Assembly (NCBI GenBank): GCA_041659065.1 | Contig: JBAZYY010000001.1 | Span: 60,847-124,846, forward strand | Source: Parcubacteria group bacterium | GTDB taxonomy: Bacteria > Patescibacteriota > Minisyncoccia > Moranbacterales > UBA11712 | Direction of reading: 5' to 3' | Length of the DNA: 64,000 nucleotides | Shown: positions 1 to 64,000 of the stretch, one piece after another | Numbering within the stretch: the first letter of the stretch is position 1 | How the letters are laid out: each line of letters begins with the position of its first letter | Position numbers and translations under genes: made by a program | Notes under the pieces: model-generated | Seen by the model: only the letters and a program-made list of their open reading frames with translations | Database searches by the model: none | Told to the model about the DNA's origin: nothing

Positions 1-1
1 C

Positions 2-1570
2 AGTATCGTTGTTTTTTCTGCGGTTTTCTTGTTTATGTTTAGAAATTATCTTCAGATCGCGACTTCAGGAGATAATTTTTTGGATGCCGGGCTTAAATCA
101 GCGGTAAAATATTCAAATGACTCGCTGAGTATTTTTGTCCCTCCAAACTTCCATTCATTCTGGCCGAATGCATTCGCGAAGCTGCGCGACAGCTTTGAAC
201 GCAATTATGACAGCTCCTTCTCAAATTATGCCGGTTACTCGGTTTTGCTTCTTTCTCTTTTTGCGGTTGTCAGCGGCATTCGAAATAGAAAAAAAGCAAA
301 ACAGGTCGGACTAATATTCTGGCTATTCGTGGCGTTGGGATTCTATGTTTTATCGTGGGGGCCTTATCTTCACTATGGGGGTGTCGTTGAACCTCCGATA
401 AAAATGCCCTACTGGCTCATATATAATAATCTGCCCTTCTTTAATAATATCAGGACGGTAGGCAGGCTATTCATTTATTCCATGTTGGGATTTTCCATGC
501 TTGCCGCTTGGGGCGTGGCTTTCTTGCTGGCAAAAACCAGCTCGAAGCGGGAAAACAATATTGAGCCAATCGATAAAAATAATTCATCATTCACCGAGGT
601 AAAAAGAGGCAGTTTTTTGGGATTCAGCCGGCGCTCCCTGATTGTCTATCTCGTCGTTTTCGCGGTGATTATTATCGAATATCTCGCTATTCCACTAAAG
701 GAAAATTCCCTTATGCATTCTTCGTTTTATGAAAAGCTTGGCCAAGACAAAGATAAGTACAGCGTCCTGGAAGTGCCGGGGAGCACGAATTATGATTTTG
801 CTTCGCGCGATCTCGTCTGGAAAAGCATTCATAGAAAAGAAACGATTAATGGGTATGATTTTGCCCGTGTTTCCGACAATAGCTATCTTTTCCAGCGGGG
901 AACGCCAATAATAAGGACGTTGCTGTATGATATTCCGGATGGAATCAATCAGGATAGTGATAGGGACATTATGCGAGATGCCTACTATAGAATTTCAAGC
1001 GAGATCTTAAATTATTATAATATTAGATATGTAATCCTTGATAAGGAAGGACTGAAAGGCGATCCCGCGAAAAATGAGCCGGACAATTTTTATTCAGCCA
1101 GAGCTTATGTCAGAAGTGTCGTGGATTGCGCGGGCGAATATGAAGATGAATATCTCTACGCCTGCGAAATAAATAAAAATGAGAAACCGGAACACATGTA
1201 TTTGGCAATGGACTATTCCAATCCGCACTGGGTCGGAAAGGACAAGGGAAAAGAGGGGATAAGGCGGTTTGCTGAAAATGGTGCTGGTATCAAGCTGGTC
1301 AATATGACCGGCGCGTCTCAGAAAAGCAGCCTGAGCTTAAAGCTAAAACTTTACAAGCCACTTCTTTTTAAGGTCTATCTTAACGGCCAGGAAATGTACA
1401 GCCGCTATATAACGCAGATTTCTGAAAAGGCGCAGATCACGGTTGACCTTCCGCGAATTACTCCGGGGGAAAATAACATAACTTTCGGAGTATTCTCCGC
1501 GGACGGTTCCGAAATTCATTCCGACCAAAAATCCGATACGGCCACTGTATACAGCGTGGGCGTTGAATAA
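2..1570 (+). CDS. Membrane protein, 5'-truncated at window edge. N-terminal TM helices plus a C-terminal soluble domain; possibly the C-terminal part of a GT-C/YfhO-like glycosyltransferase
   Basis: The reading frame is open back to position 2 with no in-frame stop. Hydrophobic segments are followed by a ~300 aa hydrophilic domain. The C-terminal region (YVILDKEGLKG) resembles the C-terminus of the 24880-26745 protein. Confidence 0.5.
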   Translation, partial: SIVVFSAVFLFMFRNYLQIATSGDNFLDAGLKSAVKYSNDSLSIFVPPNFHSFWPNAFAKLRDSFERNYDSSFSNYAGYSVLLLSLFAVVSGIRNRKKAKQVGLIFWLFVALGFYVLSWGPYLHYGGVVEPPIKMPYWLIYNNLPFFNNIRTVGRLFIYSMLGFSMLAAWGVAFLLAKTSSKRENNIEPIDKNNSSFTEVKRGSFLGFSRRSLIVYLVVFAVIIIEYLAIPLKENSLMHSSFYEKLGQDKDKYSVLEVPGSTNYDFASRDLVWKSIHRKETINGYDFARVSDNSYLFQRGTPIIRTLLYDIPDGINQDSDRDIMRDAYYRISSEILNYYNIRYVILDKEGLKGDPAKNEPDNFYSARAYVRSVVDCAGEYEDEYLYACEINKNEKPEHMYLAMDYSNPHWVGKDKGKEGIRRFAENGAGIKLVNMTGASQKSSLSLKLKLYKPLLFKVYLNGQEMYSRYITQISEKAQITVDLPRITPGENNITFGVFSADGSEIHSDQKSDTATVYSVGVE

Positions 1571-1642
1571 ATTCGTGGTGTCAAGTCAGGTCGTTTCGCA
1601 GCGCAAATAAACAGGCAAATCTATGGACATCCGCCTGTTTTT

Positions 1643-1651
1643 TTGCTATAA
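1643..1651 (+). promoter_or_regulatory. Extended -10 element TGCTATAAT 7 nt upstream of the thpR ATG (leaderless-type promoter)
   Basis: TTTTTTTGCTATAATTTAGCTATG, with no room for a Shine-Dalgarno sequence. Confidence 0.4.
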
Positions 1652-1658
1652 TTTAGCT

Positions 1659-2207
1659 ATGCAAAGGCGCTTGTTTATTGCAATTTCAGTACCAGAAAAT
1701 ATCAAAAAGCGTGTTTTCAGGCTGATTGAAAGGGAATACGAAAATCTGCCTGTAAGGTGGGTCAGGCCTGAAAATTTTCATCTCACGCTCAATTTTTTGG
1801 GCTATGTTCCTGAAGAAAAAATTCCCGAAATTTGCAAATCCTTGGAAGCTGTGGCGTCGGATAAGCCCGCGTTTGATATCGACTTCACTGAGATTTGCGT
1901 TGGACCCACCGAAGCGGTGAAAAAAATGATTTGGGTGAAAGGCGGACAGAATAATAGTTTGGACGCGTTAAGATATTCTTTAGATCGCGAACTGCACTAT
2001 TCTTCGCGGGAAAAAAATAAATTTATTCCTCATTTGACATTCGGGCGTATCAAGAGGACTCTTTGGAACAAATTAAAACCGCAGCCGCAGATCGAAAGGG
2101 AATTTAAATTTTTACTGCCTGTTTCAAATGTTGATCTGATGGAGAGCAGATACGAAAAAGGAAAGAGGACGTATTATTGCTTGGCGAGCTTTGTTTTAAA
2201 TGGATAA
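1659..2207 (+). CDS. thpR: RNA 2',3'-cyclic phosphodiesterase (2H phosphoesterase, ThpR/LigT family)
   Basis: Two H-x-T/S-x motifs (HLTLNFLG and HLTFGRI) with typical spacing, ~180 aa. Start chosen at the internal Met (MQRRLFIAISVPENIKK) to match the family N-terminus. TGCTATAAT lies immediately upstream. Confidence 0.8.
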   Translation: MQRRLFIAISVPENIKKRVFRLIEREYENLPVRWVRPENFHLTLNFLGYVPEEKIPEICKSLEAVASDKPAFDIDFTEICVGPTEAVKKMIWVKGGQNNSLDALRYSLDRELHYSSREKNKFIPHLTFGRIKRTLWNKLKPQPQIEREFKFLLPVSNVDLMESRYEKGKRTYYCLASFVLNG

Positions 2208-2243
2208 TGCCTTGAAAAAGTCGGTTGTAATCCGGACAATAAA

Positions 2244-2957
2244 ATGAGAATTCTCGGCGTAAGAATCGATAATTATCCCAAAGATCAAATCGTTCGCCTG
2301 ATTGACGATGCAATTTCCGGTTCAAGTCCCGGACAAAAATTCATAGTAACGCTTAACCCGGAAATTATTCTGAAAGCCCGCGCGAATGCTGAATATAAGC
2401 GAATACTAAATTCGTCCGATCTCAACGTTTGTGACGGCTTCGGGGTCAAACTGGTTTCGTTTTTGAAGAGGGATAAAATAAGGGCAAGAATCGCCGGAGC
2501 AGATTTAGTCGATCACACGCTTAAGAAAGCCGCAGGGTGCGGATCCGAAGTATTGGTCATTGTCCGAACTGATAGCTTAAGCAGGCCGGAGGAGATCGAG
2601 AAGGAAGTGCGGGATAAATATGGGATGAGTATAGCAGCTGAATATTGCGGGAATGGTTGTGAAATAAAAGACTCGACAGCTCAAAGGGCGGAAATAGTAT
2701 TTGTTAATTTTGGGGCCCCGGAACAGGAAAGTTATATTTTTAACAATAAAGAAAAATTTCCCCGAGCCAAAATTTTGGTCGGAGTGGGGGGCACGTTTGA
2801 TTTTATCACCGAAAAAATAAGAAGAGCTCCCAAAATCTTAAGAAGTATTGGCTTGGAATGGCTCTGGCGGCTGTTGCAAGAGCCAAAAAGGTTGCGAAGA
2901 ATCATAAACGCAGTGGTTGTATTTCCGATAATCGCCCTAACAAGTTCAAAAGAATAA
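2244..2957 (+). CDS. WecB/TagA/CpsF-family glycosyltransferase (GT26)
   Basis: Family-typical motifs: N-terminal GVRIDNY, GFGV, PEQE and C-terminal WLWRLLQEPKRLRR. Confidence 0.8.
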   Translation: MRILGVRIDNYPKDQIVRLIDDAISGSSPGQKFIVTLNPEIILKARANAEYKRILNSSDLNVCDGFGVKLVSFLKRDKIRARIAGADLVDHTLKKAAGCGSEVLVIVRTDSLSRPEEIEKEVRDKYGMSIAAEYCGNGCEIKDSTAQRAEIVFVNFGAPEQESYIFNNKEKFPRAKILVGVGGTFDFITEKIRRAPKILRSIGLEWLWRLLQEPKRLRRIINAVVVFPIIALTSSKE

Positions 2958-2959
2958 AC

Positions 2960-3697
2960 ATGCCAAAACAAAAAATATTTATTCCAATTGCGTCGCTTAT
3001 TTTAGGCCTGTTTATTGTCTGGGGCTTGACATTTTTCAATTGGACGCCAGCGACATCTTATTTGGCTTATGCTATATTGGTAATTTTTTTTCTAGGAACT
3101 CTTGTATCGAACCAGCAATATGAAGAAGATAAAGTCGCAAAAATCCAAAGGATTATGGGCGCATTTCTTCTGTCGTATATTTTTTATTTCCGGCTGCTTT
3201 ACGCGCCCATCAGCCGTTTTTTCTTCGAGAATCTGATCAGCAAAGTTTCTTTTTTTTCCGATCTGCTGACGCTCTTTCTTTTCCTGATTTTTTTCTTTCT
3301 TTTCGGGACGACTTTCCTGGTCATTAACAGCTACGCTCGTTTCGGCTTTCTTTCCGAATGGCGAATCTTTAACAATTTACGCGCTTATTATGCGTTTCGG
3401 ATTCTTTTTTTCACAATGTTTCTTGCGTTCATAATGCTCTACGCGCGCAACTCATTTTTTTCAATCAATAACTCTTTCTATCTGAATAAAATTCTGGGTC
3501 CTGCTACATGCAACTGGACTTATGTGAGTTATCAGAATTTTCTTTCCACGGGGAAGGAAAAGCAGGGGAGAGACGTCTGTTTATACAATTACGCTCAAGA
3601 TAGGAATGATGTTAAGTATTGCAATTTAATTTTTGATCCGGATGTCGAAAGCCAATGCCTTGAATATTTTAATCCCGGCTCAAGCGTTCAAGAATGA
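2960..3697 (+). CDS. Polytopic membrane protein with Cys-containing C-terminal tail, unknown function
   Basis: Multiple hydrophobic helices. Start set at the ATG at 2960 because the longer ORF overlaps the upstream gene. The 3' end overlaps the gltX start (ATGA). Confidence 0.5.
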   Translation: MPKQKIFIPIASLILGLFIVWGLTFFNWTPATSYLAYAILVIFFLGTLVSNQQYEEDKVAKIQRIMGAFLLSYIFYFRLLYAPISRFFFENLISKVSFFSDLLTLFLFLIFFFLFGTTFLVINSYARFGFLSEWRIFNNLRAYYAFRILFFTMFLAFIMLYARNSFFSINNSFYLNKILGPATCNWTYVSYQNFLSTGKEKQGRDVCLYNYAQDRNDVKYCNLIFDPDVESQCLEYFNPGSSVQE

Positions 3698-5202
3698 CAT
3701 TAAATAATCTCAAAAAACCTAGAGTAAGATTCGCGCCGAGTCCCACCGGCTATCTTCATATTGGGGGCCTCCGAACGGCGCTCTATGATTTTCTTTACGC
3801 CAAAAAAAACGGGGGAGATTACTATTTGCGGATCGAAGATACGGATCAGAAACGACTAGTGCCAGATGCTATCGCCAAACTGATTGAATCGCTAAAATGG
3901 GCGGGAATAATGCATGACGAAGGCGTATTTATTAGCCAAAAGGGAGATATCATTGAAGAAGGGCAGTATGGGCCGTACATTCAATCCAAAAGGATTAAAT
4001 TATATCAAAAATACGCTCATGAGCTAATAAAAAAGGGGAAGGCATACTACTGTTTTTGTAGTCCAGAACGACTTAGTTCATTGCGCTCCATTCAGGAAAA
4101 AGCAAAAATTGCGCCAGCCTATGACAAGCTATGTTTGCGTACGGTTTCACAAGAAGCTGCAGAAGATCGCATAAAAAATGGCGAAAAATATGTGATCCGT
4201 TTCGACGTTCCTGAATCTGGCGAGACAGAATTTGACGATGTTGTTAGGGGAAGAGTTCGATTTGCCAATAAAAATTTGGATGATTGCGTTATCTTAAAAT
4301 CTGATGGCTTTCCGACTTATCATCTGGCGCATGTAGTGGATGATCATCTAATGAAAACTTCTCTGGTTTTACGCGCAGAGGAGTGGCTTCCTAGCGCACC
4401 CAAACACATTTTGCTATTTAAAGCATTCGGCTGGGAGCCAACTCAATATGGGCATCTAAGCGCCATATTAAATAAGCAAACGAAAAAAAAGCTTTCAAAA
4501 CGAGACGGGGATGTAAGTGTTGAAGATTTTAAAAAGAAAGGATACTTGCCAGAAGCAGTGATAAATTTTATTGCCCTACTCGGTTGGAATCCAAAGACAG
4601 AACAGGAAATTTTCACCTTGCCTGAGCTAATTGAGCAGTTTGATGAAAAAAAACTTAATAAAGCGGGCGCGATTTTTGATTTGGAAAAGCTGGATTGGAT
4701 GAACGGACTTTATATCCGCGAAAAAAACATCAAAGAGCTGGTTGACCTTTGCCGGCCGTATCTCGAACCCTCCTTCGCCAAGGCTACGGAGGGCAAGAAA
4801 TTACCCGATGATTATCTTGAAAAAATTGTGAGCGTGGAAAGAGAGCGGATGAAAAAACTTTCTGACATCGCTGAGAATGCTGATTTTTATTTTAAGCAGC
4901 CGACATACGAAAAAGATCTGTTGATTTGGAAAAAAATGAAAGGCGCAGAACTCATTGAATCCCTGCGGAGATCCTTAACGGCGCTGGATGGCATTCCGGA
5001 TAATAAATGGAACATAGAAAATTTAAGCAGTATTTTATTGGAGGCAGCTGATCCCAAAAATAGGGGAGCGCTTCTGTGGCCCCTTCGAGTGGCTCTTACC
5101 GGTGAAAAGAGAAGTCCTTCACCCTTTGAGGTGGCATGGGCGATAGGACGCGTGGAGAGCATTAAAAGGATACGTAAAGCTATAAGTTTAGCGGAAAAAT
5201 AA
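3694..5202 (+). CDS. gltX: Glutamate--tRNA ligase
   Basis: HIGH motif (PTGYLHIGGLRTA) and KMSKS-like KLSKRDG; class I aaRS length. Confidence 0.9.
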   Translation: MTLNNLKKPRVRFAPSPTGYLHIGGLRTALYDFLYAKKNGGDYYLRIEDTDQKRLVPDAIAKLIESLKWAGIMHDEGVFISQKGDIIEEGQYGPYIQSKRIKLYQKYAHELIKKGKAYYCFCSPERLSSLRSIQEKAKIAPAYDKLCLRTVSQEAAEDRIKNGEKYVIRFDVPESGETEFDDVVRGRVRFANKNLDDCVILKSDGFPTYHLAHVVDDHLMKTSLVLRAEEWLPSAPKHILLFKAFGWEPTQYGHLSAILNKQTKKKLSKRDGDVSVEDFKKKGYLPEAVINFIALLGWNPKTEQEIFTLPELIEQFDEKKLNKAGAIFDLEKLDWMNGLYIREKNIKELVDLCRPYLEPSFAKATEGKKLPDDYLEKIVSVERERMKKLSDIAENADFYFKQPTYEKDLLIWKKMKGAELIESLRRSLTALDGIPDNKWNIENLSSILLEAADPKNRGALLWPLRVALTGEKRSPSPFEVAWAIGRVESIKRIRKAISLAEK

Positions 5203-5208
5203 AATTTA

Positions 5209-6570
5209 GTGAATACAAAAAAATTAAAATTTAAAGTTAAAAATTTAAAGTTTTGGCGCCGCTACGCTACGACTATTTTTTATATTTTTCTGGTAGCGAT
5301 ATCTCTATATTGCGTTAAATACAGGACATTTGCTCAGAGCGTAAATACTTCAACCAACAGCAGCTCTACGGATAACCAACAAATTATTCAGGACAAGCAG
5401 CAGCAAATTAAGGACCTTAAGCAAAAGGAAGAGACGTACCGGCAGATGATCGATCTCAAGCAAGATAAGGCTCAAACGCTTGAAAATCAGATATCACTGA
5501 TGGAAAGTCAAATTTCATCCCTGGAAAATGATATTGCCGCATTGCAAAATCAAATCGATAAGACCACGCTTGATATTAATGATCTTGAAGGGAAAGTGGG
5601 GGAAAGAGAAGCGGAAATTGGGCAGCGAAAAGAAATTCTATCCCAACTAATCCAGTCTTATTATGAAAATAATCAGGATCCGGCGATGGAGATAGTTTTG
5701 CGGAACGCGAGTTTTTCGGAATTTTTAAGTCAGTCTGATTATATTTCGCAAACGGGAGTAAAAATGGATAATGTTTTGGCCGGGGTAGTGGAAATAAAAA
5801 ATCAACTTGAAAGCGAAAAAAAGGAGCTGGAAATCAAGAACGCGGAACAAAAGGAGCAGCAGGGCAAAATCTTGGAAAAGCAATCATATCTCGATAATGA
5901 ACAAGAATCCAAAAAACAACTACTTGATCAGACGCATGGGGAGGAGCTTAAGTATCAAGATCTCTTGTCACGAGTCGAACAGCAAAAGCAAGAACTATTG
6001 GGAGATATTGATGAATTAAGCCAAGAAAAAAGTTCCGATCTGGCTGCGGTTGAAGCAACTATTGAGAAGCCAAAATCCGGCCTGGCTTCCACAAAATGGT
6101 ATTTTTCGCAGCGCGATTCGCGTTGGGGTGACCAGCATATCGGTTTTTCAAGTACCCTTATGAAAAGTTACGGGTGCGCGGTAACGGCGATATCCATGGT
6201 GCTCAAGTATCATGGGATCGGTATCGACCCGGGCGTAATGGCCCAGCAGTCAATTTTCTATCATGACTTGATTGTTTGGCCGAAACAATGGAAAGGAGTC
6301 CAACTGGTTTCTTCCACGGGTCATGGAAACATTGAGTGGGATGTTGTTGATCAAGAAATAAAAAATAAAAATCCGGTGATAGTATTTGTAAAAGCCACCA
6401 AAAGGGGAGCGGGGCACTATGTGGTGATTCATGACAAAGATAAAAACGGCGAGTATGTCGTGCACGATCCATACTGGGGGGACAATATTTTTCTGAGTTC
6501 GACACGGGCATATGTCGGCGCGCTTTATAACAGCCCGACTGCGATTGATCAAATGATCATCTATCATTAA
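5209..6570 (+). CDS. PcsB-like cell-wall hydrolase: signal anchor, long Q/E/K-rich coiled coil, C-terminal papain-like (peptidase C39-like/CHAP-like) domain
   Basis: GTG start; N-terminal TM segment; ~270 aa coiled coil; C-terminal domain carries a catalytic-Cys motif (SYGCAVTAISMVL) and a downstream His (HYVVIHD). Confidence 0.65.
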   Translation: MNTKKLKFKVKNLKFWRRYATTIFYIFLVAISLYCVKYRTFAQSVNTSTNSSSTDNQQIIQDKQQQIKDLKQKEETYRQMIDLKQDKAQTLENQISLMESQISSLENDIAALQNQIDKTTLDINDLEGKVGEREAEIGQRKEILSQLIQSYYENNQDPAMEIVLRNASFSEFLSQSDYISQTGVKMDNVLAGVVEIKNQLESEKKELEIKNAEQKEQQGKILEKQSYLDNEQESKKQLLDQTHGEELKYQDLLSRVEQQKQELLGDIDELSQEKSSDLAAVEATIEKPKSGLASTKWYFSQRDSRWGDQHIGFSSTLMKSYGCAVTAISMVLKYHGIGIDPGVMAQQSIFYHDLIVWPKQWKGVQLVSSTGHGNIEWDVVDQEIKNKNPVIVFVKATKRGAGHYVVIHDKDKNGEYVVHDPYWGDNIFLSSTRAYVGALYNSPTAIDQMIIYH

Positions 6571-6602
6571 ACCACGCTTAAAATTTATTTTCTTAATTTT
6601 CA

Positions 6603-7169
6603 GTGAAAGAAAAAAAACGAGGACTCTATAAATTATTATCAAGAAAAAAGATTTATCAGAATCCTTGGCTGGCTGTTCGTGAAGACCGCGTTCTTCGTCC
6701 AGGTGGAGACCAAGGTGTTTTCGGGGTCGTGGAAATGCAAGCTGGATCCACAATCCTTGCGATCAACGACAAGAATGAAGCTTATGTCGCCAAGGAGTAT
6801 AAGTATGCTATTGATCGAAATTCCGTCGAGCTGATAAGTGGGGGTATTAATAAAGGCGAGTCTCCGCTCGCAGCGGCAAAGCGAGAACTGAAAGAAGAAG
6901 CTGGCCTAAGAGCCGCTAGGTGGATTAGTTTGGGGGTCGTTGATCCTTTTACGACGATCGTGAAGTCACCGAATTATATGTTTTTGGCGTTAGACGTGAC
7001 GGAGGGAGTCAGGTGTCTCGACAAAGGAGAGATATTAAAAGTCATTAAAGTGCCCTTAGTAAAGGTCGTGGATATGGTTATAAAAAGTAGAATTACTCAT
7101 TCGGCGAGTTGTGTCTGTGTATTGAAGGCGAAAGAGTATCTGGCGGGAAAGAGGTCCAATGTCGCATAA
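6603..7169 (+). CDS. Nudix hydrolase (ADP-ribose pyrophosphatase-like)
   Basis: Nudix box GGINKGESPLAAAKRELKEEAGL; GTG start. Confidence 0.8.
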   Translation: MKEKKRGLYKLLSRKKIYQNPWLAVREDRVLRPGGDQGVFGVVEMQAGSTILAINDKNEAYVAKEYKYAIDRNSVELISGGINKGESPLAAAKRELKEEAGLRAARWISLGVVDPFTTIVKSPNYMFLALDVTEGVRCLDKGEILKVIKVPLVKVVDMVIKSRITHSASCVCVLKAKEYLAGKRSNVA

Positions 7170-7271
7170 GCTACATTGTGCGACATTGCCTATGCACCTC
7201 AACCGCTCCTTCCCTCTCAAAAAATAATGAATAAAATAAAATATTTTTAAAATATATTTTCTTATTCTTTT

Positions 7272-7312
7272 AACAAAAACCTCCGCTTCTCTTCCGGGAG
7301 CGGAGGTCTTAT
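7272..7312. terminator. Hairpin terminator between convergent Nudix and nifU genes
   Basis: CCTCCGCT...AGCGGAGG stem with an A-run on the plus strand and a T-run on the minus strand. Confidence 0.55.
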
Positions 7313-7336
7313 ATATAGGAGACGGTATAAATAAAT

Positions 7337-7768
7337 TTATTTTTTCTTCTTTACGTTCATACTCGTCTTCTTTCTCGGCGTTGATTTTTGCGGCTTCCCT
7401 TGGTAGTCCTCTATAGCTCGTTTTAAAGCGTCTGCTGCCAAATTTGAACAGTGCATTTTAGCCGGAGGCAGGCCCTCGAGGTTTTCAGCTACGTCGTTGC
7501 GGGTTATGTTCTGGGCGCTCTTCAGATCTTTTCCTTTTGCCATTTGAGTGATCATGGACGACGTCGCGATCGCAGCTGCGCATCCCAAAGTTTCAAATTT
7601 TATATCGGAGATGGTTTCTTCTCCCTGCTTATCCTTTTTTACTTTGATATAGACGGTCATAATATCGCCGCAGGATGGATTTCCCACACTGCCAACGCCA
7701 TCCGGATTTTTTATCCGGCCTTGGTTCTTCGGGTTCATAAAATTATCCATAACAATTTTCGAATACAT
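7337..7768 (-). CDS. nifU: Fe-S cluster assembly scaffold (NifU/IscU-like) with Lys-rich C-terminal tail
   Basis: Three conserved Cys (GNPSCGD, LGCAAA, HCSNLA), ~125 aa core, then a KKKK tail. Confidence 0.85.
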   Translation of the reverse strand: MYSKIVMDNFMNPKNQGRIKNPDGVGSVGNPSCGDIMTVYIKVKKDKQGEETISDIKFETLGCAAAIATSSMITQMAKGKDLKSAQNITRNDVAENLEGLPPAKMHCSNLAADALKRAIEDYQGKPQKSTPRKKTSMNVKKKK

Positions 7769-7803
7769 TTTTTGGTATTTAGTGCTTAGGGATTGGTATT
7801 TAG

Positions 7804-9012
7804 TTATGCATGCTTCCCTGCTATTTTTCTCAATTTGATAATGACCTCTTTCAGGGAATCAATAAAATAATCGATCTCCAGCTTTGTCGTATATTTTCCC
7901 AAGGTGACTCGCAGGCTGCCATGGCTTTCCTCTTCTGGAAGTCCGATTGCTTTGAGGACATGAGACGATTGGAGATTCCCCGCGGAACAAGCGCTTCCGG
8001 TTGAAACTGCGATTCCCTTAATATCCAAGCCCAGAAGAATTCCCTCCCCCTCAACATCTTGAAAAGTGAAGTTTGCGTTATTTGGACTTCGTTTTGTTTT
8101 ATCTCCATTAAGCTTCACGCCTCTGATTTCTTTTGTGATCCTTAAGATTAAATGGTTTCTCATCTTCTCAACGATTTTGGAAACCTTGTTGCGTTGTTTG
8201 TCGGCAAGCGCTATGGCTGATCCCAGCCCGACTATCCCGGGAACATTATGAGTTCCCGCGCGCATATTGAATTCGTGGCCTCCTCCGTCTTGGATTCTTT
8301 TTAGAGGGGTATTTTTTCTGATATAGAGGCATCCAATGCCTTTGGGGCCGTATATTTTATGGGCTGACATGGAAAGCAAATCGACACCCAGGCTGTCAAC
8401 CTTGCAGTCCAGGTAATTTATGGCTTGGGTGGCATCCGTGTGAAAGTATATCTTACTATGCTTCCCGGAAACATTGATTTCAGAAAGGAGCTTTCCGACT
8501 TCCTTGATCGGCTGGATTGTCCCGATTTCGTTGTTCACATACATAATGCTGACTAAGATGGTTCCCGGTTTGATTGATTTTTTAACATCTTGAATATTAA
8601 CTAGCCCGTTTTTTCCCACTGGCAAATAGGTTATCTCGGCCATCCCCTGTTCCTCAATCTTTCGACAAGCATTCAGAACGCAGGAGTGTTCAAATTGCGT
8701 AGTAATGACGTGTGGCATGCCGACATTCTCGTCTTTCTTGGCGCTGGCAAGAGTAATGCCCTTTATCGCCAAGTTATTGCTTTCGGTGGCTCCAGACGTA
8801 AAAATTATTTCGGACGACTCACAGCCAAAAAAATCAGCCGTCTGTTTTCGGGACTTTTCAACCGCGTCATTCGCTTCCCGCCCGAAGGAATGAAGAGACA
8901 TCGGATTGCCGAATTTTTGCGAAAAAAACGGCCGCATCGCAGAAAAAACAGCCAGGTCTACAGGTGTTGTTGCGGCGTAATCAAGATAAATTCTTCGCTT
9001 TGCCATATCCAA
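7804..9012 (-). CDS. nifS: Cysteine desulfurase (class V aminotransferase, NifS/IscS)
   Basis: PLP-Lys motif SMSAHKIYGPKGIG and active-site Cys region STGSACS; ~400 aa. Confidence 0.9.
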   Translation of the reverse strand: MDMAKRRIYLDYAATTPVDLAVFSAMRPFFSQKFGNPMSLHSFGREANDAVEKSRKQTADFFGCESSEIIFTSGATESNNLAIKGITLASAKKDENVGMPHVITTQFEHSCVLNACRKIEEQGMAEITYLPVGKNGLVNIQDVKKSIKPGTILVSIMYVNNEIGTIQPIKEVGKLLSEINVSGKHSKIYFHTDATQAINYLDCKVDSLGVDLLSMSAHKIYGPKGIGCLYIRKNTPLKRIQDGGGHEFNMRAGTHNVPGIVGLGSAIALADKQRNKVSKIVEKMRNHLILRITKEIRGVKLNGDKTKRSPNNANFTFQDVEGEGILLGLDIKGIAVSTGSACSAGNLQSSHVLKAIGLPEEESHGSLRVTLGKYTTKLEIDYFIDSLKEVIIKLRKIAGKHA

Positions 9013-9162
9013 TAGTAGAATTCTGATCTATAGTTTATAGAAATTTTATAGACATAATCCTAAATTCATTTATATTCTGCCCGATATATTGCATTATTTT
9101 GATCAAGAATTAATCAAAATTTCACTACCGGACATACAATATTATACTATTCCCTATCGCGA

Positions 9163-9176
9163 ATTCTTGCAAGAAT
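9163..9176. promoter_or_regulatory. Perfect 14-bp palindrome ATTCTTGCAAGAAT in the divergent nifS / nuclease promoter region
   Basis: Read directly from the sequence. A second palindrome TTGATCAA lies at 9099-9106. Confidence 0.35.
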
Positions 9177-9257
9177 GCTAAGGGTAAGTTAAATTAACTA
9201 GGGTCGGCAAGGTCTTCACCTAAATTTTAAGAACCGGCATTCTAAAATATAAATATT

Positions 9258-10409
9258 ATGAACACTTCCTATTCCGCTCTCGACACGTTTCAGACTTGTC
9301 CGCTGAAGTATAAATACCAGATAATAGACAGAATAAAGACGCCTAAATCCAAGGAGCAGTTTTTTGGCGTGCTTTTGCATAACACTCTTAAAATTGTGCA
9401 CACGCCTGGGATTCTTTCCCCTACTCTTGAGCAAGCGCTTGATTTTTATTCTAAAAACTGGAATGCGGAGGTTTTTTCCGACGAGATTGAAGAACGATCT
9501 GCTTTTGCGCAAGGCGTTTCAATGCTTCAGGATTACTATAAAAAAAATGATATTGCAAGAATCAATATTGTTGATCTCGAGTCCAGATTTCAAGTGGAAA
9601 TCGGTCCCGCAAAGGCTGAAGCTCACGGGTCCAGCGAAGAAAAGCACATTTTAACGGGCATAATAGATCGAATCGATAAAACAGAGGATGGGTTTGAAAT
9701 AATCGACTACAAGACCACGCGCAAGCTTCCCAGCCAGGAAAAAGTGGACAATGACCTCCAGCTTTCTCTATATTTGAAGGGATTTTTAAAGCGGTACCCG
9801 AAAGAGATTGAAAATCTGGATAAGATAAAGGTAAGTTTGTACTATCTGAAGCATGGCGTTAAGCTGACCTCGCAGCGCACGCTGAGCCAAATAAACGAGA
9901 GCGAACAATTGGTTTCGGACCTCATTGAGCAGATAAGCAAGTCAAGCTTTGAGCCGGACATCTCCGGTCTCTGTGATTGGTGCGGATATCAAAAGATTTG
10001 CCCGATGTGGAAACACAAATTCCGAGAAGAAGAAAAGCAGGATGTCGACATAAAAAAAACGATTCAGGATTATATCTCATTGAAAGACGAAATAAAATCA
10101 AAAACGGACCGAATCGGGAGGATTCAAGGGGAGATCAATGATTACATGGACAAGGAAAAAATAGATCAGGTCTTTTCAGATGCCGGAAGTGTTTTGCGGT
10201 CAATTAGAAAAACTTATAAATATGACAACCTCAAACTACGCGAACTCTTGGAGCCGCTCGACAAATGGGAAGGAATCTTAAAGGTGGATGGAACTGCCCT
10301 AAGGAAGATTATAGGGGTTTTGCCTTTCAACGTGAAAAAAGAAATCGAGAAAGCCAAGGAAATAGACAAGGAATCGAAGAGTTTTATGATTAAGAAAGGT
10401 CAAAAATAG
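9258..10409 (+). CDS. PD-(D/E)XK nuclease (Cas4/RecB/AddB-nuclease-like) with C-terminal Cys cluster and coiled-coil extension
   Basis: N-terminal CP..YKY motif, IIDRIDK...EIIDYKT (D/E-x-K core), CDWCGYQKICPMW Cys cluster, and a ~130 aa charged helical C-terminus. Confidence 0.65.
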   Translation: MNTSYSALDTFQTCPLKYKYQIIDRIKTPKSKEQFFGVLLHNTLKIVHTPGILSPTLEQALDFYSKNWNAEVFSDEIEERSAFAQGVSMLQDYYKKNDIARINIVDLESRFQVEIGPAKAEAHGSSEEKHILTGIIDRIDKTEDGFEIIDYKTTRKLPSQEKVDNDLQLSLYLKGFLKRYPKEIENLDKIKVSLYYLKHGVKLTSQRTLSQINESEQLVSDLIEQISKSSFEPDISGLCDWCGYQKICPMWKHKFREEEKQDVDIKKTIQDYISLKDEIKSKTDRIGRIQGEINDYMDKEKIDQVFSDAGSVLRSIRKTYKYDNLKLRELLEPLDKWEGILKVDGTALRKIIGVLPFNVKKEIEKAKEIDKESKSFMIKKGQK

Positions 10410-10460
10410 GCGATAATCTTAATTAAATAAGTTTAATCGGTTGCGAGCAAGCCGCGAACT

Positions 10461-10982
10461 ATGAATTTGTCTCGCTTAAAAGAAAATTTAAAAAATTGGA
10501 TACGCAAATTCTTCCTGATCAATGATACTCCCCACAAGATAGCGGGCGGGGCGGCTTTGGGTATTTTTCTGGGAATCACGCCGGGCGAAGGGGTTCTGGC
10601 TACGCTGTTCCTATCTTCTCTATTTCGCTTAAACCGCCTGGCGGCTCTTGCGGGCTTGGGGGTGGTGAACATATGGACGACATTCCTGGTTTTTCCTTTA
10701 GCAGCGGCCGTTGGGAGCTGGATTTTTGGGATTGATTACGAAAGCCTGAAAAATAATTTCCATGGTGCGACCGAATCTGGAATAAGATATTTTTTTAGCA
10801 AAGCCATTTTTTTTGATTTAACGCTGCCGCTTATGGTTGGTTTCGCAGTAGTGGCCGGAGTAATTTCCGCCTTGGTTTACTTCGGGCTTTTGTATCTTTT
10901 GATAAACAAAAAGCATCTTCGAAAGGATACTCATATGCTGGAAAAAAAGATAATTTTGCAAGTAAGGCGCAATCCTCATTAA
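10461..10982 (+). CDS. DUF2062-family membrane protein
   Basis: Family-typical N-terminus (IRKFFLINDTPHKIAGGAALGIFLGITP) followed by TM helices. Confidence 0.6.
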   Translation: MNLSRLKENLKNWIRKFFLINDTPHKIAGGAALGIFLGITPGEGVLATLFLSSLFRLNRLAALAGLGVVNIWTTFLVFPLAAAVGSWIFGIDYESLKNNFHGATESGIRYFFSKAIFFDLTLPLMVGFAVVAGVISALVYFGLLYLLINKKHLRKDTHMLEKKIILQVRRNPH

Positions 10983-11018
10983 AGGTAGCCTCGATAGGAC
11001 GGTTTTTGTTTTAGCTGG

Positions 11019-11564
11019 CTATTTTATACAGCATTTCGCACCTTGGTATCCCCTATTCTTCGCTTCTTCTTCGGAAGAAAAGCAGATTTTATTTTCCGAC
11101 TTTATCCGAGCCGCCCATTGGCAGCTGGCGAGATGATATTTATTTGAATTTTTGCTGGCAACATAAGGGCAGTTTTTCGTATCTACAAGGGGCGCCTCAT
11201 TAACTTCGGAGCCCGCTTTCATTTTGGATGATTGGCCGGTTGTGGGGGCGCTATTTAAAACCGTACTTACCTGCTTTTCAGTTTTTGCGGCATCCTCTGC
11301 GGGCGCAGTCGGATTAGCAGATTGAGCTGTCTTATTAATTACGATATTACTGTCCTTTACCTCTTCTCCTTTTAAATAACCAGCTTCAAAAGAGATAGCC
11401 GCAATTAAGACAATTCCAACTGCGAGTATTAACTTATCTCCGTATTTTTGCCATTCGGATTTAAATTTGTGTCCAAAAGATTTCTTTTTTGTTTCAGATC
11501 TAGCTTTATAAAAGCCATTTTCATCGACTTCCAGTTCAAATTCAAGCTGGTCTTGTGTTGACAT
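11019..11564 (-). CDS. Membrane-anchored protein with C-terminal Cys-rich Ada-like zinc-binding domain
   Basis: Single TM helix, low-complexity linker, then a C-terminal motif ([38 protein letters not shown]) resembling the Ada N-terminal Zn-binding fold. Confidence 0.5.
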
Positions 11565-11667
11565 TAGAGTGGTAATGGATTATACTTTTTTTGTTATCTT
11601 CTACTTTAATTTTATTTTTTTGCTCGCCCGCAGCGCTAGACATAGCATTGTGGGCAGGTTTAATTCT

Positions 11668-11940
11668 ATGGCGCATCGAAAAGCTGGTGGATCTACTCAA
11701 CTAGGTCGTGACTCCGTTTCTAAGAGGCTCGGCGTAAAAAAATTTGGCGGTCAAAAAGTCAAATCTGGCAATATCATTGTTCGTCAAAGAGGTGCAAAAT
11801 TCAGGCCCGGGAAAAATGTCAAAAAAGGAAATGACGATTCGTTATTTGCGATTGCTGACGGAGTTGTAAAATTTTCCACCAAGAAAGTACAAAAATTTAC
11901 CGGAAAACTGGAACTTGCGCGATACGTAAGCGTTGAATAA
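11668..11940 (+). CDS. rpmA: 50S ribosomal protein L27
   Basis: [16 protein letters not shown]...[15 protein letters not shown]; start at the internal ATG that matches the L27 N-terminus. Confidence 0.9.
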
Positions 11941-11967
11941 GATTTTCTTCCTAAAGTTGAATCCTGC

Positions 11968-12004
11968 AGCTAATAAGCAAAAATAGTCAGCCTTGGGCTG
12001 ACTA
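11968..12004. terminator. Bidirectional rho-independent terminator (rpmA / pyrG convergent)
   Basis: AGTCAGCC-ttg-GGCTGACT hairpin flanked by A- and T-runs. Confidence 0.7.
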
Positions 12005-13636
12005 TTTTTTGTTGGCAGCTGCTTTGACGAATTCCAAAAATAAGGGGTGGGGTTTCAGAGGTGAGGATTTAAATTCGGGATGAAATTGTGTCCCCAGAAA
12101 AAAGGGATGCATGCTTCTTGGCAGTTCGGCTATTTCCATCAATCGTTTGTCAGGTGATGTGCCACTGAACAGCAGGCCTTTTTCCTCAATAAGATCTATA
12201 TATTCAGGGTTAACTTCCCAGCGGTGGCGATGGCGCTCTGAAATCGCATTGCTCCTATAGGCTTGGCGCGCAATGGTGCCGTTTTTTATTATGGCCGGGT
12301 AGGCACCGAGCCGCATTGTCGCTCCATAGTTTTTGTCTTCCAAATTCTTTTTTTGTTCGGGCATTATGTCAATGACCGGATGCGCAGTGTTGCGATTTAC
12401 TTCCGTGGTGTGAGCATCCTTAAAGCCTAAAATATGCCGGCAGAACTCTATTACTGCAAGTTGCATGCCATAACAAAGCCCAAAGTATGGGATTTTATTG
12501 ATGCGGCAAAATTCGATAGCTTTGATTTTTCCTTCAATTCCCCGCTCTCCAAACCCGCCCGGAACGATAATTCCGGAATATTTTTTGAGATTTTTGAGTT
12601 TGGAGGGGCTTTTTTCGAATTCCTCGCTATTGATCCATTCGATAGCCGGTTTTCGGTGGTTTTTATAACAAGCGTGCTTCACGGACTCAATGACGGATAT
12701 ATACGCATCGGAAAGAACGAAATCTCCCGTGCCAAAATATTTACCCACAATTCCTATGCGCAATGGTTTTTTGGATAACTTAACATTTTGAACCATTGCC
12801 TTCCATTTGGTGAGGTCCTTCTTTTTTGATTTTAAATTGAGCTTTGCCAGCAAACGATCGCTAAGATGATCCTTTTCAAAATTTAGCGGGACTTCGTAGA
12901 TGCTTTCGACATCGGGAGCGCTGATAACATCATCCTCTTTCAGATTGCAGTGATCGGCTAGCTTTTCTTTTCTCTTTTTATCAAGGGCAAGCGCAGATCT
13001 AGCTACGATCAAGTCCGGTTGCACTCCGGCGGCATTCAGCGATCTTACTGCGTATTGGGTCGGCTTGGTTTTCATTTCTCCGATCATGGAGGGAATCGGG
13101 AGATAGCTTACGAGGACGAACATCACATCATCCCTGTGTCTCAGGCGCAGCATTCTGCCCGCTTCAATAAACAGCAGGCCCTGATATTCCCCAACTGTTC
13201 CTCCTATTTCGATTAACATCACGTCGGCCTTGGATTTTTGTTGGGCTTTTTGAATTCGGCGGATAATTTCTTTCGGTACATCCGGAACAACATCTACGCA
13301 ACGCCCGCCATAACCCATAGATCGCTCTCTGTCGATGATGGCCTTATAAACCATCCCATTAGTCATATAATTGGTGCTGGGTAAGGTAAGGCCAATAAAA
13401 CGCTCGTAATGTCCCATGTCTTGGTCGGTTTCCATCCCGTCATCTAAAACAAAAACCTCTCCATGCTCCGTTGGATTCATTGTTCCCGCGTCAACGTTCA
13501 GATAGGGGTCGATTTTCATGGTAGTAATCCGGAAGCCTTTCGATTGCAGGATATTTCCTATCGAGGCCGTAGTGATGCCTTTCCCAACGCCGCTCATCAC
13601 GCCGCCGACAACAAATATGTATTTGGGTTTTTTCAT
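12002..13636 (-). CDS. pyrG: CTP synthase
   Basis: N-terminal synthetase domain (VVGGVMSGVGKGIT) and C-terminal glutamine amidotransferase domain (GLCYGMQ); 544 aa. Confidence 0.95.
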   Translation of the reverse strand: MKKPKYIFVVGGVMSGVGKGITTASIGNILQSKGFRITTMKIDPYLNVDAGTMNPTEHGEVFVLDDGMETDQDMGHYERFIGLTLPSTNYMTNGMVYKAIIDRERSMGYGGRCVDVVPDVPKEIIRRIQKAQQKSKADVMLIEIGGTVGEYQGLLFIEAGRMLRLRHRDDVMFVLVSYLPIPSMIGEMKTKPTQYAVRSLNAAGVQPDLIVARSALALDKKRKEKLADHCNLKEDDVISAPDVESIYEVPLNFEKDHLSDRLLAKLNLKSKKKDLTKWKAMVQNVKLSKKPLRIGIVGKYFGTGDFVLSDAYISVIESVKHACYKNHRKPAIEWINSEEFEKSPSKLKNLKKYSGIIVPGGFGERGIEGKIKAIEFCRINKIPYFGLCYGMQLAVIEFCRHILGFKDAHTTEVNRNTAHPVIDIMPEQKKNLEDKNYGATMRLGAYPAIIKNGTIARQAYRSNAISERHRHRWEVNPEYIDLIEEKGLLFSGTSPDKRLMEIAELPRSMHPFFLGTQFHPEFKSSPLKPHPLFLEFVKAAANKK

Positions 13637-13710
13637 AACAATAAATTAAAAAAAATTAGGGTGGCAAACAGATACCCCCTAAAGGCACGCTTGAAATTTT
13701 TAATCTTATG

Positions 13711-14157
13711 TTAATTTTCCTCAGCCACTAATATCAGCCGCAAATTTGCCTCGAGGCCATGGTCGAGTTCGATTCGGATATCATAATCGCCCATTTCCTT
13801 TATCGGTTCGTCAATCTTCACATTAGCTGCTTCAACCTTCAAACCTTCATTTTTGAGTTCTTTGGCTATATTTTTTTCGTTAACAGATCCAAACAATATC
13901 CCATCTTTTTCTTTGACTTTCATGTATAGTTCCCGTCCCTCCAGTTGTTCAGCAAGACTCTGCACTTCTTGCAATTCCATTTTCGCGTCCTTTTCTTTTC
14001 TGGATTTATTGGCATCTGCTGAGGCGACGTTTTGCTTGGTCGCTTCGACCGCAAAACCTTTCGGAATAAGAAAATTCCTGCCGTATCCATCGGCTACTTC
14101 TTTTATGTCTCCCTCCCCTCCAAGATTGTCCACTTTTTTAGTTAAAACTACCTTCAT
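13711..14157 (-). CDS. rplI: 50S ribosomal protein L9
   Basis: MKVVLTKKVDNLGGEGDIKEVADGYGRNFLIPKG; 148 aa. Confidence 0.9.
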   Translation of the reverse strand: MKVVLTKKVDNLGGEGDIKEVADGYGRNFLIPKGFAVEATKQNVASADANKSRKEKDAKMELQEVQSLAEQLEGRELYMKVKEKDGILFGSVNEKNIAKELKNEGLKVEAANVKIDEPIKEMGDYDIRIELDHGLEANLRLILVAEEN

Positions 14158-14211
14158 AGCATTGTCTTTTCTTTAGTATAACCTATTTTTAAATTTTTGA
14201 AAATGCCGCTG

Positions 14212-15522
14212 TTATTTGCCAATTTTAGCTTTAATTGTTTCCAGGGCTTTGTCCATCTGGGGATCCCTGTTGTTATTGTAGTCATCATCAGTGAAGTCTA
14301 CATCGATAGTCGGGTCAATTCCCTTCTCCATTATATAGTCACCGCGCGGAGTAAGCCAGCGGGCAATTGTAATTCTTACACTGGAGCCTTCGCTTAATTT
14401 TTCCAGCTGTTGAACCGATCCCTTTCCAAAAGTTTTCTTCCCGATAAGTGGCGCGTCAAGCTCATCCCTCAATGCTCCAGCCGTAATTTCTGACGCGCTT
14501 GCGCTCCCGCTGTTTACCAGCACTGCCACTGGCAAATTGCCTAAAATATCGCCTCCTCGAGCTACGTAATCTTGCTTAGCGCTGTTTCTCTCCTCTTCTG
14601 AAACTACAACTTTGCCTTTGGGTATGAATTTTGAAGAAACGTCAACCGCAGCTTCCAAATATCCGCCCGGGTTGTTTCTCAGGTCTAATATTATTCCTTT
14701 CGCATTCTGTGAGACGGCAATGTTTGCGACCCTACTCATCTCCGAAGTAGTGTCATCGCCAAATTTGGTTATTTTAATTACCGCAATATTATCACCTTTA
14801 AATTCCAGTTTAACGCTCTTAACGTTGATCTGTTCGCGAGTTATTTTGACCTCGACTGGATTATTGCTCTTATCATGCAAAATGGTAATGGCGACTTCCG
14901 TGCCTTTTTGGCCTCGAATCATCGAGACTGCTTCATCGACTGTCATATCGGTGGTTAATTTATCTCCGATTTTAAGTATCTTGTCTCCCGCTCTCAGGCC
15001 GGCTTTTTCCGCTGGAGTGCCTTCGAGTGGCGCAATGACTGTCAATATCTCATTTTTCATTCCAATTTCCACGCCGATACCCTCAAAAGTTCCTTGCAAA
15101 TCATCCGAAAACTGCTGGCTTTCTTCCGGATTCATAAAGCTTGAAAACGGGTCACCGAGGGACTTAATCATCCCGGAAATTGCTCCGTATACCATCTTGT
15201 TTTTATCGAGCTTGCTCTGGTCGACGTATTTGTCGTTTACCAGATTCCATGCCTCCCAGAAAAGGCTAAAATCAACGTCGCTTGGCTGGTTTTTGTTTGC
15301 ATTATTCTTAGCTAAAAGGTTTCCAATGGACGACGTCGAACTGTTGCTCCGAGAGGTCTTATAACTGGAATAAGTCACGCCGCCATAAAAGCTGACGCAT
15401 AATAAAATTGCGACAATAAAAATCTTAAAGTTTTTTCTGAAGCCAGATTTTTGGCTATGTAATAAAGTGAGCTTCTCGTCTGGCTGCTGGTCTAAGTTTT
15501 CCGTTTGTGGTTCAATTGGCAT
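14212..15522 (-). CDS. ctpA: C-terminal processing peptidase (S41, PDZ-containing), membrane-anchored
   Basis: N-terminal TM helix, PDZ domain, and S41 catalytic region with Ser in LVNSGSASASE and Lys in TFGKGSVQ. Confidence 0.85.
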   Translation of the reverse strand: MPIEPQTENLDQQPDEKLTLLHSQKSGFRKNFKIFIVAILLCVSFYGGVTYSSYKTSRSNSSTSSIGNLLAKNNANKNQPSDVDFSLFWEAWNLVNDKYVDQSKLDKNKMVYGAISGMIKSLGDPFSSFMNPEESQQFSDDLQGTFEGIGVEIGMKNEILTVIAPLEGTPAEKAGLRAGDKILKIGDKLTTDMTVDEAVSMIRGQKGTEVAITILHDKSNNPVEVKITREQINVKSVKLEFKGDNIAVIKITKFGDDTTSEMSRVANIAVSQNAKGIILDLRNNPGGYLEAAVDVSSKFIPKGKVVVSEEERNSAKQDYVARGGDILGNLPVAVLVNSGSASASEITAGALRDELDAPLIGKKTFGKGSVQQLEKLSEGSSVRITIARWLTPRGDYIMEKGIDPTIDVDFTDDDYNNNRDPQMDKALETIKAKIGK

Positions 15523-15532
15523 AAAATTTGTT

Positions 15533-16348
15533 TCAAACTATATGGGGATTAGGTTTTCCCAAATACTTCCAGAAATATTTAGCGGCGCTTCGGATGTGGT
15601 TGCGAGTCAGGTGATTAAAGAGCACGGCGCCAAAAACGTTTCGGCTTGCAGATCCTTTGCCATGGTAATGGAACATCCTAGCATAAGGGAAATACACGAC
15701 TTTCAAATTATTTTCCCAAAATCTGCGGCACCAATCCACATCTTCAAAATACATAAAAAAATCTTCCACTATCAGGCCAATATTCTTCAGCGCGTTTCGA
15801 GAGGTCATCATTGCCGAGCCCATAATCCAATCCGCTTCAATTATTTTGTCGTGGTCGAAGTTTTTATACAAAAAATCATCGACTCTCCTTCTCGCGGATT
15901 TAAGCCTTCCAAAGAATGTCCTCCGAAGCAATATGACCAGCGGTGTGTAAAATCTGAAACAGGAATACTGCAGATGTCCGTCAAAATTCAGAAGTTTTGG
16001 CCCTATCAATCCTATTTCCGGATTTTTTTTGAGATGTTCCAGGAGCAGATTAACGGCTTTTTTCTCGACTATTATGTCTGCGTTGAGAACAAGGACATAG
16101 TGCCCATTTGATCTCTTGATCCCCTGATTGACCAGGTATCCGAATCCGACATTTTCTGCAAAAGGATGGTATTGGAATTCCGGAAAATCTTCCCGCATCA
16201 TCATCTCCGTATCTTCCTCAGCAGCGCTGTCCATAACATGAATATCGTAGTCCAGCTCGAATATATTCTTTTTTAAGGATTCCAGGCAGAGCTTAAGAAC
16301 CGTAGGATTCTTGTAGCTCGTCACAATTATCGATAAATCCTTGTCCAT
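15533..16348 (-). CDS. Family 2 glycosyltransferase
   Basis: LSIIVTSYKNP and a D-x-D-like HVMDSAAEED motif. Start set at the ATG at 16348 to avoid overlap with the upstream LCP gene. Confidence 0.75.
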   Translation of the reverse strand: MDKDLSIIVTSYKNPTVLKLCLESLKKNIFELDYDIHVMDSAAEEDTEMMMREDFPEFQYHPFAENVGFGYLVNQGIKRSNGHYVLVLNADIIVEKKAVNLLLEHLKKNPEIGLIGPKLLNFDGHLQYSCFRFYTPLVILLRRTFFGRLKSARRRVDDFLYKNFDHDKIIEADWIMGSAMMTSRNALKNIGLIVEDFFMYFEDVDWCRRFWENNLKVVYFPYARMFHYHGKGSASRNVFGAVLFNHLTRNHIRSAAKYFWKYLGKPNPHIV

Positions 16349-16355
16349 TTTGAGT

Positions 16356-17417
16356 TTAGTTGAAGATATTCTTGCAGGCCTCGTGAATTTTGTCATAATT
16401 TCCGCCTTGAGGGAGAAGGATGTAGGTTTTTCCCTCGGGAGTATCGGCCCTCGATGAATATAGGAGGCCTTCATCAGTGGTGTCAAAAACCTTTTGCTTT
16501 ATCTGAGGATCCTGCATTTTTTGGGCGAGCTCATAGAATTTTTTCATTTCGGAAACATCCATATCCATCCGAACATCCGCTCCCAGTACTGTTAAAATAT
16601 CGTTAACTTTTCCAAAATCGGATAAGGTTCCCAGGCTCAAAAATTTATCCTTCAGGGCAATAAGCACCTGCTGCTGCCTTTTTGCCCGTTCGAAATCAGA
16701 AGATGCATAACGAGCTCTCACGAAGAACAAGGCTTTGTTGCCGTCAATATGGTTTTTCCCGGCTGGCAAGGAGAAATCCAGAGCATTTTCCCCTTCGAAT
16801 TGAGTAGGTTCAGAGAAAGGTTTGTCCAGATAAACATCCACTCCTCCCAGCTTGTTGATCAGTTCTTCAAATCCCACAAAGTCGATGCGCACCGCATAGT
16901 GGATTGGAAGCCCTGTAACTTCTCCTACGATTTTTTTCATCGCGTCGAGCCCTTGGTTTTCTCCTCTTTCTTCTGCGTAGGCATGAACAGCATTTATTTT
17001 CATCTGAGTGGAGCTTCCCGGCATGGTGACATAAAGATCTCTGGGAATTGAAATCAGGGCAATTTTATTTTCATTCGGTTTAATGGAGGCGACCATGATA
17101 GAATCAGCCAGCAGCCCCCCGCCAGGAATTTTTTCTCCGCGCATTCCGAGCAAGAGCACGTTTATCTGTCCTTCACTTTGTCCCTGGAGCTCGTTTACGC
17201 CTCCAACTACCGGAATCGAATTCCAAATGCTTTTTAAAAATCCATCCTTAGTTGAAATTTGGCTGAGAGTCATACCTGCTCGGTACATCACAAATCCTCC
17301 GGCGGCAACTATAAGCAGTATCAATATGATGAGTGCCTTAAACCATCTTCTTTTATAAAGTCTTTTCTTCTTTGGGAACCCATCTTGCCTGCCGGCTTTT
17401 CTCGAAAATACGCCCAT
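16356..17417 (-). CDS. LytR-CpsA-Psr (LCP) family cell-wall glycopolymer phosphotransferase
   Basis: N-terminal TM helix plus LCP core (ILLLGMRGE...ADSIMVASI...ISIPRDLYV). Confidence 0.85.
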   Translation of the reverse strand: MGVFSRKAGRQDGFPKKKRLYKRRWFKALIILILLIVAAGGFVMYRAGMTLSQISTKDGFLKSIWNSIPVVGGVNELQGQSEGQINVLLLGMRGEKIPGGGLLADSIMVASIKPNENKIALISIPRDLYVTMPGSSTQMKINAVHAYAEERGENQGLDAMKKIVGEVTGLPIHYAVRIDFVGFEELINKLGGVDVYLDKPFSEPTQFEGENALDFSLPAGKNHIDGNKALFFVRARYASSDFERAKRQQQVLIALKDKFLSLGTLSDFGKVNDILTVLGADVRMDMDVSEMKKFYELAQKMQDPQIKQKVFDTTDEGLLYSSRADTPEGKTYILLPQGGNYDKIHEACKNIFN

Positions 17418-17532
17418 AGAAAATGCGTGAAATTTTAAACAAAAAATACTCGGATCAAGAAATCCTCAATGAGTATACTATACTATTTGAGGGATGGCAA
17501 TGCAACAGAAATACCTGTGCTACAGATATCTG

Positions 17533-18696
17533 CTACTTATTTAAGCTCAAGTAAATTTCAAGAGTTTTTCTGGCTGTTGTCTGCCAGGAAAATTGTTGGG
17601 AAACGGCCAGTCCTTTTTCGATCAGAACGGACCTGGCCTTTGTGTCTCGGAGTACTTGGTCAATATTTTCGGCAAATTGCTCGTAATTTTGCGGATCACA
17701 AAAAAGCGCGCCGTTCTTCCCGATTTCCGGCAAAGAAGTTTCATTCGAAGAGACAATGGGCGTGCCGGATGCCATTGCTTCAAGAATAGGAAATCCGAAT
17801 CCCTCGTAGAGCGACGGAAATACAAAACAATCGGCCAATTTATATAAAATCGGCTTGTCTGGCTCCTCAATCCAGCCCGGAAAAATAATATCGTCTTGTA
17901 GCTCCATTTTTCCGACTAAATCATCGATTTTTCTGTCGAAATTATGCGCGTTTTTGTCTCCTGCAATAACCAGTTTCAGTTCCCTATGACCGTATTTACC
18001 AAGCAGTATCCGGTAGGCCTCAATGAGCGCCGGAATGTTTTTCCTGGGCTGCAGGGTGCCGAGATATAGCAAAAACTTTTCAGGCAATTTATATTTATTT
18101 TTAACCTCTTCCTTTTCCTGATTGCTGAAGTTCGCACTGTAGCTGTCGAAGTCAATTCCGTTGCATATCGACGCCACTTTTTCCTCCGGCGCTTGATAAT
18201 ATTTTATAATATCTTTTCTGGAATATTCCGACACGGCGATTACTCGATCGGCTCTGCGAATGCTTCTCGGAATAAAAGTCTTCAAAAAAAATAGATCAAG
18301 TTTCTTGATGAATTCCGGAAAATAATTAAAAGAGATATCATGAATAGTAGTCACTAGCTTTGTTTTCCGGGGAAGCCAGAACGGAGTTATATATTGGGTG
18401 TGATAAACATCCACTGGATTTTTTTTAAGATGCATGGGAAGCTGCCATAGATTCCAGCTGAATTTGTCTTTATTTCCCACAAATTCAACCCTGAAATTAT
18501 TCCCCAAACTGAGCTTTTCCAACTCCCCTGCTAACTGCTTATCGCTGGCGGGATCCCGGTCCGTAAAAAGATGATACTCATTGTCCTTATCAATTACAGC
18601 CAAATTTTTCACCAAATTGAAAAAATAAACCTCACTACCGGTTTGATTTTTGCCTATTAGCCTGATATCGATCCCAATTTTCATAATAACTTGCAA
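17533..18696 (-). CDS. Family 4 glycosyltransferase (GT-B)
   Basis: C-terminal EX7E-type motif FPSLYEGFGFPILEAMASGTPIV. Confidence 0.85.
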   Translation of the reverse strand: MQVIMKIGIDIRLIGKNQTGSEVYFFNLVKNLAVIDKDNEYHLFTDRDPASDKQLAGELEKLSLGNNFRVEFVGNKDKFSWNLWQLPMHLKKNPVDVYHTQYITPFWLPRKTKLVTTIHDISFNYFPEFIKKLDLFFLKTFIPRSIRRADRVIAVSEYSRKDIIKYYQAPEEKVASICNGIDFDSYSANFSNQEKEEVKNKYKLPEKFLLYLGTLQPRKNIPALIEAYRILLGKYGHRELKLVIAGDKNAHNFDRKIDDLVGKMELQDDIIFPGWIEEPDKPILYKLADCFVFPSLYEGFGFPILEAMASGTPIVSSNETSLPEIGKNGALFCDPQNYEQFAENIDQVLRDTKARSVLIEKGLAVSQQFSWQTTARKTLEIYLSLNK

Positions 18697-18708
18697 ATAA
18701 AGGGCGTA

Positions 18709-20358
18709 TTAAAGCGGATCAGCGCCGATAATTAAATCTTTGGCGCTAACAACGGTCGCCATACCCAGCCAGAAAGTTCCCATAAAAAGTCCGGCGTTAA
18801 ACAAATTGGGTATGATGAGCGAAATGACGCCTAAAACCAGAAAGATATTAAGCGTCTTCTCGAATTCGCCTTTTATAGTCGGGCAGCTAATGATTTTGTT
18901 TAAAGGGCAAATTGGAGAAATGCGGCGGAAAGAATATACGAATAAAAAACCGATTACGGAAACGAAAATTATCAGGCCAAATAGTCCGCTGCCCGCCCAA
19001 ATTTGCAGAAAGATATTGCTTTCATTAAGGCCTGCGCCTCGTTCGTCCGCGCCCAATGATTGCGTTATGGATGCGTAGCCTACGCCAGTAATAGGATGTT
19101 TTTTGATAATCTCCCAACTTTGTTTGTAGATTGCGCTTCTGGTCATTACATTCGGATCTTTTCTGTAGATTTGGGCTATCATTTTTCCCCGCGACTTATA
19201 GCTGGCTATATCTTCCAGATTAATGTGCTGGCAACCGAATTTATTCAGCTCGTCCGCAGTCGCAACCGATTCGGGAATGCTGGACCCTGGCGCGCAGGCG
19301 ACAGTTATTTTTTGCTCGCTGGTGGCGGTTGATCTGGCTCGGTCAAAAATATCGAATTTCGAAAGATTAAAGATTCTTATCAAAAAAATAGAAATGAGAA
19401 GGATAATCAGAAATATTGCTATCTGCTCTGCTGATTTTCCGTAGGAGAATTTGAACCAGCTTCCCTTTTCTTTGCCAAGACCGGGTATTAAAAAGATAAA
19501 AAATATCGATACTATTGCAATTCCAATCCAGGTTGACCGCGAAAGAGTGAGGATCGCGAGGAGAAGGGCTGAAAAGATAAATAGGTGAGTTATAAATTTC
19601 AGCCAGCCGGAGTATTCTATTTCGCCGCGTTTGGTCGAGAGATAATAAGCTACTGACAAGAAGGCTGCCAGAGAAAAACAAAGAAAAATTCCCAGCCAGT
19701 CGGGTTCGGCAAAAGTGGAATTCGGGCGGCCAAACATAACTTCAAATGATTTGAAGCCGAATTTATCGGCTAGCACCTGATAGAATCCGTATTTGACAAC
19801 AACTAGATATGATCCGACGAAAAAAGCAAAAGTTTTTATGAGGTCGCTTTTATTCCTCACAAAATTCCTGATTAGAAAGTATAAAAGCACAAAGGAAAGA
19901 AGAATTAAGCTGTTTTTTACATTTAATGCCTTGAAGGTTGAGGAAAGTAGCGGCAATAAACTCAACGGCATTAAAGAAAAAAAAGCTGTGTCCATCCAGT
20001 TGGGTTTTAGAATTCTGAAATCCAATCGCTTCGAAAGCCAAAGGATAAAAATGGCCGCAACTAATATCGCTTCCAAAAATTGGTAAGGCCGAAGTTGAAG
20101 CGGCAGAAAATCGGAAACCAAAATGATGTTTTCGAGTGGAATTAGGCTTATAAATAGGAAAAAAATCCAGCGCGGACGGTAAAGCGCGACGAGCAAAGTT
20201 AGGATGGATATAAAGGTGAAGTCGCCTTTTCCGAGAGGAAGTTTATTTTTTAAAGACAGCGTAATAATCGCAGCTGACAGCAACAAGCTAAAAAGCCAGA
20301 GAATCACGAGCTCCCGTTTAAAAATATTTTTTAGCGCGCTTGTAATTTCATTCAGCAT
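18709..20358 (-). CDS. O-antigen ligase/polymerase-like (Wzy/WaaL-type) polytopic membrane protein
   Basis: More than 10 predicted TM helices with a large loop near the C-terminal third; sits inside a glycosyltransferase cluster. Family assignment is tentative. Confidence 0.5.
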   Translation of the reverse strand: MLNEITSALKNIFKRELVILWLFSLLLSAAIITLSLKNKLPLGKGDFTFISILTLLVALYRPRWIFFLFISLIPLENIILVSDFLPLQLRPYQFLEAILVAAIFILWLSKRLDFRILKPNWMDTAFFSLMPLSLLPLLSSTFKALNVKNSLILLSFVLLYFLIRNFVRNKSDLIKTFAFFVGSYLVVVKYGFYQVLADKFGFKSFEVMFGRPNSTFAEPDWLGIFLCFSLAAFLSVAYYLSTKRGEIEYSGWLKFITHLFIFSALLLAILTLSRSTWIGIAIVSIFFIFLIPGLGKEKGSWFKFSYGKSAEQIAIFLIILLISIFLIRIFNLSKFDIFDRARSTATSEQKITVACAPGSSIPESVATADELNKFGCQHINLEDIASYKSRGKMIAQIYRKDPNVMTRSAIYKQSWEIIKKHPITGVGYASITQSLGADERGAGLNESNIFLQIWAGSGLFGLIIFVSVIGFLFVYSFRRISPICPLNKIISCPTIKGEFEKTLNIFLVLGVISLIIPNLFNAGLFMGTFWLGMATVVSAKDLIIGADPL

Positions 20359-20397
20359 AATTTTAAGTTTAGCATGTCGCGAGGAATAAAAAAGGTT

Positions 20398-21525
20398 TTA
20401 GCAGCCAATAATATTTTTGTTAAACGCATCCCAACTGAATCGTTTCGACCTCGCTTCAGCTTTTTCCGAAAGACTTCGTCGCAGCTTCCCGTTTTTCAGA
20501 ACCTTGGCCATTACTCTGGCCATTTCTTCTGTGTCATGAGAATTAAAATATAAAACAGCATTGCCGCCTACCTCTGGAAGTGATGATGACTTTGAAACCG
20601 CGGCGGGCGCTCCGCTAGTCATAGCTTCAAGGACCGGCAGCCCGAAGCCCTCATAGATTGACGGAAAAACAAAAAGATCGCAATTTCGATAAAGAGCCGG
20701 CAAATCTTTTTGCTGGACGAACCCAGCAAGAATCACTTTGTCTTTTAAGTCAGCCGTTTTGATCTCTTTTTTGAGGTCGGAGAACAGCGGGCTGAATTTT
20801 GATTTGTCATCGCCCGCAAGAACCAGTTTAATATCGCCGAATTGATATCGGGAAAGCATTTCCCGAAAAGCCGCGAGAAGATCAGGGATGTTTTTCCGAA
20901 AATCAAATCCACCCACGTAAAAAACGTATCTTCCGTAAATGTCATATTTATCAAGAATTTTATTGTCAGACTGGGGGTCTTTTTCCCCGGCGAATTCCGC
21001 GCTTATGGAAGGATAGGACACCTTTATGCTCTGCGCTTTAATTTTCAGATATTTATGAATATCCCGCTTGGTCCATTCGGATACTGCGAAAATTTCGTCG
21101 GCTTTTTTCACGCCTCGCCAAATCAATGAGGCATAAAACTTTTTTCGCCAATTATCCAGATATTCCGGAAAAATTTTCCAAACCATGTCATGAACAAGCA
21201 TTTTATGCCGGATGCCTTTAAGTATCGTCGGTGATTGATAAAGTGAAATAAAAAGTTCGCATTTGTCCCTGGCGGCCATTCTTGGCAAAAGAAGTTTTTC
21301 CCACCATATTTTTCGGATAAGGTCGTCCCGTCCGTAAATTTTTGGCAAGGAGATGCGTTTTCTAAAGTTTTTTGGCAAATCCAAATCAATGTCATTTTCC
21401 AAATATAAAAAATACTCATTATCTTCAGGGTGAGATTTTATGAGATTTTCAATAAAGCCTCTGGTCACCTGCCCGATTCCCGTGTCCGACTTTCTTAAAA
21501 ACGAAGCATTAATGCCAATTTTCAT
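20398..21525 (-). CDS. Family 4 glycosyltransferase (GT-B)
   Basis: FPSIYEGFGLPVLEAMTSGAPA motif. Confidence 0.85.
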   Translation of the reverse strand: MKIGINASFLRKSDTGIGQVTRGFIENLIKSHPEDNEYFLYLENDIDLDLPKNFRKRISLPKIYGRDDLIRKIWWEKLLLPRMAARDKCELFISLYQSPTILKGIRHKMLVHDMVWKIFPEYLDNWRKKFYASLIWRGVKKADEIFAVSEWTKRDIHKYLKIKAQSIKVSYPSISAEFAGEKDPQSDNKILDKYDIYGRYVFYVGGFDFRKNIPDLLAAFREMLSRYQFGDIKLVLAGDDKSKFSPLFSDLKKEIKTADLKDKVILAGFVQQKDLPALYRNCDLFVFPSIYEGFGLPVLEAMTSGAPAAVSKSSSLPEVGGNAVLYFNSHDTEEMARVMAKVLKNGKLRRSLSEKAEARSKRFSWDAFNKNIIGC

Positions 21526-21633
21526 AATGAAATTCTATAGTATTAGGGAGTTTTTAACAAGCAGATTTTAATATGAAAAAGGCGCCTTGGGGGTTTATTT
21601 TCAAGACGCCACAATTTACGGCTGTGCTCAGTA

Positions 21634-22602
21634 CTACTTAGCCGACGAAATAACATAGATCCGCCGATCCTTGAGTCTCTCGATAGTTCGTTCAGCGTCA
21701 ATGCCGGGAAGATTCAATGAGTTGAGCTCGCTTACTCTATCGCCGATTAAGTCAAACGGGCGTAGGGTTTGAATCTTCAGATTGCGCCCTCGGAGGATAT
21801 TATCTTCGGCATCCCGATGACTATCGTAGGAGTTTTTGATAATCTTCACGCCAGTCATCCCAGCCACAAGCTCGACGACCAAGCGAGCTGTCTCATCCAG
21901 GCTGAGAATACTTTGGACGTCTTTCTTAGACCGGATATCCTGGGTCACCAAGATGCTACCAGGCAACTCTGAGAGGACCATCGTAATTGCATCGAAAAAT
22001 TGGTCTTTCATGCCGAGGTTAAAATATTGGAGCACCCCCTCGGTATAAAAAAATACGCAATATCCTCGTAATATTCGGCATAATTCCCGCATCTTAGACT
22101 TATTTAGGATATCCAGTGGATGTAGGACAAGGTTACAAGGAATTTTCCCTTGGAATTCTCCTTCTATAAAGACTTCAAGATGTTTTAAAACATCCATAGA
22201 AAGATCCGTATGAAATGCTATCTTGTTGCTTTGCTGGGCCATTTCAATAAGGGAGGGCGATAGCCCGGCGCCAAGGCCACAGATATGGTTAAAGCCAAGC
22301 GCATATGCAAGAATTTGCGTGACCAGTGTCCTAACTTCAATGATTGGACTTAATAAATAAATCCCATGTCGGATCTCTTCCGTCTTATCGGCGATCATGG
22401 AAAAATTCGCTAATGGCCATTTGGCCCTTACATGCTCCAAAACATGCGTTGCCATGATTTCATTTACATCCAGGAATTGCGCAAACCTAGAGGCTAATGA
22501 ATCGGATTTAGAATACAATGATCGCATAAATAGAACTAGGTATGCAGTCTTATCGACCAGTAGATTGCCGTTATATTTATTCATTTGCTGTCTAGCCTCC
22601 AA
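21634..22602 (-). CDS. Class I SAM-dependent O-methyltransferase (LCM/Tcm-family-like)
   Basis: Motif I-like ICGLGAGLSP resembling the LCM family VxLGAGLDTR; ~320 aa. Tentative. Confidence 0.5.
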   Translation of the reverse strand: MEARQQMNKYNGNLLVDKTAYLVLFMRSLYSKSDSLASRFAQFLDVNEIMATHVLEHVRAKWPLANFSMIADKTEEIRHGIYLLSPIIEVRTLVTQILAYALGFNHICGLGAGLSPSLIEMAQQSNKIAFHTDLSMDVLKHLEVFIEGEFQGKIPCNLVLHPLDILNKSKMRELCRILRGYCVFFYTEGVLQYFNLGMKDQFFDAITMVLSELPGSILVTQDIRSKKDVQSILSLDETARLVVELVAGMTGVKIIKNSYDSHRDAEDNILRGRNLKIQTLRPFDLIGDRVSELNSLNLPGIDAERTIERLKDRRIYVISSAK

Positions 22603-22620
22603 AGCAAGATTTAAATTACT

Positions 22621-22638
22621 CCTTTATCGCGATAAAGG
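22621..22638. promoter_or_regulatory. Perfect 18-bp palindrome CCTTTATCGCGATAAAGG, 19-36 nt upstream of the methyltransferase start codon
   Basis: Read directly from the sequence; it is its own reverse complement. Confidence 0.4.
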
Positions 22639-22777
22639 TTTCGATTTATAATGAGTTCTTTAGCTCATATTGTCAAGCGGAAACTCCCGTCATTTTACTC
22701 GATTTTTTTCGGCATTTATGCTATAGTTAGGTCTGTAATTGTAAGAGCCTTTAAATAGCTTAAATAAGGCATAAATT

Positions 22778-23761
22778 ATGCGTTTAATTGTAAATATTCC
22801 GGCTTATAACGAAGAAGATAAAATTTCCGAAATAATCGAGAATATTCGCGCCAGTTTTGCTTCCGAATTTTACGCCAATGGCAAAGGAAAAATTATCTCG
22901 GAAAAACTAGTTCAAGTGGTTGATGATGGATCGACCGACAGAACTTTTGAAAAGGCGCGTGCTTCGCAGGCGGATATTATTGTGTCCTATAAGCCTAATC
23001 GTCGACTCGCCTATGCTTTCAAAAGAGCCGTGGAAAGTGCTCTGGAAAACGGGGCTGACATTATGGTAAATATTGACGCCGACGGCCAATTTGATCCCAA
23101 TGATATTTCCAAGCTGCTTATTCCCATACTCGATGGGAAGAGCGATATGGTGATTGCTAATAGATTCGGAAAACATAAGGCGAAGGATATGCCCATGGTC
23201 AGGAATTTTTTCAATCGTTTAGCCGCTAAAATGGTAGGCTTTTTTCTTAACTACAAGACGGAGGATCTGACCTGTGGTTTTCGCGCGCATAGCCGTGAAA
23301 CGCTTTTGCGGTTGAATCTCACTAATATGAATTTCACTTACACGCAGGAAACCATAATTGACGCGATAGGCAAAAATCTCAAATTAATGTGGGTTCCTGT
23401 GACCGTGACCTATTTTGCGGACAGAGAGCCGAAAATAACAAAATCCATCTGGAAGTTCATAGCCAATGGCTTCAAAATAATTCTGAAGGCTGTCCGCGAT
23501 GTGCGCCCGCTGAAATTTTTCGGGAGCCCAGGCTTTTTCCTGATAGCTGTTTCTTTGGTCGTATTTTTATTTTTCCTTTATCATTACTTCCTTACTTTTC
23601 AGATTACAACTTATCGGAACTACATCCTTCTCTCCTTTTTCCTCTTTGTGGTCGGCTTTCAATTCCTGGTTTTTGCGCTTATCGCCGATATGATAAAATC
23701 AAATCGAAAATTAACGGAGGAGCAGATGTATATGTTTAAAAAAGAAAAATACAAGAAATGA
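22778..23761 (+). CDS. Family 2 glycosyltransferase (DPM1/GtrB-like) with C-terminal TM helices
   Basis: IVNIPAYNEE...VVDDGSTDRT...DADGQ motifs and two C-terminal TM helices. Confidence 0.8.
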   Translation: MRLIVNIPAYNEEDKISEIIENIRASFASEFYANGKGKIISEKLVQVVDDGSTDRTFEKARASQADIIVSYKPNRRLAYAFKRAVESALENGADIMVNIDADGQFDPNDISKLLIPILDGKSDMVIANRFGKHKAKDMPMVRNFFNRLAAKMVGFFLNYKTEDLTCGFRAHSRETLLRLNLTNMNFTYTQETIIDAIGKNLKLMWVPVTVTYFADREPKITKSIWKFIANGFKIILKAVRDVRPLKFFGSPGFFLIAVSLVVFLFFLYHYFLTFQITTYRNYILLSFFLFVVGFQFLVFALIADMIKSNRKLTEEQMYMFKKEKYKK

Positions 23762-24867
23762 GAATTTTATTCATTTCGCGCGCCTACCCTCCTGTGACTG
23801 GCGGAATTGAAAATCAGAACTACGGTCTAGCCAATGCTCTCAAGTCCTTTGCAGACGTGAAAATAATCGCCAACAAAAAGGGTAAGAGAAACTTACCGTT
23901 TTTTTTGCCGTGGGCGGGCTTGGCAGGTTTGTTTTTTGCCTCCCGTTTTGACGCGATAATTCTGGGCGATGGCGTACTATCCCCTATCGGAAGAATGCTA
24001 AAATTTTTTTATCCTCGGAAAAAAGTATTTTCAATCATCCACGGGCTGGATATTACCTATGCCCGCAAAAAGTCACTCCTTGGGAGAGTATATCGGTCCA
24101 TAAATATTCCAGCTCTAAAAAGCTTAGACAAGCTGGTTATGGTCGGAAACAGCACGATTGAAGAAACCGTAAAATCAGGTATTTTAAGAGATAAATGTGT
24201 CTTCATACCAAATGGTGTTGATCCAAAGGATATATGCGAAAAGCACGGGAGATCGGAGCTGGAAAATCTGATAGGCATGAGTCTCGACGAGAAAAAAGCA
24301 ATTGTTCGCGTAGGAAGATATGTCAAGCACAAGGGCACGGACTGGTTTATTGAGGAAGTCATGCCAAAGCTTCCAGAAAATTATATCTTGGTCGCGGCGG
24401 GCGGGGTTGTGGCAAAAAAGACTCCGGGAGACGAGAATATTCATCCGATTTGCCAGAAAGCGGTGGTTGATAATAAACTAAAAAGCAGAGTTGTCCTACT
24501 GACAAATCTTCTCTGGCGGGACATGAAAGTTCTCTTCAATACCGCTGATTTATTTATTTCTCCGAATGTCAAAATAGAGGGCTCAATGGAAGGCTTTGGG
24601 ATTAATGCCATCGAGGGTGCGGCTTGCGGAAGAGTTGTAGTGGCTTCCCGCCTTGAAGGGCTCCAGGATGCCATTACGGATGGAGAAAATGGTTTCCTGA
24701 TTGAGCCGGGAAACGTGGAAGAATACGTAAGAACCATAACCAGAATTCTTGAAGACGACGAATCTCGCGCGGAATTTTCCCAGCGGGCCAAAAACTATAC
24801 GACTCGCAATTTCAGCTGGGATGTTATCGCGAAAAAATATATGGAAGTTCTTGCAGGCGCGCGCTAG
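23758..24867 (+). CDS. Family 4 glycosyltransferase (GT-B)
   Basis: EGFGINAIEGAACGRVVV motif; start overlaps the upstream GT2 gene (ATGA). Confidence 0.8.
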   Translation: MRILFISRAYPPVTGGIENQNYGLANALKSFADVKIIANKKGKRNLPFFLPWAGLAGLFFASRFDAIILGDGVLSPIGRMLKFFYPRKKVFSIIHGLDITYARKKSLLGRVYRSINIPALKSLDKLVMVGNSTIEETVKSGILRDKCVFIPNGVDPKDICEKHGRSELENLIGMSLDEKKAIVRVGRYVKHKGTDWFIEEVMPKLPENYILVAAGGVVAKKTPGDENIHPICQKAVVDNKLKSRVVLLTNLLWRDMKVLFNTADLFISPNVKIEGSMEGFGINAIEGAACGRVVVASRLEGLQDAITDGENGFLIEPGNVEEYVRTITRILEDDESRAEFSQRAKNYTTRNFSWDVIAKKYMEVLAGAR

Positions 24868-24879
24868 AATTTAAGCGAT

Positions 24880-26745
24880 ATGATTTTTGATATCCTAAAA
24901 CTAATTGTAGTTTTTCCGATTATCTTGGTGCTGCCAGGCATATTTTTTATGCTCGCGGCTTTTGGAAGATCGAATGCGAAAATCTCATTTTTTGAAAGAG
25001 CGGTATTGACGGTACCCTTCAGTATAATAATCATCGATTTGATTTGCTTCATTTTGAACCGCTTTGACATTCCGATTAAAGGCGTTATTCTCCTGGGATC
25101 GATTATCATTTTTTGCTTAATCGGGTTTATTGCTTATCAGTATCGATTTAAGTCCCGAGGAGAAAAAAATAAGGAAGCTGATTTGCAGCCGGATAATCTT
25201 TTTAATTTTTCGAATTGGCAGACAATTTTTATCCTGCTTTCAATTTTTGTGGCCGTTTTCATCCGCGTAGCTTATCTCTCGGATACGATAGTTCCTTCCG
25301 CCACGGATCTTGGACATCATATGTACTGGTCGCAAACGATTATCGACAGCGGAAAATTACCGGTCTACGGAATGCCCGACTTTATTATCGGCGAACATAT
25401 TATTTTTGCGGCAGTTAATCTTCTGTCCGGAGTCGGCCTCATGACAGCTATGCCCACGCTCCTGTTGCTTTTTGTGAATATTGCCGGTATTTTCACGCTT
25501 GTGATTCTGGCCGCCAGATTATTTAAAAATAAAAATATTACCGCAGTGATGTTTCTTGTCGCGGGGGTTTTGTATGCCATAAACGCTCCGCAAGGAAAAT
25601 ATGTAAGCGGTGGAGTCGTTGGGAATATAATCGGCGACATGCTGATTCCGGTCGTTCTTTATTTTCTCTATCGAGCGCTGGCCGAGAAGGACAGCTTTTT
25701 TGGCGGGCTTTTTCTTTTCAGTCTTATAGGTATTCTCTACACGCACCACTTGAGTTCGTTTATTTTATTATTTTCGATAGCCGGAATAATATTTTTCTAT
25801 CTGGCGGTCAATTTTCGCGGAATTTTCAATATTATCCTTGCCTGGATCAAAATATTCGCGCGCCCTTTTCCCATCGCAGTCCTACTGATCGCGCTAATTT
25901 TCTTCATTTTTGTATTTATGCCGTCGTACTTCAACCCGTCCGCCGTCAGCCAAGCTACCGGAGCGCCCACAAAAATAACCAGAGTAGGCTTAAATCTAAA
26001 TCAAATTGAGATGAACGCCGGCAGTGGGCGCCTGATCCTGGGAGCTTTAGGAATGCTTTTGATAGCAGTACTTGCCTGGAAACCAAAAAAATATTGGATA
26101 TCCTTCGCGGCGGGCTGGGTGATAATAAGCCTGGTTATGGCCTATAAACCCAATTTGCTCCTTATAAATATTCCGAGCGACCGAGTTGGAAATTATCTTT
26201 TTCTTCCCTTTTCTATTCTTTCGGCTTACGCGTTGGTGAAATATTTTGAACTGTTCAGAAAATCAGCCTCAAAATTTTTTGCTTCAGTTCTGTTATACGC
26301 GCTGATGTTTTTCATCATCACCAACGGACTTTCGGACAGCGCGGATGCCTTCAAGTCAAAGAACCAATTCCAGGAAATCATGGAAACATATCACTCGGCG
26401 GAATTCTTATCAAAGAACGTCGATACCTCAAAAGATATTATACTCAAAGATCACATAAATATCGCCGGAGACTCTTTCTACAAACTTTTTTTCATGAAAG
26501 ATTACAAATATCCGCTAAGCCGAGGTAATCTTTCGCGCTATGTCGATCCAACAAAACCGCGCGAAATCTGCACGCGCGACATCATTGATGATCCTGAAAA
26601 TGACACCGGAAAAGCGTGTCTATCCGACACGGGAGTTGATTATGTCGTTCTTAACGCTCAGCTGGAGGGCATGAGTTTCGAGAAGTATCCAAGCTTCTCA
26701 AAAGTTTACGCGTCGAATTATATCTCGGTTTTTAAGAAAAATTAA
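24880..26745 (+). CDS. Large polytopic membrane protein (putative GT-C-type / YfhO-like glycosyltransferase), unknown specificity
   Basis: About 14 TM helices plus a ~150 aa C-terminal soluble domain; shares an architecture and a C-terminal motif with the truncated first ORF. Confidence 0.5.
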   Translation: MIFDILKLIVVFPIILVLPGIFFMLAAFGRSNAKISFFERAVLTVPFSIIIIDLICFILNRFDIPIKGVILLGSIIIFCLIGFIAYQYRFKSRGEKNKEADLQPDNLFNFSNWQTIFILLSIFVAVFIRVAYLSDTIVPSATDLGHHMYWSQTIIDSGKLPVYGMPDFIIGEHIIFAAVNLLSGVGLMTAMPTLLLLFVNIAGIFTLVILAARLFKNKNITAVMFLVAGVLYAINAPQGKYVSGGVVGNIIGDMLIPVVLYFLYRALAEKDSFFGGLFLFSLIGILYTHHLSSFILLFSIAGIIFFYLAVNFRGIFNIILAWIKIFARPFPIAVLLIALIFFIFVFMPSYFNPSAVSQATGAPTKITRVGLNLNQIEMNAGSGRLILGALGMLLIAVLAWKPKKYWISFAAGWVIISLVMAYKPNLLLINIPSDRVGNYLFLPFSILSAYALVKYFELFRKSASKFFASVLLYALMFFIITNGLSDSADAFKSKNQFQEIMETYHSAEFLSKNVDTSKDIILKDHINIAGDSFYKLFFMKDYKYPLSRGNLSRYVDPTKPREICTRDIIDDPENDTGKACLSDTGVDYVVLNAQLEGMSFEKYPSFSKVYASNYISVFKKN

Positions 26746-26750
26746 CCTGT

Positions 26751-27149
26751 ATGCAAAGCAAAATAATCATTATCGCAACCATTATACTTTTTATCGCGGG
26801 TATCGCGGTCCTCTTCATGATTGAATCGCTGAATCATAACTATGACTATGGCAAAAGCTGGAGTGTAGTTTATTTCAGCAAGCCCTCTGATAATTCTGCG
26901 GATTTTACGATTGAGAATCATCAGGGAGCGGATGAAAATTACAAGTATAGTTATCAGATAAACGGAGAAGCAGTCAGTACCGGGGAAACTGAAGTGCCGG
27001 CTGGAGGCAAAGTCACCGTCGCGCCACCTCAGGAATACGAAATGAAATTGCAGGAAGCAAGGGAATCAGTCAGCGCGCCAAATGTCATTGTCGATGTAAT
27101 ACTGGACAGTTCCGAATATAAGATTAACAAGGTAATTCGTAATCAGTAA
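26751..27149 (+). CDS. Membrane-anchored hypothetical protein
   Basis: N-terminal TM helix plus a ~100 aa extracytoplasmic domain; begins 5 nt after the GT-C-like gene. Confidence 0.45.
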   Translation: MQSKIIIIATIILFIAGIAVLFMIESLNHNYDYGKSWSVVYFSKPSDNSADFTIENHQGADENYKYSYQINGEAVSTGETEVPAGGKVTVAPPQEYEMKLQEARESVSAPNVIVDVILDSSEYKINKVIRNQ

Positions 27150-27213
27150 TTGGTAATTTGGATATAAAATGTCCGAATTACAAACTTTAAATTGCCAATT
27201 ACAGGATTTTTTG

Positions 27214-28331
27214 TGAAAATTCTTTTGCTGACTCGCCCGATTTGTCCGCCCTGGGACGAAGGGTCGAAAAACTTCGCTTTTACTTTAGCAAATAACGTAC
27301 ATAACGCGGAAATCCACATTCTGACCTGTGGGGCTTTGGAAAATCTGCCTAAAAATGTCATCCAGCATCCCATATACTCATCCCCCAAGCTGAATCTAGC
27401 GCAAAAAATAAAATTATTTTGGTTTCTCAAAAAGATGGATGGCTTTGACATTATTCATTCGCTCTTCACGCCCACTAAGATAAATTCTTTTTTTATCAAG
27501 CGCGCTATTAAAACCAAGAACTCAAAAATAATCCAAACGGTTGCCACTTTGCGCGAAGATTTATACAAGGAGGATGATTTCAAAAAAATACTCTTTGGCG
27601 ATTTAATTATTACCTATTCCGATTATGCCCGTGAAAAAATTGAAAAAACCGGAATTAGCGATGTTCGCCGCGTTTATCCGGGAATTGATGTGAGCAAGTA
27701 TAGCCCTCAAGAGAAGAGTGCCGTATTAATGGAAAAATATGGAATTACTAGCCAAGACTTCGTTATAAATTTCACGGGAGAATATACTCGTTTGGGCGCC
27801 ATAGAGGATGTGATCAGCTGTTTTTTGGATCTCGCGGATGAAAATAGCAGTTTCAAACTGCAGCTGGCTTGCCGGATAAAGAATGAAAAGGACGCACGGA
27901 AAAAAGAAGAGGTGAAAAAGCGATTGGAAATTGCAGGGATATTAGATAGAGTGCTCTTTTTCGACGATCAAAAATTTGAGATGCCAGATGTTTATAATCT
28001 TTCGGATGTTTCGATCTTTCCGGTAAGGACTATGGATGGAAAATTTGATATTCCCCTGGCAGTGATCGAAGCTATGGCCTGTGAAAAACCGATGATCGCG
28101 AGTAGTTTGGAGCGGTTGAAATATTTTTTGAACGACAGCAATTGTATATTGATTAAACCGGGCGATCGGGAAGCGCTCAAGGAAAAAATTTTACACTTAT
28201 ACAAGAATCCGGAAGTTCGAAACGAACTTGGCGGAAAAGGCATGAGGTTCGTCCGGGAAAATTTTGATATAATGAAGATAGTCGGAGAATACGAAAAAAT
28301 TTACTTGGAAATTGGTGGCAGTAAACATTAA
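27214..28331 (+). CDS. Family 4 glycosyltransferase (GT-B)
   Basis: C-terminal motif FPVRTMDGKFDIPLAVIEAMACEKPMIAS. Start uncertain: GTG at 27214 or ATG at 27192. Confidence 0.75.
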
Positions 28332-28360
28332 GAGTCACATGTATTATCACGCTACTAAGC

Positions 28361-29911
28361 ATGATAATATATGCATTATCTACAAAAATGAGTGAGTACG
28401 TACTGAAAAAAGTCGGCGAGCACAAAAGGATAATCGAACCGGTTGGCAATATGAAAGTGCCTGTAGTCTTCCCTGTTTCGGATGTTTTGATGCCCGGCAC
28501 GGCTACGATTGAGGAATTAGCCAATGTCGCTTGCGACCCGCATGTTTTCCATCATGTTGCTGCGCTCTCGGACACGCATTCCAAAAAAGGCCGCAAAAAT
28601 CCCACCGGCTCAGCGGTAGCGACCAGAAGATTTTTTCTTCCTCAGGCAATGGATACGGCGCCAAATTGTGGTATGCGGCTTATCAGTACTCCTTTTGGAG
28701 AGAATGATTTGGACGGTAAGGCAGTTAACAAGCTTTTTGAAGAGCTTATTAAAGTAATTCCTACAGCAGTATATGTTGGAACCCGAGTGGACATTGATAC
28801 TGTGGTGGACGTCTGCCGTCGCGGAACGAAGGCAATTCTCGAAAAACTGAAAATTGATTCGAGTGAATACGAATATATTTTTAACGGTGGGAACTTTTTC
28901 AATGAAATTCCCAGCGAAAAAGATATACTCGACTCGATCCCAAGGACTTTTTTGCGGATTGCTCAATTGCGACTGGGAATTTTAGGCGCCGCCGGAAACC
29001 ATTTTTTGGATTTAATGAAAGTCGCTGATATTTTAGATGAAGATGTTGCAAACAAGCTGGGCATCAAAAAGGGCCAGTATCTATTTTTGATGCATACTGG
29101 ATCAGGAATGCTCGGTCAATATGCTTCATATTTTTATACTCCCAAGGAAAAAGAGCATCGCAGCCAAAAGATTGTCCTTGAAATGGGGCGGAGAGGTTTT
29201 TTGAAAAAAAATAACCCCGTTCATGAACAACTAAGGCGTGAAATTCCAGCCTGGAGGAACAAGCAAGAGTTTTACTCGATCGACAGCGAGTCTGAATTGG
29301 GGAGAATGTATATGACTGCCCATCGAGCCAGCGCAAACCACGGTTTTGCCAACCGCTCGATTCTGACTGAGCATATTCGTTTAACCGTGAAAAAAGTTTT
29401 TGGAAAAGATTTCGAGCTGCCGCTCATTTATGACATGCCGCATGTCCATGTGCAAGAGGAAACCCATTACGGGGAGAAAGTCCTGGTGCATCGTAATGGC
29501 GCTAGTCGCGCGAATGGCCCCGAACGAATGCGAAAATTACTTGACGGAGGATCAGCCTTCGTCAATCCGTTGCATGCCGAAACAGGTGAGCCAATTTTCA
29601 TTCCGTCTTCGATGGCGACTCCTTTTTATTTTGGCGTCGGTACCGACGAAAATGATGCGACCTTCTTTTCGGCCAGCCATGGTACCGGAAAAGCGAAAGA
29701 AAAGCAAGGCGTCGTTCCGAAAAATCGCGAAGAGCTGATGGAGAAGATGAAAAAAAGCAAAGTAAAGCTTTTTAACGCGAAATCTCGGCAGATTATCGAT
29801 CAGGACAGTTCGCATTATAAAGACGTGGAAGAAGTAATCGCCGGAATGACCGAAAATAAAATAATTAAAGTCGTGGCAAAAATGGATCCGATAGCGGTTT
29901 TGATGGCCTAA
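28361..29911 (+). CDS. rtcB: RtcB-family RNA 3'-phosphate ligase (divergent)
   Basis: RtcB signature motifs present: NCGMR, AGNHF, HTGSGMLG, VHRNGASRA and SASHGTGK (the His that is guanylylated in RtcB). Confidence 0.7.
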   Translation: MIIYALSTKMSEYVLKKVGEHKRIIEPVGNMKVPVVFPVSDVLMPGTATIEELANVACDPHVFHHVAALSDTHSKKGRKNPTGSAVATRRFFLPQAMDTAPNCGMRLISTPFGENDLDGKAVNKLFEELIKVIPTAVYVGTRVDIDTVVDVCRRGTKAILEKLKIDSSEYEYIFNGGNFFNEIPSEKDILDSIPRTFLRIAQLRLGILGAAGNHFLDLMKVADILDEDVANKLGIKKGQYLFLMHTGSGMLGQYASYFYTPKEKEHRSQKIVLEMGRRGFLKKNNPVHEQLRREIPAWRNKQEFYSIDSESELGRMYMTAHRASANHGFANRSILTEHIRLTVKKVFGKDFELPLIYDMPHVHVQEETHYGEKVLVHRNGASRANGPERMRKLLDGGSAFVNPLHAETGEPIFIPSSMATPFYFGVGTDENDATFFSASHGTGKAKEKQGVVPKNREELMEKMKKSKVKLFNAKSRQIIDQDSSHYKDVEEVIAGMTENKIIKVVAKMDPIAVLMA

Positions 29912-29913
29912 AT

Positions 29914-30483
29914 ATGAAAATTATTACCATTTCCGGGCTGGATGGTTCGGGAAAATCAACTCAAATCGAGTTTCTAAAAAAATATCTTGAATCACAAGGC
30001 AAGTCTTTTTATTATTTTCACGCAGTTCAGTTTTCGATATTTAATAGAATATTAAATAAGAAAAAAAGAAATAGTGGAGTCGAAAAAAGCGCGACACAGG
30101 CTAATTGGTTTCAAATTCAACTTCGGAAAATCTCATTACTTGTTGATATTTGCAGATTTAAAAAATTAGTTAAGAAAATAGATGCAGATTACATCATCAG
30201 TGACCGGTATTTTTATGACAGCGTCGTGAATATAAATTTTCTTTCGCGGAATAATAAAACGCTATTCGCGGAGAAATTTATTCCACGGCCCGACTTAGCG
30301 ATTTATCTCAAAGTGAACCCTGAAAAAATTATGCAAAGGGAAAGAAAGCCGGATCAAGGGCTTGAATATCTTATAAAAAAACAAGAGTTATATGAAGATA
30401 AATCAAAGTATTGGGATATAATGGTTATTGATGGAGAGGCAGCTAAAGAAGAAATATTCAAGGTCTTAAAATCCAAAATATAA
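29914..30483 (+). CDS. Thymidylate-kinase-like P-loop nucleotide kinase
   Basis: ISGLDGSGKSTQ P-loop and a DRYFYDSVV (DRY) motif; 189 aa. Confidence 0.6.
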   Translation: MKIITISGLDGSGKSTQIEFLKKYLESQGKSFYYFHAVQFSIFNRILNKKKRNSGVEKSATQANWFQIQLRKISLLVDICRFKKLVKKIDADYIISDRYFYDSVVNINFLSRNNKTLFAEKFIPRPDLAIYLKVNPEKIMQRERKPDQGLEYLIKKQELYEDKSKYWDIMVIDGEAAKEEIFKVLKSKI

Positions 30484-30581
30484 AACTCAAAGTTCAAATC
30501 AAGTCTGAATGACTAAGTCTAAATATTTGAATTTTTTATTTTAGATTTGATTTGATATTTGGATTTTTTAATTAGAAATTT

Positions 30582-32084
30582 ATGAGTCGATTTTTGGTAA
30601 AATCATTTTTTTGGGTGACGCTTTCAGAGATTATCTATAATCTCTCGGCTTATGTTATCCATGCCGTGATGGGGCGGGTTCTGGGTCCTTCTGATTACGG
30701 CCGATATGGGATCGTTATCACGCTGACTACAATGATCGTTGTGCTTATTGGACAGGGTGTTCCTACCGCAATGTCAAAATACCTTAGCGAGATTTTCGAA
30801 ACGCAGCAAGGCTTAATTCCGGTCATTAAGAAACAAACTGCTCGGATTCAAATTATCTTAATAGGAGTAGTGACAGTTATCTTTTTTCTCTTGACCCCTT
30901 TGATAGCCCGTGTTCTTGGTGATTCTACGCTAACTCCCCTTTTCCAAATATCGACTTTAGTCATTCCAGCCTTTGCGCTTGCGTCATTTTATTTTTATTA
31001 TTACACCGGACTCCATCTTTTCAATAAACAGGCTATTCTTAAGACTTCCCGGTCTTTCGCGAGAATAATTTTCATTCTAGGGTTTGCTTGGCTTTTGAAA
31101 TCACGAGGTATGGCTCTTCAGGGAGCGATTATCGGTTATATTCTGGCTCCCCTTTCGATTTTTTTCGAGGCCAATTTTTTCGATCCCTACAAAAAAATTA
31201 AAGCAGGAGGCTTTTTTGATTGGCGAAAGCTTGTGAAATATGCCTGGCCAATGACGCTTTTTCTGATTGCCTACGAATTTATGATAACTATCGACCTGTA
31301 TTTAGTTAAAGGTCTTCTAAAAAGTGATTATCTGACTGGAATCTATAATGGAGCGATTACGGTCGGCAGAATCCCCTATTTCCTTTTTTATGCTTTAACG
31401 ATAATTATCCTGCCGGCGGTTTCCAAATCGACTTCTAGCAATAATGACAAAGAGACTAAAACACTTGTTAGCGAATCATTACGGCTAATGGTCATGTTTC
31501 TTGTCCCTTTGTCAATTCTGATGTCAGTATTTTCTCCTTCAATAATAAGGGTTTTCTATTCGGCAAAATATTTGGATGCCGCTTTGCCGATGTCAATCCT
31601 GATGAGCGGGGTGACCTTTCTCACGGTTTTCTACTTTTTGGCCTTTGCGCTGAATGGCGCGGGAAAAGTAAAAATTCCAATGGTTATCTCGTTTGTCGGT
31701 TTGGCGCTTAATGTAATATTCAGTTTTATTTTTATAAAAAAATACGCCCTCATGGGCGCGGCTCTGGCAACATCAGTGACTTCCTTTATTACCATGCTTT
31801 TGGCGTTAATATACACGTATCGATATTTCGGCTATTTATTCGAAATGAAGAGGTTTATAAAAATAATCTTGGCATCCGCTGTTATGTATTTTGCGGCCCT
31901 GCTATTTCCACAGGGGAAATTAACATTTATTCTCTGGTCGGCTATCCTGATCCTCTTTTATGTATTCCTTCTTTACGCAATGAAAGAACTGGGGTCTTCT
32001 GATGTTCAAATAATAAGGCAGCTGATTAAAAGAAAAAATAAGAATAAAGTAGAATTTGAAAAGGAAGAAATCGAAGAAAGATAG
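30582..32084 (+). CDS. Wzx-type polysaccharide/oligosaccharide flippase (MOP superfamily)
   Basis: 500 aa with ~14 TM helices and a flippase-like hydrophobicity pattern; lies in a glycan locus. Confidence 0.7.
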   Translation: MSRFLVKSFFWVTLSEIIYNLSAYVIHAVMGRVLGPSDYGRYGIVITLTTMIVVLIGQGVPTAMSKYLSEIFETQQGLIPVIKKQTARIQIILIGVVTVIFFLLTPLIARVLGDSTLTPLFQISTLVIPAFALASFYFYYYTGLHLFNKQAILKTSRSFARIIFILGFAWLLKSRGMALQGAIIGYILAPLSIFFEANFFDPYKKIKAGGFFDWRKLVKYAWPMTLFLIAYEFMITIDLYLVKGLLKSDYLTGIYNGAITVGRIPYFLFYALTIIILPAVSKSTSSNNDKETKTLVSESLRLMVMFLVPLSILMSVFSPSIIRVFYSAKYLDAALPMSILMSGVTFLTVFYFLAFALNGAGKVKIPMVISFVGLALNVIFSFIFIKKYALMGAALATSVTSFITMLLALIYTYRYFGYLFEMKRFIKIILASAVMYFAALLFPQGKLTFILWSAILILFYVFLLYAMKELGSSDVQIIRQLIKRKNKNKVEFEKEEIEER

Positions 32085-32102
32085 GTATTTAAACGCTTAT
32101 CC

Positions 32103-33617
32103 CTAAAGGTTTAATTTCTCGCCTTCAAGCGCGAAGTATCGTTTGACGCCTTGATAGACTTCGCTTTCTATCTCATCGTCCGCCTTAGCCGCGGCTATGC
32201 GTATCCATTCCTGCCAATCGGCAGTTTTTTTGTTAATAACGCTTAAGCGTTGCTGGGTTTCAAGAAATCTTTGCTCAATATTTCCCTCTTGTTCGCGAAA
32301 ATCCCTCATCTTACTTTCGTTTTGAAGCAGGATATTTTCCAGTTCACCCTTTTTAGAATCGTAGTTTTCGATATCATTCGGTGTGACTTTTGTTTCTAGC
32401 TTGGCTCCTGATATTTTTTTGGCGGTACCATTCGCATCAATATGAATATTTGTCAGGCGGCCCAACTGATGAGAAATAATTCTGTCAACCTTCATAATGT
32501 ATTGATTGATATCTTCGAGAAACATTTTTTTGCGGTCAAACCAGCCGGAAATGTGAAGTCCCTCAATTTCATTAAACATTTTTTTTAAAATACTCATGGC
32601 ATGAGAATAGATTCTATCAGCTGTTTCGAGCATTTGGCGATGCCTAGCAAGCCGCAGCTCGATCTCCCGAATGCTCTCCGTCTGCAAGCTTATTTCGGAA
32701 AGCAGTTTTTCGAGTTCTCTGCGGGCGACATCTCGCTCCTCACTGGATCGCACGAAGATATCAGTCGTTCTCTCCGGTTCAGCTGAAAGACTTGCCAGAT
32801 TGATGACGTTTCGCAGAAGTATGGCGACTGTCATCGGTCCAACTCCACCAGGAACAGGTGTAATAAAAGCGGCTTTCGAGCTTACTGAATCAAAATTAAC
32901 ATCTCCCGCAATCTTTGTCCCGTTGCGGGATATTCCGACATCAATCACAACGGACTTCGACTTAACCATGTCAGCCGTGATAAGCCCCTTTACGCCTGTG
33001 GCACTGACCAAGATATCAGCCCGCTCCGTAAAGTCGGAAAGATTATGGGTTTTGTCATGGCAAATAGTTACAGTTCCGCCCCTCTCCAAAAACATTTCAC
33101 TAAGCGGCTTCCCGACGATATCAGAATAGCCGACTATGACCGCATTCTTTCCGGATATCTCGATGTCGTATTCGCTCATTAATTCGATTATGCCCAGAGG
33201 CGTTGCTGGTCCGATCAACATATTTTGTTCTCCGGATTGCATGAATTCTCCAAAATTTGCCGGAGTTAGGCAATCTGCGTCTTTGCCGGGGTCAATTGCG
33301 GACAACGCATTATATCGATCAATGTGGTCGGGCAGCGGAAGTTGGACTAGAATGGCGGTGATCCGATCATCGGCGTTGAGAATGTCAATTTCTTCGATTA
33401 GCTGATTCTCGGATATTTCTTCGGGAAAAACAATCTCTTCTGCGACAATCTCGACCTCTCGCGCGGCTTTAATTTTGTTCTCAACGTAAATCCTAGAAGC
33501 CGGATCTTCTCCGACAGTGACAATTGCCAGCACTGGCTTCTTCTCCATTTTCGAAACGGAATCTTTGATTTTAGATCTGATTCTTTCAGCTAATTTCGCG
33601 CCATCAAGAAGTATCAT
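32103..33617 (-). CDS. folD: Bifunctional methylenetetrahydrofolate dehydrogenase/cyclohydrolase FolD fused to a ~215 aa C-terminal helical/coiled-coil extension
   Basis: The N-terminal ~285 aa are canonical FolD (YVENKIKAA..., GKNAVIVGYSDIVGKP, PVPGGVGPMTVAILL). The ORF then continues for ~215 residues rich in E/K/R/L. Confidence 0.8.
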   Translation of the reverse strand: MILLDGAKLAERIRSKIKDSVSKMEKKPVLAIVTVGEDPASRIYVENKIKAAREVEIVAEEIVFPEEISENQLIEEIDILNADDRITAILVQLPLPDHIDRYNALSAIDPGKDADCLTPANFGEFMQSGEQNMLIGPATPLGIIELMSEYDIEISGKNAVIVGYSDIVGKPLSEMFLERGGTVTICHDKTHNLSDFTERADILVSATGVKGLITADMVKSKSVVIDVGISRNGTKIAGDVNFDSVSSKAAFITPVPGGVGPMTVAILLRNVINLASLSAEPERTTDIFVRSSEERDVARRELEKLLSEISLQTESIREIELRLARHRQMLETADRIYSHAMSILKKMFNEIEGLHISGWFDRKKMFLEDINQYIMKVDRIISHQLGRLTNIHIDANGTAKKISGAKLETKVTPNDIENYDSKKGELENILLQNESKMRDFREQEGNIEQRFLETQQRLSVINKKTADWQEWIRIAAAKADDEIESEVYQGVKRYFALEGEKLNL

Positions 33618-34360
33618 ATTTGAATTTTAGAGAATAAGTAGTTTCCGACAATAAGCAACAGCAGGGTTACAATCGCAAGAATATACAGGTCAACGTGCAA
33701 TCCAAAATGAGTCATATCGATCAGGGTTCCCCTGAGGCCATCTACGCCGTAAGCCAGCGGATTCAGGCTTCCGATAATCGTAATTGCTTTCGGCAGCCCT
33801 TGAAAGGGAAAAAGCGCTCCGGAAAGGAAAAAAATTGGCATCACCAAAAAATTCATAATAAGCTGGAATCCCTGCATGTCTTCGAGGACTGAAGCGATTG
33901 CTGTTCCCAAGGCGGTGAAAAGAAGCGCTATCAAAAACATGAAGACAAGCGCTACTGGAAAAAGCAGCCAATTCTCGGGCCGAAATCCCACAGCTAAAGA
34001 TATTAAAAAAACGATTACCCCCTGCAAAAGGGCAACCGTTGCTCCGCCAAAGGTTCTCCCGATCATGATTTCCATTCTGGAAACCGGGGCGACCAAAGTT
34101 TCCTTCAAAAAACCGAATTGCTTGTCCCAAATAATTTCGATTCCCGAAAAGACGGAGGTAAAGAGCACGCTCATCGCAATAATCCCCGGGGCCAGGAATT
34201 GGATATAATTTCCGCCGCCGGCTCGCTGATAAATCGGCCCGAAACCGTATCCTAAGGCAAGTAAAAACAGCAGTGGCTGGCCAATCGAGCCAATAATCCT
34301 GGATTTCGACCGGGAGTACCGCTTGAGTTGCCTTAGCCAGAGTATATAGATAGTGCTCAT
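33614..34360 (-). CDS. ABC-2 type transporter permease
   Basis: Six TM helices, 248 aa; start overlaps the upstream folD (ATGA). Confidence 0.75.
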   Translation of the reverse strand: MSTIYILWLRQLKRYSRSKSRIIGSIGQPLLFLLALGYGFGPIYQRAGGGNYIQFLAPGIIAMSVLFTSVFSGIEIIWDKQFGFLKETLVAPVSRMEIMIGRTFGGATVALLQGVIVFLISLAVGFRPENWLLFPVALVFMFLIALLFTALGTAIASVLEDMQGFQLIMNFLVMPIFFLSGALFPFQGLPKAITIIGSLNPLAYGVDGLRGTLIDMTHFGLHVDLYILAIVTLLLLIVGNYLFSKIQI

Positions 34361-34403
34361 GCTGTTGTTATATTACAAACGGATAAAATCTTGCGGATGT
34401 GGA

Positions 34404-35198
34404 TTATCTTCTTGTCCAGAGGCGGCTATGCATTCGCATTTCAGCTTTACTTTCGGCGTGTTCTTCTCGAATGTCGCGGCCCGTGATCTCCAAGAAGGCT
34501 TCTTCCAGGGAATCGGTTTTAGTGGACTGTTCCAGCTCTTTAGATGTCCCCGCCGCAACAATTTTGCCATGGTCAATAATTGCAATCCGATTAGAGATTC
34601 TTTCGGCTTCTTCCATGATATGGGTCGAGAAGAAGATGGTTATCTTTTCTTTTTTATTTAGATCTCCAATGTAACCCCAGATATGGTTTCGCGTTTGTGG
34701 GTCAAGCCCAAGCGTCGGTTCGTCAAGAAAAAGTATCTTGGGGTGATGCAGGAGTCCTCGGGCGATTTCCAACCTGCGCTTCATGCCTCCGGAAAAATTT
34801 TTTACATATTCGTCTTTTCTGTCCCATAGCTCGACAATTTCCAGCAACTCTTTGGTCCGCGTATCCCTGATTTTAGGGGGTATCTTGTAGAGCACTCCGT
34901 GAAAATGCATGTTTTCATAAGCCGTGAGTTCATCATCAAGGCTTGGATCCTGGAAAACAATTCCAAAATTACGTCGAACTTCATCGGGCTTTTCGGTTAC
35001 ATCGTAGCCATTCAGCAGAACCTGGCCGCTCGTGGGGCGCAAAAGGGTTGTCAGAATTTTTATGGTAGTTGTTTTGCCGGCACCATTGGGTCCCAAAAAA
35101 GCAAAGATATCCCCCTCTTCCACCTCAAAAGAGATGTCATTGACAGCCTCGATTTCTCCAAATTTTTTTACTAAATTTTTGACTGAAATAGCTGGCAT
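34404..35198 (-). CDS. ABC transporter ATP-binding protein
   Basis: Walker A (GPNGAGKTT), ABC signature (FSGGMKRRLEIARGL) and Walker B (ILFLDEPT). Confidence 0.85.
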   Translation of the reverse strand: MPAISVKNLVKKFGEIEAVNDISFEVEEGDIFAFLGPNGAGKTTTIKILTTLLRPTSGQVLLNGYDVTEKPDEVRRNFGIVFQDPSLDDELTAYENMHFHGVLYKIPPKIRDTRTKELLEIVELWDRKDEYVKNFSGGMKRRLEIARGLLHHPKILFLDEPTLGLDPQTRNHIWGYIGDLNKKEKITIFFSTHIMEEAERISNRIAIIDHGKIVAAGTSKELEQSTKTDSLEEAFLEITGRDIREEHAESKAEMRMHSRLWTRR

Positions 35199-35230
35199 AT
35201 ACGATTAGTACGTATTAAGAAGGTATTTTA

Positions 35231-36496
35231 TTATATTCCTGGTACCGGATATTTACGAAATACTTTTTCAATTTCCTCTCTTAGTTTATTTAAATAATTT
35301 TCATCTGAATGATTATTTAAAGCATCAACAATCCATCCGCCTATCTTCTTCATCTCATCTTCTTTCATTCCCCTGGTTGTAGCAGCGGGAGTGCCCAATC
35401 TTATTCCACTAGGCTTTAGGGGTGGATTAGGATCGTCTGGAATAATCTGTTTATTGACAGTAATTGATACCTTATCTAGTGTCTGTTCCGCTAATTTTCC
35501 ATCTATTCCAAAACTTTCAACAGTATTCGCAACCATCATATGATTGTCCGTTCCATCAGTAATAAGCTTAACTCCATTGTCCATCAATGTTTGCGCAAGA
35601 ACTTTAGCATTCAGGAGAACTTGTTTGCCATATTCCTTATATTCAGGTTGTAACGCTTTTCCTAGCGCCACTGCTATTGCCGAAATGGTATTCATATGTG
35701 GTCCTCCTTGAAGGCCTGGAAAAACGGATTTATCTATTTTTTCAGCGAATTCTTTTTTGCACATAATTATTCCTCCTCTGGGCCCTCGAAGGGATTTATG
35801 CGTAGTAGCGGAAACCACATCAAATCCATGATCAAACGGATTACGCATGACGTCGGCTGCTATGAGCCCGCCAATATGAGCAACGTCTGCAAAAGTTATT
35901 GCCCCTACCTCATCCGCAACTTTCTTGAAGTCGGAATAATTATAATCTCGTGGATATGAAGTATAACCGCACATCACAATTTTTGGTTTTATTTCTTTCG
36001 CCAGCCTCATCAACTCATCGAAATCTATTCTTCCTTTTTCATCTGGATGAGTTTTGTACCGAGTAAAATTAAACACCTTTCCCATGTGAGAAACTGGAGC
36101 GCCATGAGTTAAGTGCCCTCCATGAGTCAATTCCATCGCCAGTACGGTATCGCCAGGTTCCAAAAAAGCGAAATATACAGCTTGATTCATGGGTGATCCT
36201 GAAAGAGGCTGAACATTAGCATGCTCGCATCTGAACAACTTTTTTGCTCGCTCTCTGGCAAGATCTTCAACTATATCAGTATAGGTTTGGCCGCCATAAT
36301 ATCTTTTACCAGGATATCCTTCCGCGTACTTATTGGTCAGTATTGATCCGTTAGCTGCAAAGACTTCGGGATAGGTATAGTTTTCTGAAGGTATTAGCTC
36401 TATTCCTCTAGATTCTCGTTTTTCTTCTCCGATGATTGCGTCATAAACTTCCGGATCATTCGTCTTTAGCAGATCTAGATTTTTTTTCACATCCAT
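35231..36496 (-). CDS. glyA: Serine hydroxymethyltransferase
   Basis: PLP-Lys motif TTHKSLRGPRGG; start set at the Met of MDVKKNLDLL. Confidence 0.95.
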   Translation of the reverse strand: MDVKKNLDLLKTNDPEVYDAIIGEEKRESRGIELIPSENYTYPEVFAANGSILTNKYAEGYPGKRYYGGQTYTDIVEDLARERAKKLFRCEHANVQPLSGSPMNQAVYFAFLEPGDTVLAMELTHGGHLTHGAPVSHMGKVFNFTRYKTHPDEKGRIDFDELMRLAKEIKPKIVMCGYTSYPRDYNYSDFKKVADEVGAITFADVAHIGGLIAADVMRNPFDHGFDVVSATTHKSLRGPRGGIIMCKKEFAEKIDKSVFPGLQGGPHMNTISAIAVALGKALQPEYKEYGKQVLLNAKVLAQTLMDNGVKLITDGTDNHMMVANTVESFGIDGKLAEQTLDKVSITVNKQIIPDDPNPPLKPSGIRLGTPAATTRGMKEDEMKKIGGWIVDALNNHSDENYLNKLREEIEKVFRKYPVPGI

Positions 36497-36689
36497 ATTT
36501 ATTTTATTTAAGCAAATTAACAAACTTACCCCCGGCTTTCTGGAAAAGCGGGAGTATGATAAAATTGTAATAAAGTTTAGGGTTTAAGGCAAATAAATTC
36601 TCAAAAATGGAGAAAGGACAGTCTAGTTTTTCTGGCGGGCCTTCCTTTGAGCTTAAGCAAGAGATTTAACCAACGATATAATCAGTGGG

Positions 36690-37721
36690 ATGAAGGAATC
36701 AATTCTTTATGAAAAACTGAAAAAAGAGCTTATAAGATGCAAAACCTGCAGCCATTATTGCGTTATCGCGCCAAAAAAGAGGGGGATTTGCGGAGTGAGA
36801 GAAAATATTAATGGAAAATTATTTTTTTTGCCTTACGGGCGGGTTATCGCGAAAAGCATTGATCCGATCGAAAAAAAACCGCTTTTTCATTTTTTGCCGG
36901 GAAGCCTCTCTTTTTCTATCAGCACTGTTGGCTGCAATCTGCGTTGCGCGAATTGTCAGAATTGGACAATTTCCCAGTTCGGGAAATTGCCCGGTGTTAC
37001 CCGGGAAATGATTGAAAAAAGCGGTGAGGAGTTGCCGCCCAAAGAAATAATCAAGCTGGCTAAAGAAAATAATTGCCCAAGCATTTCCTATACTTACACC
37101 GAACCCACAATATTTCTTGAATATGCGCTTGAGACAATGAAGCTGGCAAAAAAAGCCGGTCTCAAAAATGTATGGGTGTCTAATGGATTCATGAGCAAGG
37201 AAACATTTCAGCTGATTACTCCCTATTTGGATGCCATAAACATAGATATCAAGTCCTTTGACGACAAATTTTATCAAGAAAACTGCGGAGCAAGGCTCGC
37301 GCCGGTACTAGAGAATTGCAAACGCGCGGTGAAAAATAAAATTTGGCTTGAAACGACAACCTTGGTTATTCCGACGCTTTCCGACGACGAAAAAATGCTG
37401 CGAAAAATCGCAGAGTTTATAAAGACAGAATTAGGCGATTTCGTCCCTTGGCATGTCAGCGCTTTTTCCGGTGCAATTTCTTGGAAGCTGCAGCACCTTT
37501 CCGAGACAACTGTCGAAAAGATCAAGCAAGCTTACGAAATTGGAAAATCAACCGGCCTCAAGTATGTTTACGCGGGCAATATTCCCGGTTCGGACATGGA
37601 AAACACTTATTGCTCCAAGTGCGGAGAAAGAATGATTAAAAGAATTGGCTACGATGTCAAGAGGCTCGATAAAGAAGGAAAGTGCGGCAAGTGTGGGGGA
37701 AAATTAAATCTTGTAGAATAA
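36690..37721 (+). CDS. AmmeMemoRadiSam-system radical SAM enzyme (PflA-like)
   Basis: Radical SAM CNLRCANCQNW (CxxxCxxC); an N-terminal CxxC...C cluster; a C-terminal CSKCG...CGKCGG zinc ribbon; ~340 aa. Lies upstream of the Memo-like and AMMECR1 genes. Confidence 0.7.
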   Translation: MKESILYEKLKKELIRCKTCSHYCVIAPKKRGICGVRENINGKLFFLPYGRVIAKSIDPIEKKPLFHFLPGSLSFSISTVGCNLRCANCQNWTISQFGKLPGVTREMIEKSGEELPPKEIIKLAKENNCPSISYTYTEPTIFLEYALETMKLAKKAGLKNVWVSNGFMSKETFQLITPYLDAINIDIKSFDDKFYQENCGARLAPVLENCKRAVKNKIWLETTTLVIPTLSDDEKMLRKIAEFIKTELGDFVPWHVSAFSGAISWKLQHLSETTVEKIKQAYEIGKSTGLKYVYAGNIPGSDMENTYCSKCGERMIKRIGYDVKRLDKEGKCGKCGGKLNLVE

Positions 37722-37748
37722 ATTTCTAATATCCAATTTCTAATATCC
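37721..37748. repeat. Tandem duplication of the 14-mer AATTTCTAATATCC in the radical-SAM / Memo intergenic spacer
   Basis: Two exact adjacent copies, followed by related AATATC/TCCAAAT motifs. Confidence 0.4.
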
Positions 37749-37887
37749 AATGAAAATTCCAATATCAAAATCCAAATGACAAATAAAATTCAGAGTTTAA
37801 AATCGAAAAATATTTTAAAATTGGAATTTGGAGGTTTGAGCAAAACTATGGCTGGTAATATTATTAATAATTCAATTAACGTGTCTC

Positions 37888-38685
37888 ATGATTAGGTTTG
37901 CCGCTATAACCCCTCATCCCCCCATAGCTATTCCAACAATCGGAAAGAACGATTTAAACTTGTGCCGAAAGACAGTTAATGCCATGAAGCAACTGGGAGA
38001 AAAATTCCGTGCCGTAAAAGCAGAAACTATTGTTCTTATCTCCCCGCATGGCCCGGTTCAATATGACAAATTCCTCTTTAATTATACGCCGGTTCTCCGC
38101 GGCGATCTGTCTCAATTCGGGGATACTAGGAAATTTTTATTCGAAAATGATCGCGGACTGGTGGATGAGGCCGTAAATAGCTTGAGAAATAACGGTCTTC
38201 CAGTTGGATTGGTTCGCGAGTTGGAACTTGACCATGGGGCGTTGGTGCCTCTTTTCTATCTTCTTAATGAAAAAGATGCCTCATATAACCCAAGGCTTGT
38301 CCATCTTTCGTATACGATGCTGCCTCTTGATTATCATCTGAAATTCGGGAGAGTTCTGGGGCAGGTGCTTCAAAGTTCGGAAAAAGTAATTTCGTTTATC
38401 GCAAGTGGCGATCTTTCGCACCGAGTGACCCAGGACGCACCAGCCGGATATTCTCCTCAGGGGCGAATTTTCGACAAAAATTTAATCAGCTTGATTCAAC
38501 GCAAAAACCTCAAGGGAATAATGGAATTGGATCCGGCATTTATAGAAGAAGCGGGAGAATGCGGATTGCGCTCGATAATCATGATGCTCTCGGGCATTTC
38601 AAATCTTCGCTGGGAAATAAAATCATTGAGTTACGAAGCACCTTTTGGAGTCGGGTATTTAGTTGCCAATATCAACATCAAATAG
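37888..38685 (+). CDS. Memo-like protein (AmmeMemoRadiSam system protein B; LigB-type extradiol-dioxygenase fold)
   Basis: Memo-like motifs: PHPP, LISPHGP, ASGDLSHR and CGLRSIIMML. A YgiD-like LigB-superfamily enzyme is the alternative assignment. Confidence 0.55.
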   Translation: MIRFAAITPHPPIAIPTIGKNDLNLCRKTVNAMKQLGEKFRAVKAETIVLISPHGPVQYDKFLFNYTPVLRGDLSQFGDTRKFLFENDRGLVDEAVNSLRNNGLPVGLVRELELDHGALVPLFYLLNEKDASYNPRLVHLSYTMLPLDYHLKFGRVLGQVLQSSEKVISFIASGDLSHRVTQDAPAGYSPQGRIFDKNLISLIQRKNLKGIMELDPAFIEEAGECGLRSIIMMLSGISNLRWEIKSLSYEAPFGVGYLVANINIK

Positions 38686-38729
38686 GACTTCGGCGGATAT
38701 CAAGAGGGATTTAAATCTATTTTTATCAT

Positions 38730-39269
38730 ATGGAGCGACATATTCAGCTGGCCAAGAAAGCTATTGAGAAATTTGTCAAAACCGGCAAAAAAATAGAGAT
38801 ACCTTCCGATCTCCCCCCGAATTTTTACGAGAAGGAATACGGAGTATTTGTCAGTCTCCACAGGGGAGATAAGTTGAGGGGCTGTATAGGAACCTATCTT
38901 CCCCAATATAGAAATTTAGCTGAAGAAATAATTCAAAATGCTATCGCGGCCTCGAGCGAAGATTACCGTTTTCCACCAGTTACTGCTGATGAAATTAACA
39001 ATCTGGAGATCAAAGTCAGCCTTCTAAACCAGCCCGAAAAAATTGGCAGTTTGGAAGATCTCGATGCAAAGAAATACGGCATAATTGTAAAATCAACGGA
39101 TGGCAAGTGCGGCCTGCTCCTGCCTGATCTTGAGGGAGTTGAAAGCGTGGAGCAGCAAATTTCGATCGCCTGCCAAAAGGCGGGTATAAATCTGAGTTTT
39201 GATAAAGATATTGAGATCTCTCGATTTGAAGTCACAAAATACCCGGGAGAAAATAATCAAGAAAGCTAA
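38730..39269 (+). CDS. AMMECR1-domain protein (AmmeMemoRadiSam system protein A)
   Basis: Hallmark LRGCIGT motif and a second Cys (DGKCGLLLP); 179 aa. Confidence 0.8.
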   Translation: MERHIQLAKKAIEKFVKTGKKIEIPSDLPPNFYEKEYGVFVSLHRGDKLRGCIGTYLPQYRNLAEEIIQNAIAASSEDYRFPPVTADEINNLEIKVSLLNQPEKIGSLEDLDAKKYGIIVKSTDGKCGLLLPDLEGVESVEQQISIACQKAGINLSFDKDIEISRFEVTKYPGENNQES

Positions 39270-39272
39270 TTA

Positions 39273-41216
39273 ATGCGAGATAAACGCTACATAATACAAG
39301 TCATTCCACTCATTCGCCTGCCGCTCATGCGGACGCAGGCTTTTTCGTATTACAATCCGGAGATTCTGCCGGCAGGTTCGCTGGTAAAGGTTTCATTTTT
39401 TCGCCAAAACGTACTGGGAATCGTAGTCGGCATCAGAGATGATTTTGAGCATAAGGGTACGATCAGAATAAAAAACATTGGAGAAGTGATTGAAAAATCT
39501 TTTCTTACGGAAAAGCAGCTGGCGCTTGCTAACTATGTAGCGGAAAAATATATTTGCCCGCCTGGCATCGTCCTCAAGGGAATGATTCCAAGCCAGTTTA
39601 AAATGAGGGCTAAAAAAGGAAGCGCCCAGACATTGAAGGGCAAAAATATAATTACTAAAAGCGCGATAGCGGAAAAAATTTCAAAAGACAAGTCGAAATA
39701 TTTTGTACTGGATGGGAGCGGGACGGAAAGAGAAGCGGTAAACTTGGCGCTCATAGGTGAATTAGTAAAAACAAAAAAGCAATGTCTGATTCTTGTTCCG
39801 GAAATATATTTTTCCCATGGCATTTACGAAAAAATTAAAACAAATTTTCCCGAGCAGGAGATCGCGCTGTTTCACAGCAAAATGGCCAAAGGAAAGCAGA
39901 ATGAGTGGCGGGAAAAAGTGAAGGAGGGAAAATTAAAAGTAATTATTGCTTCGCGGGCGGGAATTTTTCTTCCCTTTAAATCTTTGGGTCTCGTCATTGT
40001 GCGGGAACCGCAGGAAGCATCCTTTAAACAGTGGGATACAGCGCCGCGGTATAACGCAGCCGATAGTGCTCGTTTTCTGGCTGATCAATATGGCGCAAAA
40101 TTGATATTCGAAAGCTTCATGCCGTCCGTTAAACTATTTAAAAAAATCGAAGACCGGGAATACATGCGGATCAGCTGCAGTCAAACTGGAAAAGAAAAAC
40201 GCAAAATTGAAATTGTGGACATGTACCCGGAAAAGAAATCGGCTGATTTACCGATCTCAAAAAATCTTTATTCGGGGCTTGCCAAAAGCATAGAGGATAA
40301 AAAGCAAGCCTTGCTGCTCGTAAATCGCCGGGGTTTTTCAACTTTTTCGATTTGTCAAAGCTGCAAAAAGGTACTTAGTTGCCCGAAATGTGATAAGGCA
40401 CTTGTGTATTTTGACGAAAAATCACAATATGTCTGCCTCCACTGTGGGTATAAGCGAGATCTCCTGAGCTCCTGTCCAAGTTGTGGCGGATTTCAGTTCT
40501 CGCATTATGGAGTGGGATCTCAAACCGTCGAAAAGAAATTAAAAAAGCTGTTTCCCTTTATTAAAATTGGAAGGCTCGATTCCGACACGATAAAAAGCCA
40601 AAGCCGCCTAAAAAAACTTTATGCCGATCTTTTTGGGAAAAAAATAGATATTCTTACCGGTACGCAGATAGCGCTGGAAAGCATGGAGTCCGGCAGTTTC
40701 AGCTTAGTGGGAATTATTTCCGCCTATGACTTTTTTGGGAAGCCGGATTACAATTCCAGAGAAACAGCGTTCTTTAATCTTGGCCGAGCTCGCGAACTCG
40801 TAGGAAGCCAAGGAGTCCTGATTATTCAAGCTCCATCCCTGAATGACCCGCTTTTCAAATATCTGGAAAGCGGGAAATCCGAAGATTTTTTGAAAGACGA
40901 ATTAAAATTAAGGAAAAAGTACGCCTATCCTCCCTACTCTCAAATTATTAAACTGAGCTACGCCGATCATTTGCAAAAAAAAGCGGAAAGCGAATCTGCG
41001 CGTGTGTTTGACTTGCTGAATGTTAAAAGCCATAATAATATAAGGATTGAGGACCCGTTTGCGCCGTATCTCGCGAAAAAAAGGGGGAAATTTACAATAA
41101 ATATACTGATAAAGATATCAGGCAAGGAAGTTATCGCCGACACGCCTATTTACGCAATTATGAGTTCGCTCGGGAAAGGCTGGAAAATCGACGTGGATCC
41201 CATTTCAACCGTTTAA
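39273..41216 (+). CDS. priA: PriA-like primosomal protein N' with degenerate ATPase motifs
   Basis: PriA-like N-terminal 3'-DNA-binding region and a 4-Cys zinc-binding insert (CQSCKK...CPKCD...CLHCG...CPSCGG). Walker A reads GSGTERE, with no Lys where GSGKTEV is expected. The DEEH box is replaced by REPQ. Confidence 0.65.
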   Translation: MRDKRYIIQVIPLIRLPLMRTQAFSYYNPEILPAGSLVKVSFFRQNVLGIVVGIRDDFEHKGTIRIKNIGEVIEKSFLTEKQLALANYVAEKYICPPGIVLKGMIPSQFKMRAKKGSAQTLKGKNIITKSAIAEKISKDKSKYFVLDGSGTEREAVNLALIGELVKTKKQCLILVPEIYFSHGIYEKIKTNFPEQEIALFHSKMAKGKQNEWREKVKEGKLKVIIASRAGIFLPFKSLGLVIVREPQEASFKQWDTAPRYNAADSARFLADQYGAKLIFESFMPSVKLFKKIEDREYMRISCSQTGKEKRKIEIVDMYPEKKSADLPISKNLYSGLAKSIEDKKQALLLVNRRGFSTFSICQSCKKVLSCPKCDKALVYFDEKSQYVCLHCGYKRDLLSSCPSCGGFQFSHYGVGSQTVEKKLKKLFPFIKIGRLDSDTIKSQSRLKKLYADLFGKKIDILTGTQIALESMESGSFSLVGIISAYDFFGKPDYNSRETAFFNLGRARELVGSQGVLIIQAPSLNDPLFKYLESGKSEDFLKDELKLRKKYAYPPYSQIIKLSYADHLQKKAESESARVFDLLNVKSHNNIRIEDPFAPYLAKKRGKFTINILIKISGKEVIADTPIYAIMSSLGKGWKIDVDPISTV

Positions 41217-41228
41217 TTCCAAATAACT

Positions 41229-41699
41229 ATGGACAACAACGAAACGTTGAATATAATAAAATACCCGGATGGCTTTTTAAGAAATAAGACTCATGCGGTC
41301 AAGGATTTTAGCGATCCCAAGCTTGAACTGCTGATCAAGGGCATGGTAAAAGCGATGGAAGTTAACAAAGGCATAGGGCTCGCTGCTCCTCAAGTCGGAT
41401 CCAGTCTTAAAATTTTCATTTGTAGAGTCGATAATGAACTTTATGCCCTGATTAATCCCGAGATCAAATCCTTTTCAAAGAAAAAAGAATTTTACGAAGA
41501 GGGCTGTTTGAGTTTTCCCGGAAAATATTTCCAGATTGAACGGCCCATAAAAGTCAAAGTCAAAGCGTACGATCTTAAAGGGAAAAAAATCAGGATTAAA
41601 GCCGATGGCCTCTTGGCGAGAGTTATTCAGCATGAGATTGACCATCTGGACGGAGTTTTGATAATCGACCGGGTAAAATCGGATAAGAAAGATAAATAG
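41229..41699 (+). CDS. def: Peptide deformylase
   Basis: Motifs GIGLAAPQVG, EGCLSFPG and HEIDHLDG. Confidence 0.9.
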   Translation: MDNNETLNIIKYPDGFLRNKTHAVKDFSDPKLELLIKGMVKAMEVNKGIGLAAPQVGSSLKIFICRVDNELYALINPEIKSFSKKKEFYEEGCLSFPGKYFQIERPIKVKVKAYDLKGKKIRIKADGLLARVIQHEIDHLDGVLIIDRVKSDKKDK

Positions 41700-41716
41700 A
41701 AAATACTAAATTACTA

Positions 41717-42682
41717 ATGACAAAAGATCAGCGCATAATTTTTTGGGGGTCGCCGGAATTTGCGGCGGATATTTTACATAAGCTGTTAAAAGAAAAATTT
41801 AATATTGTCGCAGTCGTCACCCAGCCGGACAAAAAAATCGGCCGGAAACAGGAAATTTCAGAGCCGCCAGTCAAATCAATCGCTTTGAAAAATAAAATAA
41901 ATATATTTCAGCCGGAAAATCTCAAAGAGGAAGAGTTTATAAGGCAAATCAAGCGACTTGAACCGGATTTGCTTCTCGTGGCCGCGTACGGAAAAATAAT
42001 TCCCAAAGATATTTTGGATATTCCCCGCCGAGGATCAATTAATGTCCATGCTTCGCTCCTCCCAAAATACAGGGGTGCTTCCCCTATTCAAAGCGCGATA
42101 ATCGCCGGAGATGAAAAAACCGGCGTGACTCTCATGCTTATGGACTCTGGACTCGATACGGGAGACATTATCGCCCAAAAAGAAATTAAAATAGGAAAAG
42201 ACGAAACTTCGGAGACTCTGACAAAAAAATTATCGGCGCTTGGAGGCGAGCTTCTTGTGAACTCTATCGGCTCTTGGCTTGAAGGCGGAATTAAAGCCAT
42301 TCCTCAGGATAGCGGCCAGGCCAGCTATTCTAAAATCATAAAAAGGCAAGATGGCGAGATAAATTGGGAAGAGCCGGCATTGGAAATTTATCAAAAGTAC
42401 AAGGCCTACTTTCCCTGGCCGGGCCTGCATACGCTTCTTGATGTCAAAGGTGAGTTAAAGCGCATCAAGTTGGTTGACATCTATCCCCTGAAAAGCCCTG
42501 GAGCTGGCGGAAAGGCGGGAAAAATCATAAAAGTGGAAGAAAAAATTGCCGTGCAGACCAGCGAAGGATTGCTAGCTATCAGAAAGGCGCAGATTGAAGG
42601 AAAAAGAGAAATGGCGGCTGAAGAAATTGCCAAGGGCTATCCGGAACTAATCGGTTCTGTTTTTCAAAACAATTTCAAATAA
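41717..42682 (+). CDS. fmt: Methionyl-tRNA formyltransferase
   Basis: N-terminal formyltransferase domain (INVHASLLPKYRGASPIQ) plus the C-terminal domain; 321 aa. Confidence 0.9.
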   Translation: MTKDQRIIFWGSPEFAADILHKLLKEKFNIVAVVTQPDKKIGRKQEISEPPVKSIALKNKINIFQPENLKEEEFIRQIKRLEPDLLLVAAYGKIIPKDILDIPRRGSINVHASLLPKYRGASPIQSAIIAGDEKTGVTLMLMDSGLDTGDIIAQKEIKIGKDETSETLTKKLSALGGELLVNSIGSWLEGGIKAIPQDSGQASYSKIIKRQDGEINWEEPALEIYQKYKAYFPWPGLHTLLDVKGELKRIKLVDIYPLKSPGAGGKAGKIIKVEEKIAVQTSEGLLAIRKAQIEGKREMAAEEIAKGYPELIGSVFQNNFK

Positions 42683-42697
42683 AACTATCCAAAACAT

Positions 42698-43519
42698 ATG
42701 GGCCAAAATAAAGATAATCAGAAAGCTTTTATCGCTGGATTCATTTTAATTTTACTGGTTATACTTTGGGTAATTCTAAAGCCTGCTATTAGTTCTTGGA
42801 AGGGGTCAAAGTCGCAAAATGCAGAAGATAAGATGGCAGAGGTTTTTTCGGCTGCGCCGACTATTTCCGCGAGCGACCTCTACAAAGAGCTTGAGCAAAA
42901 TTACGACCGATTCATTATCGATACGAGAAGCGCGATAGAATTTAAAAAAGGTCATATCGCGGCCTCGAAAAATCTGGATCGAGATTCTTTAAGCGTAAGT
43001 ACCTTAACTGCGCTTGGAGTAAAAAAAACAACTGAAATTATTTTAATTGATAATCCAGAAAACATCTACAAAACGGCCGGAAAAGTAACTGAGCTTTTAG
43101 GCTCCGGATTAGTGGAGGTGAAATATCTCGAGGGAGGTCTGGCGAGTTGGACAGAGCTGGGCTATGCGCTGGTTTCTTCAGGCGGATCCGATCTCGACAG
43201 TTCCAAAGTAAAAAAAATCAGTTTGGAACAATTAAAGAGCGATCTTGAGAGATCTTCGGATCTGGTGCAAATTATTGATATTAGGGAAAGTTCAGCTTAT
43301 AACCAAGGTCACCTAAAAGGCGCGGAAAATTTTCCGCTGGCTGATTTGGAAAAAGGGAAGAAAGACATTTCCTCCATTAAGGAAGTAGTTGTTTATGGCG
43401 GAAGCGAAGAAAGCTTTAACGCAGTGGTTGCTTTATTTGATCTTAACTTTTTCAACGTCTATCAACTGAACGGAAACTATGAAGATTGGAAAAACTCCGG
43501 GGGAAATATCGAAAACTAA
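42698..43519 (+). CDS. Membrane-anchored tandem rhodanese-like domain protein (catalytic Cys apparently absent)
   Basis: N-terminal TM helix and two rhodanese-like repeats (FIIDTRSAIEFKKGHI and IIDIRESSAYNQGHL); no Cys in either active-site loop position. Confidence 0.6.
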   Translation: MGQNKDNQKAFIAGFILILLVILWVILKPAISSWKGSKSQNAEDKMAEVFSAAPTISASDLYKELEQNYDRFIIDTRSAIEFKKGHIAASKNLDRDSLSVSTLTALGVKKTTEIILIDNPENIYKTAGKVTELLGSGLVEVKYLEGGLASWTELGYALVSSGGSDLDSSKVKKISLEQLKSDLERSSDLVQIIDIRESSAYNQGHLKGAENFPLADLEKGKKDISSIKEVVVYGGSEESFNAVVALFDLNFFNVYQLNGNYEDWKNSGGNIEN

Positions 43520-43546
43520 ACAATTCGCAATTTAATCTTTCGGAAA

Positions 43547-43577
43547 CAAAAAAAAGGAAGCCTGGCTTCCTTTTTTT
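43547..43577. terminator. Bidirectional rho-independent terminator (rhodanese / groES convergent)
   Basis: A8-GGAAGCC-t-GGCTTCC-T7. Confidence 0.75.
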
Positions 43578-43593
43578 GTTTTGAATACTGTTG

Positions 43594-43872
43594 TTATTTC
43601 AAAATAGCCAGTATGTCTTCGTTCTTCACGATCAAATATTCCTTTTCCCCGACCTTCACTTCGCTACCAGAATACTTGGAATAAATTACTTTCTGGCCTT
43701 TTTTTACTTTAATCTTCTTGTCATCTCCCGTTGCGATGACCAAACCTTCCTGGGGCTTTTCCTCGCTGGTGTCTGGCAAGACAATTCCTGAGGCGGTTTT
43801 GGCATCGGCTTTCAGGGGTTCAATCAACACGTTCTCCCCTAGTGGTTCGATGGTTACGTTGGATTTAGCCAT
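43594..43872 (-). CDS. groS: Co-chaperonin GroES
   Basis: 92 aa with a GroES-like mobile loop and beta-barrel pattern (IVLPDTSEEKPQEGLVIATG). Confidence 0.8.
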   Translation of the reverse strand: MAKSNVTIEPLGENVLIEPLKADAKTASGIVLPDTSEEKPQEGLVIATGDDKKIKVKKGQKVIYSKYSGSEVKVGEKEYLIVKNEDILAILK

Positions 43873-43961
43873 AATATCATGAGATTAATTATTAGTAGCG
43901 CCAATATTAATTCTAGCTTGAAAAGAGCCGAAAGTCAATAAAAATAGCAGAATAAATTGGC

Positions 43962-44225
43962 TTATACGATTTTCTTTTGAGTGCTCTCGCTCGTGATTTC
44001 TTGCGGCGCCGTTTCAACGGTTTTTTTGCGACTGATCGCGAAAATATAAATAATTTCAAGAATTGCCAGGGTATTTACGACAAGTAGAATAATAAACCAG
44101 ACAAGATTTGACCTTCGAGCTGCTCTCCAAAGAGCCACGCCTTTCCAAGAAATAGTCCAGACAGCCGCCAAAGCGATGATCCAGCCGTGGGTCGAGAGAA
44201 AGCTTATAAGTTGGCTTTTGTTCAT
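43962..44225 (-). CDS. Small membrane protein, hypothetical
   Basis: Two predicted TM helices (WIIALAAVWTISW and VWFIILLVVNTLAIL). Start chosen at an internal Met; uncertain. Confidence 0.4.
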   Translation of the reverse strand: MNKSQLISFLSTHGWIIALAAVWTISWKGVALWRAARRSNLVWFIILLVVNTLAILEIIYIFAISRKKTVETAPQEITSESTQKKIV

Positions 44226-44334
44226 AGGGGTTTGAAATAAATATTTAACTTGTTTGAAATCTATTTTATCACAATGCAAATGGCATTATCAAATCTTTCT
44301 CGCATTAATGCCGGGGCGAAGGATACAAGCGATA

Positions 44335-44526
44335 TTAGTCCAAATATTGGCCGTTCGGCAGAAGCTTTTCGGGTATTCCCAAACCTTGGTCTCTCAATTT
44401 TTTTCGTTCGCATTTCTCAAAATCATTCGTGCAGTAAATTAATACAATGGCTTCGCGGGACGTATCGGTGCAAAAAAGGCCGTAAATGGGACATTTCTCG
44501 CAATAGGGGCATTCATTTTCTTTCAT
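44335..44526 (-). CDS. Small Cys-rich protein (putative metal-binding), hypothetical
   Basis: 63 aa with seven Cys (CPYCEKC...C...C...C). Confidence 0.4.
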   Translation of the reverse strand: MKENECPYCEKCPIYGLFCTDTSREAIVLIYCTNDFEKCERKKLRDQGLGIPEKLLPNGQYLD

Positions 44527-44598
44527 AGTGGATTTAATATTTATAAATTAAGAGTTCCTTCGGTTATCGGAAAAATTAGCAATAAATGTTGGAAGTCA

Positions 44599-45021
44599 TC
44601 AGGTTAGCAATTTAAAGCCTTTTCGGACTGCGATTTTTTCCGCGTCTCCATCTTGGAAATATTTATCGATCTCATCTTCACTGATCCATCTATAGTCCGA
44701 ATGATCCTCAGAATTCAGCTTGATTTTTTGAGTTGGATCGGCCATTTTCGCAAAATAGTCAATTTCCACGGAATGTTTGTTTTCATTTTCCGAAATATAC
44801 GTGAAAACATGAAACGGATTTTTTACAATCGCTTCAATGCCCAATTCCTCAGAAATTTCTCGCTTGAGCCCATCCTCGATCGTTTCGCCAAATTCGATAT
44901 GCCCGCCAATAAGTTCGTATTTTCCAGGCAGGAATTTTTTCACATCAGCGCGTTTGGCAATAAATAACTTGCCGTCACGATGAAGGAAAACGCAAGCTGT
45001 AATGGCTTGATATTTTTCCAT
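44599..45021 (-). CDS. Nudix hydrolase (MutT-like)
   Basis: Nudix box GGHIEFGETIEDGLKREISEELGIE. Confidence 0.8.
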   Translation of the reverse strand: MEKYQAITACVFLHRDGKLFIAKRADVKKFLPGKYELIGGHIEFGETIEDGLKREISEELGIEAIVKNPFHVFTYISENENKHSVEIDYFAKMADPTQKIKLNSEDHSDYRWISEDEIDKYFQDGDAEKIAVRKGFKLLT

Positions 45022-45133
45022 CTTGATTCATACAATAAACTTGAAAGATGTCTTAATTATACAACCTACGCAAAGAAACACCAGTCTGAGTTGAGCTAGT
45101 GTTTCCTATAAAGTGACTGGTTGCTAGGCTTTA

Positions 45134-45727
45134 TTAAAGTAGGTTTCCACGGCTTGGGCTATACCATTGGCCGCTTTTTCCCACCGCGACAACGCATATC
45201 AAAAGTAACGAAATCGAAATTGGCCACCAAATTTGGGCTTGCCATGGTACGGGAATAAGGAACAGAACATCCGGTGTAGTGAATGACTGGGGCCAGCCGA
45301 TCAGGGCTTTGAGCCAAACATAATAAAAAATGTCCCAAAAAGAAAAGACCCAAAAGAAAATAGCCCAACGATTATACTTTTGTTTGACTGCTACCACTGC
45401 GATGAGCAAAATGAGTATCAAGGTTGCGGCTTCACGATACATTTCCGCGGACAGGAAATTAAACGGCAGCTTGGCAAGAATATCTGCTTGCTGATAAGTG
45501 AAAATTAAAGCTATCCCATCTGTGGAATTGGCAAGTCCTATAGCTCCGCGCAGGTACATTACAACCGCAGCCTCAATATATCCAAATGCAATGCCGAAGA
45601 TAGCCGTATATACCAAAACCGCGCGCGGGATGGAAAGTTTACCGCGCCAAAGATAAAAGCTTATAAAGGGTATCAAGGCAAACAAATTTACCCACCAGGG
45701 CGACGCAAAAAACTGGAATCGGTCCAT
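45134..45727 (-). CDS. Polytopic membrane protein, Trp-rich, hypothetical
   Basis: Five to six TM helices; no recognisable motif. Confidence 0.45.
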   Translation of the reverse strand: MDRFQFFASPWWVNLFALIPFISFYLWRGKLSIPRAVLVYTAIFGIAFGYIEAAVVMYLRGAIGLANSTDGIALIFTYQQADILAKLPFNFLSAEMYREAATLILILLIAVVAVKQKYNRWAIFFWVFSFWDIFYYVWLKALIGWPQSFTTPDVLFLIPVPWQAQIWWPISISLLLICVVAVGKSGQWYSPSRGNLL

Positions 45728-45774
45728 ATTATCTAAAATTTATTTAAACTGCAATGAATGTCCTCGCTGGGTGC

Positions 45775-46188
45775 CTATCCTCTCCCGGCTTTTCGCGCGC
45801 CTTTCTCATCCGAGCCAAAATGGTGGGCAATTTCATGCCGAACAGTGCTCACAATTTGGTTTTTCAGCTCTTCCTTTGTCTGGCAGATGCTTTCCAGCGG
45901 TTTTTTGAAAATAGTGATCCGATCCGGGAATACCGGTCCGACATCAAGCCGCTTGGATTGATGGTACCCCTCATAAAGACCGAGAAGCAGCGCGTTTTTT
46001 CTGCCGCTAAGTTTTGCTTTTTCCAGTTGATCCCGGGTCGGAAAGTCTTCCATAAAAAAAGCCAGATTATGTATCCTATCTTGAAATTTTTTGGGTACGT
46101 TGTCTATGGCTTCAGCTACCCATTTTTCAAATTGTTTTGCGGGAACTTGCATAGTAATGGGCGCGTTTTCATTACTGCTTTTTGCCAA
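45775..46188 (-). CDS. Zincin-like metallopeptidase-family protein (HExxH)
   Basis: HEIAHHFG motif in a ~130 aa protein, consistent with the small zincin-like family. Confidence 0.55.
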   Translation of the reverse strand: MAKSSNENAPITMQVPAKQFEKWVAEAIDNVPKKFQDRIHNLAFFMEDFPTRDQLEKAKLSGRKNALLLGLYEGYHQSKRLDVGPVFPDRITIFKKPLESICQTKEELKNQIVSTVRHEIAHHFGSDEKGARKAGRG

Positions 46189-46269
46189 AGTTATACCCTA
46201 GCAAAGCCTTAATTTCACCTTACTGTCTCTTCTTGCAGCAAAAAGTAATGTATTCGGGAAAAGCAATGA

Positions 46270-47307
46270 TTATTGTTGCGTGAAGATATCTCGGCAAGCG
46301 GTCTGCATCTGGGAATAATTATCCTGTCCCGCTATGGGGACCAAGACATAGCCCACTCCGCCAGTCCCAGGGACCTTCAGAAGGCCCTTCTCAGAATTTT
46401 CAAAAACCCGCTGGACGATATCGGCTTCTTTCAAGCTGATAAATTGGTCATAGAAACCTTTCATTTCATCAGGCGTAAGGTTTGTTTTGACATTATTGCC
46501 GATTATGGTCAGGATATTGTTCAGCTTGCCGAAATCCGCGAGCGTCCCCAACGTTACCAACTTGTCTTTCAACGCTTTGAGAATTACTTGTTGACGCTTG
46601 GAACGGTCGAAGTCATTGGTTGTCTCCCGGGCGCGGGCGTAGCAAAGAGCTTTGTCGCCATTCAAGCGATTGGTACCCGCCGGAAGAGAAAATACTCCTC
46701 CACATTCATTTCCTTCAACAAACTGCTTCGGTTCGGTGAATGGTTTCAGAATTCGTACGTCGACGCCTCCCACCGTATCAATCAGTTGCTTGAAACCGTC
46801 AAAATTAATAACTACTGCGTGATCGATTTTGAGGCCCGTGATTGTCCCCATCATTTCTTCCATTTTTTCCATCCCCTGGGCGCGTCCACCGCTTTGCCAA
46901 TAGGAATAGACTGAATTGATTTTGCCACGCTCATTCGTGCCGGGAATTTGCACGTAAAGGTCTCGCGGGACCGAAATCAGTCCGACTTTATTGTTTTTGG
47001 TGTCAAACGAAGCAACCATAATTGAATCAGCGAGCAGTCCCCCGTGAGGGTCGCTTGCGCCTCGCATGCCCAAAAGCAGGATATTAGTACGCCCATTATC
47101 TCCCGAAAGAGCTTTGGAGCCGCTGAGTAAACTGCCAAGGGCCGAATTGCCCGAGCCGGAGATTTTGTTCATAATATAACCGGTTTTCCAGGCAAAAAAT
47201 CCCCCCACGGCAACGATTATGATGATTACAAACAAGGATAATTTAAACCACCTTTTTTTATAAAATTTTTTCTTATGAGCCAGGCGTTCGGATTGAAAAT
47301 TTTTCAT
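46270..47307 (-). CDS. LytR-CpsA-Psr (LCP) family protein (second copy)
   Basis: N-terminal TM helix; NILLLGMRGASDPHGGLLADSIMVASF...ISVPRDLYV; paralog of 16356-17417. Confidence 0.85.
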   Translation of the reverse strand: MKNFQSERLAHKKKFYKKRWFKLSLFVIIIIVAVGGFFAWKTGYIMNKISGSGNSALGSLLSGSKALSGDNGRTNILLLGMRGASDPHGGLLADSIMVASFDTKNNKVGLISVPRDLYVQIPGTNERGKINSVYSYWQSGGRAQGMEKMEEMMGTITGLKIDHAVVINFDGFKQLIDTVGGVDVRILKPFTEPKQFVEGNECGGVFSLPAGTNRLNGDKALCYARARETTNDFDRSKRQQVILKALKDKLVTLGTLADFGKLNNILTIIGNNVKTNLTPDEMKGFYDQFISLKEADIVQRVFENSEKGLLKVPGTGGVGYVLVPIAGQDNYSQMQTACRDIFTQQ

Positions 47308-47495
47308 TAAGATTTCGCTTATTAGTTAGTAGTATAATTTTTTTCGTGACCGCCAGATTGACTCAATAATTCTAGCACAAACAAAAGCTGTAGTATACCG
47401 TATGCCGCTGCAGCAGTTAAGGTGAAAAGAATCCGACTCCCGCGGGATTTAAAGTTTCTTTGATTTTTTGATCAGCGTCAGTTTTTCAGATTTTC

Positions 47496-47702
47496 TCATT
47501 TTTTTGATTCGAGATTCTTCTTTGGAAGCCGCCGAACGGTTTTTAAATTTTTTGAATAAGCTAATTTCACCGGCCGTCGGGCAAAAGTGTATTTCGCGCC
47601 CAACTTGGAATCGTTATGTTCGGCAATTCTCCGCGCGAGATTCGTGGTAATTCCGGTATATAGAGTTTTGTCGGCGCATTCGAGGATATAAAGGTAGTAC
47701 AT
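47496..47702 (-). CDS. GIY-YIG nuclease-domain protein (short)
   Basis: [29 protein letters not shown]. Confidence 0.7.
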
Positions 47703-47801
47703 AATTCTGTGTTTTGGAATTTAAGCCGGAGCTATATTCCTTAAGCTTAATTCTAGCGAAGCATTGTCACAGCCGCCAAGAGGAAAAGCAGGCGGATGTA
47801 G

Positions 47802-48332
47802 TCAAATAAGTATTAATTTTTTAACAAAGGTTATCTTCGTGCCTTGTTTAATTTCAGTATCTGCAGATTTGACTAATTTTCTCTTTCCCGGCACTTTCAT
47901 AAGTTTTTGTCCGTTGGTTTCAATAATAAATTCATCTGCGAATCCTTTTACTCTTGACAACCCATGTCCCGGTGAACCATATAAGATGTCATTATTCGGA
48001 TCGCCATCCCAGCTTTCATTATCAGCTACTATTACTGTAATTTTATTAGGTTCAAAGTTTACTGCTATTTCACCTCCGGTGGCGTACTCTAACGCATTTT
48101 TGCTCAGTTCAACTATGCAGTAGCAGAGGAAAGATATTTTTGGGTTGGCGGAATCAAGTTGATTCTCGGCAAATATTGTATCTAACCAAGCATTTAATCT
48201 TCCAACTAAGCGGTAAGTATCAATGGGTGTTTCAATATCGCCAAAATGATCGTCATCGAAATGAATTTTATAACATTTGGGATTAGTCTCTTTTTTCTCC
48301 GGTTGCTTAAATAACCTTCCTTCGTCTTCCAT
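47802..48332 (-). CDS. RsbW-like anti-sigma-factor kinase / GHKL ATPase-domain protein
   Basis: N-box-like ELSKNALEYA, G1-like VIVADNESWDG and G2-like GSPGHGLSRVKGFAD. Confidence 0.5.
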   Translation of the reverse strand: MEDEGRLFKQPEKKETNPKCYKIHFDDDHFGDIETPIDTYRLVGRLNAWLDTIFAENQLDSANPKISFLCYCIVELSKNALEYATGGEIAVNFEPNKITVIVADNESWDGDPNNDILYGSPGHGLSRVKGFADEFIIETNGQKLMKVPGKRKLVKSADTEIKQGTKITFVKKLILI

Positions 48333-48383
48333 GCAAATTCTATAAATATTAAGCTAATTATCCTTCTCCCCCGCTATTGGAAT

Positions 48384-48782
48384 TCAGAGCGGCTCATCTC
48401 GATATTCCCCCTTGTAGTTTATAAGTTGATCACTAGGAATTCCAAGCGATAGTCCGTATCGCTCTGCCTCGTCGTATTGCTCTTTGCTTTTGCGATTCAC
48501 GCGGAAAACTTTGTCTCGGTAAATTATATAATGGTGCGTATCGTTTTTGAAATCGGCGTACCAGGAACCGCCGTGCGCGCTGTCGAGCGAGTGGCTGATT
48601 TTTTTCGCGACTGACGCCGCCTCGTCTTCCGGAATGTCAACTTCATGTTTTGTCCACTGTGAAAGCCAAGGGGTTTCATGATGCGCGTCAACTTTTTCAA
48701 TCTCCGTGCCCAAAATTTTGATATCTTTCAAAATATACTTGTTTTCCAGACTCTCTTCGATTATAACGCCTCTGTAGTTCAT
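48384..48782 (-). CDS. Hypothetical protein
   Basis: 132 aa, His-rich, no recognisable motif. Preceded by an AAGGGA RBS and the shared palindromic promoter motif. Confidence 0.45.
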   Translation of the reverse strand: MNYRGVIIEESLENKYILKDIKILGTEIEKVDAHHETPWLSQWTKHEVDIPEDEAASVAKKISHSLDSAHGGSWYADFKNDTHHYIIYRDKVFRVNRKSKEQYDEAERYGLSLGIPSDQLINYKGEYRDEPL

Positions 48783-48804
48783 ATATTTCCCTTATACACC
48801 GTCG

Positions 48805-48847
48805 GAATTACATAATTATTTTATCCCTAAGATTAGACTTTAGAAAT
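48805..48847. repeat. Bipartite palindromic promoter motif, copy 1 (GGAATTACATAATT ... CCCTAAGATTAGACTTTAGAAA)
   Basis: Read from sequence; a degenerate copy of the motif also seen at 48881-48919 and 50072-50127. Confidence 0.6.
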
Positions 48848-48880
48848 GGCTACAAATTGCATCATAATATTACGGCCGTG

Positions 48881-48919
48881 GAATTATGAATCTGTTTCCT
48901 AAAGTTCGACTTTAGGAAT
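48881..48919. repeat. Bipartite palindromic promoter motif, copy 2 (GGAATTATGAAT ... TCCTAAAGTTCGACTTTAGGA)
   Basis: The 21-nt hairpin TCCTAAAGT-tcg-ACTTTAGGA is identical to the one at 50106-50126. Confidence 0.65.
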
Positions 48920-48927
48920 GATTGGAT

Positions 48928-50025
48928 TTATCTTTTTCGAGAATATGCCAATTGCTTACCGCGAAATTGCTTCTTTGCCGCAATATGCTTTGCCTTATCA
49001 CTCGTTTTATGTTTTATTCTTGCGATCTGGTCGGCTATCATTCGCTCGGCGTAATATTGTCTTTTGTCTCTCGCATTCTTTGGATCAAAATCTTTCCCTT
49101 TTTCTTTGAGGAGCCACTTTCTAATGAGCTTTTGCTCGTCTGGTGTGGCTAAAGTAGCGAATTCTTCTGGATAATTAATATATTGTTCACAGAGTATCGC
49201 CCAATATTCTGTCGTTATGAGATAATTTTTTTCATTGGGGTTAGGATTTCTAATTGCAGCAAGATAATTTCGAAAGACGCTTGTATTCGCAAGCTCGGAA
49301 GTCTGATAAGCGCGGCTCACTTCGACAAAAAAATCAATCCTTTGCTCCGGTGTCATAAAATTACTGAACGTCCCCTGATGCATATGCCCTATCTCGTGGC
49401 TTAATCTTAGAACAATTAACCTCGCATTATAACTAACTCCAAGCTCTTTCCCTTTATATTTTGCATTTTGGGGCGCTTTAAAAAAAATCAGATTGTCCTT
49501 GTTGAGACTTTCAACTCCTCCGACGACATAATCATTTTGCATCCCGTATTTGGGCTGAGCCTTATAAACCTTATTTTGAAATTTTACTTCTGCAACATTT
49601 TTGTTTATTGTTCCCGCAGGATAACATCCTTCTTCTTCGCTAAAAATTTTTGACAAAAATTTCTGGTCAACTCCAAGCTTTTCGAACCCAATTATTTTTG
49701 GGCGAGCTGGAATTTTTCCCTTGGCTTCGCGAGCCTGTTTGTCGGCAATCGATAATTGTTCAAATAAGTAATCCGAGTATAAATCATCGAGGTATTCAAT
49801 TTTTTCCCGATACTCCGGGTTATTTTTTAAAATTCTTTCTCTATATTTTTCAGCTGCCTGTGATTTGACTTGTTTTTTGGCTAGCGCCGCGTCACTTGTG
49901 CCCAAAGTCAAAATTCCGGCTGCCAATGCGACGTTAGCGAATTTTTTAAACAAATTTCTTTTTGCCACAGGATTATTTTCAGAATCCGAAACTTTTTTTA
50001 TTTTGGTAAAATTTTCAAGTCCCAT
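48928..50025 (-). CDS. Secreted HExxH-motif protein (putative zinc metallopeptidase), Lys-rich
   Basis: N-terminal signal/anchor (VALAAGILTLGTSDAALA), LSHEIGHMHQG motif and a basic C-terminus. Confidence 0.55.
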   Translation of the reverse strand: MGLENFTKIKKVSDSENNPVAKRNLFKKFANVALAAGILTLGTSDAALAKKQVKSQAAEKYRERILKNNPEYREKIEYLDDLYSDYLFEQLSIADKQAREAKGKIPARPKIIGFEKLGVDQKFLSKIFSEEEGCYPAGTINKNVAEVKFQNKVYKAQPKYGMQNDYVVGGVESLNKDNLIFFKAPQNAKYKGKELGVSYNARLIVLRLSHEIGHMHQGTFSNFMTPEQRIDFFVEVSRAYQTSELANTSVFRNYLAAIRNPNPNEKNYLITTEYWAILCEQYINYPEEFATLATPDEQKLIRKWLLKEKGKDFDPKNARDKRQYYAERMIADQIARIKHKTSDKAKHIAAKKQFRGKQLAYSRKR

Positions 50026-50071
50026 AAGGCTAATCTATTCTATGTGATTTTTTATATCTTCCCTCGCCGCC

Positions 50072-50127
50072 GGAATTACGTAATTTGTCATGTAGCTCCC
50101 CTGATTCCTAAAGTTCGACTTTAGGAG
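50072..50127. repeat. Bipartite palindromic promoter motif, copy 3 (GGAATTACGTAATT ... TCCTAAAGTTCGACTTTAGGA)
   Basis: Perfect 12-nt palindrome AATTACGTAATT plus a perfect 9-bp-stem hairpin; upstream of the HExxH gene. Confidence 0.65.
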
Positions 50128-50186
50128 AGATTATTGTCTGCACGATTATTTATTTACCTCCCCGATTCATAATCGCCAACTCTCTC

Positions 50187-50555
50187 TTAACTCTCGATAA
50201 TTACCTCCACCTTATCTAAATCAAAAACCTCTTTAACCTCAATGATGATCGCGCATTTGACCTCAAATTTTGTGCCTTTGTTTCTTTTTTTGGCGATTTC
50301 GAAATATTCTCCTTTGTCATGAAGATCGGCCGTCCCTTTGAGGCGCAGATATTTCCCGCTGTTCATGGCGACGACCGAAACCCGATTGTCTTTTTTGAGA
50401 TTCGAAAGAGTCGTTTGCGTTTGGCAAGCATTGATGAGTAATTTTTCACCAATGAAGCCCTCCGACATCATCACGATGGTATGCGGCCCGCTTTCTTCGG
50501 AATAGGTCGCAAGAACCAGCTCCACTCCCTCTTTAAATATTTCTTTCCAGTCCAT
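50187..50555 (-). CDS. Pyridoxamine 5'-phosphate oxidase-like FMN-binding split-barrel protein
   Basis: 122 aa with a family-like N-terminus (VELVLATYSEESGPHTIVMM) and C-terminus (YLRLKGTA). Confidence 0.55.
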   Translation of the reverse strand: MDWKEIFKEGVELVLATYSEESGPHTIVMMSEGFIGEKLLINACQTQTTLSNLKKDNRVSVVAMNSGKYLRLKGTADLHDKGEYFEIAKKRNKGTKFEVKCAIIIEVKEVFDLDKVEVIIES

Positions 50556-50753
50556 AAATTTTATTTACTTAGATAATCGCGGATTTGTAATCCTTTCCTA
50601 GCTAAACAGGGCTTTGTCGTTTAATGAGGCAGTAAACCAACCGATGTCGCCCACGAGCTTAATTGGCAGGGTGAGCTTGATGCTGCATCCTCATCCTAGC
50701 CCAAATTCCGCATTATTTCAAATAAAAAGCCCCGGTCGGAAAAAAATGAAACA

Positions 50754-50790
50754 TTGACAATGGGTGGTTTTTGCTGTAATTTTCAGAAAA
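50754..50790 (+). promoter_or_regulatory. Sigma70-like promoter (TTGACA ... TGTAAT) upstream of the 50809 ORF
   Basis: TTGACA at 50754-50759 and a -10-like TGTAAT ~15-17 nt downstream; GAGGAGG RBS 7 nt before the ATG. Confidence 0.45.
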
Positions 50791-50808
50791 ATACCGAGAT
50801 GAGGAGGC

Positions 50809-51228
50809 GTGGCCATGGAGGGATATGGGGGAAAAATTTCACAAAAAATAGCCAGAATTTGGAATCGCGTCATTGTCAGGAGTAACTATGATGTACTCTA
50901 TGACGAACTCCGAAGCCTGGAGTTCTTTTGCATCCTGTTCGTAGTTGGGGCTTTCGGCTTCCTTTTTGCCCAATGCGAATTCGCATCAGTTTTAGAAAAA
51001 GATCAATTTCTCGTGTTTCTTGAGGCGATCTTTTTTCTCTTACAAGCCGTGATGGCATTATTTCTGAAGGCCGCATCAAAAAAAGCCATCCTCAGGCTCA
51101 AGAAGGACTTTGAGTTCATCAATAGCGGATTTGCGCGCATGATAATCTTAACTAGGTACGAACGTGCCGGTGCGCAATTCCGCAGGATGTTGAGAAAAAT
51201 TTTCCCTGGCCAGTTGAGAGGTATATAA
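50809..51228 (+). CDS. Small membrane protein, hypothetical
   Basis: Good promoter and RBS, two hydrophobic helices and a basic C-terminus. Confidence 0.4.
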   Translation: MAMEGYGGKISQKIARIWNRVIVRSNYDVLYDELRSLEFFCILFVVGAFGFLFAQCEFASVLEKDQFLVFLEAIFFLLQAVMALFLKAASKKAILRLKKDFEFINSGFARMIILTRYERAGAQFRRMLRKIFPGQLRGI

Positions 51229-51250
51229 GAAAGCTCCCACCTGTCATCAA

Positions 51251-51285
51251 GGGCATCCCGCTGGCTGGGATGCCCTGCTTTATAT
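51251..51285. terminator. Hairpin GGGCATCCC-gctggct-GGGATGCCC between convergent genes
   Basis: Perfect 9-bp stem followed by a T-rich tract. Confidence 0.55.
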
Positions 51286-51321
51286 ACAAAGCAACTTTAT
51301 AATTCAAAAAAAATATCTTTT

Positions 51322-51879
51322 TCAACCTTTCAGCTTTTTGACCCAAGCGATAAGCGCAACCAACAGCTCCTCTATTTTTTCCTTGCTCTTCTCATTTTGA
51401 ATTTTGCCGCCTATGATATTTTCCGCTGCGAATGGCACCATGACTTCCGGGCGATTGATTGGATACATATCAAGAAAAACAAAAGACTGGCGGAGATGAT
51501 ATTGTGCTCTCGCTCCTCCGAGCATGCCAATTGAAGCGCTCATGACAGCCACCGGTTTTCCCTCAAGGCTGTTGTCGCCGTGAGGACGCGAAGCCCAGTC
51601 AATGGCATTTTTAAGCACGCCGGGGATTGAATAATTATATTCAGGAGAGGCAATTAGGACTGCGTCAGCTGATTTTACCAAATTTTTGAATTTTTTCACG
51701 CCTTCGGACGGATTAGTTTCGAAGTCTTGATTAAACAAGGGAAGGTTGATGTCCGCGATTTCAATTTCCGCTTCCGGCGGGCAAATTTTCAGAGCTTCGT
51801 TCATCAAAGCTTTGTTGTAGGAATCTTCGCGTAGACTACCAATCAGTCCGACTATTTTTATTTTGGGTGCGTTATTCAT
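51322..51879 (-). CDS. NADPH-dependent FMN reductase (flavodoxin-like fold)
   Basis: IKIVGLIGSLREDSYNKAL N-terminus typical of the NADPH-dependent FMN reductase family; 185 aa. Confidence 0.8.
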   Translation of the reverse strand: MNNAPKIKIVGLIGSLREDSYNKALMNEALKICPPEAEIEIADINLPLFNQDFETNPSEGVKKFKNLVKSADAVLIASPEYNYSIPGVLKNAIDWASRPHGDNSLEGKPVAVMSASIGMLGGARAQYHLRQSFVFLDMYPINRPEVMVPFAAENIIGGKIQNEKSKEKIEELLVALIAWVKKLKG

Positions 51880-51903
51880 ATCTTCAAATCTAATAATTAT
51901 TGC

Positions 51904-53139
51904 TTATGAATGCGATATCTGATAGATTACCCCGGCTTTGTCGTCCGATACGTAAATTTTCCCGTCTGGTCCGGTGACAATCCCGACAGGTCGGCCGAGG
52001 GCTTGGCTGTTTCCGGCCAGCCATCCGGTGGCAAAATCTTCCGAACCGAGATAATTTCCGGAGGCGTCGAATTTAAAGCGGACTATCTTATATCCTGTCG
52101 GAACGCTTCTGTTCCATGAGCCGTGGTAAGCGACCAGGAGGTCATTCTGGTAGTCCGCGGGAAATTGGCTTCCCTGGAGAAAATCAAGCCCGAGCGGAGC
52201 GGAATGCGCCTGGATGTCGATGAAAGAAGGCTCGGTAGTTTTGCAAAAATCAATTTTAGCTCCGGCGGGATCAAAATTGGAGTCATGAACTTGCTTTCCA
52301 TAGCAATAAGGCCAGCCGTAGTTTTTTCCTTCGCGAATTATATCGATTGTATCCGGGGGCAAGTTATCACCCAGGAAATCCCGACCCATATCCGTGGCCC
52401 AAATTTCGTTTGTTTTCGGATCCACGGCCATGAACACGGCGTTCCGGAGGCCGGTGGCAAACGGCTGGAAATTGCTTCCGTCTTTATTGAGGGAGGAAAT
52501 TGCCGCCCGGCGCGCATCATTCTCGACGCAGGCGTTGCAAGAAGACCCGATTGAGACATACAGCCGTCCGTCCGGACCGAACAGCAGGCTGCGGGTAGTG
52601 TGCTCGCCTCCCGCGGGCAGATCAACAATTTTTTGCTTGGTCGCTTCGGTGTAGAGAGGAATTTTCGAGATTTGGTTTTCTTCGCCGATATAGAGCGTGG
52701 CCGCGGCATCCGGATCAAGCGCGAGCCCATGTGGATGGTTAAGTCCCGTCAGGACATCGCTTTGATTCATGACGACGCCATTTTGAATTTCGAGTTGAGT
52801 CACAACGCCGGCAGAGGGGCGACTGACCCACATATTGCCAAGCTTATCAAAAATCATTACCCGTGCGTCCGGAAGATTTTTGGCAAAAATAGAAATTGAA
52901 AATCCGGCCGGCAAGGTTAGTGGCAACCCGGTGGAATTGGTCGTATTCGTTGGGGCTGCAGGACTGGGGGAATTATTCGAAGCAGTTTGGATTGTAGTGG
53001 GCAAGAAATCAGTAATGTTCTGCGCCGGTTTCTGAAAGGCCGGGGCGCTGCCTCGAAAATTTTTCCACACAAAATACCCGCCCCCGGAAAGCAGGATGAT
53101 GACTGCTAAAATCATTGCAAATATGGATATTTTTTTCAT
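51904..53139 (-). CDS. Membrane-anchored PQQ-dependent sugar dehydrogenase-like beta-propeller protein
   Basis: N-terminal TM helix; HPHGLALDP, HTTRSLLFGPDGRLYVSIGS and GRPVGIVTGPDGKIYVSD repeats resembling soluble glucose/sorbosone dehydrogenases. Start at an internal Met (MKKISIF). Confidence 0.55.
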   Translation of the reverse strand: MKKISIFAMILAVIILLSGGGYFVWKNFRGSAPAFQKPAQNITDFLPTTIQTASNNSPSPAAPTNTTNSTGLPLTLPAGFSISIFAKNLPDARVMIFDKLGNMWVSRPSAGVVTQLEIQNGVVMNQSDVLTGLNHPHGLALDPDAAATLYIGEENQISKIPLYTEATKQKIVDLPAGGEHTTRSLLFGPDGRLYVSIGSSCNACVENDARRAAISSLNKDGSNFQPFATGLRNAVFMAVDPKTNEIWATDMGRDFLGDNLPPDTIDIIREGKNYGWPYCYGKQVHDSNFDPAGAKIDFCKTTEPSFIDIQAHSAPLGLDFLQGSQFPADYQNDLLVAYHGSWNRSVPTGYKIVRFKFDASGNYLGSEDFATGWLAGNSQALGRPVGIVTGPDGKIYVSDDKAGVIYQISHS

Positions 53140-53338
53140 AATGCGTTTGGCGTGAAAAATTATCACTTACCCTCTATTGCAGTTATTACAATCAATCAGC
53201 AGATTTCTTTAAGGATTATAGCATATTTTGCCGCAAAACAATTTCTTGCAAGCTATCGAATTTTAGGCCTGGAACTTGATAATTACCGAAAAATCGAATA
53301 GAATAAATGAGTCTGTTTATCCAGATTGCCGTGTATAT

Positions 53339-53412
53339 TGGGGAGTAGCCAAGCGGTAAGGCAGTGGCCTCTGAAGCCACCATCGGGGGTCCGAATCCCT
53401 CCTCCCCAGCCA
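53339..53412 (+). tRNA. tRNA-Gln (anticodon CUG)
   Basis: Manual cloverleaf: acceptor UGGGGAG/CUCCCCA (U1-A72), D-arm GCC...GGC, anticodon stem GUGGC/GCCAC with loop CUCUGAA, T-arm GGGGG-UCCGAAU-CCCUC, CCA encoded. Confidence 0.85.
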
Positions 53413-53652
53413 TCTTTCGCCAAGGCTTCAGAGTGGCTTTGAAACAATCTTTTGCGTAAGACCACAGAGTGGCTTTGGCTGCAATAAAATGTTCTATTTA
53501 TATATTATTTATAGCTCAAAATCTAGAAATTTCTATTACGTCTAAAATCTGGATCAGAAAAAGCTTTCGCATATAAAAGACTGCTGAATTTGGAAGCCTT
53601 AAGGAAAGATAAGTGAAGCGCCTTTGGTATTCCGAAGCTTTAGCGAAGGATA

Positions 53653-53666
53653 CCCTCCTCCCCAGC
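53653..53666 (+). repeat. 14-nt direct repeat of the tRNA-Gln 3' end (CCCTCCTCCCCAGC), 243 bp downstream of the tRNA
   Basis: Exact match to 53397-53410 inside the tRNA T-arm/acceptor. Confidence 0.55.
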
Positions 53667-53703
53667 TGATAAATTAACTTTTAGAAAATATTTACTTAAG
53701 CGC

Positions 53704-54474
53704 ATGGATAGAGTTGTGCTATTCCGTTATCACAAAAAACCGCTTATTTGTCGCAGCAGATTGCGGCTGATAAGAAAATTTAATCCGAGAATAAAGATTT
53801 TCGGACTTTATGGCGGGAAGGAATCGCAATTTCCAAAGTATCAAAAATATCTGGGATCATTTTTTGAGCATAATTACTGCATAAAAGGCAAATCAAATAA
53901 TTGGAAATGGAAAAACAGCGATCTGGCTATCAAGCTGTGGTATAAAAGTATTGGCAAAAAAATTGAATTTGATATGCTTCACGTTATTGAGTGGGATCTT
54001 TTGCTTTTCGATTCGTTGGATAAAATTTATAAAAAAATTCCTGAAAATAGCCTGGGCTTAACAGCTCTTACTCCATATAAAAACGTTGAAAATAAATGGT
54101 TCAAGCCATTTAGAGGTGAGTGGATAAAGCTATTGAAATACGCGCAGGATAAGTATAGCTATAACGGAAAACCCCAGGCCGCGCTGGGGCCAGGCTTTTG
54201 CCTCCCCAAAAAATTCTTGGAGAAGTATAGCGAAATTCAAGTTCCTGTATTATGTAACGATGAATTGCGCCTGGCGTTATTTGGTCAAATTTTTAAGCAT
54301 AAACTAATTAATACGGGCTTCTACCTAAAATGGTTTGATTTTGTTGGAGAGCTGCTTTTTAATTGCAGGGGGAAAGAAATTCCTTTGGCGTTAATTAGAA
54401 GAGAGCTTAAGAAAAAGGGCGGAAAAAGATCATTTCATCCTTTCCGAAAACGACTTAAAAAATCTATGCTATAG
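53704..54474 (+). CDS. Hypothetical protein, Lys-rich
   Basis: 256 aa ORF with no recognisable motif and no obvious RBS; lies in the tRNA-adjacent islet. Confidence 0.4.
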   Translation: MDRVVLFRYHKKPLICRSRLRLIRKFNPRIKIFGLYGGKESQFPKYQKYLGSFFEHNYCIKGKSNNWKWKNSDLAIKLWYKSIGKKIEFDMLHVIEWDLLLFDSLDKIYKKIPENSLGLTALTPYKNVENKWFKPFRGEWIKLLKYAQDKYSYNGKPQAALGPGFCLPKKFLEKYSEIQVPVLCNDELRLALFGQIFKHKLINTGFYLKWFDFVGELLFNCRGKEIPLALIRRELKKKGGKRSFHPFRKRLKKSML

Positions 54475-54570
54475 CTTTTTCATATATATTAAAAAAAATT
54501 CAAACATTGTCTCGCAATTGAAGCAACTGTTAAAATAATAGCTTGCAAAAGCTTTTTTCGTTTGCTTAAA

Positions 54571-54599
54571 TTGACAATGGAGATAAAAAAGACTATAAT
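54571..54599 (+). promoter_or_regulatory. Consensus sigma70 promoter TTGACA-N17-TATAAT with ~175 nt leader before the 54775 gene
   Basis: TTGACA at 54571-54576 and TATAAT at 54594-54599; a palindromic CCATCAATGATGG lies just downstream of the -10. Confidence 0.55.
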
Positions 54600-54774
54600 A
54601 GATAGTTGACCATCAATGATGGCAATTTTTGTTTTTGGGATTGGAGTTTAGTTATTATCTTAGGTTCCTTAAATAACGTAATTTTTTCTACGATGCTAGC
54701 TTTTTTTCGCTTATAAATAGGAAAAAGAAAGCTCGTCTCGTAGAGAGAGCTATTAAATTTTATGGAGGTGTACG

Positions 54775-55584
54775 ATGGCAGCAAAGTCGTATGCTACTGG
54801 CTGGACCTCGGAATCCCCGACGCCCGCCCAGATGAAAGAGTTCATGGCACAAGCTGAAAGCGGTCGGATCACTAAAACCCGGATGCAAAATTTTCTTCGG
54901 GCAAACCATGACCAGATTCTGCTTTCCAGAACGACCGAGGCAGAAGCTCGGGCGAGCGAGATTTTAGATCGCCGCAATGTTATCACTGCCTATGAGGTCG
55001 CAGAGAGATGGGCAATGGAAATTGATCCCCCTACCCGGATTCCCTACACCGCAAAAACGTTGGAAAGGTGTGCCCGGGAAAATGACAGTAATGAGAACTG
55101 GTACCTGATTTATGTCATCGGACTTTCATTGCGTGAGCAATACAGCATCCGTGGACCTAATATTCCCGGCGGTCGGGGTGGGAGTTTTAGGGGCAAACCG
55201 CCTGATATCAGCGACGAATATCTAGAGCGTTCATTTCAATCTGGATACTACCTCTTAAACATCCGGTGCAATTTCACTAAAATGAGGTGGCAAGATCAGA
55301 CAAATGTTATAGGGGCCTGGGGTGAAAAATATAAGCGCGCAGACGAGCGCATGCTTAGCGAGGTTATGCTATCTCGCCTTATGGTGAAATATGTTCACTT
55401 CGCTGGCATTTATCCTGGATTCTATCACTGGGGATTTGGGATGATGCCCGAATGCAATGGTAAGAGGATGGGAAGAGTCACTCTATATCAGGAGGGCGGT
55501 AATATCTGCTTTTCCTCCCAGCATCCTGACCACTTTAGTTCCTCAAACTATGGCGTCGTCATGCTTCGTGAGCCCGATTTCTAA
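54775..55584 (+). CDS. Hypothetical protein encoded by a compositionally atypical (GC-rich) gene
   Basis: Strong GGAGGTG RBS 6 nt upstream. GC content is visibly ~10 points above neighbouring genes. Strong terminator downstream. No recognisable motif. Confidence 0.55.
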   Translation: MAAKSYATGWTSESPTPAQMKEFMAQAESGRITKTRMQNFLRANHDQILLSRTTEAEARASEILDRRNVITAYEVAERWAMEIDPPTRIPYTAKTLERCARENDSNENWYLIYVIGLSLREQYSIRGPNIPGGRGGSFRGKPPDISDEYLERSFQSGYYLLNIRCNFTKMRWQDQTNVIGAWGEKYKRADERMLSEVMLSRLMVKYVHFAGIYPGFYHWGFGMMPECNGKRMGRVTLYQEGGNICFSSQHPDHFSSSNYGVVMLREPDF

Positions 55585-55645
55585 GCCACGGGTTAAGAGG
55601 TAAAATTTAGGGTATTTGTCAAATAACCTGATCCCTTCTTCGAAG

Positions 55646-55688
55646 CCGAGGTGCTGCAGCGCAGTACACACCTCGGTTTTCTTTTTTT
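55646..55688 (+). terminator. Rho-independent terminator after the GC-rich gene
   Basis: CCGAGGTG-15 nt loop-CACCTCGG followed by T-run TTTTCTTTTTTT. Confidence 0.75.
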
Positions 55689-55736
55689 AAAAGCAAACTT
55701 ATAAAATCCATATCGCGTATAAGTAAAAAACCGACC

Positions 55737-55766
55737 TCTCGAGGCCGGTTTTAAATAGGTCAGGTA
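55737..55766 (-). terminator. Putative terminator downstream of ftsX
   Basis: CCGACCTC-tc-GAGGCCGG hairpin with flanking A/T runs. Confidence 0.45.
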
Positions 55767-55772
55767 AAAAAA

Positions 55773-56681
55773 TCATATCTTCAAATATTTTCGGATGGCA
55801 ATGAGGCTGCTGATTGTGCCGAGAAGAATTCCCGCGAGGACTATGACCAAAAAAATGAGGATAAAATAGCGGGAAAAATCAGCTTGGACGACACTGACAT
55901 AACTTGAACCGACAATCATCGGAGTAACAATCTTAATCATAGGAAACAGAAACGCGGTCGAGATGACGGCGGCGACAACGCCGTAAATAATCCCTTCAAA
56001 TACGAATGGCAAGCGAATGAAGCTGTTGGATGCCCCTACAAGGCGCATAATTTCAATTTCATCGCCGTGCGTGTAGATTGTCATGCGAATGACGTTGAAC
56101 GTGATCAAAATCGCTATGGACGCAAAGAGGATAAACAGAAAGAGGCCGGTTTTGCGCACGGTTTTGAGAGTTGTGCTAAAGCGGTCAATCACCAGCTTGT
56201 ATTGCCGGTAATTGATGCTATTAATGTCTTGCTTGAAGGCGGAATTCTCAATTGAGCTCGCAATGACCTCATATTGCTCCGGATTCGTCGCTTTTATATT
56301 GATCGACGCCAGGAGCGGATTTTCATCCACAGCGTCCACTGCCTTCAAAATGTCAGGCTTATCGGCATTGTTGGTTTTGAATTCATCCAGAGCCTCATTC
56401 TTTGAGACATATTCCGCTGATTTGACTTCTTTATATCTTGATACTTCGCTCTTAAATTCAAGAATCCTGGACTCCGTTACTTCGCTTTTAAAATAGACCC
56501 GGATATCAAGCTTGTCCTGGATATATTTGAGGCCGAGATTGGCTGTGATGCTCAAAACCAGGATGATGCTGATAATAATGAGGGCTAAGGTCAAAATACT
56601 GACCGCGGCGACGCTCAGTGATCCGTTTCGATAGAAATTCAGAAAGCCTGATTTAGTTGTTCTCTTAAGAAGTACCCACAT
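55773..56681 (-). CDS. ftsX: Cell-division ABC transporter permease FtsX
   Basis: Four TM helices with a large extracellular loop after TM1; 302 aa; immediately downstream of ftsE. Confidence 0.8.
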   Translation of the reverse strand: MWVLLKRTTKSGFLNFYRNGSLSVAAVSILTLALIIISIILVLSITANLGLKYIQDKLDIRVYFKSEVTESRILEFKSEVSRYKEVKSAEYVSKNEALDEFKTNNADKPDILKAVDAVDENPLLASINIKATNPEQYEVIASSIENSAFKQDINSINYRQYKLVIDRFSTTLKTVRKTGLFLFILFASIAILITFNVIRMTIYTHGDEIEIMRLVGASNSFIRLPFVFEGIIYGVVAAVISTAFLFPMIKIVTPMIVGSSYVSVVQADFSRYFILIFLVIVLAGILLGTISSLIAIRKYLKI

Positions 56682-56700
56682 GACCTAAATTTAAAAAATA

Positions 56701-57414
56701 TTAAATTGCATAGCGGCCTTTGGAGTGGTCCCGAATAATTCTGCCTTGGTCTAGTGTTATCACTCTCCGTTTAATGTTATTTACGATATCCTTATCATGC
56801 GTGGCCAGAAGCACGGTCGTGCCCAGCTTATTGATCTTGAGGAGCAGCTGGATAATTCCCCAAGCGCTGATGGGATCGAGGTTTCCAGTCGGCTCATCGG
56901 CAATAATCAATGCGGGTCTGTGCACCAAAGCTCGGGCGATAGCGACTCTCTGCTGTTCTCCTCCGGAAATTTCCCGCGGATAACTTTTCATTTTGGTATG
57001 AAGCCCGACGATTTCCAAAATCTGCGGTACGGATTCTTCGATCTCGCGGTCGGTATGCCCGGACACTTCAAGCGCAAAAGAAACATTTTCAAAAACGGTT
57101 TTTTTAGGGAGAAGCTTAAAGTCTTGAAATACCGTGCCGATCCTGCGCCTGTGTCGGGGAAGCTGTTTGGAGGTAATTAAAGTGATATCCTCGCCATTAA
57201 AAAGAATTTGTCCGGAAGTCGGTTTGTCTTCGGAATAAAGCAGCTTCAAGATTGTTGATTTACCGGCGCCGCTGTGTCCCACAATGGAAACAAAATCTTT
57301 TTCTTCAATATCAAAAGAAACATCGTCCAATGCGACGCAGTTGGCGGCTCCAGTATATATCTTCTGTACATTTATAAATTGAATCATCGGCATAAGAGAA
57401 ATCTCAAAGCTCAA
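56701..57414 (-). CDS. ftsE: Cell-division ATP-binding protein FtsE
   Basis: Walker A GHSGAGKST, ABC signature ISGGEQQRVAIARAL and Walker B LIIADEPT. Confidence 0.9.
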   Translation of the reverse strand: MSFEISLMPMIQFINVQKIYTGAANCVALDDVSFDIEEKDFVSIVGHSGAGKSTILKLLYSEDKPTSGQILFNGEDITLITSKQLPRHRRRIGTVFQDFKLLPKKTVFENVSFALEVSGHTDREIEESVPQILEIVGLHTKMKSYPREISGGEQQRVAIARALVHRPALIIADEPTGNLDPISAWGIIQLLLKINKLGTTVLLATHDKDIVNNIKRRVITLDQGRIIRDHSKGRYAI

Positions 57415-57447
57415 ATGTCAAAAGTTAAAACTATGAAAATTATTTTT

Positions 57448-58543
57448 TTATAACTTGCAATTATCCGCGAGATAAGCTTCGACGAATGCGTCCAGATCCC
57501 CATCTAAAACGTCGGCTGGATTTTTGGACTCAACCTTTGTGCGATGGTCTTTGACCAGTTGATAGGGATGCAAAACATAAGATCTAATTTGACTCCCCCA
57601 CTGAACCGACGCGTGTTCGCCCTTGAGGCTCTCTTTTTCTTTTGCTTTTGCTTCCAGATTTTTCTGGAACAGTTTTGCTTTCAGTATATTTAAAGCTTTT
57701 TCTTTGTTTTGCAGCTGGCTTCGCTCGCTTTGGCAAGTGGCGGTTATTCCGGTCAGGAGATGCGTGATTCTGACTGCGCTTGAGGTTTTATTGACCGATT
57801 GACCCCCGGCTCCCCCGGAGCGATAAGTGTCGATTCGCAGATCCTTGGGGTCAAATTCGACTACATCCGAGGCCGAATCAAGCTCTGGTAAAATCTCAAC
57901 TAGTGCAAAGGATGTTTGCCTCAGATTATTGGCGTTAAACGGAGACAGTCTGACCAGGCGGTGGATGCCGGCTTCCGAGCGAAGATTTCCATAAGCCATC
58001 CTACCTCTGATTTCCAAGGTCGCGCTCTTAATCCCGGCCTCCTGTCCTCGGGATTCGGATATTATCTTAGCGTGCCATTTTTTTCTCTCGGCAAAACGCA
58101 GGTACATTCGCATCAGCATCTCAGCCCAATCCTGCGCGTCCACTCCGCCTGTACCGCTATGAATGCTTAAAATCACATTACGGTTGTCATATTCTCCTTG
58201 GAATGTCATTTCCTTTTCGAGTTCAAGTAGTTTCTGATCAAGCATTTCAAGCTCGGTCTGGATTTCCCTTTCCATCTTCTTGTCATTTGCGGAAATTTTT
58301 GAAAGTTCGGAAAGATTATTCAGGGAAGATTCAGTCTCGGACAGTCCGCTTACTTCTTTTTTGAGCATCTCCAGCTCTTTTAAGGTTTCCTGCGCTTTCT
58401 CCGGATTCTGCCAGAAGTTTTCATCCGCACTTAAGACCTCGAGTTCGGTGATTTTTTTTGATTTCGAGGCAAAGTCAAAGACAGTCACTTAACGAATTGA
58501 CTCTCAGGCGCATCTCATCAATTTTGTTCAAAATTTCTTGCAT
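57448..58543 (-). CDS. prfB: Peptide chain release factor 2, expressed via programmed +1 ribosomal frameshift
   Basis: SPF tripeptide-anticodon motif and GGQ motif (SGGAGGQSVNKT). Frame 0 runs from ATG 58543-58541 through MQEILNKIDEMRLRVNSLSDCL and ends at CTT TGA C (58480-58474). The +1 frame continues as DFASKSKK... to 57448. Confidence 0.85.
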
Positions 58544-58550
58544 TGGCCTA

Positions 58551-58559
58551 ATTATAACA
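58551..58559 (-). promoter_or_regulatory. Extended -10 element TGTTATAAT 7 nt upstream of the prfB ATG (leaderless-type promoter)
   Basis: Read on the minus strand: ...ATGTTATAATTAGGCCAATG. Confidence 0.4.
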
Positions 58560-58783
58560 TAGAGGGACATTTCCGCCAATATCCAGGGTAATAAGTAGCT
58601 AACTTTTGGGAGTAAATTTGGCTGAAATCATGGAATTATTTGCGCTCAGGAAAATAGTTGCTATAATTCAGAATGTTGTTGTGGGCCTGTGATATTTTCC
58701 TTTGAGTTTCAAAGGTTAAGCTAAAGGACTACTAAACAGTTGAAAAAAACTATTACTTTAACTATCGAGGGAAAATATGGCAG

Positions 58784-58857
58784 GCGGGATTAGTTTAGTG
58801 GCAGAACACGACCTTCCCAAGGTTGAAACACGGGTTCGATTCCCGTATCCCGCTCCA
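58784..58857 (+). tRNA. tRNA-Gly (anticodon CCC)
   Basis: Manual cloverleaf: acceptor GCGGGAU/AUCCCGC, anticodon stem CGACC/GGUUG with loop UUCCCAA, T-arm ACGGG-UUCGAUU-CCCGU, CCA encoded. Confidence 0.85.
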
Positions 58858-58864
58858 AAAATTT

Positions 58865-58877
58865 GCCGATGTAGCTC
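58865..58877 (+). pseudogene. tRNA 5' fragment (GCCGATG-TA-GCTC: acceptor strand plus start of D-stem) with no contiguous cloverleaf
   Basis: Matches the canonical tRNA 5' end through position 13, then diverges. It is complementary to the acceptor 3' strand of the fragment at 59073-59099. Confidence 0.4.
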
Positions 58878-58937
58878 CCTCCGTCGTCCCGCAGAGCGGG
58901 ACTTTGGCGGGCAGGCAGTTGGCAGAATAAAAAATAA

Positions 58938-59011
58938 GCCCACATAGCTCAGCTGGTAGAGCAATGCTTTCGTAAAGCAGAGGTCGTCGGTTCGACTCCG
59001 ACTGTGGGCTC
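58938..59011 (+). tRNA. tRNA-Thr (anticodon CGU)
   Basis: Manual cloverleaf: acceptor GCCCACA/UGUGGGC, D-arm GCUC-AGCUGGUA-GAGC, anticodon loop UUCGUAA, T-arm GUCGG-UUCGACU-CCGAC; CCA not encoded. Confidence 0.85.
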
Positions 59012-59072
59012 AGGCTTAGGTAGGCGGGGCGACGCAATTCCGCCAAAGGCGGATAAACTCCACGCGTAGGTC

Positions 59073-59099
59073 GCCGGTTCGATCCCGGCCATCGGCTCA
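59073..59099 (+). pseudogene. tRNA 3' fragment (T-arm GCCGG-TTCGATC-CCGGC plus acceptor 3' strand CATCGGC-T-CA) lacking an upstream D/anticodon arm
   Basis: Canonical T-loop. The acceptor strand pairs perfectly with GCCGATG at 58865-58871, ~205 nt upstream. No anticodon arm can be folded from the intervening sequence. Confidence 0.4.
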
Positions 59100-59135
59100 A
59101 ATAAAAAAGCCCGGCCGATAAGAGCCGAGCTTTTT
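59092..59135 (+). terminator. Terminator-like hairpin plus T-run after the tRNA cluster
   Basis: CGGCTC...GAGCCG stem followed by TTTTT. Confidence 0.5.
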
Positions 59136-59147
59136 ACAAAAACATTT

Positions 59148-60197
59148 CTACGGAAATACCGAAGGGTCGCCTTGCGAAGTTGCGCCCAAGGAGCTTTCAA
59201 ATTGTTTCATTCCTGAGTCGGTAAATTCAGCAAGCTCTGAATCCTTATTCCAGGCGTAATCCTTGAGAAAAATTGTGATGTTATAATCTTTTGTTTTTTC
59301 TTTTAACCAATCCGCAAAGGTTGTTTTTTTGACAAAAATTTGCCGGATGTGAACCAAGTCCTGGTCATCTTCGGTCTTTTTTTCTTCAAGTTTGATGATA
59401 TGGAAGCCCAAAGGGCTTTCTATAGCCTCACTTACCTCGCCTGGTTTCATCGCGAAAGCTTTGTCAGAGACAGCTTGGATTAGTTGGTCCTTGGTTGACC
59501 AGCCCAAATCTCCCCCACCTTGAGAACTTTGCCCCTCGGAATCGATACTTGCAACTTTCGCGAAATCTTCCTTGTTCTTTGCTACTCTTTCCCAAAGCGA
59601 TTGGGCTTTTTTAAGCTGGGTGGAGGTATCCACTTCATTAGCGTAAGCTTCTGATAACTTCTCGGCGTATAACTCCGGCTTCACTACCTGTTGTTTAAAA
59701 TCAGAAAAGGTCCAGCCATAGAGCCGAGCCAGATCGCTGATGAGTTTTTCCCGGTTGCCATATTGCTGAATATTATTTTCAACCTCGGCGTCAACCGCCT
59801 GATCACTGATTTCTATGCCACGTTTTTGCGCCAAGCTCAGAATAATTTTATTTTCAATAAGTTTGTTAATCACCTCTTTCTCTTTTACTTTCAGCCGCTT
59901 TTCCCCCTGATCTGTCCCGAAGTCAACTCGCATGCCGATCTGTTCAAAATCCTGGGATTCATAAAACTTTTTAACGGAGTTTAAATCCGCTTTGATTTCA
60001 TTCACGCTGATTGAGCCCGCTCCATTTACGTAAACGGCAGGAAAAGGAAGTAAGTTTGATACACTAGTGAAAACACGATTGTTCCAATTAAACTTATATA
60101 CGCCGAGTACCATAACCAAAAGAAAGGCAAAAATAATAACAATGGCCGCAATGACCGAGATTAGCAAAGTCAGCTGCTTTTTTTTATTCTTTTTCAT
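59148..60197 (-). CDS. Membrane-anchored parvulin-type peptidyl-prolyl isomerase (PrsA/SurA-like foldase)
   Basis: N-terminal TM helix, SurA-like helical region, and C-terminal parvulin domain (GGDLGWSTKDQL...SPLGFHIIKLEE). Confidence 0.75.
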   Translation of the reverse strand: MKKNKKKQLTLLISVIAAIVIIFAFLLVMVLGVYKFNWNNRVFTSVSNLLPFPAVYVNGAGSISVNEIKADLNSVKKFYESQDFEQIGMRVDFGTDQGEKRLKVKEKEVINKLIENKIILSLAQKRGIEISDQAVDAEVENNIQQYGNREKLISDLARLYGWTFSDFKQQVVKPELYAEKLSEAYANEVDTSTQLKKAQSLWERVAKNKEDFAKVASIDSEGQSSQGGGDLGWSTKDQLIQAVSDKAFAMKPGEVSEAIESPLGFHIIKLEEKKTEDDQDLVHIRQIFVKKTTFADWLKEKTKDYNITIFLKDYAWNKDSELAEFTDSGMKQFESSLGATSQGDPSVFP

Positions 60198-60230
60198 TGA
60201 AGTATGATTTAAAAATTCAAAATTCTCACG

Positions 60231-60656
60231 CTATACTTTTGGAGTAAAAAAGAATTTCCACCACTTTTGCCAATTCGGCGAATTGTCTTCCACGGGAGCT
60301 TGTTCATTTGAATTCACGTTTTCATTCTTGCTTTGCTGGGCCCCTATCTCCTTTTGAAGTACGATCATTTTTTCGTCGGCCTTCTGGAGATTTAATTTTT
60401 CGCGAGCTTCCTTTTCCTGGTAATCTGATGAAGAGAGATAAGATAGCAAGTCGCCCAACTGGCTATTTTCCTTGTTTAACCCTTCGATTTGGCTTTGCAG
60501 CTCGTCAATTTCCTTTTGAATTTGGTGTTTGCGGTAAGTCTCTTTGCCGAGAGATATCCCGATTAAAACCAGCACAGTTAAACCTCCCAGAAAGAATAAT
60601 CCGGAAAAAAATTTTACGCCGATCTTTGTTTTATCTCTCCTAAGTCCTCTCGGCAT
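60231..60656 (-). CDS. FtsB/DivIC-like septum-formation initiator (TM helix plus coiled coil)
   Basis: Single TM helix followed by a heptad-rich region (IQKEIDELQSQIEGLNKENSQLGDLLSYLSS). Confidence 0.55.
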   Translation of the reverse strand: MPRGLRRDKTKIGVKFFSGLFFLGGLTVLVLIGISLGKETYRKHQIQKEIDELQSQIEGLNKENSQLGDLLSYLSSSDYQEKEAREKLNLQKADEKMIVLQKEIGAQQSKNENVNSNEQAPVEDNSPNWQKWWKFFFTPKV

Positions 60657-60895
60657 CGGCAGTCGCTAAAATGATTATGAAATGCAATGTAAATACTAAA
60701 GTCTGAAGAGCGGCGCAAGCGTAAAGGCTACCATTGAGATAACGGCGAGAAGAGATATGATTATCCAGATTAATCGAATTTTTTTTCTATGGCTGTTTTT
60801 CACCTGGCTAAAAAATTATATTTAAGTGTATCTAACGTAACCCACTATTTTAATTGCATCGCTGCTGGCGGGGTTTCTTTTATAAGATTATACCA

Positions 60896-62695
60896 TTATT
60901 TCCGCATTACCGCCAGAAAGGCGGAGCTTGGTATTTCAACCCGTCCGACTTGGGACATCTTTTTCTTCCCCTTTTTCTGTTTTTCAAGAAGTTTTCTCTT
61001 TCGAGTGACGTCTCCCCCGTAGAGTTTGGCGGTTACATCTTTTCGGAAAGCCTTAATTGTTTCGCGAGCAATAATTTTTCCGCCGATCGCGGCTTGGATG
61101 GCTACCTGGAAATTCTGGCGAGGGATGGCATCTTTGAGTTTTTCTACGGCTATTTTTCCATCGGAAAATGCCTTATCCCTGGGTACAATTCTCGAAAACG
61201 CGTCTATTTGATCTCCGGCGACCATGATGTCGAGCTTAATGAGGTCATTCGGTCTATAGCCCGTTACCTCATAATTCATGGATGCAAAGCCGCTGGTTGC
61301 GCTTTTTAGCCGGTCATGGAGGTCAATGATTACATCCGTGAGAGGCGCGTTAAAGGTTAGGATGATCCGCTCGCTGTCCAGATACTCCGTGTTTTTATAC
61401 TCGGCTCGCGTGGTATTCATGAGTTCCATAATGTTTCCGAGATAGCTCGAGGGCGAAATAATATCCAGCTTTACATACGGCTCTTCAATAGACTCGATCA
61501 CGGAGGGATCGGGCATTTCAAGCGGTGAATATATATCCAGCATCTCATTTTTGCCCTTTGCTTTTACTCGATAAACAACACTTGGCGACGTAATTACAGG
61601 CTCAATTTCAAATTCTCTCCTCAGCCGTTCCTGGACAATTTCAAGGTGCAGGAGTCCTAGAAATCCGCAGCGAAAGCCTCGTCCCAGTGCCTGGTTGCTT
61701 TCGGGTTCAAATGTAAAGGCGGCGTCATTTAATTTCAGTTTGCCCAAGGAGTCTCGCATTACATTATAGTCATCTCCGTCGGCCGGATACAGGCTGGCGT
61801 AAACCATGGGTCTGATTTCTTTATAGCCCGGAAGTGGTTCAACGTTTGCGGCCTGTTTTTCAAATGCAATCGTATCTCCGACTCGACAGTCCACGACACT
61901 CTTGAAGCCGGTTGCAATATAGCCGATCGCGCCGGCGGAAAGAGTATTAGTTTTCTTTAATTCCGGATGAAAATACCCGACTTCTATTACGCTGCTTGGC
62001 TGCCGGGTCGCGATTGTCATAATCTTGTCTTCGGATTTAATTTTCCCATCGATTATGCGGACATAGGCCAGAACTCCTCTGTAAGAATCATATTTTGAAT
62101 CGAAAATTAGGGCCCGGGCGGGTTTTGCTAGATCTCCTTTTGGAGCGGGTACTTTTTGGATGACATTTCTAAGGATTTCTTCGACCCCCTCCCCGCTTTT
62201 CCCACTGGCGAGAAGAATTTCCTCGGGCATGCATCCGAGAAGATGAATAATCTCTTTCTTTGTTTTTTTAATTTCGGCATTCGGAAGATCAATCTTGTTA
62301 ACGACGGGGATAATTTCCAGCCCTTGCTCAATGGCTTGGTACAGATTCGCAACCGTTTGCGCTTGCACGCCCTTAGTCGCATCAACCAGAAGCACCGCGC
62401 CTTCCACCGCAGCGAGAGACCTCGAAACTTCATATTGAAAATCAACATGTCCCGGAGTATCAATCAGGTTCAAAACGTATTGATCGTCATCAAAGGAGTA
62501 CTGCATCCTTACTGGCTGCAGCTTGATGGTGATTCCCCTTTCTCGCTCAAGATCCATAGTGTCTAATAGCTGTTCTTTCATTTTCCGGTCCTCGACAGTA
62601 TTCGTGATTTCGAGCATTCGATCCGCCAAAGTCGATTTACCATGGTCTATGTGAGCTATGATACAAAAATTTCGGGTATTTTTTTGAATATCCAT
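60896..62695 (-). CDS. lepA: Elongation factor 4 (LepA)
   Basis: G-domain motifs IIAHIDHGKSTL, DTPGH and NKID plus the LepA-specific C-terminal domain; 599 aa. Confidence 0.95.
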   Translation of the reverse strand: MDIQKNTRNFCIIAHIDHGKSTLADRMLEITNTVEDRKMKEQLLDTMDLERERGITIKLQPVRMQYSFDDDQYVLNLIDTPGHVDFQYEVSRSLAAVEGAVLLVDATKGVQAQTVANLYQAIEQGLEIIPVVNKIDLPNAEIKKTKKEIIHLLGCMPEEILLASGKSGEGVEEILRNVIQKVPAPKGDLAKPARALIFDSKYDSYRGVLAYVRIIDGKIKSEDKIMTIATRQPSSVIEVGYFHPELKKTNTLSAGAIGYIATGFKSVVDCRVGDTIAFEKQAANVEPLPGYKEIRPMVYASLYPADGDDYNVMRDSLGKLKLNDAAFTFEPESNQALGRGFRCGFLGLLHLEIVQERLRREFEIEPVITSPSVVYRVKAKGKNEMLDIYSPLEMPDPSVIESIEEPYVKLDIISPSSYLGNIMELMNTTRAEYKNTEYLDSERIILTFNAPLTDVIIDLHDRLKSATSGFASMNYEVTGYRPNDLIKLDIMVAGDQIDAFSRIVPRDKAFSDGKIAVEKLKDAIPRQNFQVAIQAAIGGKIIARETIKAFRKDVTAKLYGGDVTRKRKLLEKQKKGKKKMSQVGRVEIPSSAFLAVMRK

Positions 62696-62778
62696 ATTAT
62701 TTAATCTAGCGCATTTTCGGCTTTTTGCAAATAAAAAAAGTGCCGTGAAGTGACACTTAAATTTTCATTTTAAATTTT

Positions 62779-64000
62779 TTAGATCCCACTCGCCTCCGTT
62801 GGGTCTTCCGGCAGAGCTTGTCGCTGGCGCAAGATATTGCGAGAAAAGAAATTTTTAATCGCGTAAAATTCTTTAATTTTCAGCAGCCAGCTAAGCAAAG
62901 CGTACAGCGCCAATCCGACTGCTCCGCAGAAAAGCATTTGTGAAAAAACTCCCGCGAAAGTATCGAGATTCACAAATGACTCGATTAGGTATTTTGAAAG
63001 CTGCGCGGCGATTCCGGCCGCCAAAGCGGAGATGGCAATCTTGATTGTCCCTTCGGAAATAGAGCTGTCATTCAAATTGCCAGCTTTTATATGGAGCATT
63101 ATCATAAGCAAAAACATATTCACGATACAGGCGGACGAAAACGCGATGGCAAGTCCCAGAACGCCCCAGTAATGAGTGAAAATTAAGGCTGCGGCCAAAT
63201 TAACTACCTCGCTGATAATTCCGGTAAAAAAGGGTATTTTTGTGTTATGCAGGGCATAGAAGGAACGAGTTAGGAGAGGCAGAATGCTTTGCGCAAAAAG
63301 ACTGATAGCAAAGATACCCAGACATTGAAAAGTGAGCGTGGTATCCTCCCAATCGAACTTTCCGCTCCCAAGGATTACTCGCACGACCTGAGCTCGAAGT
63401 ACTAGGAGTAAAACGCTGGCCGGGATGACAAAATAAAGAATTTGCCGGAACGTCTCCGAAAAGTGACTGATGAAAACCGGGAAATCTTTTTTGGCGGCGG
63501 CATGAGACAAACTTGGGAATACGGCCAGCGCCAGTGGTATGCCAAAAATACCGAGCGGAAAACTTTGCAAATTATTCGCAAAATTGAAAATTGCCAAGCT
63601 TCCGGCAGCCAGAGTCGAAGCGATAATTGTAATAATTAAAAGGTTGATCTGCGTGACAGCCAAGCCCATAGTCCGTGGTATCATCAAGCGAATAATTTTT
63701 CTGAAATGTTTATTTTTGAGGTCAAAATTTAAATGGAACGAGAAGCCTGAAAGTTTAAGGGCCGGGTATTGAAGCAGCATGTGCAAAAAAGCTCCCAGTA
63801 CCACTCCCCAGGCTAGCCCGGCTATTCCAAAATATTTTACCAAAAAAATTGCTCCGACAATTATTCCCAAATTGTACATAATGGGCGCTAGAGAATAAAT
63901 CAAAAAGCGCTTGAAAGAATTCAGAATGCCTCCAAAGACGCCACTGATTCCCAGAAATATTGGACTCAAAAACATTATTCTTGTCAAAGTGATGACTTCC
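62779..64000 (-). CDS. murJ: Lipid II flippase MurJ (MviN family), N-terminus runs off the window
   Basis: Polytopic MOP-superfamily protein. The ORF is open to the window edge and is missing ~100 N-terminal residues relative to typical MurJ. Confidence 0.7.
   Translation of the reverse strand, partial: EVITLTRIMFLSPIFLGISGVFGGILNSFKRFLIYSLAPIMYNLGIIVGAIFLVKYFGIAGLAWGVVLGAFLHMLLQYPALKLSGFSFHLNFDLKNKHFRKIIRLMIPRTMGLAVTQINLLIITIIASTLAAGSLAIFNFANNLQSFPLGIFGIPLALAVFPSLSHAAAKKDFPVFISHFSETFRQILYFVIPASVLLLVLRAQVVRVILGSGKFDWEDTTLTFQCLGIFAISLFAQSILPLLTRSFYALHNTKIPFFTGIISEVVNLAAALIFTHYWGVLGLAIAFSSACIVNMFLLMIMLHIKAGNLNDSSISEGTIKIAISALAAGIAAQLSKYLIESFVNLDTFAGVFSQMLFCGAVGLALYALLSWLLKIKEFYAIKNFFSRNILRQRQALPEDPTEASGI

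Follow-up and report, generated by a model that had tools for sequence, protein, structure and literature searches.

Tandem accretion and att-bounded elements that lack an integrase are documented (PMC5704250, PMC3146451). CIMEs and tandem accretion are known from ICESt1-related elements (reviewed in PMC5704250), and tandem ssrA islands from Dehalococcoides (PMC3146451). In the literature searched, no description of such elements in CPR bacteria was found. The locus reported here lies between a tRNA-Gln gene and the cell-division gene ftsX in a 64-kb stretch of DNA of an uncultured parcubacterium that was analysed as a whole (hereafter the window). It resembles these systems in that att-bounded segments without integration and transfer genes stand in tandem beside the target gene, with a copy of the target-RNA 3' end between the units and with more strongly decayed distal copies: copies 1 and 2 of the repeat are identical, the 242-bp unit is gene-free, and the ORF1-ORF2 unit carries no mobility genes. 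It differs in its tiny units (0.24 and ~2 kb), in its host, a CPR bacterium, and in showing no sign of a functional partner element able to mobilise it. No intact related ICE or IME was found, and searches of viral, phage and plasmid sequences gave no match.

The islet likewise recalls tRNA-targeted islands and prophages of the tyrosine-integrase type, as it lies directly 3' of a tRNA gene, with the tRNA 3' end directly repeated from the T-stem on, is missing in relatives and brings accessory genes as cargo. In contrast to those islands, it has no integrase, excisionase or any other mobility gene, its perfect repeats enclose 242 bp only, its 2.4 kb are far smaller than typical islands, and it does not display the atypical base composition expected of an island integrated at a tRNA. 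We regard it as a real but ordinary CIME-like islet in a lineage-specific tRNA hot spot. Its features are, in the order of their coordinates:

53339-53412, + strand: tRNA-Gln(CUG) with encoded CCA, the presumed integration target (ARAGORN; Rfam RF00005, 62.2 bits)
53397-53410, + strand: repeat copy 1, attL-type core, tRNA positions 59-72 (exact 14-mer CCCTCCTCCCCAGC)
53413-53652, + strand: gene-free remnant of 240 bp, 36% GC (from the ORF list and GC)
53422-53477, + strand: pair of direct repeats of 20 nt each (85% identity), lying 12 and 48 bp past copy 1
53653-53666, + strand: repeat copy 2 (same sequence as copy 1), joining the remnant to the ORF1-ORF2 block
53704-54474, + strand: ORF1, 256 aa, putative glycosyltransferase with GT-A fold (GT8/glycogenin/LgtC-like)
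54571-54599, + strand: candidate sigma-70-type promoter, perfect consensus TTGACA-17-TATAAT (consensus match only)
54698-55584, + strand: ORF2 cassette, a 5' leader with a hairpin and a GGAGGTG ribosome-binding site, followed by the CDS
54775-55584, + strand: ORF2 CDS, 269 aa, unannotated family
55628-55648, + strand: repeat copy 3, decayed tRNA 3' end CTGATCCCTTCTTCGAAGCCG, 14/21 match, suggested outer limit of the older island
55643-55688, + strand: hairpin AAGCCGAGGTG...CACCTCGGTTT with T-run, abutting copy 3 (from the sequence)
55727-55752, - strand: terminator of ftsX itself (terminator scan)
55773-56681, - strand: ftsX, the conserved right-hand flank (Pfam FtsX_ECD and FtsX; synteny in relatives)

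The tRNA-Gln gene has the anticodon CTG in the DNA (ARAGORN) and the window-type sequence TGGGGAGTAGCCAAGCGG...CCCTCCTCCCCAGCCA; the insertion begins directly at its 3' end, at 53413. The repeated 14-mer covers the 3' strands of the T-stem and of the acceptor, continues through the discriminator and stops after the first C of the CCA that the gene encodes. The window contains just two exact copies of it, and no further match with up to two mismatches on either strand (0.22 expected). The initial annotation, made from the sequence, had correctly recognised the recurrence of these 14 nt of tRNA-Gln at 53653-53666, but regarded them as the final 14 nt of the tRNA and placed them 243 bp apart; the copies correspond to tRNA positions 59-72 and are separated by 242 bp. 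Its view that the repeat records an integration into the tRNA 3' end is supported as well, except that the 14-bp pair brackets the 242-bp remnant only and leaves both genes outside, while the whole 2.36-kb block ends at the decayed 14/21 copy. For ORF1 and ORF2, an older island that ends at this third copy (55628-55648) is the better explanation.

Copy 3, which is weak and was picked out post hoc, falls exactly in the intergenic region between ORF2 and ftsX, where it touches a terminator. Four sites on the + strand of the window score at least 14/21, namely tRNA-Gln itself, copy 2, copy 3 and the 3' end of tRNA-Gly. The score of copy 3 was attained in 89 of 20,000 shuffles of the intergenic region and by one other match in ~128,000 positions, and we infer that it is a genuine copy of the tRNA end. 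The adjoining hairpin is a predicted terminator of ORF2 and probably the original terminator of tRNA-Gln; in relatives, a terminator hairpin is located directly 3' of tRNA-Gln.

Large differences in the length of the tRNA-ftsX gap are observed between the window and Moranbacteria-like relatives, whose FtsX is 72-75% identical. In five relative loci with a short gap, representing three distinct arrangements, tRNA-Gln(CTG) is convergent with ftsX and ends 42, 55 or 145 bp from the ftsX stop (L018/L019, L020 and L022/L023, respectively), as opposed to 2,360 bp between the tRNA-Gln 3' end and the ftsX stop in the window. Relative to these loci, the spacer, ORF1 and ORF2 are therefore an insertion of ~2.4 kb with two accessory genes. 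The synteny MurJ-LepA-DivIC-SurA-tRNA(Thr,Gly)-prfB-ftsE-ftsX is otherwise the same, and homologues of ORF1 and ORF2 are absent from these five loci. The segment is thus neither conserved nor syntenic among them, and the comparison that the initial annotation itself had proposed supports its core idea. The polarity of the insertion rests on parsimony with distant nearest relatives: FtsX scans of genomes and metagenomes returned distant relatives or the same strain alone, with nothing between 75% and 100% identity and no strain with an empty site.

In two further loci (L021/L024) the gap is filled by an island unlike that of the window. L021 harbours at the same junction another, 5.6-kb defence island, in which no integrase was found and which is bounded by 49-bp repeats (98% identical) that consist of the tRNA end and its terminator. 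In L021, a GIY-YIG gene is flanked by tRNA-Gln, partial (nt 1-55/60) on one side and complete on the other, in the same orientation. This island is independent of the islet in the window, which in turn is the 3'-side part of a variable region of ~11.5 kb centred on the tRNA.

The segment between copies 1 and 2 is ORF-free as originally described (no ORF exceeds 38 aa), and its AT-richness is mild, with 36% GC compared with 42% on average in the window and 27-40% in the neighbouring intergenic DNA. The second direct repeat reported for it also exists, at corrected positions: the exact 13-mer CAGAGTGGCTTTG occupies 53429-53441 and 53465-53477 (0.08 expected), rather than 53428-53475. The two 20-nt direct repeats, to which this 13-mer extends, may be recombinase arm-type sites of a decayed element. 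An imperfect 18-nt inverted repeat (53412-53429 and 53593-53610) displays 83% complementarity. Other identities of the spacer were considered and rejected. A structured RNA finds no support in the fold z-score (-0.87) or in Rfam, where no match was found; an origin as degenerate tRNA copies has a non-significant alignment in direct orientation (839 of 2,000 shuffles) and a marginal one in the inverted sense, a 10-mer that complements the anticodon arm (24 of 2,000); and a MITE is contradicted by flanks with no target-site duplication and by the lack of a second copy, be it elsewhere in the window or in the loci fetched.

ORF1, which exists as first delimited, is no longer to be called unknown: it is predicted to be a conserved, glycosyltransferase-like protein with a GT-A fold. 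More than 120 homologues were found at 32-81% identity. Its AF2 model reaches a pLDDT of 96.6, and Foldseek against the PDB retrieves glycogenin, LgtC and MGS (E=3e-6 to 5e-5, probability 1.0, TM 0.33-0.49); viral GT-A structures also match the fold. Among 68 sequences of the family, W97, D98 and H245 do not vary and E96 hardly does. ORF1 shares with the retaining glycosyltransferases of family GT8 (glycogenin, LgtC) the predicted fold; its ExD motif (E96-W97-D98) and C-terminal H245 may be placed like the DxD...H metal site. It differs from them in TM-scores of only ~0.4-0.5 and in lying outside the sequence family, as no match in Pfam (Glyco_transf_8 included) or NCBIfam was obtained at E up to 0.1. 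PHROGs and PADLOC yielded nothing for ORF1, precomputed Pfam domains are absent from its homologues, and PDB sequence searches with the profiles of both ORF families returned noise alone. The homologues occur in varied, unrelated genomic contexts with no synteny and no tRNA nearby, and the 14-mer of copy 2 is absent upstream of an ORF1 homologue at another locus.

ORF2 is present as initially described and is indeed richer in GC (0.491), but this deviation is not significant (z=+1.8 among 62 ORFs) and does not show a compositionally foreign gene. The neighbouring GSDH-like gene has a GC of 0.509, ORF1 deviates to the other side, likewise non-significantly (0.36, z=-1.8), and the whole insertion has 40% GC vs 42% for the window; composition was accordingly rejected as a sign of foreignness. 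The foreignness of ORF2 rests instead on a DNA copy, 93% identical, at L001:2512-3395, whose similarity is restricted to 54698-55582 and whose context is unrelated. Because of this copy, a recent single-gene transfer of ORF2 is indicated. The ORF2-family gene (X) has the same S8-peptidase-X-220-aa context in L001 and in a member that is 38% identical, and we therefore consider the location of ORF2 in the window as derived; the GC of L001 is uninformative on the direction of transfer. For ORF2, dN/dS is 0.17. The candidate promoter is located 176 bp upstream of ORF2, outside the block common with L001.

Distant homologues of ORF2 number 279. No match to ORF2 was found in Pfam, PHROGs, PADLOC, NCBIfam or the PDB, 44 members of the family gave nothing against PHROGs and Pfam, and a Nif11-like leader as its N-terminus was dismissed for lack of Pfam support. 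The AF2 model from the single sequence is unusable (pLDDT 33). The search of phage and plasmid collections proposed in the initial annotation gave no support for such an origin of the two genes: tblastn of ORF2 against phages and plasmids and viral-contig scans with ORF1 and ORF2 gave no match, and no link of either family to phages or plasmids was seen in the databases searched. The reported absence of an integrase was confirmed with Pfam domains of integrases and recombinases for ORFs of at least 100 aa at ~41.7-64 kb, and neither excisionase nor transfer genes were found in the region tested.

We favour, with some reserve, a composite islet that results from two successive integrations at the tRNA 3' end (tandem accretion) and subsequent decay. 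Since the region tested contains no integrase, excisionase or transfer gene, the recombinase-mediated mechanism and the order of events can only be inferred. An element with ORF1 and ORF2, either carried along or gained later, would have recombined with the tRNA 3' end, by which the 3' end present before, together with the terminator behind it, would have been moved towards ftsX, where they would correspond to copy 3 (55628-55648) and its hairpin. A second element would then have entered the same tRNA core and shifted the then-functional core to 53653-53666, the perfect copy 2. Subsequently, this second element may have been deleted to 240 bp, leaving the two 20-nt repeats as possible recombinase arm sites. 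ORF2 would have arrived, or been replaced, recently as a single-gene cassette of ~0.9 kb. Within this two-step explanation, the stretch from the tRNA-Gln(CUG) 3' end to the ftsX stop is rather likely a hot spot at which this Parcubacteria/Moranbacteria-like lineage receives insertions.

Alternatively, ORF1 and ORF2 could have reached the gap independently of each other through illegitimate or microhomology recombination (e.g., following DNA uptake) that is not site-specific; the 14-bp repeat would then record a single small event unconnected with them, and copy 3 would be a product of chance. We consider this somewhat unlikely, but it accommodates the sharply bounded, single-gene homology block of ORF2, the many unrelated contexts of ORF1 homologues away from tRNAs, the unequal GC of both genes (0.36 vs 0.49), the lack of a recombinase in the ORFs tested and the mere 14/21 match of copy 3. 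Against it, copy 3 lies at the predicted place, abutting a terminator as in relatives, and L021 shows that repeat-bounded islands do arise at this junction. The possibility that the segment is ancestral between tRNA-Gln and ftsX and was deleted in the sampled Moranbacteria-like lineages is very improbable. A single loss would be enough if the relatives, which are about equally distant (FtsX 72-75%), form one sister clade; the material is nevertheless flanked by tRNA 3'-end repeats, the 93% DNA-identical ORF2 occurs in a foreign context whose synteny the family conserves, ORF1 homologues have no synteny, and the gap of L021/L024 contains a different island. A chance repeat or an assembly chimera at the tRNA can practically be neglected, even though tRNAs are frequent break or mis-join points of MAG contigs and the Logan contig L010 begins exactly at the tRNA 5' end. 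The structure is no assembly artefact, because L010, an independent assembly from another sample, reproduces the arrangement tRNA-spacer-repeat-ORF1-ORF2-ftsX at 100% identity. Contigs from three other samples (L010, L011 and L012) agree at 100% identity over parts of 53337-58828, of which L010 spans the entire region, both repeat copies included, and L011 and L012 the section from the ORF1 3' end to ftsX. The 14-mer is expected ~0.2 times in the whole window even with up to two mismatches.

Another alternative replaces the second integrase-mediated step by a GIY-YIG cassette, now wrecked to the 240-bp spacer, that targets the T-arm of tRNA-Gln and duplicates part of the tRNA. We judge this improbable. 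In its favour, the breakpoint in L021 at ~nt 60 is close to the start of the window fragment at nt 59, and a short spacer ORF from 53489 (MFYLYII...) resembles the start of a GIY-YIG gene. The six-frame window contains the motif M[FY]Y[LVI]Y[IL][ILV] twice, there and in the genuine GIY-YIG gene at 47702, and of 200,000 random spacer-like sequences one has it, although it was defined after the sequence had been seen. Conversely, the tblastn likeness is limited to seven residues, the Pfam GIY-YIG model (PF01541) yields no hit to the spacer peptide even with E allowed up to 10, while it matches the L021 gene at 5e-14 and the 47.5-kb gene of the window at 1e-12, and at the DNA level the spacer resembles none of the fetched loci, L021 included. 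L021 furthermore duplicates the 5' part of the tRNA, upstream, which is the opposite geometry. No tRNA remnants were found around the 47.5-kb gene. With the seven-residue start motif alone in its favour and a negative HMM result, the spacer as a GIY-YIG pseudogene was rejected and is retained as a minor rival.

A broader reading, to which we assign a rather low probability, joins an integrase-independent hot spot at the tRNA-Gln/ftsX junction in Moranbacteria-like CPR bacteria with a new modular family represented by ORF2. Partial tRNA duplications would be generated by T-arm-targeting GIY-YIG cassettes or by recombination on repeats of the tRNA end and terminator, and would seed the accretion of cargo, i.e., the defence island in L021/L024 and the glycosyltransferase and ORF2-family protein in the window. 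The ORF2 family would consist of a conserved N-terminal module of 45 aa fused to interchangeable C-terminal domains. The modular family around ORF2, with its common conserved N-terminal 45-residue module, is flagged for follow-up.

The islet itself, best read as the product of stepwise integration at the tRNA, is small, decayed and mechanistically conventional. ORF1 draws attention to a widespread GT-A-fold family for which Pfam holds no model. The tRNA-Gln(CUG) gene beside ftsX would be a recurrent hot spot whose cargo differs by lineage, being a restriction/GmrSD-type defence island in a relative. The findings suggest that classical island formation at tRNA 3' ends, tandem accretion and integrase-less decay also shape the very small genomes of CPR bacteria (Patescibacteria).

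The segment downstream of tRNA-Gln is probably framed by copies of the 3' end of that tRNA. The segment and its flanks comprise the following features:

53339-53412, plus strand: tRNA-Gln(CUG) with encoded CCA, found by ARAGORN and Rfam
53397-53410, plus strand: copy 1 of the 3'-end repeat, inside the tRNA
53413-53652: spacer
53653-53666, plus strand: copy 2
53704-54474, plus strand: ORF1, 256 aa
54775-55584, plus strand: ORF2, 269 aa
55628-55648, same orientation as tRNA-Gln: copy 3, CTGATCCCTTCTTCGAAGCCG, a 14/21 match found post hoc
55773-56681, minus strand: ftsX

Copies 1 and 2 are exact copies of the 14-mer CCCTCCTCCCCAGC, as the initial annotation had noticed, which corresponds to tRNA positions 59-72, i.e., the 3' strands of the T-stem and the acceptor, the discriminator and the initial C of the CCA. 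Identity ends on either side of the copies, and both strands of the 64-kb window hold no further match with up to two mismatches (0.22 expected). A second direct repeat reported there is likewise real, with slightly different coordinates: CAGAGTGGCTTTG lies at 53429-41 and 53465-77, and the extended repeat covers 20 nt at 85% identity. Shortly 3' of the tRNA, GGCTTCAGAG (53424-53433) is the exact reverse complement of the anticodon arm at tRNA nt 31-40, an inverted match of marginal significance (24/2,000 shuffles).

FtsX of the window has an identical counterpart in a MAG labelled 'Parcubacteria group bacterium'. Its next relatives, at 72-75% identity and with none between these and 100%, are Candidatus Moranbacteria-like, and genome and metagenome scans with FtsX found neither nearer relatives nor strains with an empty site. 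The order MurJ-LepA-DivIC-SurA-tRNA-Thr-tRNA-Gly-prfB-ftsE-ftsX is common to the window and the relatives, and in the relatives' loci listed below, as in the window, tRNA-Gln faces ftsX from the opposite strand.

Distance from the ftsX stop codon to the 3' end of tRNA-Gln(CTG)
L018/L019: 42 bp, with only a terminator hairpin in the gap
L020: 55 bp, with only a terminator hairpin in the gap
L022/L023: 145 bp
Window: 2,360 bp (53413-55772)

None of the relatives' loci encodes a homologue of ORF1 or ORF2; the segment is therefore not a conserved, syntenic one, the relatives listed having a gap of 42-145 bp in its place. By parsimony, the 2,360 bp between tRNA-Gln and ftsX are an insertion. In one further locus (L008:1-3058) tRNA-Gln has the sequence found in L018 but shares its strand with ftsX, from which a TspO gene separates it; this orientation, opposite to that in all other loci, suggests a local inversion.

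The arrangement in the window is not an assembly artefact, since 53337-58828 recurs at 100% identity in L010, an independent Logan contig assembled from a different sample, and two more contigs (L011, L012) span the 3' end of ORF1, ORF2 and ftsX. L010 ends exactly at the 5' end of tRNA-Gln (53337) and within tRNA-Gly (58828); strain variation in that sample, or branching of its assembly graph at tRNAs, could explain these breaks.

The junction also carries islands in relatives. In L021, ftsX and the 3' end of tRNA-Gln are 5.7 kb apart, and the 5.6-kb island between them (7935-13601; TspO, GmrSD_N/HNH, T5orf172, an EcoRI-type methylase and Ymh, and no integrase) is edged by 49-bp direct repeats of 98% identity (7935-7983 and 13553-13601), each made up of the terminal 6 nt of tRNA-Gln and the tRNA terminator. 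A related island, with 74-77% nucleotide identity, is present in L024. On this comparative evidence the tRNA-Gln/ftsX junction is a recurrent, repeat-generating insertion site in this clade. L021 also holds (13596-14039) an exact duplicate of tRNA-Gln nt 1-55, 372 bp upstream of the complete gene; this partial copy carries a 40-nt double hairpin inserted in its T-loop and breaks off at about nt 60, and a GIY-YIG ORF (13673-13933) lies between the two.

Copy 3 emerged when the terminal 21 nt of tRNA-Gln, CGAATCCCTCCTCCCCAGCCA, were used to scan the window at a cut-off of 14/21. Four plus-strand sites reach it, namely tRNA-Gln itself, copy 2 (16/21), the 3' end of tRNA-Gly and copy 3, which is located in the 188-bp intergenic region between ORF2 and ftsX. 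This score was attained in 89 of 20,000 shuffles of that region, and elsewhere a single 14/21 hit was seen among about 128,000 positions. A hairpin with a T-run (55643-55688) directly adjoins copy 3, as a terminator adjoins tRNA-Gln in the relatives. We consider it reasonably probable that this post hoc match is the original 3' end and terminator of tRNA-Gln, displaced by a first integration.

The 240-bp spacer between the 14-mers has no ORF longer than 38 aa, and its GC content is 36% (window, 42.2%; intergenic DNA nearby, 27-40%). Searches gave neither an Rfam match nor a significant RNA fold, and the spacer has no similarity to any of the comparison loci. An imperfect 18-nt inverted repeat (53412-29 / 53593-610) is present; a MITE was rejected because the flanks show no target-site duplication and the window and comparison loci hold no other copy. 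Derivation of the spacer from a GIY-YIG gene is improbable, though a short ORF from 53489 starts with MFYLYII. Six-frame translation of the window has the pattern M[FY]Y[LVI]Y[IL][ILV] at just one other place, where a genuine, frameshifted GIY-YIG gene (47496-47702) begins, and only one of 200,000 random spacer-like sequences contained it. The GIY-YIG gene between partial (nt 1-55/60) and complete tRNA-Gln in L021 points the same way, but its geometry is the mirror image of that in the window, and the spacer peptide gave no match to the Pfam model of GIY-YIG.

The initial annotation had described both ORFs as unknown and ORF2 as compositionally foreign. Homologues of ORF1 number more than 120, at 32-81% identity, and come for the most part from CPR metagenomes; no Pfam domain is found among them, and their contexts are unrelated, with no tRNA close by. 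Its AF2 model (68-sequence alignment, pLDDT 96.6) matched GT-A glycosyltransferases in Foldseek (glycogenin, LgtC, mannosylglycerate synthase, UGGT; E=3e-6 to 5e-5, TM 0.33-0.49), viral GT-A proteins being equally distant. W97, D98 and H245 are invariant in the alignment and E96 nearly so, which suggests a DxD-like metal site with a distal His. From fold match and conserved residues, ORF1 probably encodes a nucleotide-sugar transferase whose family is undescribed, and is neither a mobility gene nor simply an unknown one. In the word-indexed protein search its best match was 81%, with no 100% self-match even though L010 has a gene call identical to it; from the same database FtsX was returned at 100%, and ORF2 by nothing closer than a cluster representative at 94% identity.

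That representative, P0121, is the only close homologue of ORF2 in the database; exhaustive HMMER yielded 279 distant ones, and Pfam, PHROG and PDB matches among the homologues are lacking. ORF2 has a strong ribosome-binding site (GGAGGTG), and its dN/dS of 0.17 marks it as a functional gene. The P0121 locus (L001) is 93% identical to the window at the DNA level only over 54698-55582, i.e., leader and CDS, ending at the stop codon; its flanks are unrelated, with an S8 peptidase on the upstream side and, downstream, a Y1_Tnp-like gene of 220 aa. A 38%-identical family member shares this context, which is therefore old for the family and the location in the window derived, indicating a recent single-gene transfer of ORF2. 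Composition does not support foreignness, since the GC content of 0.491 (z=+1.8) is no outlier and that of a neighbouring GSDH-like gene is 0.509. The N-terminal module of about 45 aa (residues 3-49; 54775-54920), GWxSxSPTPAQLKEFFAQIExGRITKxxLQxFLRG, is 55-67% identical across many metagenomic proteins with unrelated C-termini, is duplicated in one of them (P0264) and has no Pfam match.

The 5' side of tRNA-Gln is likewise variable. In L020 and the contig of P0129, tRNA-Gln is directly followed by DUF5652-Cpn10-rhodanese-fmt-def-priA, while in the window about 9 kb (44280-53338) of unrelated genes separate it from the DUF5652, Cpn10 and rhodanese genes. These genes (NUDIX, LytR_cpsA_psr, PNPOx-like, FMN reductase, GSDH-like and several without a family) have no counterpart at that position in either locus. 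With both sides variable, the islet is the 3'-side portion of a plasticity region of about 11.5 kb centred on tRNA-Gln. In the small GIY-YIG gene at 47496-47702 (minus strand; Pfam E=1e-12) the C-terminal part runs on in another frame, owing either to a frameshift that has made it a pseudogene or to an error in sequencing. The tRNA-Gln of the window encodes its CCA and has a D-arm of canonical bacterial form, GCCAAGCGGTAAGGC; a different D-arm, TCTAATGGTAGGA, is common to four relatives. The gene in the window is 64-74% identical to that of relatives, against 78-97% for the adjacent tRNA-Gly and tRNA-Thr, which may reflect gene replacement or lineage divergence. A 'tRNA-Phe' called by ARAGORN immediately after tRNA-Thr (59014-59098, 85 nt, anticodon AAA) is doubtful because the Rfam tRNA model has no match there at E up to 1.

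We propose that the islet would have arisen by tandem accretion, in two successive recombination events at the 3' core of tRNA-Gln. The older unit of about 2 kb (53667-55627), delimited by copy 2 on one side and the decayed copy 3 on the other, would hold ORF1 and ORF2, and the younger one, between the identical copies 1 and 2, would later have been deleted to 240 bp. Copy 2 would be perfect and copy 3 decayed because the former stayed in a functional tRNA until the second event, whereas the first had already left the latter free to drift. At 12 and 48 bp past copy 1, the two 20-nt repeats would be positioned like recombinase arm-type sites. As the initial annotation had stated for integrases, no recombinase gene was found among the Pfam-tested ORFs (about 41.7-64 kb of the window), so the mechanism is inferred from anatomy. 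Ordinary homologous recombination needs more than a 14-bp repeat, which favours an origin by site-specific or microhomology-mediated events. The structure resembles the CIMEs and accretion described in PMC5704250 and the tandem islands of Dehalococcoides, separated by 20-bp repeats of the ssrA 3' end (PMC3146451). The feature is a decayed, integrase-less, tRNA-linked islet of a kind already known; the initial reading as a tRNA-linked integration scar stands, while what it said on composition, boundaries and the status of ORF1 was wrong or incomplete. The islet is of modest interest, mainly for supporting a recurrent hot spot of CPR genomes at tRNA-Gln/ftsX and for pointing to two unannotated protein families, those of ORF1 and ORF2.

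What the first reader, a model, noticed from the sequence alone, without database searches (positions are those of the whole stretch)
54571..55690. Self-contained expression module for a GC-rich gene of unknown function: consensus sigma70 promoter, long leader with operator-like palindrome, strong SD, strong terminator
TTGACA-N17-TATAAT at 54571-54599 is a textbook promoter, rare in this AT-rich window. It is followed by a ~175 nt leader containing TGACCATCAATGATGGCAA, in which CCATCA/TGATGG is palindromic, and a second hairpin AGCTC...GAGCT. Then comes GGAGGTG-6 nt-ATG, an 810-nt ORF with clearly higher GC than its neighbours, and a strong intrinsic terminator. The 269 aa product has no motif I recognise. 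This looks like a recently acquired, independently regulated gene; the leader could be a riboswitch or other cis-regulatory RNA.
Basis: seen in the sequence. Interest (0 to 1): 0.5.

Follow-up and report, generated by a model that had tools for sequence, protein, structure and literature searches.

The report
Orphan DGR-type lectin-fold gene with own promoter
The flagged gene is a stand-alone copy of a protein family found only in tiny uncultured bacteria (Patescibacteria/CPR), which in relatives is the hypermutated target of a diversity-generating retroelement. This copy has lost the retroelement signals, so it is an ordinary new member of a known kind, and its leader is not a riboswitch.

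Summary
There is one perfect TTGACA-N17-TATAAT, a leader of about 170 nt, GGAGGTG, a 269-aa ORF under purifying selection (dN/dS 0.15) and a strong terminator.

The protein does have relatives. An exhaustive HMMER search finds 279 cluster representatives. The only relatives that carry a source name or a record title are 'hypothetical protein' entries and contigs from Patescibacteria (CPR) MAGs, plus one MAG labelled Gammaproteobacteria.

Three related loci carry a complete diversity-generating retroelement next to the gene. Each has Avd, a reverse transcriptase and a template repeat that differs from the gene's last ~125 nt almost only at adenines.

The window copy has none of this:
- no template repeat, RT or Avd in 64 kb;
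- a decayed 3' recognition motif;
- no hypervariability against two near-identical copies.

It is therefore a DGR-decoupled, fixed-specificity member of the family.

The leader matches no Rfam family. It does hold a long hairpin shared with two relatives, and a 9-bp hairpin over the start codon with compensatory changes.

The gene recurs at 93% identity in a different neighbourhood, so it has been relocated.

The higher GC is a family-wide trait at synonymous sites. I could not explain it.

The parts
54571..54599 (+). Sigma-70-type promoter: TTGACA, 17 nt, TATAAT
   Evidence: 12/12 match. It is the only perfect site in the 64-kb window. Similar TTGAC-N16-18-TAnnnT sites precede 13 of 17 family genes. 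Activity was not tested.
54610..54636 (+). Small hairpin near the predicted transcript start (CCATCAATGATGG) followed by a T-run
   Evidence: Read directly in the sequence and listed by the terminator-like scan. It lies outside the DNA shared with L001 and is compatible with chance.
54682..54749 (+). Long imperfect leader hairpin (-28 kcal/mol)
   Evidence: Leader folds give z = -3.7 here and -5.2 in L001. The base GAGAYGAGC...GCUCGUCUC is shared by L001 and L014, where the protein is only about 35-39% identical; in the window the 5' arm has diverged (ACGAUGCUAGC) while the 3' arm GCUCGUCUC is kept. The sense strand folds 7-10 kcal/mol better than the antisense strand.
54764..54770 (+). Shine-Dalgarno GGAGGTG, part of the family-specific start region GGAGGTGTRCGATG
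   Evidence: The 14-mer occurs once in each of seven loci held here, each time at the start of the family gene, and not in the other twelve. The 11-mer core occurs once in the 64-kb window.
54768..54794 (+). 9-bp hairpin that encloses the last bases of the SD, the spacer and A,U of the AUG: GUGUACGAU / GUCGUAUGC
   Evidence: In a 7-sequence alignment 98.4% of cells are paired and 3 pairs show compensatory double changes; 2 of 500 shuffles reach this, and none of the slid controls does. The energy is not exceptional for this composition: z = -0.8 for the window.
54775..55584 (+). ORF, 269 aa, soluble protein
   Evidence: dN/dS is 0.15 against L001, with 25 of 40 differences at third positions. 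No hydrophobic segment: maximum Kyte-Doolittle score over 19 residues is 0.97. 279 HMMER relatives.
54781..54921 (+). N-terminal two-helix module (aa 3-49; consensus KSHAAGWxSDSPTPAQLKEFFAQIESGRITKxRLQxFLRG)
   Evidence: It is shared at 45-67% identity with about 30 proteins of 91-305 aa that have other C-termini, two of them with an RNA polymerase alpha-CTD-like domain. It is also present in the verified DGR target P0165.
55027..55581 (+). C-type-lectin / FGE-like fold domain (aa ~85-269)
55459..55581 (+). Region equivalent to the DGR variable region (last 41 aa), not diversified here
   Evidence: It aligns to the variable regions of L015, L007 and L020. Only 2 aa differ from L001 in this stretch, and L002 is 100% identical. 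No template repeat in the window.
55567..55575 (+). Decayed counterpart (CGTGAGCCC) of the conserved 3' motif CGGAAGTTC (IMH-like)
   Evidence: 4 of 9 positions differ. The motif is intact (0-1 mismatch) in 10 family genes, including all four genes that have a template repeat.
55642..55688 (+). Intrinsic terminator: stem GCCGAGGUG/CACCUCGGU plus U-run
   Evidence: Fold; sequence. It faces the ftsX terminator at 55752-55727 on the minus strand.
54698..55582 (+). Segment shared at 93% nucleotide identity with metagenome contig L001 (2512-3395); everything outside it differs
   Evidence: blastn. The neighbouring genes in L001 are an S8 peptidase and unrelated ORFs.

Best explanation
The module expresses, from its own strong promoter, a soluble two-part protein of a family known so far almost only from Patescibacteria (CPR). 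The protein has a short N-terminal two-helix adaptor and a C-terminal C-type-lectin-fold domain that most likely binds a ligand.

In relatives, the last ~41 residues of this domain are the variable region of a diversity-generating retroelement (DGR). An Avd/reverse-transcriptase pair copies a template repeat with adenine-specific errors into the 3' end of the gene.

The window copy is a DGR-decoupled descendant. Its 3' recognition motif has decayed. No template repeat, RT or Avd lies within 64 kb. Its sequence is stable between populations. It therefore most likely works as a binding protein of fixed specificity.

The gene, together with the last 77 nt of its leader, has moved between genomic contexts.

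Shown: homology, fold, the DGR association of relatives, absence of DGR parts here, relocation, purifying selection.

Inferred:
- ligand binding and a cytoplasmic location;
- that the promoter is active;
- that the start-codon hairpin limits translation initiation;
- that the long leader hairpin is an RNA-level stability or processing element.
For: Real gene: dN/dS is 0.15 and differences concentrate at third positions.

Family: 279 representatives at E<=1e-3. The members that carry a name or record title are 'hypothetical protein' entries or contigs from Falkowbacteria, Parcubacteria, Paceibacterota and Patescibacteria MAGs, plus one MAG labelled Gammaproteobacteria.

DGR association of relatives, variable region (VR) against template repeat (TR):
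- L015: 123 nt, 13 of 15 mismatches at TR adenines; a bAvd gene and the start of an RT follow.
- L007: 124 nt, 19 of 20 at adenines; RT and Avd adjacent.
- L020: two tandem targets, 14 of 16 and 13 of 17 at adenines; bAvd and RVT_1 adjacent.

Homology of the window protein to these targets: 37% identity with E 1e-41 to P0165, and 29% with E 5e-21 to P0158.

Decoupling in the window:
- no self-match to the gene's 3' end;
- no RT or Avd by tblastn;
- the IMH-like motif has 4 of 9 mismatches;
- only 2 aa differ from L001 in the last 41 residues;
- L002 is 100% identical.

Relocation.

RNA elements.

Literature: CPR DGR targets typically lack transmembrane or known domains, and new lectin-fold variants were expected in CPR (PMC8144416).
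Against: - Only 64 kb of the genome is visible, so a DGR acting from a distance cannot be excluded.
- Only 3 of about 13 family loci with usable flanks carry an adjacent DGR, so DGR targeting may be a property of part of the family only.
- The VR-equivalent part of the model has low confidence (pLDDT 53-65).
- The start-codon hairpin is no more stable than composition-matched shuffles in this copy (z = -0.8). Its covariation rests on 7 sequences, and each double change is seen in a single sequence.
- No expression data exist.
Confidence: 0.78

Rival explanations
1. It is still an active DGR target, mutated by a retroelement (TR, Avd, RT) located elsewhere in the genome, outside this 64-kb window.
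For: It is homologous to verified targets. Remote targets are known and are missed by contig-based surveys (PMC8144416). Several family members keep an intact 3' motif without a DGR in the flanks held here.
Against: The IMH-like motif is decayed at 4 of 9 positions, and the conserved non-variable positions of the variable region have also diverged. The VR-equivalent differs from L001 by about 10 nt (counted by eye; roughly the gene-wide rate) and 2 aa, and an independent contig is 100% identical. No TR, RT or Avd lies within 64 kb.
Confidence: 0.07
2. One reading: a recently acquired gene of unknown function whose long leader is a riboswitch or other ligand-sensing RNA, with an operator at the palindrome after the promoter.
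For: The leader is long and folds better than shuffles (z = -3.7). The gene has been relocated and has atypical composition. Part of the leader is conserved in L001 and L014.
Against: There is no Rfam match at gathering score, and the permissive scan gives only hairpin-type noise. The conserved part is a single long hairpin whose tip varies, not a multi-helix aptamer. Leaders of other family members share no sequence with it. The palindrome at 54610-54622 lies outside the conserved segment.
Confidence: 0.04
3. The C-terminal domain is an FGE/EgtB/PvdO-type enzyme or enzyme-accessory domain, not a binding module.
Against: No member matches the Pfam FGE-sulfatase model or any other enzyme family. 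A family profile finds no PDB sequence. Relatives are hypermutated at their C-terminus, which is the hallmark of binding surfaces. The window copy lacks the QPCF...WWL motif that most members keep.
Confidence: 0.08
4. The gene is cargo of a small island integrated at the tRNA-Gln gene just upstream.
For: The 14 nt at the 3' end of tRNA-Gln recur exactly 256 nt downstream. Two ORFs without known relatives or function follow before the housekeeping ftsX-ftsE-prfB block.
Against: The two repeat copies enclose only 240 bp, and the gene lies 1.1 kb beyond the second copy. There is no third copy and no integrase in the neighbourhood. The DNA shared with L001 starts only at 54698.
Confidence: 0.1

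Closest known systems
DGR variable (target) proteins of Patescibacteria/CPR ('DGR clade 2' targets of Roux et al. 2021, PMC8144416; first surveyed by Paul et al. 2017, cited from my own knowledge, paper not held)
   Same: Sequence homology to three verified targets. A C-terminal C-type-lectin fold whose last ~41 aa correspond to the variable region. No signal peptide, transmembrane segment or Pfam domain, as reported for CPR targets. A modular N-terminus.
   Different: No template repeat, RT or Avd within 64 kb. The 3' IMH-like motif is decayed. There is no hypervariability. The QPCF...WWL loop that most members keep is replaced.
Structurally characterised DGR variable proteins TvpA (2y3c), TaqVP (5vf4), Mtd (1yu0)
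   Different: Only 8-11% sequence identity. Those proteins are a lipoprotein, other cell-associated proteins or a phage tail-fibre tip, whereas this one is predicted to be soluble and cytoplasmic and carries a different N-terminal module.
FGE-sulfatase superfamily domains (PvdO, EgtB/OvoA/SenA C-terminal domains, SUMF2)
   Different: No sequence-profile match to Pfam FGE-sulfatase. There is no evidence of catalytic residues. Family members are DGR-mutated.
Translation-initiation-region hairpins that occlude the SD or start codon (for example RNA thermometers and other translational operators)
   Same: A short helix pairs the 3' end of the SD, the spacer and part of the AUG with codons 4-7, and compensatory changes maintain it across relatives.
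   Different: No match to any curated family. No tested response to temperature or ligand. In this copy the stability is no greater than expected from composition.

Membership tests
DGR variable (target) protein | C-terminal C-type-lectin-fold domain | tested here: met
DGR variable (target) protein | Sequence homology to proteins with a demonstrated VR/TR pair | tested here: met
   BLASTP gives E 1e-41 to P0165 (L015) and 5e-21 to P0158 (L007). Their VR/TR pairs have 13/15 and 19/20 mismatches at TR adenines.
DGR variable (target) protein | A template repeat that matches the gene's 3' end with adenine-specific mismatches | tested here: not met
   Sensitive self-blastn (word size 7) of 54501-55700 against the whole window finds no second copy of the 3' end. 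Only 64 kb could be searched.
DGR variable (target) protein | DGR reverse transcriptase and Avd genes nearby | tested here: not met
   tblastn with the RTs and Avds of L007, L015 and L003 against the window gives no hit better than E = 0.2.
DGR variable (target) protein | Initiation-of-mutagenic-homing (IMH) element at the 3' end of the variable region | tested here: not met
   The family motif CGGAAGTTC is intact in 10 genes but reads CGTGAGCCC here, 4 of 9 mismatches. The motif was identified by its position and by the VR/TR difference, not by experiment.
DGR variable (target) protein | Hypervariability of the variable region between strains or populations | tested here: not met
   2 aa differences in the last 41 residues against L001. 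L002 is 100% identical. Read-level data are not available.
Riboswitch or other curated cis-regulatory RNA (Rfam 15) | Covariance-model match at the gathering score | tested here: not met
   Only three tRNAs reach gathering score in the window. The permissive scan of 54540-54820 gives microRNA-precursor matches and one weak Phe-leader match (19 bits against a gathering score of 55) over the hairpin, plus scattered noise, all far below gathering.
Riboswitch or other curated cis-regulatory RNA (Rfam 15) | Multi-helix structure conserved in the leaders of homologous genes | tested here: not met
   The leaders of 16 family loci share no common sequence apart from one long hairpin in 3 loci and the start-region hairpin.
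Sigma-70 promoter | -35 and -10 hexamers at 17-nt spacing | tested here: met
   12/12 match, unique in the window.
Sigma-70 promoter | Transcription starts there | not testable with these tools
   No transcript data are available.
Intrinsic terminator | G+C-rich stem-loop followed by a U-run | tested here: met
   The fold of 55585-55700 shows the helix 55642-55680 followed by a U-run.
FGE-sulfatase family (Pfam) | Profile-HMM match | tested here: not met
   No Pfam family for the window protein at E<=1. None of 60 family members matches it.
tRNA-targeted integrative island | The gene lies between direct repeats of the tRNA 3' end, with an integrase | tested here: not met
   The repeats at 53397-53410 and 53653-53666 enclose only 240 bp. 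The gene is outside them, there is no third copy and no integrase.

The most novel reading that the evidence does not exclude
The family may be a CPR-specific intracellular recognition system. In this reading a shared N-terminal adaptor couples interchangeable, DGR-diversified lectin-fold sensors (and a few other domains, such as an alpha-CTD-like one) to a common partner. Expression would be throttled by a conserved start-codon hairpin. A gene-wide depletion of synonymous adenines would be linked to DGR competence: GC3 is 0.52-0.78 in genes with an intact IMH-like motif against roughly 0.29-0.52 in their neighbours. The window gene would then be a 'retired' sensor whose specificity has been frozen and whose composition is drifting back towards that of the host.
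Probability: 0.12. Interest if true: 0.6.

Novelty: new member of a known kind. Interest (0 to 1): 0.35.

Why it matters
This turns an apparent orphan gene into an identifiable object: a lectin-fold protein of the kind that CPR bacteria hypermutate with retroelements.

DGRs are abundant in CPR, and their targets are poorly understood proteins without recognisable domains. This analysis adds four things about one such target family:
- a fold assignment;
- a conserved 3' motif that separates DGR-competent copies from decayed ones;
- a reusable N-terminal module;
- a conserved start-codon hairpin.

It also adds an unexplained family-wide compositional signature.

For the scan itself the lesson is practical. 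In these genomes, a consensus promoter, a long leader and higher GC can mark members of this DGR-target gene family. They need not mark a riboswitch-controlled recent acquisition.

Tried and rejected
- Word-indexed homologue search with the single protein: one hit only. The exhaustive HMMER search was needed.
- Single-sequence AlphaFold: useless, pLDDT 33.
- The afdb50 fold library was not available.
- Foldseek against PDB and BFVD gave only weak hits, though of the same fold.
- Viral contigs, phage genomes and species-representative genomes searched with the single protein: nothing.
- The first attempt to scan collections with the wide alignment failed because the columns were too variable.
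- The N-terminal module as a profile found only 5 short proteins.
- A DGR next to the Falkowbacteria member L003 was suspected because of an RVT_1 gene, but was rejected. There is no template repeat, and that RT is unrelated to the DGR RTs.
- 'Highly structured start region' looked striking against 109 neighbouring genes (-13.7 vs -4.9 kcal/mol). It largely dissolves when composition is controlled. Only the covariation remains as evidence.
- An integron-cassette reading of the relocated segment was considered and rejected. The hairpin lies upstream of the ORF and inside the shared segment, and the shared segment ends at the stop codon.
- Attenuator reading of the long hairpin: rejected, because no U-run follows it in L014.
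- Paul et al. 2017 could not be retrieved.
Full report
**1. Observation**

- TTGACA-N17-TATAAT (54571-54599) scores 12/12. It is the only perfect site in the 64-kb window. Allowing one mismatch there are 3 sites against 0.49 expected.
- The palindrome CCATCAATGATGG (54610-54622) is followed by a T-run. The terminator-like scan that lists it finds no more sites than in shuffles (15 vs 12.6).
- GGAGGTG (54764-54770) precedes the ATG at 54775 by 4 nt. The ORF runs to 55584, 269 aa.
- A strong stem (GCCGAGGUG/CACCUCGGU) with a U-run ends the unit at about 55642-55688.
- The ORF has GC 0.491 against 0.421 for the rest of the window. That is the second-highest of 47 open frames of at least 200 aa. 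The excess is clear at codon position 2 and modest at position 3.

**2. The ORF is a real gene and it has moved**

A JGI metagenome contig (L001) encodes a 94% identical protein.
- The nucleotide similarity (93%) covers window 54698-55582 only, that is the last 77 nt of the leader plus the ORF up to its stop codon.
- The promoter, the first 90 nt of the leader, the terminator and all neighbouring genes differ.
- Of 40 nucleotide differences, 25 are at third codon positions, and dN/dS is 0.15.
- A second metagenome contig (L002) is 100% identical over 2230 nt including the flanks, so it is the same locus.

In the window the neighbours are chromosomal housekeeping genes:
- FMN reductase, a PNPOx-like gene, a GSDH-like gene and tRNA-Gln upstream;
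- a 256-aa ORF without any match;
- then, on the other strand, ftsX, ftsE, prfB, a PpiC-type rotamase, lepA and murJ.

**3. The protein family**

Curated libraries give nothing: Pfam, NCBIfam, PHROGs, PADLOC and PDB sequences.

The exhaustive HMMER search finds 279 cluster representatives at E<=1e-3, and 60 at E<=1e-10.
- Sixty members scanned one by one have no Pfam family.
- A family profile finds no PDB sequence.
- Where a source or record names a member or its contig, it is a 'hypothetical protein' or a contig from Candidatus Falkowbacteria, the Parcubacteria group, Paceibacterota or Patescibacteria MAGs, plus one MAG labelled Gammaproteobacteria.
- No viral contig or phage genome carries it.

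The protein has two parts.

*N-terminal module.* Residues 3-49 (consensus KSHAAGWxSDSPTPAQLKEFFAQIESGRITKxRLQxFLRG) recur at 45-67% identity at the N-terminus of about 30 proteins of 91-305 aa whose remainders differ. Two of these have an RNA-polymerase alpha-CTD-like domain, and one carries the module twice.

*C-terminal domain.* Residues ~55-269 form the family domain, which in other members follows unrelated N-termini.

**4. Fold**

AlphaFold2 with a 28-sequence alignment gives pLDDT 77.6 and pTM 0.75. The single-sequence run was useless.

- PvdO 7.6, OvoA 7.4, the Bdellovibrio Bd2740 fibre tip 7.3, SenA 7.3, SUMF2 6.7;
- the DGR variable protein TvpA 6.6, EgtB 6.6, Legionella Lcl 6.5, intimin 5.7;
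- the DGR proteins TaqVP 5.5 and Mtd 5.2, followed by many animal C-type lectins.

Foldseek hits are weak but of the same kind: intimin, snake-venom lectins, TaqVP, herpesvirus UL45 and a phage DUF1566 protein.

The protein has no hydrophobic segment.

**5. Relatives are targets of diversity-generating retroelements**

| Locus | Family gene | Variable region (VR) | Template repeat (TR) | Mismatches at TR adenines | DGR genes |
|---|---|---|---|---|---|
| L015 (same N-terminal module) | 983-1771 | 1647-1769 | 2156-2278 | 13 of 15 | bAvd 2291-2638 (-), start of an RT |
| L007 (Parcubacteria MAG) | 4776-5624 | 5492-5615 | 7229-7352, inverted | 19 of 20 | RT 5752-6837 (-), Avd 6840-7190 |
| L020 | 4858-5937 and 6001-7083 (tandem paralogues) | 5804-5935 and 6950-7074 | 7571-7702 | 13 of 17 and 14 of 16 | bAvd and RVT_1, among integrase genes |

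Sources.

All four variable regions end in CGGAAGTTC, whereas the template repeats read CGGAACTTC or CGGCAGTTC. This is the arrangement expected for the IMH/IMH* pair. That identification rests on position only.

The same 9-mer is intact (0-1 mismatch) in 10 family genes, including several with no DGR in the flanks held here.

This agrees with published surveys. DGRs are enriched in CPR. Their targets usually lack transmembrane or known domains. Further lectin-fold variants were expected there (PMC8144416; PMC11661182).

**6. The window copy is decoupled from any DGR**

- A sensitive self-comparison finds no second copy of the gene's 3' end in 64 kb.
- tblastn with three RTs and two Avds finds nothing.
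- The IMH-like motif reads CGTGAGCCC, 4 of 9 mismatches. The otherwise conserved, non-variable positions of the variable region have also diverged.
- The loop QPCF...WWL that most members keep is replaced.
- Against L001, the last 41 residues differ at 2 positions. By eye, the nucleotide differences there (about 10 in 125 nt) are roughly as frequent as in the rest of the gene.
- Against L002 there is no difference at all.

The simplest reading is a descendant of a DGR target whose specificity is now fixed. A remote DGR elsewhere in the genome cannot be excluded from one window. I give it about 7%.

**7. The leader**

No Rfam family reaches its gathering score. The permissive scan reports only microRNA-precursor models and one weak Phe-leader match (19 bits against a gathering score of 55) over the hairpin, plus scattered noise elsewhere. 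That is what a long hairpin produces.

*Long hairpin.* The hairpin at 54682-54749 folds at -28 kcal/mol.
- It sits at the 5' edge of the DNA shared with L001.
- L001 and L014 share its base, GAGAYGAGC...GCUCGUCUC, although the L014 protein is only about 35-39% identical. In the window the 3' arm is identical but the 5' arm has diverged, leaving an internal loop (my reading of the sequences).
- The tip differs between copies.
- G-U pairs make the sense strand 7-10 kcal/mol more stable than the antisense strand, which argues for a role in RNA.
- It is not followed by a U-run in L014, so it is not an attenuator.
- I infer a stability or processing element. This is untested.

*Start-codon hairpin.* The start region GGAGGTGTRCGATG is specific to the family. 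The 14-mer occurs once in each of seven loci held here, each time at the family gene start. Its 11-mer core occurs once in the window.
- It forms a 9-bp helix with codons 4-7 (54768-54776 with 54786-54794).
- In seven sequences 98.4% of cells pair. Three pairs show compensatory double changes (G-C to A-U here, C-G to U-A, G-C to U-A), and one intermediate G-U occurs in L001.
- 2 of 500 shuffles reach this, and no slid register does.

Caveats on the start-codon hairpin:
- The start regions of the family are far more stable than those of 109 neighbouring genes (-13.7 vs -4.9 kcal/mol). But they are no more stable than other parts of the same G+C-rich genes, and in the window they are no more stable than shuffles (z = -0.8).
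- The covariation rests on few sequences.

The palindrome at 54610-54622 lies outside the conserved segment, and nothing supports a function for it.

**8. Promoter and composition are family habits**

A TTGAC-N16-18-TAnnnT site lies within 300 nt upstream of 13 of 17 family genes, usually 75-225 nt before the start codon.

Family genes exceed their genomic surroundings in GC by up to 0.21, mostly at synonymous sites:
- L003: GC3 0.67 vs 0.29.
- L010: GC3 0.58 vs 0.38.
- L021 and L022: GC3 0.76-0.78, against 0.44-0.47 overall GC in their flanks.

A at third positions is halved and C is doubled. The RT and Avd genes of L007 have host-like GC.

The excess is smallest in the copies with a decayed 3' motif (window, L001, L012, L013). 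L020, which has a DGR, is also low, so the link is only a tendency.

I have no tested explanation. Translational selection for C-ending codons in a strongly expressed gene, repeated transfer, and a DGR-related bias are all candidates.

**9. Verdict**

The finding is a correct description of an expression module.

The gene is a new, apparently retired, member of a known kind: CPR DGR-target lectin-fold proteins.

The riboswitch and operator ideas are not supported. A start-codon hairpin and a long leader hairpin are the RNA features worth testing.

Interest is moderate to low for the locus itself. The family-level observations (the N-terminal module, the 3' motif as a marker of DGR competence, and the synonymous composition bias) are the parts a specialist might follow up.

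Noticed in passing
window 53339-53412 and 53653-53666: The last 14 nt of tRNA-Gln(CTG), CCCTCCTCCCCAGC, recur exactly 256 nt downstream (16 of 20 with flanks). This looks like the attachment-site scar of a former integration. The two copies enclose only 240 bp. There is no third copy and no integrase nearby.
   Followed up: partly
window 53704-54474 (+): An AT-rich (GC 0.37) 256-aa ORF directly upstream of the finding has no match in Pfam, NCBIfam, PHROGs, PADLOC or phage genomes.
   Followed up: partly
window 59014-59098 (+): ARAGORN calls an 85-nt tRNA-Phe with the unusual anticodon AAA, 2 nt after tRNA-Thr (58938-59011). The Rfam gathering scan does not report it. It is either a false call or an atypical tRNA.
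   Followed up: no
window 51904-53166 (-): A glucose/sorbosone-dehydrogenase-like gene (PF07995) is the G+C-richest ORF of the window (0.51), a second compositional outlier close to the tRNA-Gln gene.
   Followed up: no
L003/L008 4041-5776 (Candidatus Falkowbacteria JAFGMD010000036): An RVT_1 reverse transcriptase (376 aa, motif YADN) and a 146-aa ORF lie directly upstream of a family member. There is no template repeat, and the RT is unrelated to the DGR RTs of L007 and L015, so this is a different retroelement of unknown type.
   Followed up: partly
L016 3001-3723 and L017 1975-2697: A family gene with the N-terminal module is interrupted by an in-frame TAG where a homologue (P0006) has Gln, giving called products of 67 and 166 aa. 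The same interruption is seen in two independent sequencing runs. It is either a pseudogene or a read-through.
   Followed up: no
L020 4858-9150: One DGR (bAvd, RVT_1, one template repeat at 7571-7702) serves two tandem paralogous targets (68% nucleotide identity). It sits in a region with rve and phage-integrase genes, an AAA ATPase and RadC, so it is probably on a mobile element.
   Followed up: partly
family genes in L003, L007, L009, L010, L014, L015, L021, L022: Synonymous-site GC of the family gene exceeds that of neighbouring genes by 0.2-0.4. A3 is halved and C3 doubled. The adjacent RT and Avd genes are host-like. This is unexplained.
   Followed up: partly
L010, L015, L007, L003, L004, L020 just after the stop codon of the family gene: A short sequence resembling TTGAACCYTTGAA recurs within about 20 nt downstream of the stop codon in several family members. 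It may be part of the DGR target-recognition region. It is absent in the window.
   Followed up: no

Follow-up and report, generated by a model that had tools for sequence, protein, structure and literature searches.

A tRNA-Thr(CGU) gene in four pieces, probably a pseudogene, around an intact tRNA-Thr(CGU) in a Moranbacteria genome

The tRNA array and the outer tRNA-Thr

The visible part of the source genome was a 64-kb stretch (the window; positions are counted from its first nucleotide), in which 55 ORFs were scanned with Pfam. It carries a tRNA array on the forward strand; in intact relatives the orthologous locus lies between prfB and the PPIase gene. The first gene of the array is an intact tRNA-Gly(CCC) at 58784–58857, called by ARAGORN and scoring 66.7 bits with the Rfam tRNA model, which was used for scoring along with a clade-specific tRNA covariance model (R1). 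Inspection of the upstream sequence suggested a candidate promoter of the tRNA operon at 58640–58667 on the forward strand (TTGCGC, a 16-nt spacer and the extended −10 TGcTATAAT), which was not called by the consensus scan because its −35 matches at three of six positions. An equivalent site, TTGCCA..TGGTATAAT, is located 5' of the first tRNA-Gly or pseudo-tRNA-Gly in related loci. The array is followed at 59101–59135 by a hairpin resembling a bidirectional terminator (GCCCGGC..GCCGAGC, with an A run on the 5' side and a T run on the 3' side), also recognized by inspection. One stem mismatch explains why the simple scan made no call there; in an Rfam search this segment aligned to the terminator stems of leader families. 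It is probably common to the tRNA array on the forward strand and the PPIase gene on the reverse strand.

Four colinear pieces of an outer tRNA-Thr(CGU), 13, 10, 8 and 35 nt long, were found on the forward strand between 58865 and 59099. Together they are identical at 66 of 66 positions to the intact tRNA-Thr(CGU) present at the same locus of a related Moranbacteria genome (L014). Piece 1 (58865–58877, GCCGATGTAGCTC) corresponds to tRNA positions 1–13, with the acceptor 5' strand, U8, A9 and the D-stem 5' strand; it matches the intact genes of L001, L008 and L014 at 13 of 13 positions and has no second copy in the window. Piece 2 (58917–58926, AGTTGGCAGA; 10/10 with L014) corresponds to positions 14–23, the D loop and the first two bases of the D-stem 3' strand. 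Piece 3 (59029–59036, GCGACGCA; 8/8) covers positions 24–31, which include the D-stem GC, G26 and the anticodon-stem 5' strand ACGCA, and resumes piece 2 without a single base gained or lost (..GGCAGA|GCGACGCA..). Piece 4 (59063–59099; 35/35) consists of the anticodon-stem 3' strand and the variable loop (59063–59072), followed by the T arm, the acceptor 3' strand, the discriminator U and CA (59073–59099). By chance the window would be expected to contain the 13-mer of piece 1 0.05 times and the 35-nt 3' piece 0 times.

The initial annotation had described a split tRNA whose 5' and 3' halves surround an intact tRNA-Thr, and all of these elements are present, including the perfectly complementary 7-nt acceptor strands. 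Its statement that no D arm or anticodon arm could be folded has to be corrected, as the D-loop, D-stem and anticodon-stem segments all exist, parted by insertions. Excision of the three insertions in silico joined ACGCA directly to CGCGT and left no anticodon loop. Since this loop has been replaced by a hairpin, the outer gene cannot give a decoding tRNA even if it is spliced. The outer element forms no complete cloverleaf, has no match to the Rfam tRNA model and remains below tRNA thresholds. Piece 4 together with the trailer of the inserted cassette reached 31.9 bits with model R1, and ARAGORN proposed a tRNA-Phe(aaa) at 59014–59098, a false call made up of the same trailer and the outer 3' half. 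The minimum free energy structure of the 235-nt composite closes the outer acceptor stem, and the composite folds weakly better than shuffled sequences (z of −2.5 and −2.9). In a longer context, the outer stem is lost and the 5' piece pairs locally.

The insertions and the inner gene

Three precise insertions split the outer gene: a 39-nt hairpin, a 102-nt cassette and a 26-nt hairpin. The first one (58878–58916, forward strand) is a GC-rich hairpin located in the D loop between positions 13 and 14, and belongs in forward orientation to a family of hairpins called E, described below. A second hairpin, GTCCCGC-aga-GCGGGAC, is nested within its loop at 58886–58902, one base away from the position initially annotated. 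The 39-nt insertion is missing from intact orthologues and has homologues at the same site in L010, L013, L015, L082 and L009.

The cassette lies between positions 23 and 24, where it splits the D-stem 3' strand, and is composed of a leader, a complete tRNA-Thr(CGU) and a trailer. The leader (58927–58937, ATAAAAAATAA) extends from the break point to the inner tRNA on the forward strand; in L018, L096 and L004 its place is occupied by an E-type left arm, YTTRCCCGCC. The inner tRNA-Thr (58938–59012, forward strand, with the intact tRNA itself at 58938–59010) is of another allele type, with the acceptor strand GCCCACA, a sequence beginning with GCC and ending with GGC-U, and the Thr identity pairs G1-C72 and C2-G71. 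It folds into a complete cloverleaf with the anticodon CGU, is called Thr(cgt) by ARAGORN, as expected from the initial annotation, and scores 66.5 bits with Rfam and 95.6 bits with R1. It and the tRNA-Gly are the only elements of the array region at tRNA thresholds. Judging from these features, the inner tRNA-Thr is predicted to be a working gene, in a census covering the 64-kb window. The trailer (59013–59028, GGCTTAGGTAGGCGGG, forward strand) forms the right arm of the insert and has as its homologue in L018 the trailer GGCTTAGGCAAGTGGG, complementary to the leader there (CTTGCC..TAAGCC).

The third insertion (59037–59062, forward strand) replaces the 7-nt anticodon loop CTCGTAA by the hairpin ATT-CCGCC-aaa-GGCGG-ATAAACTCCA, with the core CCGCC-aaa-GGCGG at 59040–59052, as first annotated. 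It too belongs to family E and, like the 39-nt hairpin, is included in the alignment A3 described below. The same element is present in L018 within a different anticodon stem, and remnants were seen in L009, L013 and L091. That one anticodon-loop hairpin should be enclosed by one stem in the window and by another in L018 is not explained by simple vertical descent.

Orthologous loci in Moranbacteria

About half of some 30 orthologous loci are nested, up to three deep, and the others carry a plain Gly-Thr array. At least 11 relatives have no nest, and an uninterrupted gene stands at the same place in L001, L002, L003, L005, L007, L008, L014, L086, L087 and L089. The nest of L018 has the same break site, inner allele, trailer and anticodon-loop hairpin as the window; related nests were found in L010, L013, L015, L082, L088, L091, L095, L096 and L011. 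L009 and L004 are triple nests, in which the middle gene is broken in the anticodon after TTCG; in L009 its 3' half restarts exactly at |TAAAGCG. Breaks at 35/36 were observed in L009, L004, L083 and L090, and an E hairpin is situated at 35/36 of the tRNA-Gly relics. Each nest locus possesses exactly one full-scoring tRNA-Thr, except L091 with a 28.6-bit remnant only. The outer pieces decay differently from genome to genome: the 3' half has been deleted between GGCTCAA repeats in L082, the 5' acceptor strand is gone in L088, the 5' piece is mutated in L095, and mismatches in the outer acceptor stem are left uncompensated in L018 and L009. Dead copies of tRNA-Gly with deletions at the level of whole arms flank the live copy in L009, L010 and L018.

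L003 is intact and L082 nested, with PPIase genes 90% identical and near-identical flanks. The inner tRNA of the window is 100% identical to the tRNA-Thr of L006, with a PPIase identity of 63%, and the window and L018 are 90% identical over 171 nt, with a PPIase identity of 57%. Chimeric alleles were found in L084 and L157. The occurrence of either allele in close relatives, together with such mosaic tRNA alleles, points to allele turnover by recombination. In spite of three insertions, the retained outer pieces of the window bear no point substitution, and the inserted hairpins are conserved between distant genomes above the expectation for neutral DNA; in a hand count between L009 and L010, the insertions differ at 2 of 29 positions and the surrounding relic at 8 of 21. 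This conservation could result from selection on the composite RNA, or may result from recombination or recent spread, which is the account that we favour.

Origin of the nested arrangement

We propose, with a probability of about 0.78, that the outer tRNA-Thr(CGU) is a pseudogene in four colinear pieces, that the inner gene is functional, and that the gene has been replaced recurrently by recombination. In this model, a single transcript would start at the promoter near 58640, end at the terminator (59101–59135) and contain the tRNA-Gly, the outer 5' relic, the inner tRNA-Thr and the outer 3' relic. RNase P and 3' trimming would free the tRNA-Gly and the inner tRNA-Thr, and the relic RNA would be thrown away. 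A dispensable C34 isoacceptor gene would thus be replaced recurrently; an insertion haplotype carrying its own working copy would be neutral, and it would pass from one lineage to another when it recombines homologously with the alleles of this tRNA already resident there. The homology would be supplied by the outer halves and the adjacent tRNA-Gly, which would explain why the nests are always of one identity within the same identity and why the alleles are mosaic. The initial annotation had considered a tRNA gene interrupted by an intron-like or inserted element carrying another tRNA. The inserted element, with an exact break and an uninterrupted gene in relatives, agrees with the data; its intron-like nature does not. 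An ordinary orthologous array with one decayed member had also been envisaged, as an observation that would speak against a split gene; this holds only in part, in that many loci are indeed ordinary but about half carry homologous nests.

If the outer halves were instead the exons of a functional tRNA, the intervening sequence with the inner tRNA would be removed and the ends ligated in cis or in trans. The perfect outer acceptor stem, its closure in the predicted fold of the 235 nt and the intact T arm are compatible with this, and the genome encodes an RtcB RNA ligase (28361–29911) and a LigT-like enzyme (1623–2207). RtcB, however, is common in bacteria devoid of split tRNAs, and no tRNA splicing endonuclease was found among the 55 ORFs of the window, representing 64 kb of the genome. 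Any plausible excision leaves no anticodon, the 5' piece folds locally in a longer context with a z of −2.5 for the composite, and the orthologous relics lose halves or gather uncompensated mismatches. No group I (RF00028) or group II intron was matched in 58600–59300 even at E ≤ 10 (Rfam), and neither at this cut-off nor at the gathering threshold did the outer element match a ribozyme family. No bulge-helix-bulge could be drawn from the sequence or found in the predicted folds, as the junctions AGA|ATAAAA and GGCGGG|GCGACG cannot form a 3-4-3 motif. Functional tRNAs are known to be produced from split genes in Nanoarchaeum, from genes with up to three introns in Thermoproteales and from permuted genes in Cyanidioschyzon, by means of bulge-helix-bulge motifs and a splicing endonuclease. 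The loci described here share with them several non-canonical interruptions and, in L018, a complementary leader and trailer flanking the interruption. They differ by being bacterial, by halves that follow each other in the normal order on a single strand, separated by about 200 nt, and by an anticodon-less product. The nested or permuted functional arrangement that had been suggested at the outset is not supported; the 5' half precedes the 3' half on the forward strand, and the anticodon is gone. ARAGORN detected no tmRNA, the Rfam search gave only T-loop fragments of 9–13 bits for tmRNA, and the acceptor stem pairs GCC with GGC without a G:U pair, when G3:U70 would be expected. The existence of tRNA introns in Patescibacteria also speaks for splicing: group I introns occupy 35/36 in tRNA-Asn and tRNA-Asp and 36/37 in tRNA-Thr (PMC13011429). 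The phylum is the same, and the anticodon loop is among the interrupted sites here too. The present inserts are different, being 19–110 nt long, holding either a tRNA or just a simple hairpin and lacking both a group I core and any match to Rfam introns, and the interrupted gene of the window lacks an anticodon, so splicing cannot rescue it. A functional interrupted tRNA is consequently highly improbable.

The decay of a tandem array would start from three tRNA-Thr in a row, the first losing its 3' part and the third its 5' part independently. Dead tRNA-Gly copies beside a live copy in L009, L010 and L018 illustrate this process, and the trailer and 3' half can together be read as a poor tRNA of full length, both by the clade model and by ARAGORN. 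The Thr halves, however, abut exactly (A23|G24), without overlap or gap, and so do those of L018, with another allele background, and of L009, at TTCG|TAA; two independent deletions would not repeatedly yield halves complementary to the base. The leader and trailer of L018 are moreover complementary to each other, marking the arms of one insert. The suggestion of a decayed duplicated array made in the initial annotation is suitable for the tRNA-Gly copies of related loci, not for the Thr pieces, which are exactly complementary halves of one gene, and for the latter we regard it as quite unlikely. A relic of an integrase-mediated element or prophage, which would have entered the tRNA gene carrying its own tRNA-Thr and later been deleted almost entirely, is unlikely. 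Breakpoints in the anticodon loop and T loop are said to be the classical integrase sublocations distinguished by Williams in 2002, and a tRNA-Gln of the window has its 3' end repeated directly, over 14 nt, about 240 nt further on, reminiscent of an att duplication. Contigs reached through homologues of both genes flanking this tRNA-Gln lacked conserved synteny and showed no tRNAs. After integration by an integrase, the tRNA is normally made whole by a partial 3' copy, and a 3' fragment alone is displaced; the present locus has a 5' as well as a 3' half, around no more than about 100 nt. We know of no integrase sublocation at the D-stem site 23/24, there is no integrase among the 55 ORFs of the window and no att duplication at the locus, and many lineages have inserts of this same minimal size. 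As in bacterial tRNA pseudogenes created by insertions or integrative elements, the dead partial tRNA adjoins a working gene of the same identity and the breakpoints are in loops. In contrast to them, both exactly complementary halves survive around about 100 nt holding a whole replacement gene, the nests are stacked to three deep and recur across a family-level clade, and neither an integrase nor an att-type 3' restoration is seen.

The composite might also be a selected structured RNA, with a role as a scaffold in the processing of the inner tRNA, or as an anticodon-less tRNA decoy, the hairpins being functional expansions. Such a role could account for the 66/66 identity of the relic pieces to functional alleles, for the conservation of the hairpins with stem changes that preserve pairing (CCGCC/GGCGG versus CCCCG/CGGGG), and for most insertions being in loops, the tRNA cassette in the 3' strand of the D stem being an exception. 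We hold it to be very unlikely, in that the architecture is not constant (3' half, 5' acceptor strand, D-loop hairpin and T-loop hairpin are each missing from one lineage or another), acceptor mismatches are uncompensated and at least 11 relatives do without the composite. As the source contig is metagenome-assembled and a Logan contig of the same gene stops just before the array, a merging of two strain alleles during assembly was considered as well. An ENA contig from an independent assembly has the identical sequence, the leader, the trailer and the hairpins are foreign to both alleles, and homologous nests occur in assemblies from many studies and species, which makes the chances of an artefact negligible.

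Another hypothesis concerns the origin of the nests and is compatible with the outer gene being a pseudogene. Tiny palindromic elements of the E family, with a left end YYTRYCCGCC and a right arm GGCGG followed by a purine tail, would enter tRNA loops precisely and without target duplication, the tRNA-bearing form being a self-complementing cassette which destroys and replaces the resident gene. We regard this as possible. Fourteen insertions (alignment A3), from the D, anticodon and T loops of Thr and Gly relics and representing five kinds of site, could be aligned with a common left end and the GGCGG right arm, as expected for hairpins of the MITE or REP type with related copies. E insertions exist in both orientations, as does a 40-nt double hairpin in L004 and L083, and the insertions, which are better conserved than the host relics, are exact relative to the intact alleles of close relatives, for example in a comparison of L086 with L015. 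The cassette arms of L018, L096, L004 and L011 share the E end (CTTGCCCGCC / TTTACCCGCC). Outside tRNA relics, no E copy was found in the window or across the roughly 850 kb of related loci, and CGAAGCTTTAGCGAAG, a related hairpin core whose stems covary, is common across contigs of uncultured viruses. This viral hairpin is covered by no Rfam family; the core was not found in cultured phages or plasmids, nor was its string found in the literature. Searches of viral sequences gave no match for the pattern of the D-loop element and chance matches only for the T-loop-junction 14-mer. Against such mobility, the scan of the 55 ORFs with Pfam revealed no transposase, integrase, reverse transcriptase or homing endonuclease, the insertion sites have no common sequence, and no target-site duplication was visible at any junction. 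Solo E elements were seen only in nest-bearing haplotypes, and a few ancient events followed by recombination would look alike. The restriction of E to tRNA relics also counts on this side, in a sample of the window and about 850 kb that is biased towards this locus. Target duplication, a cognate transposase and genome-wide dispersal, typical of MITE and REP-like elements, were thus not found in the window and these loci. Derivations of the E arms from tRNA-Gly acceptor strands, and of the E core from a Thr anticodon arm lacking CGTA, were dropped, the matches being only 7–13 nt.

Small palindromic elements include REP/REPIN, the Rickettsia palindromic elements, the small dispersed repeats of Nostoc, the GC clusters of yeast mitochondria and the double-hairpin elements of Allomyces. 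The E inserts resemble them as GC-rich hairpins of 20–40 nt in an AT-richer genome, in either orientation, nested in one another and situated in loops of structured RNAs. They are distinct in being found only in tRNA genes or relics in the approximately 0.9 Mb examined, in having one form that bears a tRNA gene, and in residing in host genes that are dead rather than tolerant of insertion, with no associated transposase seen in the window. It is tempting, though speculative, to unite the hairpins and the tRNA insert in one miniature palindromic family: a selfish replacement cassette, lacking an enzyme, that would use homology to the destroyed gene for its spread between lineages and would be the equivalent, among tRNA genes of the CPR, of intron homing or a gene drive, the viral CGAAGCTTTAGCGAAG core being part of a broader, undescribed hairpin class.

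Returning to the pseudogene with an enclosed replacement, the literature on nested tRNA genes, tRNA pseudogenes of Patescibacteria and small palindromic elements in tRNA genes provided nothing directly relevant apart from PMC13011429. The nested arrangement is apparently an undescribed variant of tRNA pseudogenisation and replacement, and not a spliced or split functional tRNA. For annotation, it gives rise to a bogus tRNA-Phe(AAA) in ARAGORN, and similar CPR relics may be mistaken for split, intron-containing or novel tRNAs. The insertions may indicate a new type of very small insertion element that targets tRNA loops; were this true, the locus would offer a tractable case of a gene spreading by destroying and replacing its own homologue. 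Stacks of dead tRNA copies appear to be tolerated within a presumably transcribed operon, and a streamlined lineage of Patescibacteria would repeatedly replace the same dispensable C34 tRNA genes, with the new copy nested in the old one. The nesting of one identity in the same identity, the mosaic alleles and the near-identical insertions in distant genomes point to a frequent homologous exchange of tRNA alleles among these uncultured relatives.

Anatomy of the interrupted tRNA-Thr gene

The window is a chromosome segment from Moranbacteria (Parcubacteria/CPR). A protein that its source labels "Parcubacteria group bacterium" has 100% identity to the PPIase encoded beside the interrupted gene, and the further relatives of this protein belong to Candidatus Moranbacteria. 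The locus consists, in order, of prfB (57448–58488, minus strand), tRNA-Gly(CCC) (58784–58857), the interval 58865–59099, a terminator-like hairpin and the PPIase gene (59148–60197, minus strand). An independent ENA assembly carries the identical sequence. The elements described in the initial annotation were all recovered: the 5' end GCCGATG-TA-GCTC at 58865–58877, the T arm and complementary acceptor strand at 59073–59099, an intact tRNA-Thr(CGU) between these halves (58938–59010, Rfam score 66.5 bits) and two hairpins, the first of which sits at 58886–58902, one base away from its initial placement. The 13-mer of the 5' piece was unique in the window (chance expectation 0.05), as was the 35-nt 3' piece (chance expectation 0). 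A "tRNA-Phe(aaa)" called by ARAGORN at 59014–59098 was spurious.

Orthologous loci were gathered via the PPIase gene, 80 of them from species-representative genomes and 78 from metagenomes. About 30 loci combined a PPIase identity of at least 57% with a tRNA-Gly(CCC)/tRNA-Thr(CGU) array immediately downstream of the PPIase gene. In ten loci (L001, L002, L003, L005, L007, L008, L014, L086, L087 and L089) the Thr gene was uninterrupted, with the sequence GCCGATGTAGCTCAGTTGGCAGAGCGACGCACTCGTAACGCGTAGGTC(G/C)(C/G)CGGTTCGATCCCG(G/C)(C/G)CATCGGCT. The same gene is present in the window as four colinear pieces at 58865–58877, 58917–58926, 59029–59036 and 59063–59097 (tRNA positions 1–13, 14–23, 24–31 and 39–73, respectively), together identical at 66 of 66 positions to the gene of L014. 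The first two pieces are separated by a GC hairpin of 39 nt, the next two by a 102-nt insertion made of an 11-nt leader, the intact inner tRNA and a 16-nt trailer, and the last two by a 26-nt hairpin in place of the anticodon loop CTCGTAA. The A23|G24 junction is exact, with no base duplicated or lost. The apparent split tRNA is thus a resident tRNA-Thr(CGU) gene with three interruptions and without an anticodon. On a covariance model of the clade, for which 18 intact Thr(CGU) genes were used, the inner gene reached 95.6 bits, against 31.9 bits for the trailer together with the outer 3' part.

The suggestion that a tRNA gene had been interrupted by a tRNA-carrying insert therefore holds, and that of a spliced, split or permuted functional tRNA does not. 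Archaeal split and multi-intron tRNAs require bulge-helix-bulge motifs and give functional products; the present junctions are unable to form such a motif, and no excision scheme restores the anticodon. The halves stand in normal order, which rejects a permuted gene, and the acceptor stem lacks the G3:U70 pair of a tmRNA. Rfam searches of the interval, even at E ≤ 10, returned no family except tRNA (the two intact genes). When the 235 nt are folded, the outer acceptor stem does close, but the structure beats shuffled sequences by just 2.5 SD, and with longer flanks the 5' piece pairs within itself instead. An RtcB-family RNA ligase (516 aa, 28361–29911) and a LigT-like 2H phosphoesterase/2'-5' RNA ligase (1623–2207) are encoded in the window, with no evidence tying either to the tRNA relics; such ligases are widespread among bacteria and thus do not make up for the missing anticodon. 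Integrase att duplications normally displace 3' fragments alone. Group I introns do occur in Patescibacteria tRNA genes, including at 35/36 and, in tRNA-Thr, at 36/37 (PMC13011429), whereas the inserts in the window are far too small and without an intron core, and their host gene is dead. No description of nested same-identity tRNA genes was found in the literature. We propose that the outer gene is a pseudogene enclosing its own replacement, one case of a recurrent replacement at this locus (probability of roughly 0.8).

Elsewhere in the locus, prfB (RF2) has at 58475–58545 (minus strand) the canonical site for programmed +1 frameshifting: its ATG lies near 58542, and ..TGT CTT TGA C.. follows near 58475–58481. 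The mechanical ORF starting at 58488 therefore covers the downstream frame only. A leader of 116 nt separates the candidate promoter from tRNA-Gly. Its segment CCTTTGAGTTTCAAAGGTTAAGC (58684–58740) is similar to the anticodon arm of tRNA-Gly, ACCTTCCCAAGGTTGA, in a decayed state and with additional loop bases, and might be a tRNA-Gly relic of great age; the likeness is weak and gave no covariance model match.

Nests and relics in related genomes

Related nests, in which a tRNA-Thr gene is enclosed within pieces of another, were found in at least 12 further distinct loci. In L018 (Moranbacteria RIFOXYB1_FULL_43_19) the break is the same (GGTAGA|GCAATG), as are the inner allele and the anticodon-loop hairpin, TTT-CCGCC-tgt-GGCGG-ATAAACTCCA; the L018 trailer, GGCTTAGGCAAGTGGG, pairs with its leader CTTGCC..TAAGCC. 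The loci L010, L013 (=L094), L015 and L088 share the outer gene and the D-loop hairpin, with a different inner Thr(CGU) allele and an extra 31-nt hairpin exactly between T55 and C56 of the T loop. L082 carries an L088-type allele whose outer 3' half was lost by deletion between GGCTCAA repeats, and decayed 5' pieces ending in ..AGA| are kept in L095, L096 and L011. The nests of L009 and L004 are three deep. Their middle gene is broken at TTCG| within the anticodon, and in L009 its 3' half restarts exactly at |TAAAGCG, both halves being detected by the model. The leader of this 35/36 insert is common to L083, L090 and L012. Each nest locus has exactly one full-scoring tRNA-Thr, with the sole exception of L091, which contains relics only.

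The live tRNA-Gly(CCC) is flanked on both sides by dead copies in L009 (about 4500–4690), L010 (about 4150–4225) and L018 (about 4340–4500), on the minus strand of all three loci. In the upstream copies a deletion affects the T loop or T arm; those of L009 and L010 also contain a 29-nt hairpin of the E family (GC-rich insertions within tRNA relics) exactly at 35/36 in the anticodon loop. Downstream, the copies are "mini-tRNAs" reduced to the acceptor 5' strand, variable loop, T-stem 3' strand and acceptor 3' strand. The dead genes resemble tandem duplicates that have undergone arm-level deletions and the hairpin insertion at 35/36.

An intact tRNA-Gln(CUG) is located at 53339–53412. Just 3' of it, an inverted copy of the anticodon loop lies in a TTCGCCAAGGCTTC-type hairpin (about 53417–53440). 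About 240 nt after the gene (about 53652–53665), 14 nt of its 3' end, CCCTCCTCCCCAGC, recur exactly, directly preceded by the hairpin GGTATTC-CGAAGCTTTAGCGAAG-GATACC. The region 53339–53670 has the look of a small non-coding insert bearing an att-like duplication, or of a further relic. The three tRNAs having relics (Gly-CCC, Thr-CGU and Gln-CUG) are all C34 isoacceptors.

The inserted hairpins

Fourteen E insertions from the D, anticodon and T loops of Thr relics and the anticodon loop of Gly relics were aligned, oriented alike. They share the left end YYTRYCCGCC and a right arm GGCGG with a purine-rich tail. Both orientations were found, and most of the insertions sit in loops of the tRNA; the cassette bearing a tRNA itself interrupts the 3' strand of the D stem at 23/24. 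This tRNA-bearing insert shows the same ends on its arms, namely CTTGCCCGCC (L018), TTTACCCGCC (L096 and L004) and TTTACCCTCC (L011), and the D-loop element of the window carries a second hairpin nested within its own loop. The insertions are precise when compared with intact alleles, with neither target duplication nor common target sequence. The remainder of the window and roughly 850 kb of related loci contained no other copy, and the window has no gene for a transposase, an integrase, a reverse transcriptase or a homing endonuclease. It is conceivable, and on our estimate rather unlikely, that E is a miniature palindromic element that targets the loops of tRNA genes and has one form with a tRNA gene as cargo; alternatively, recombination may have spread a few ancient events. 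The closest analogues are REP/REPIN sequences, Rickettsia palindromic elements, cyanobacterial small dispersed repeats and mitochondrial GC clusters or double-hairpin elements, from which E differs by its apparent confinement to tRNA genes and by its tRNA cargo. A 40-nt double hairpin (CCCGGTCATCCGACCGGG + CCCCGTCGAATGACGGGG) is inserted at TTCG|A in the T loop of a tRNA-Thr relic in L004 (about 4101–4148) and, in the opposite orientation, of a tRNA-Gly relic in L083 (about 3805–3845).

The 16-nt core CGAAGCTTTAGCGAAG was also present in 63 IMG/VR viral contigs with GC contents of 27%–71% (L159–L168 and L299–L357; for example L161 at 3598–3619, L357, L356, L327 and L311). In at least 19 cases it is bracketed by perfect stems of 4–8 bp with quite unlike sequences (including CACACTG/CAGTGTG, ATCCGC/GCGGAT, GCCCTC/GAGGGC and CCATA/TATGG), which indicates strong stem covariation around a conserved loop. 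The hairpins are at times in inverted or tandem pairs and often adjoin a second type with the core T(A/T)CGCCAAGGCT(A/T)CG; in some, the 3' arm GGAGGG lies 7–13 nt upstream of a start codon. In L308 (1041–1132), a CCATA-core-TATGG hairpin abuts the 5' end of a tRNA-Val(CAC) with a two-base overlap. No Rfam family matched the hairpins, and the core was absent from the cultured phages and plasmids searched and, as a string, from the literature. It may represent a hairpin motif or element not described before and akin to the hairpins in the tRNA relics.

Decay and proposed exchange of alleles

The losses in relics vary between genomes, changes in the outer acceptor are uncompensated (GCCGATA in L018 and GCCGAGA in L009, each facing CATCGGC), and at least 11 relatives are without any relic, which is the behaviour of pseudogenes. 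Several observations are awkward for simple neutral decay. The window relic has three insertions and no point change. A stretch of 171 nt is 90% identical between the window and L018, while their PPIases are just 57% identical and their remaining intergenic DNA is unalignable. The insertions are more similar between genomes than the surrounding relic, and the same anticodon-loop hairpin lies between unlike stems (ACGCA/CGCGT in the window, ATGCT/AGCAG in L018).

The PPIase identity matrix revealed clades with both intact and nest alleles among their members. Between L003 (intact) and L082 (nest) the PPIases are 90% identical and the flanks near-identical (promoter region, tRNA-Gly, spacer and terminator), the L082 relic being more diverged than these flanks. 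The inner tRNA of the window is 100% identical to the tRNA of L006, for a PPIase identity of 63%. Among the Thr(CGU) genes, 24 distinct sequences were counted, in which acceptor, anticodon-arm and T-arm modules are combined as mosaics. In the chimera of L084, which judging by its sequence looks functional, a GCCGATG acceptor and T arm are joined to D and anticodon arms that come from the other type of allele; that of L157, a short metagenome contig, has two acceptor mismatches (5' GCCCACG versus 3' CATCGGC).

We infer that alleles of the locus, insertions included, may be swapped between related lineages by homologous recombination. During heteroduplex repair, point mismatches would be corrected and large insertion loops would not be removable. 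Such repair would account for portable, well-conserved insertions on varied allele backgrounds, for relic pieces remaining identical to functional alleles, and for nests being of the same identity throughout.
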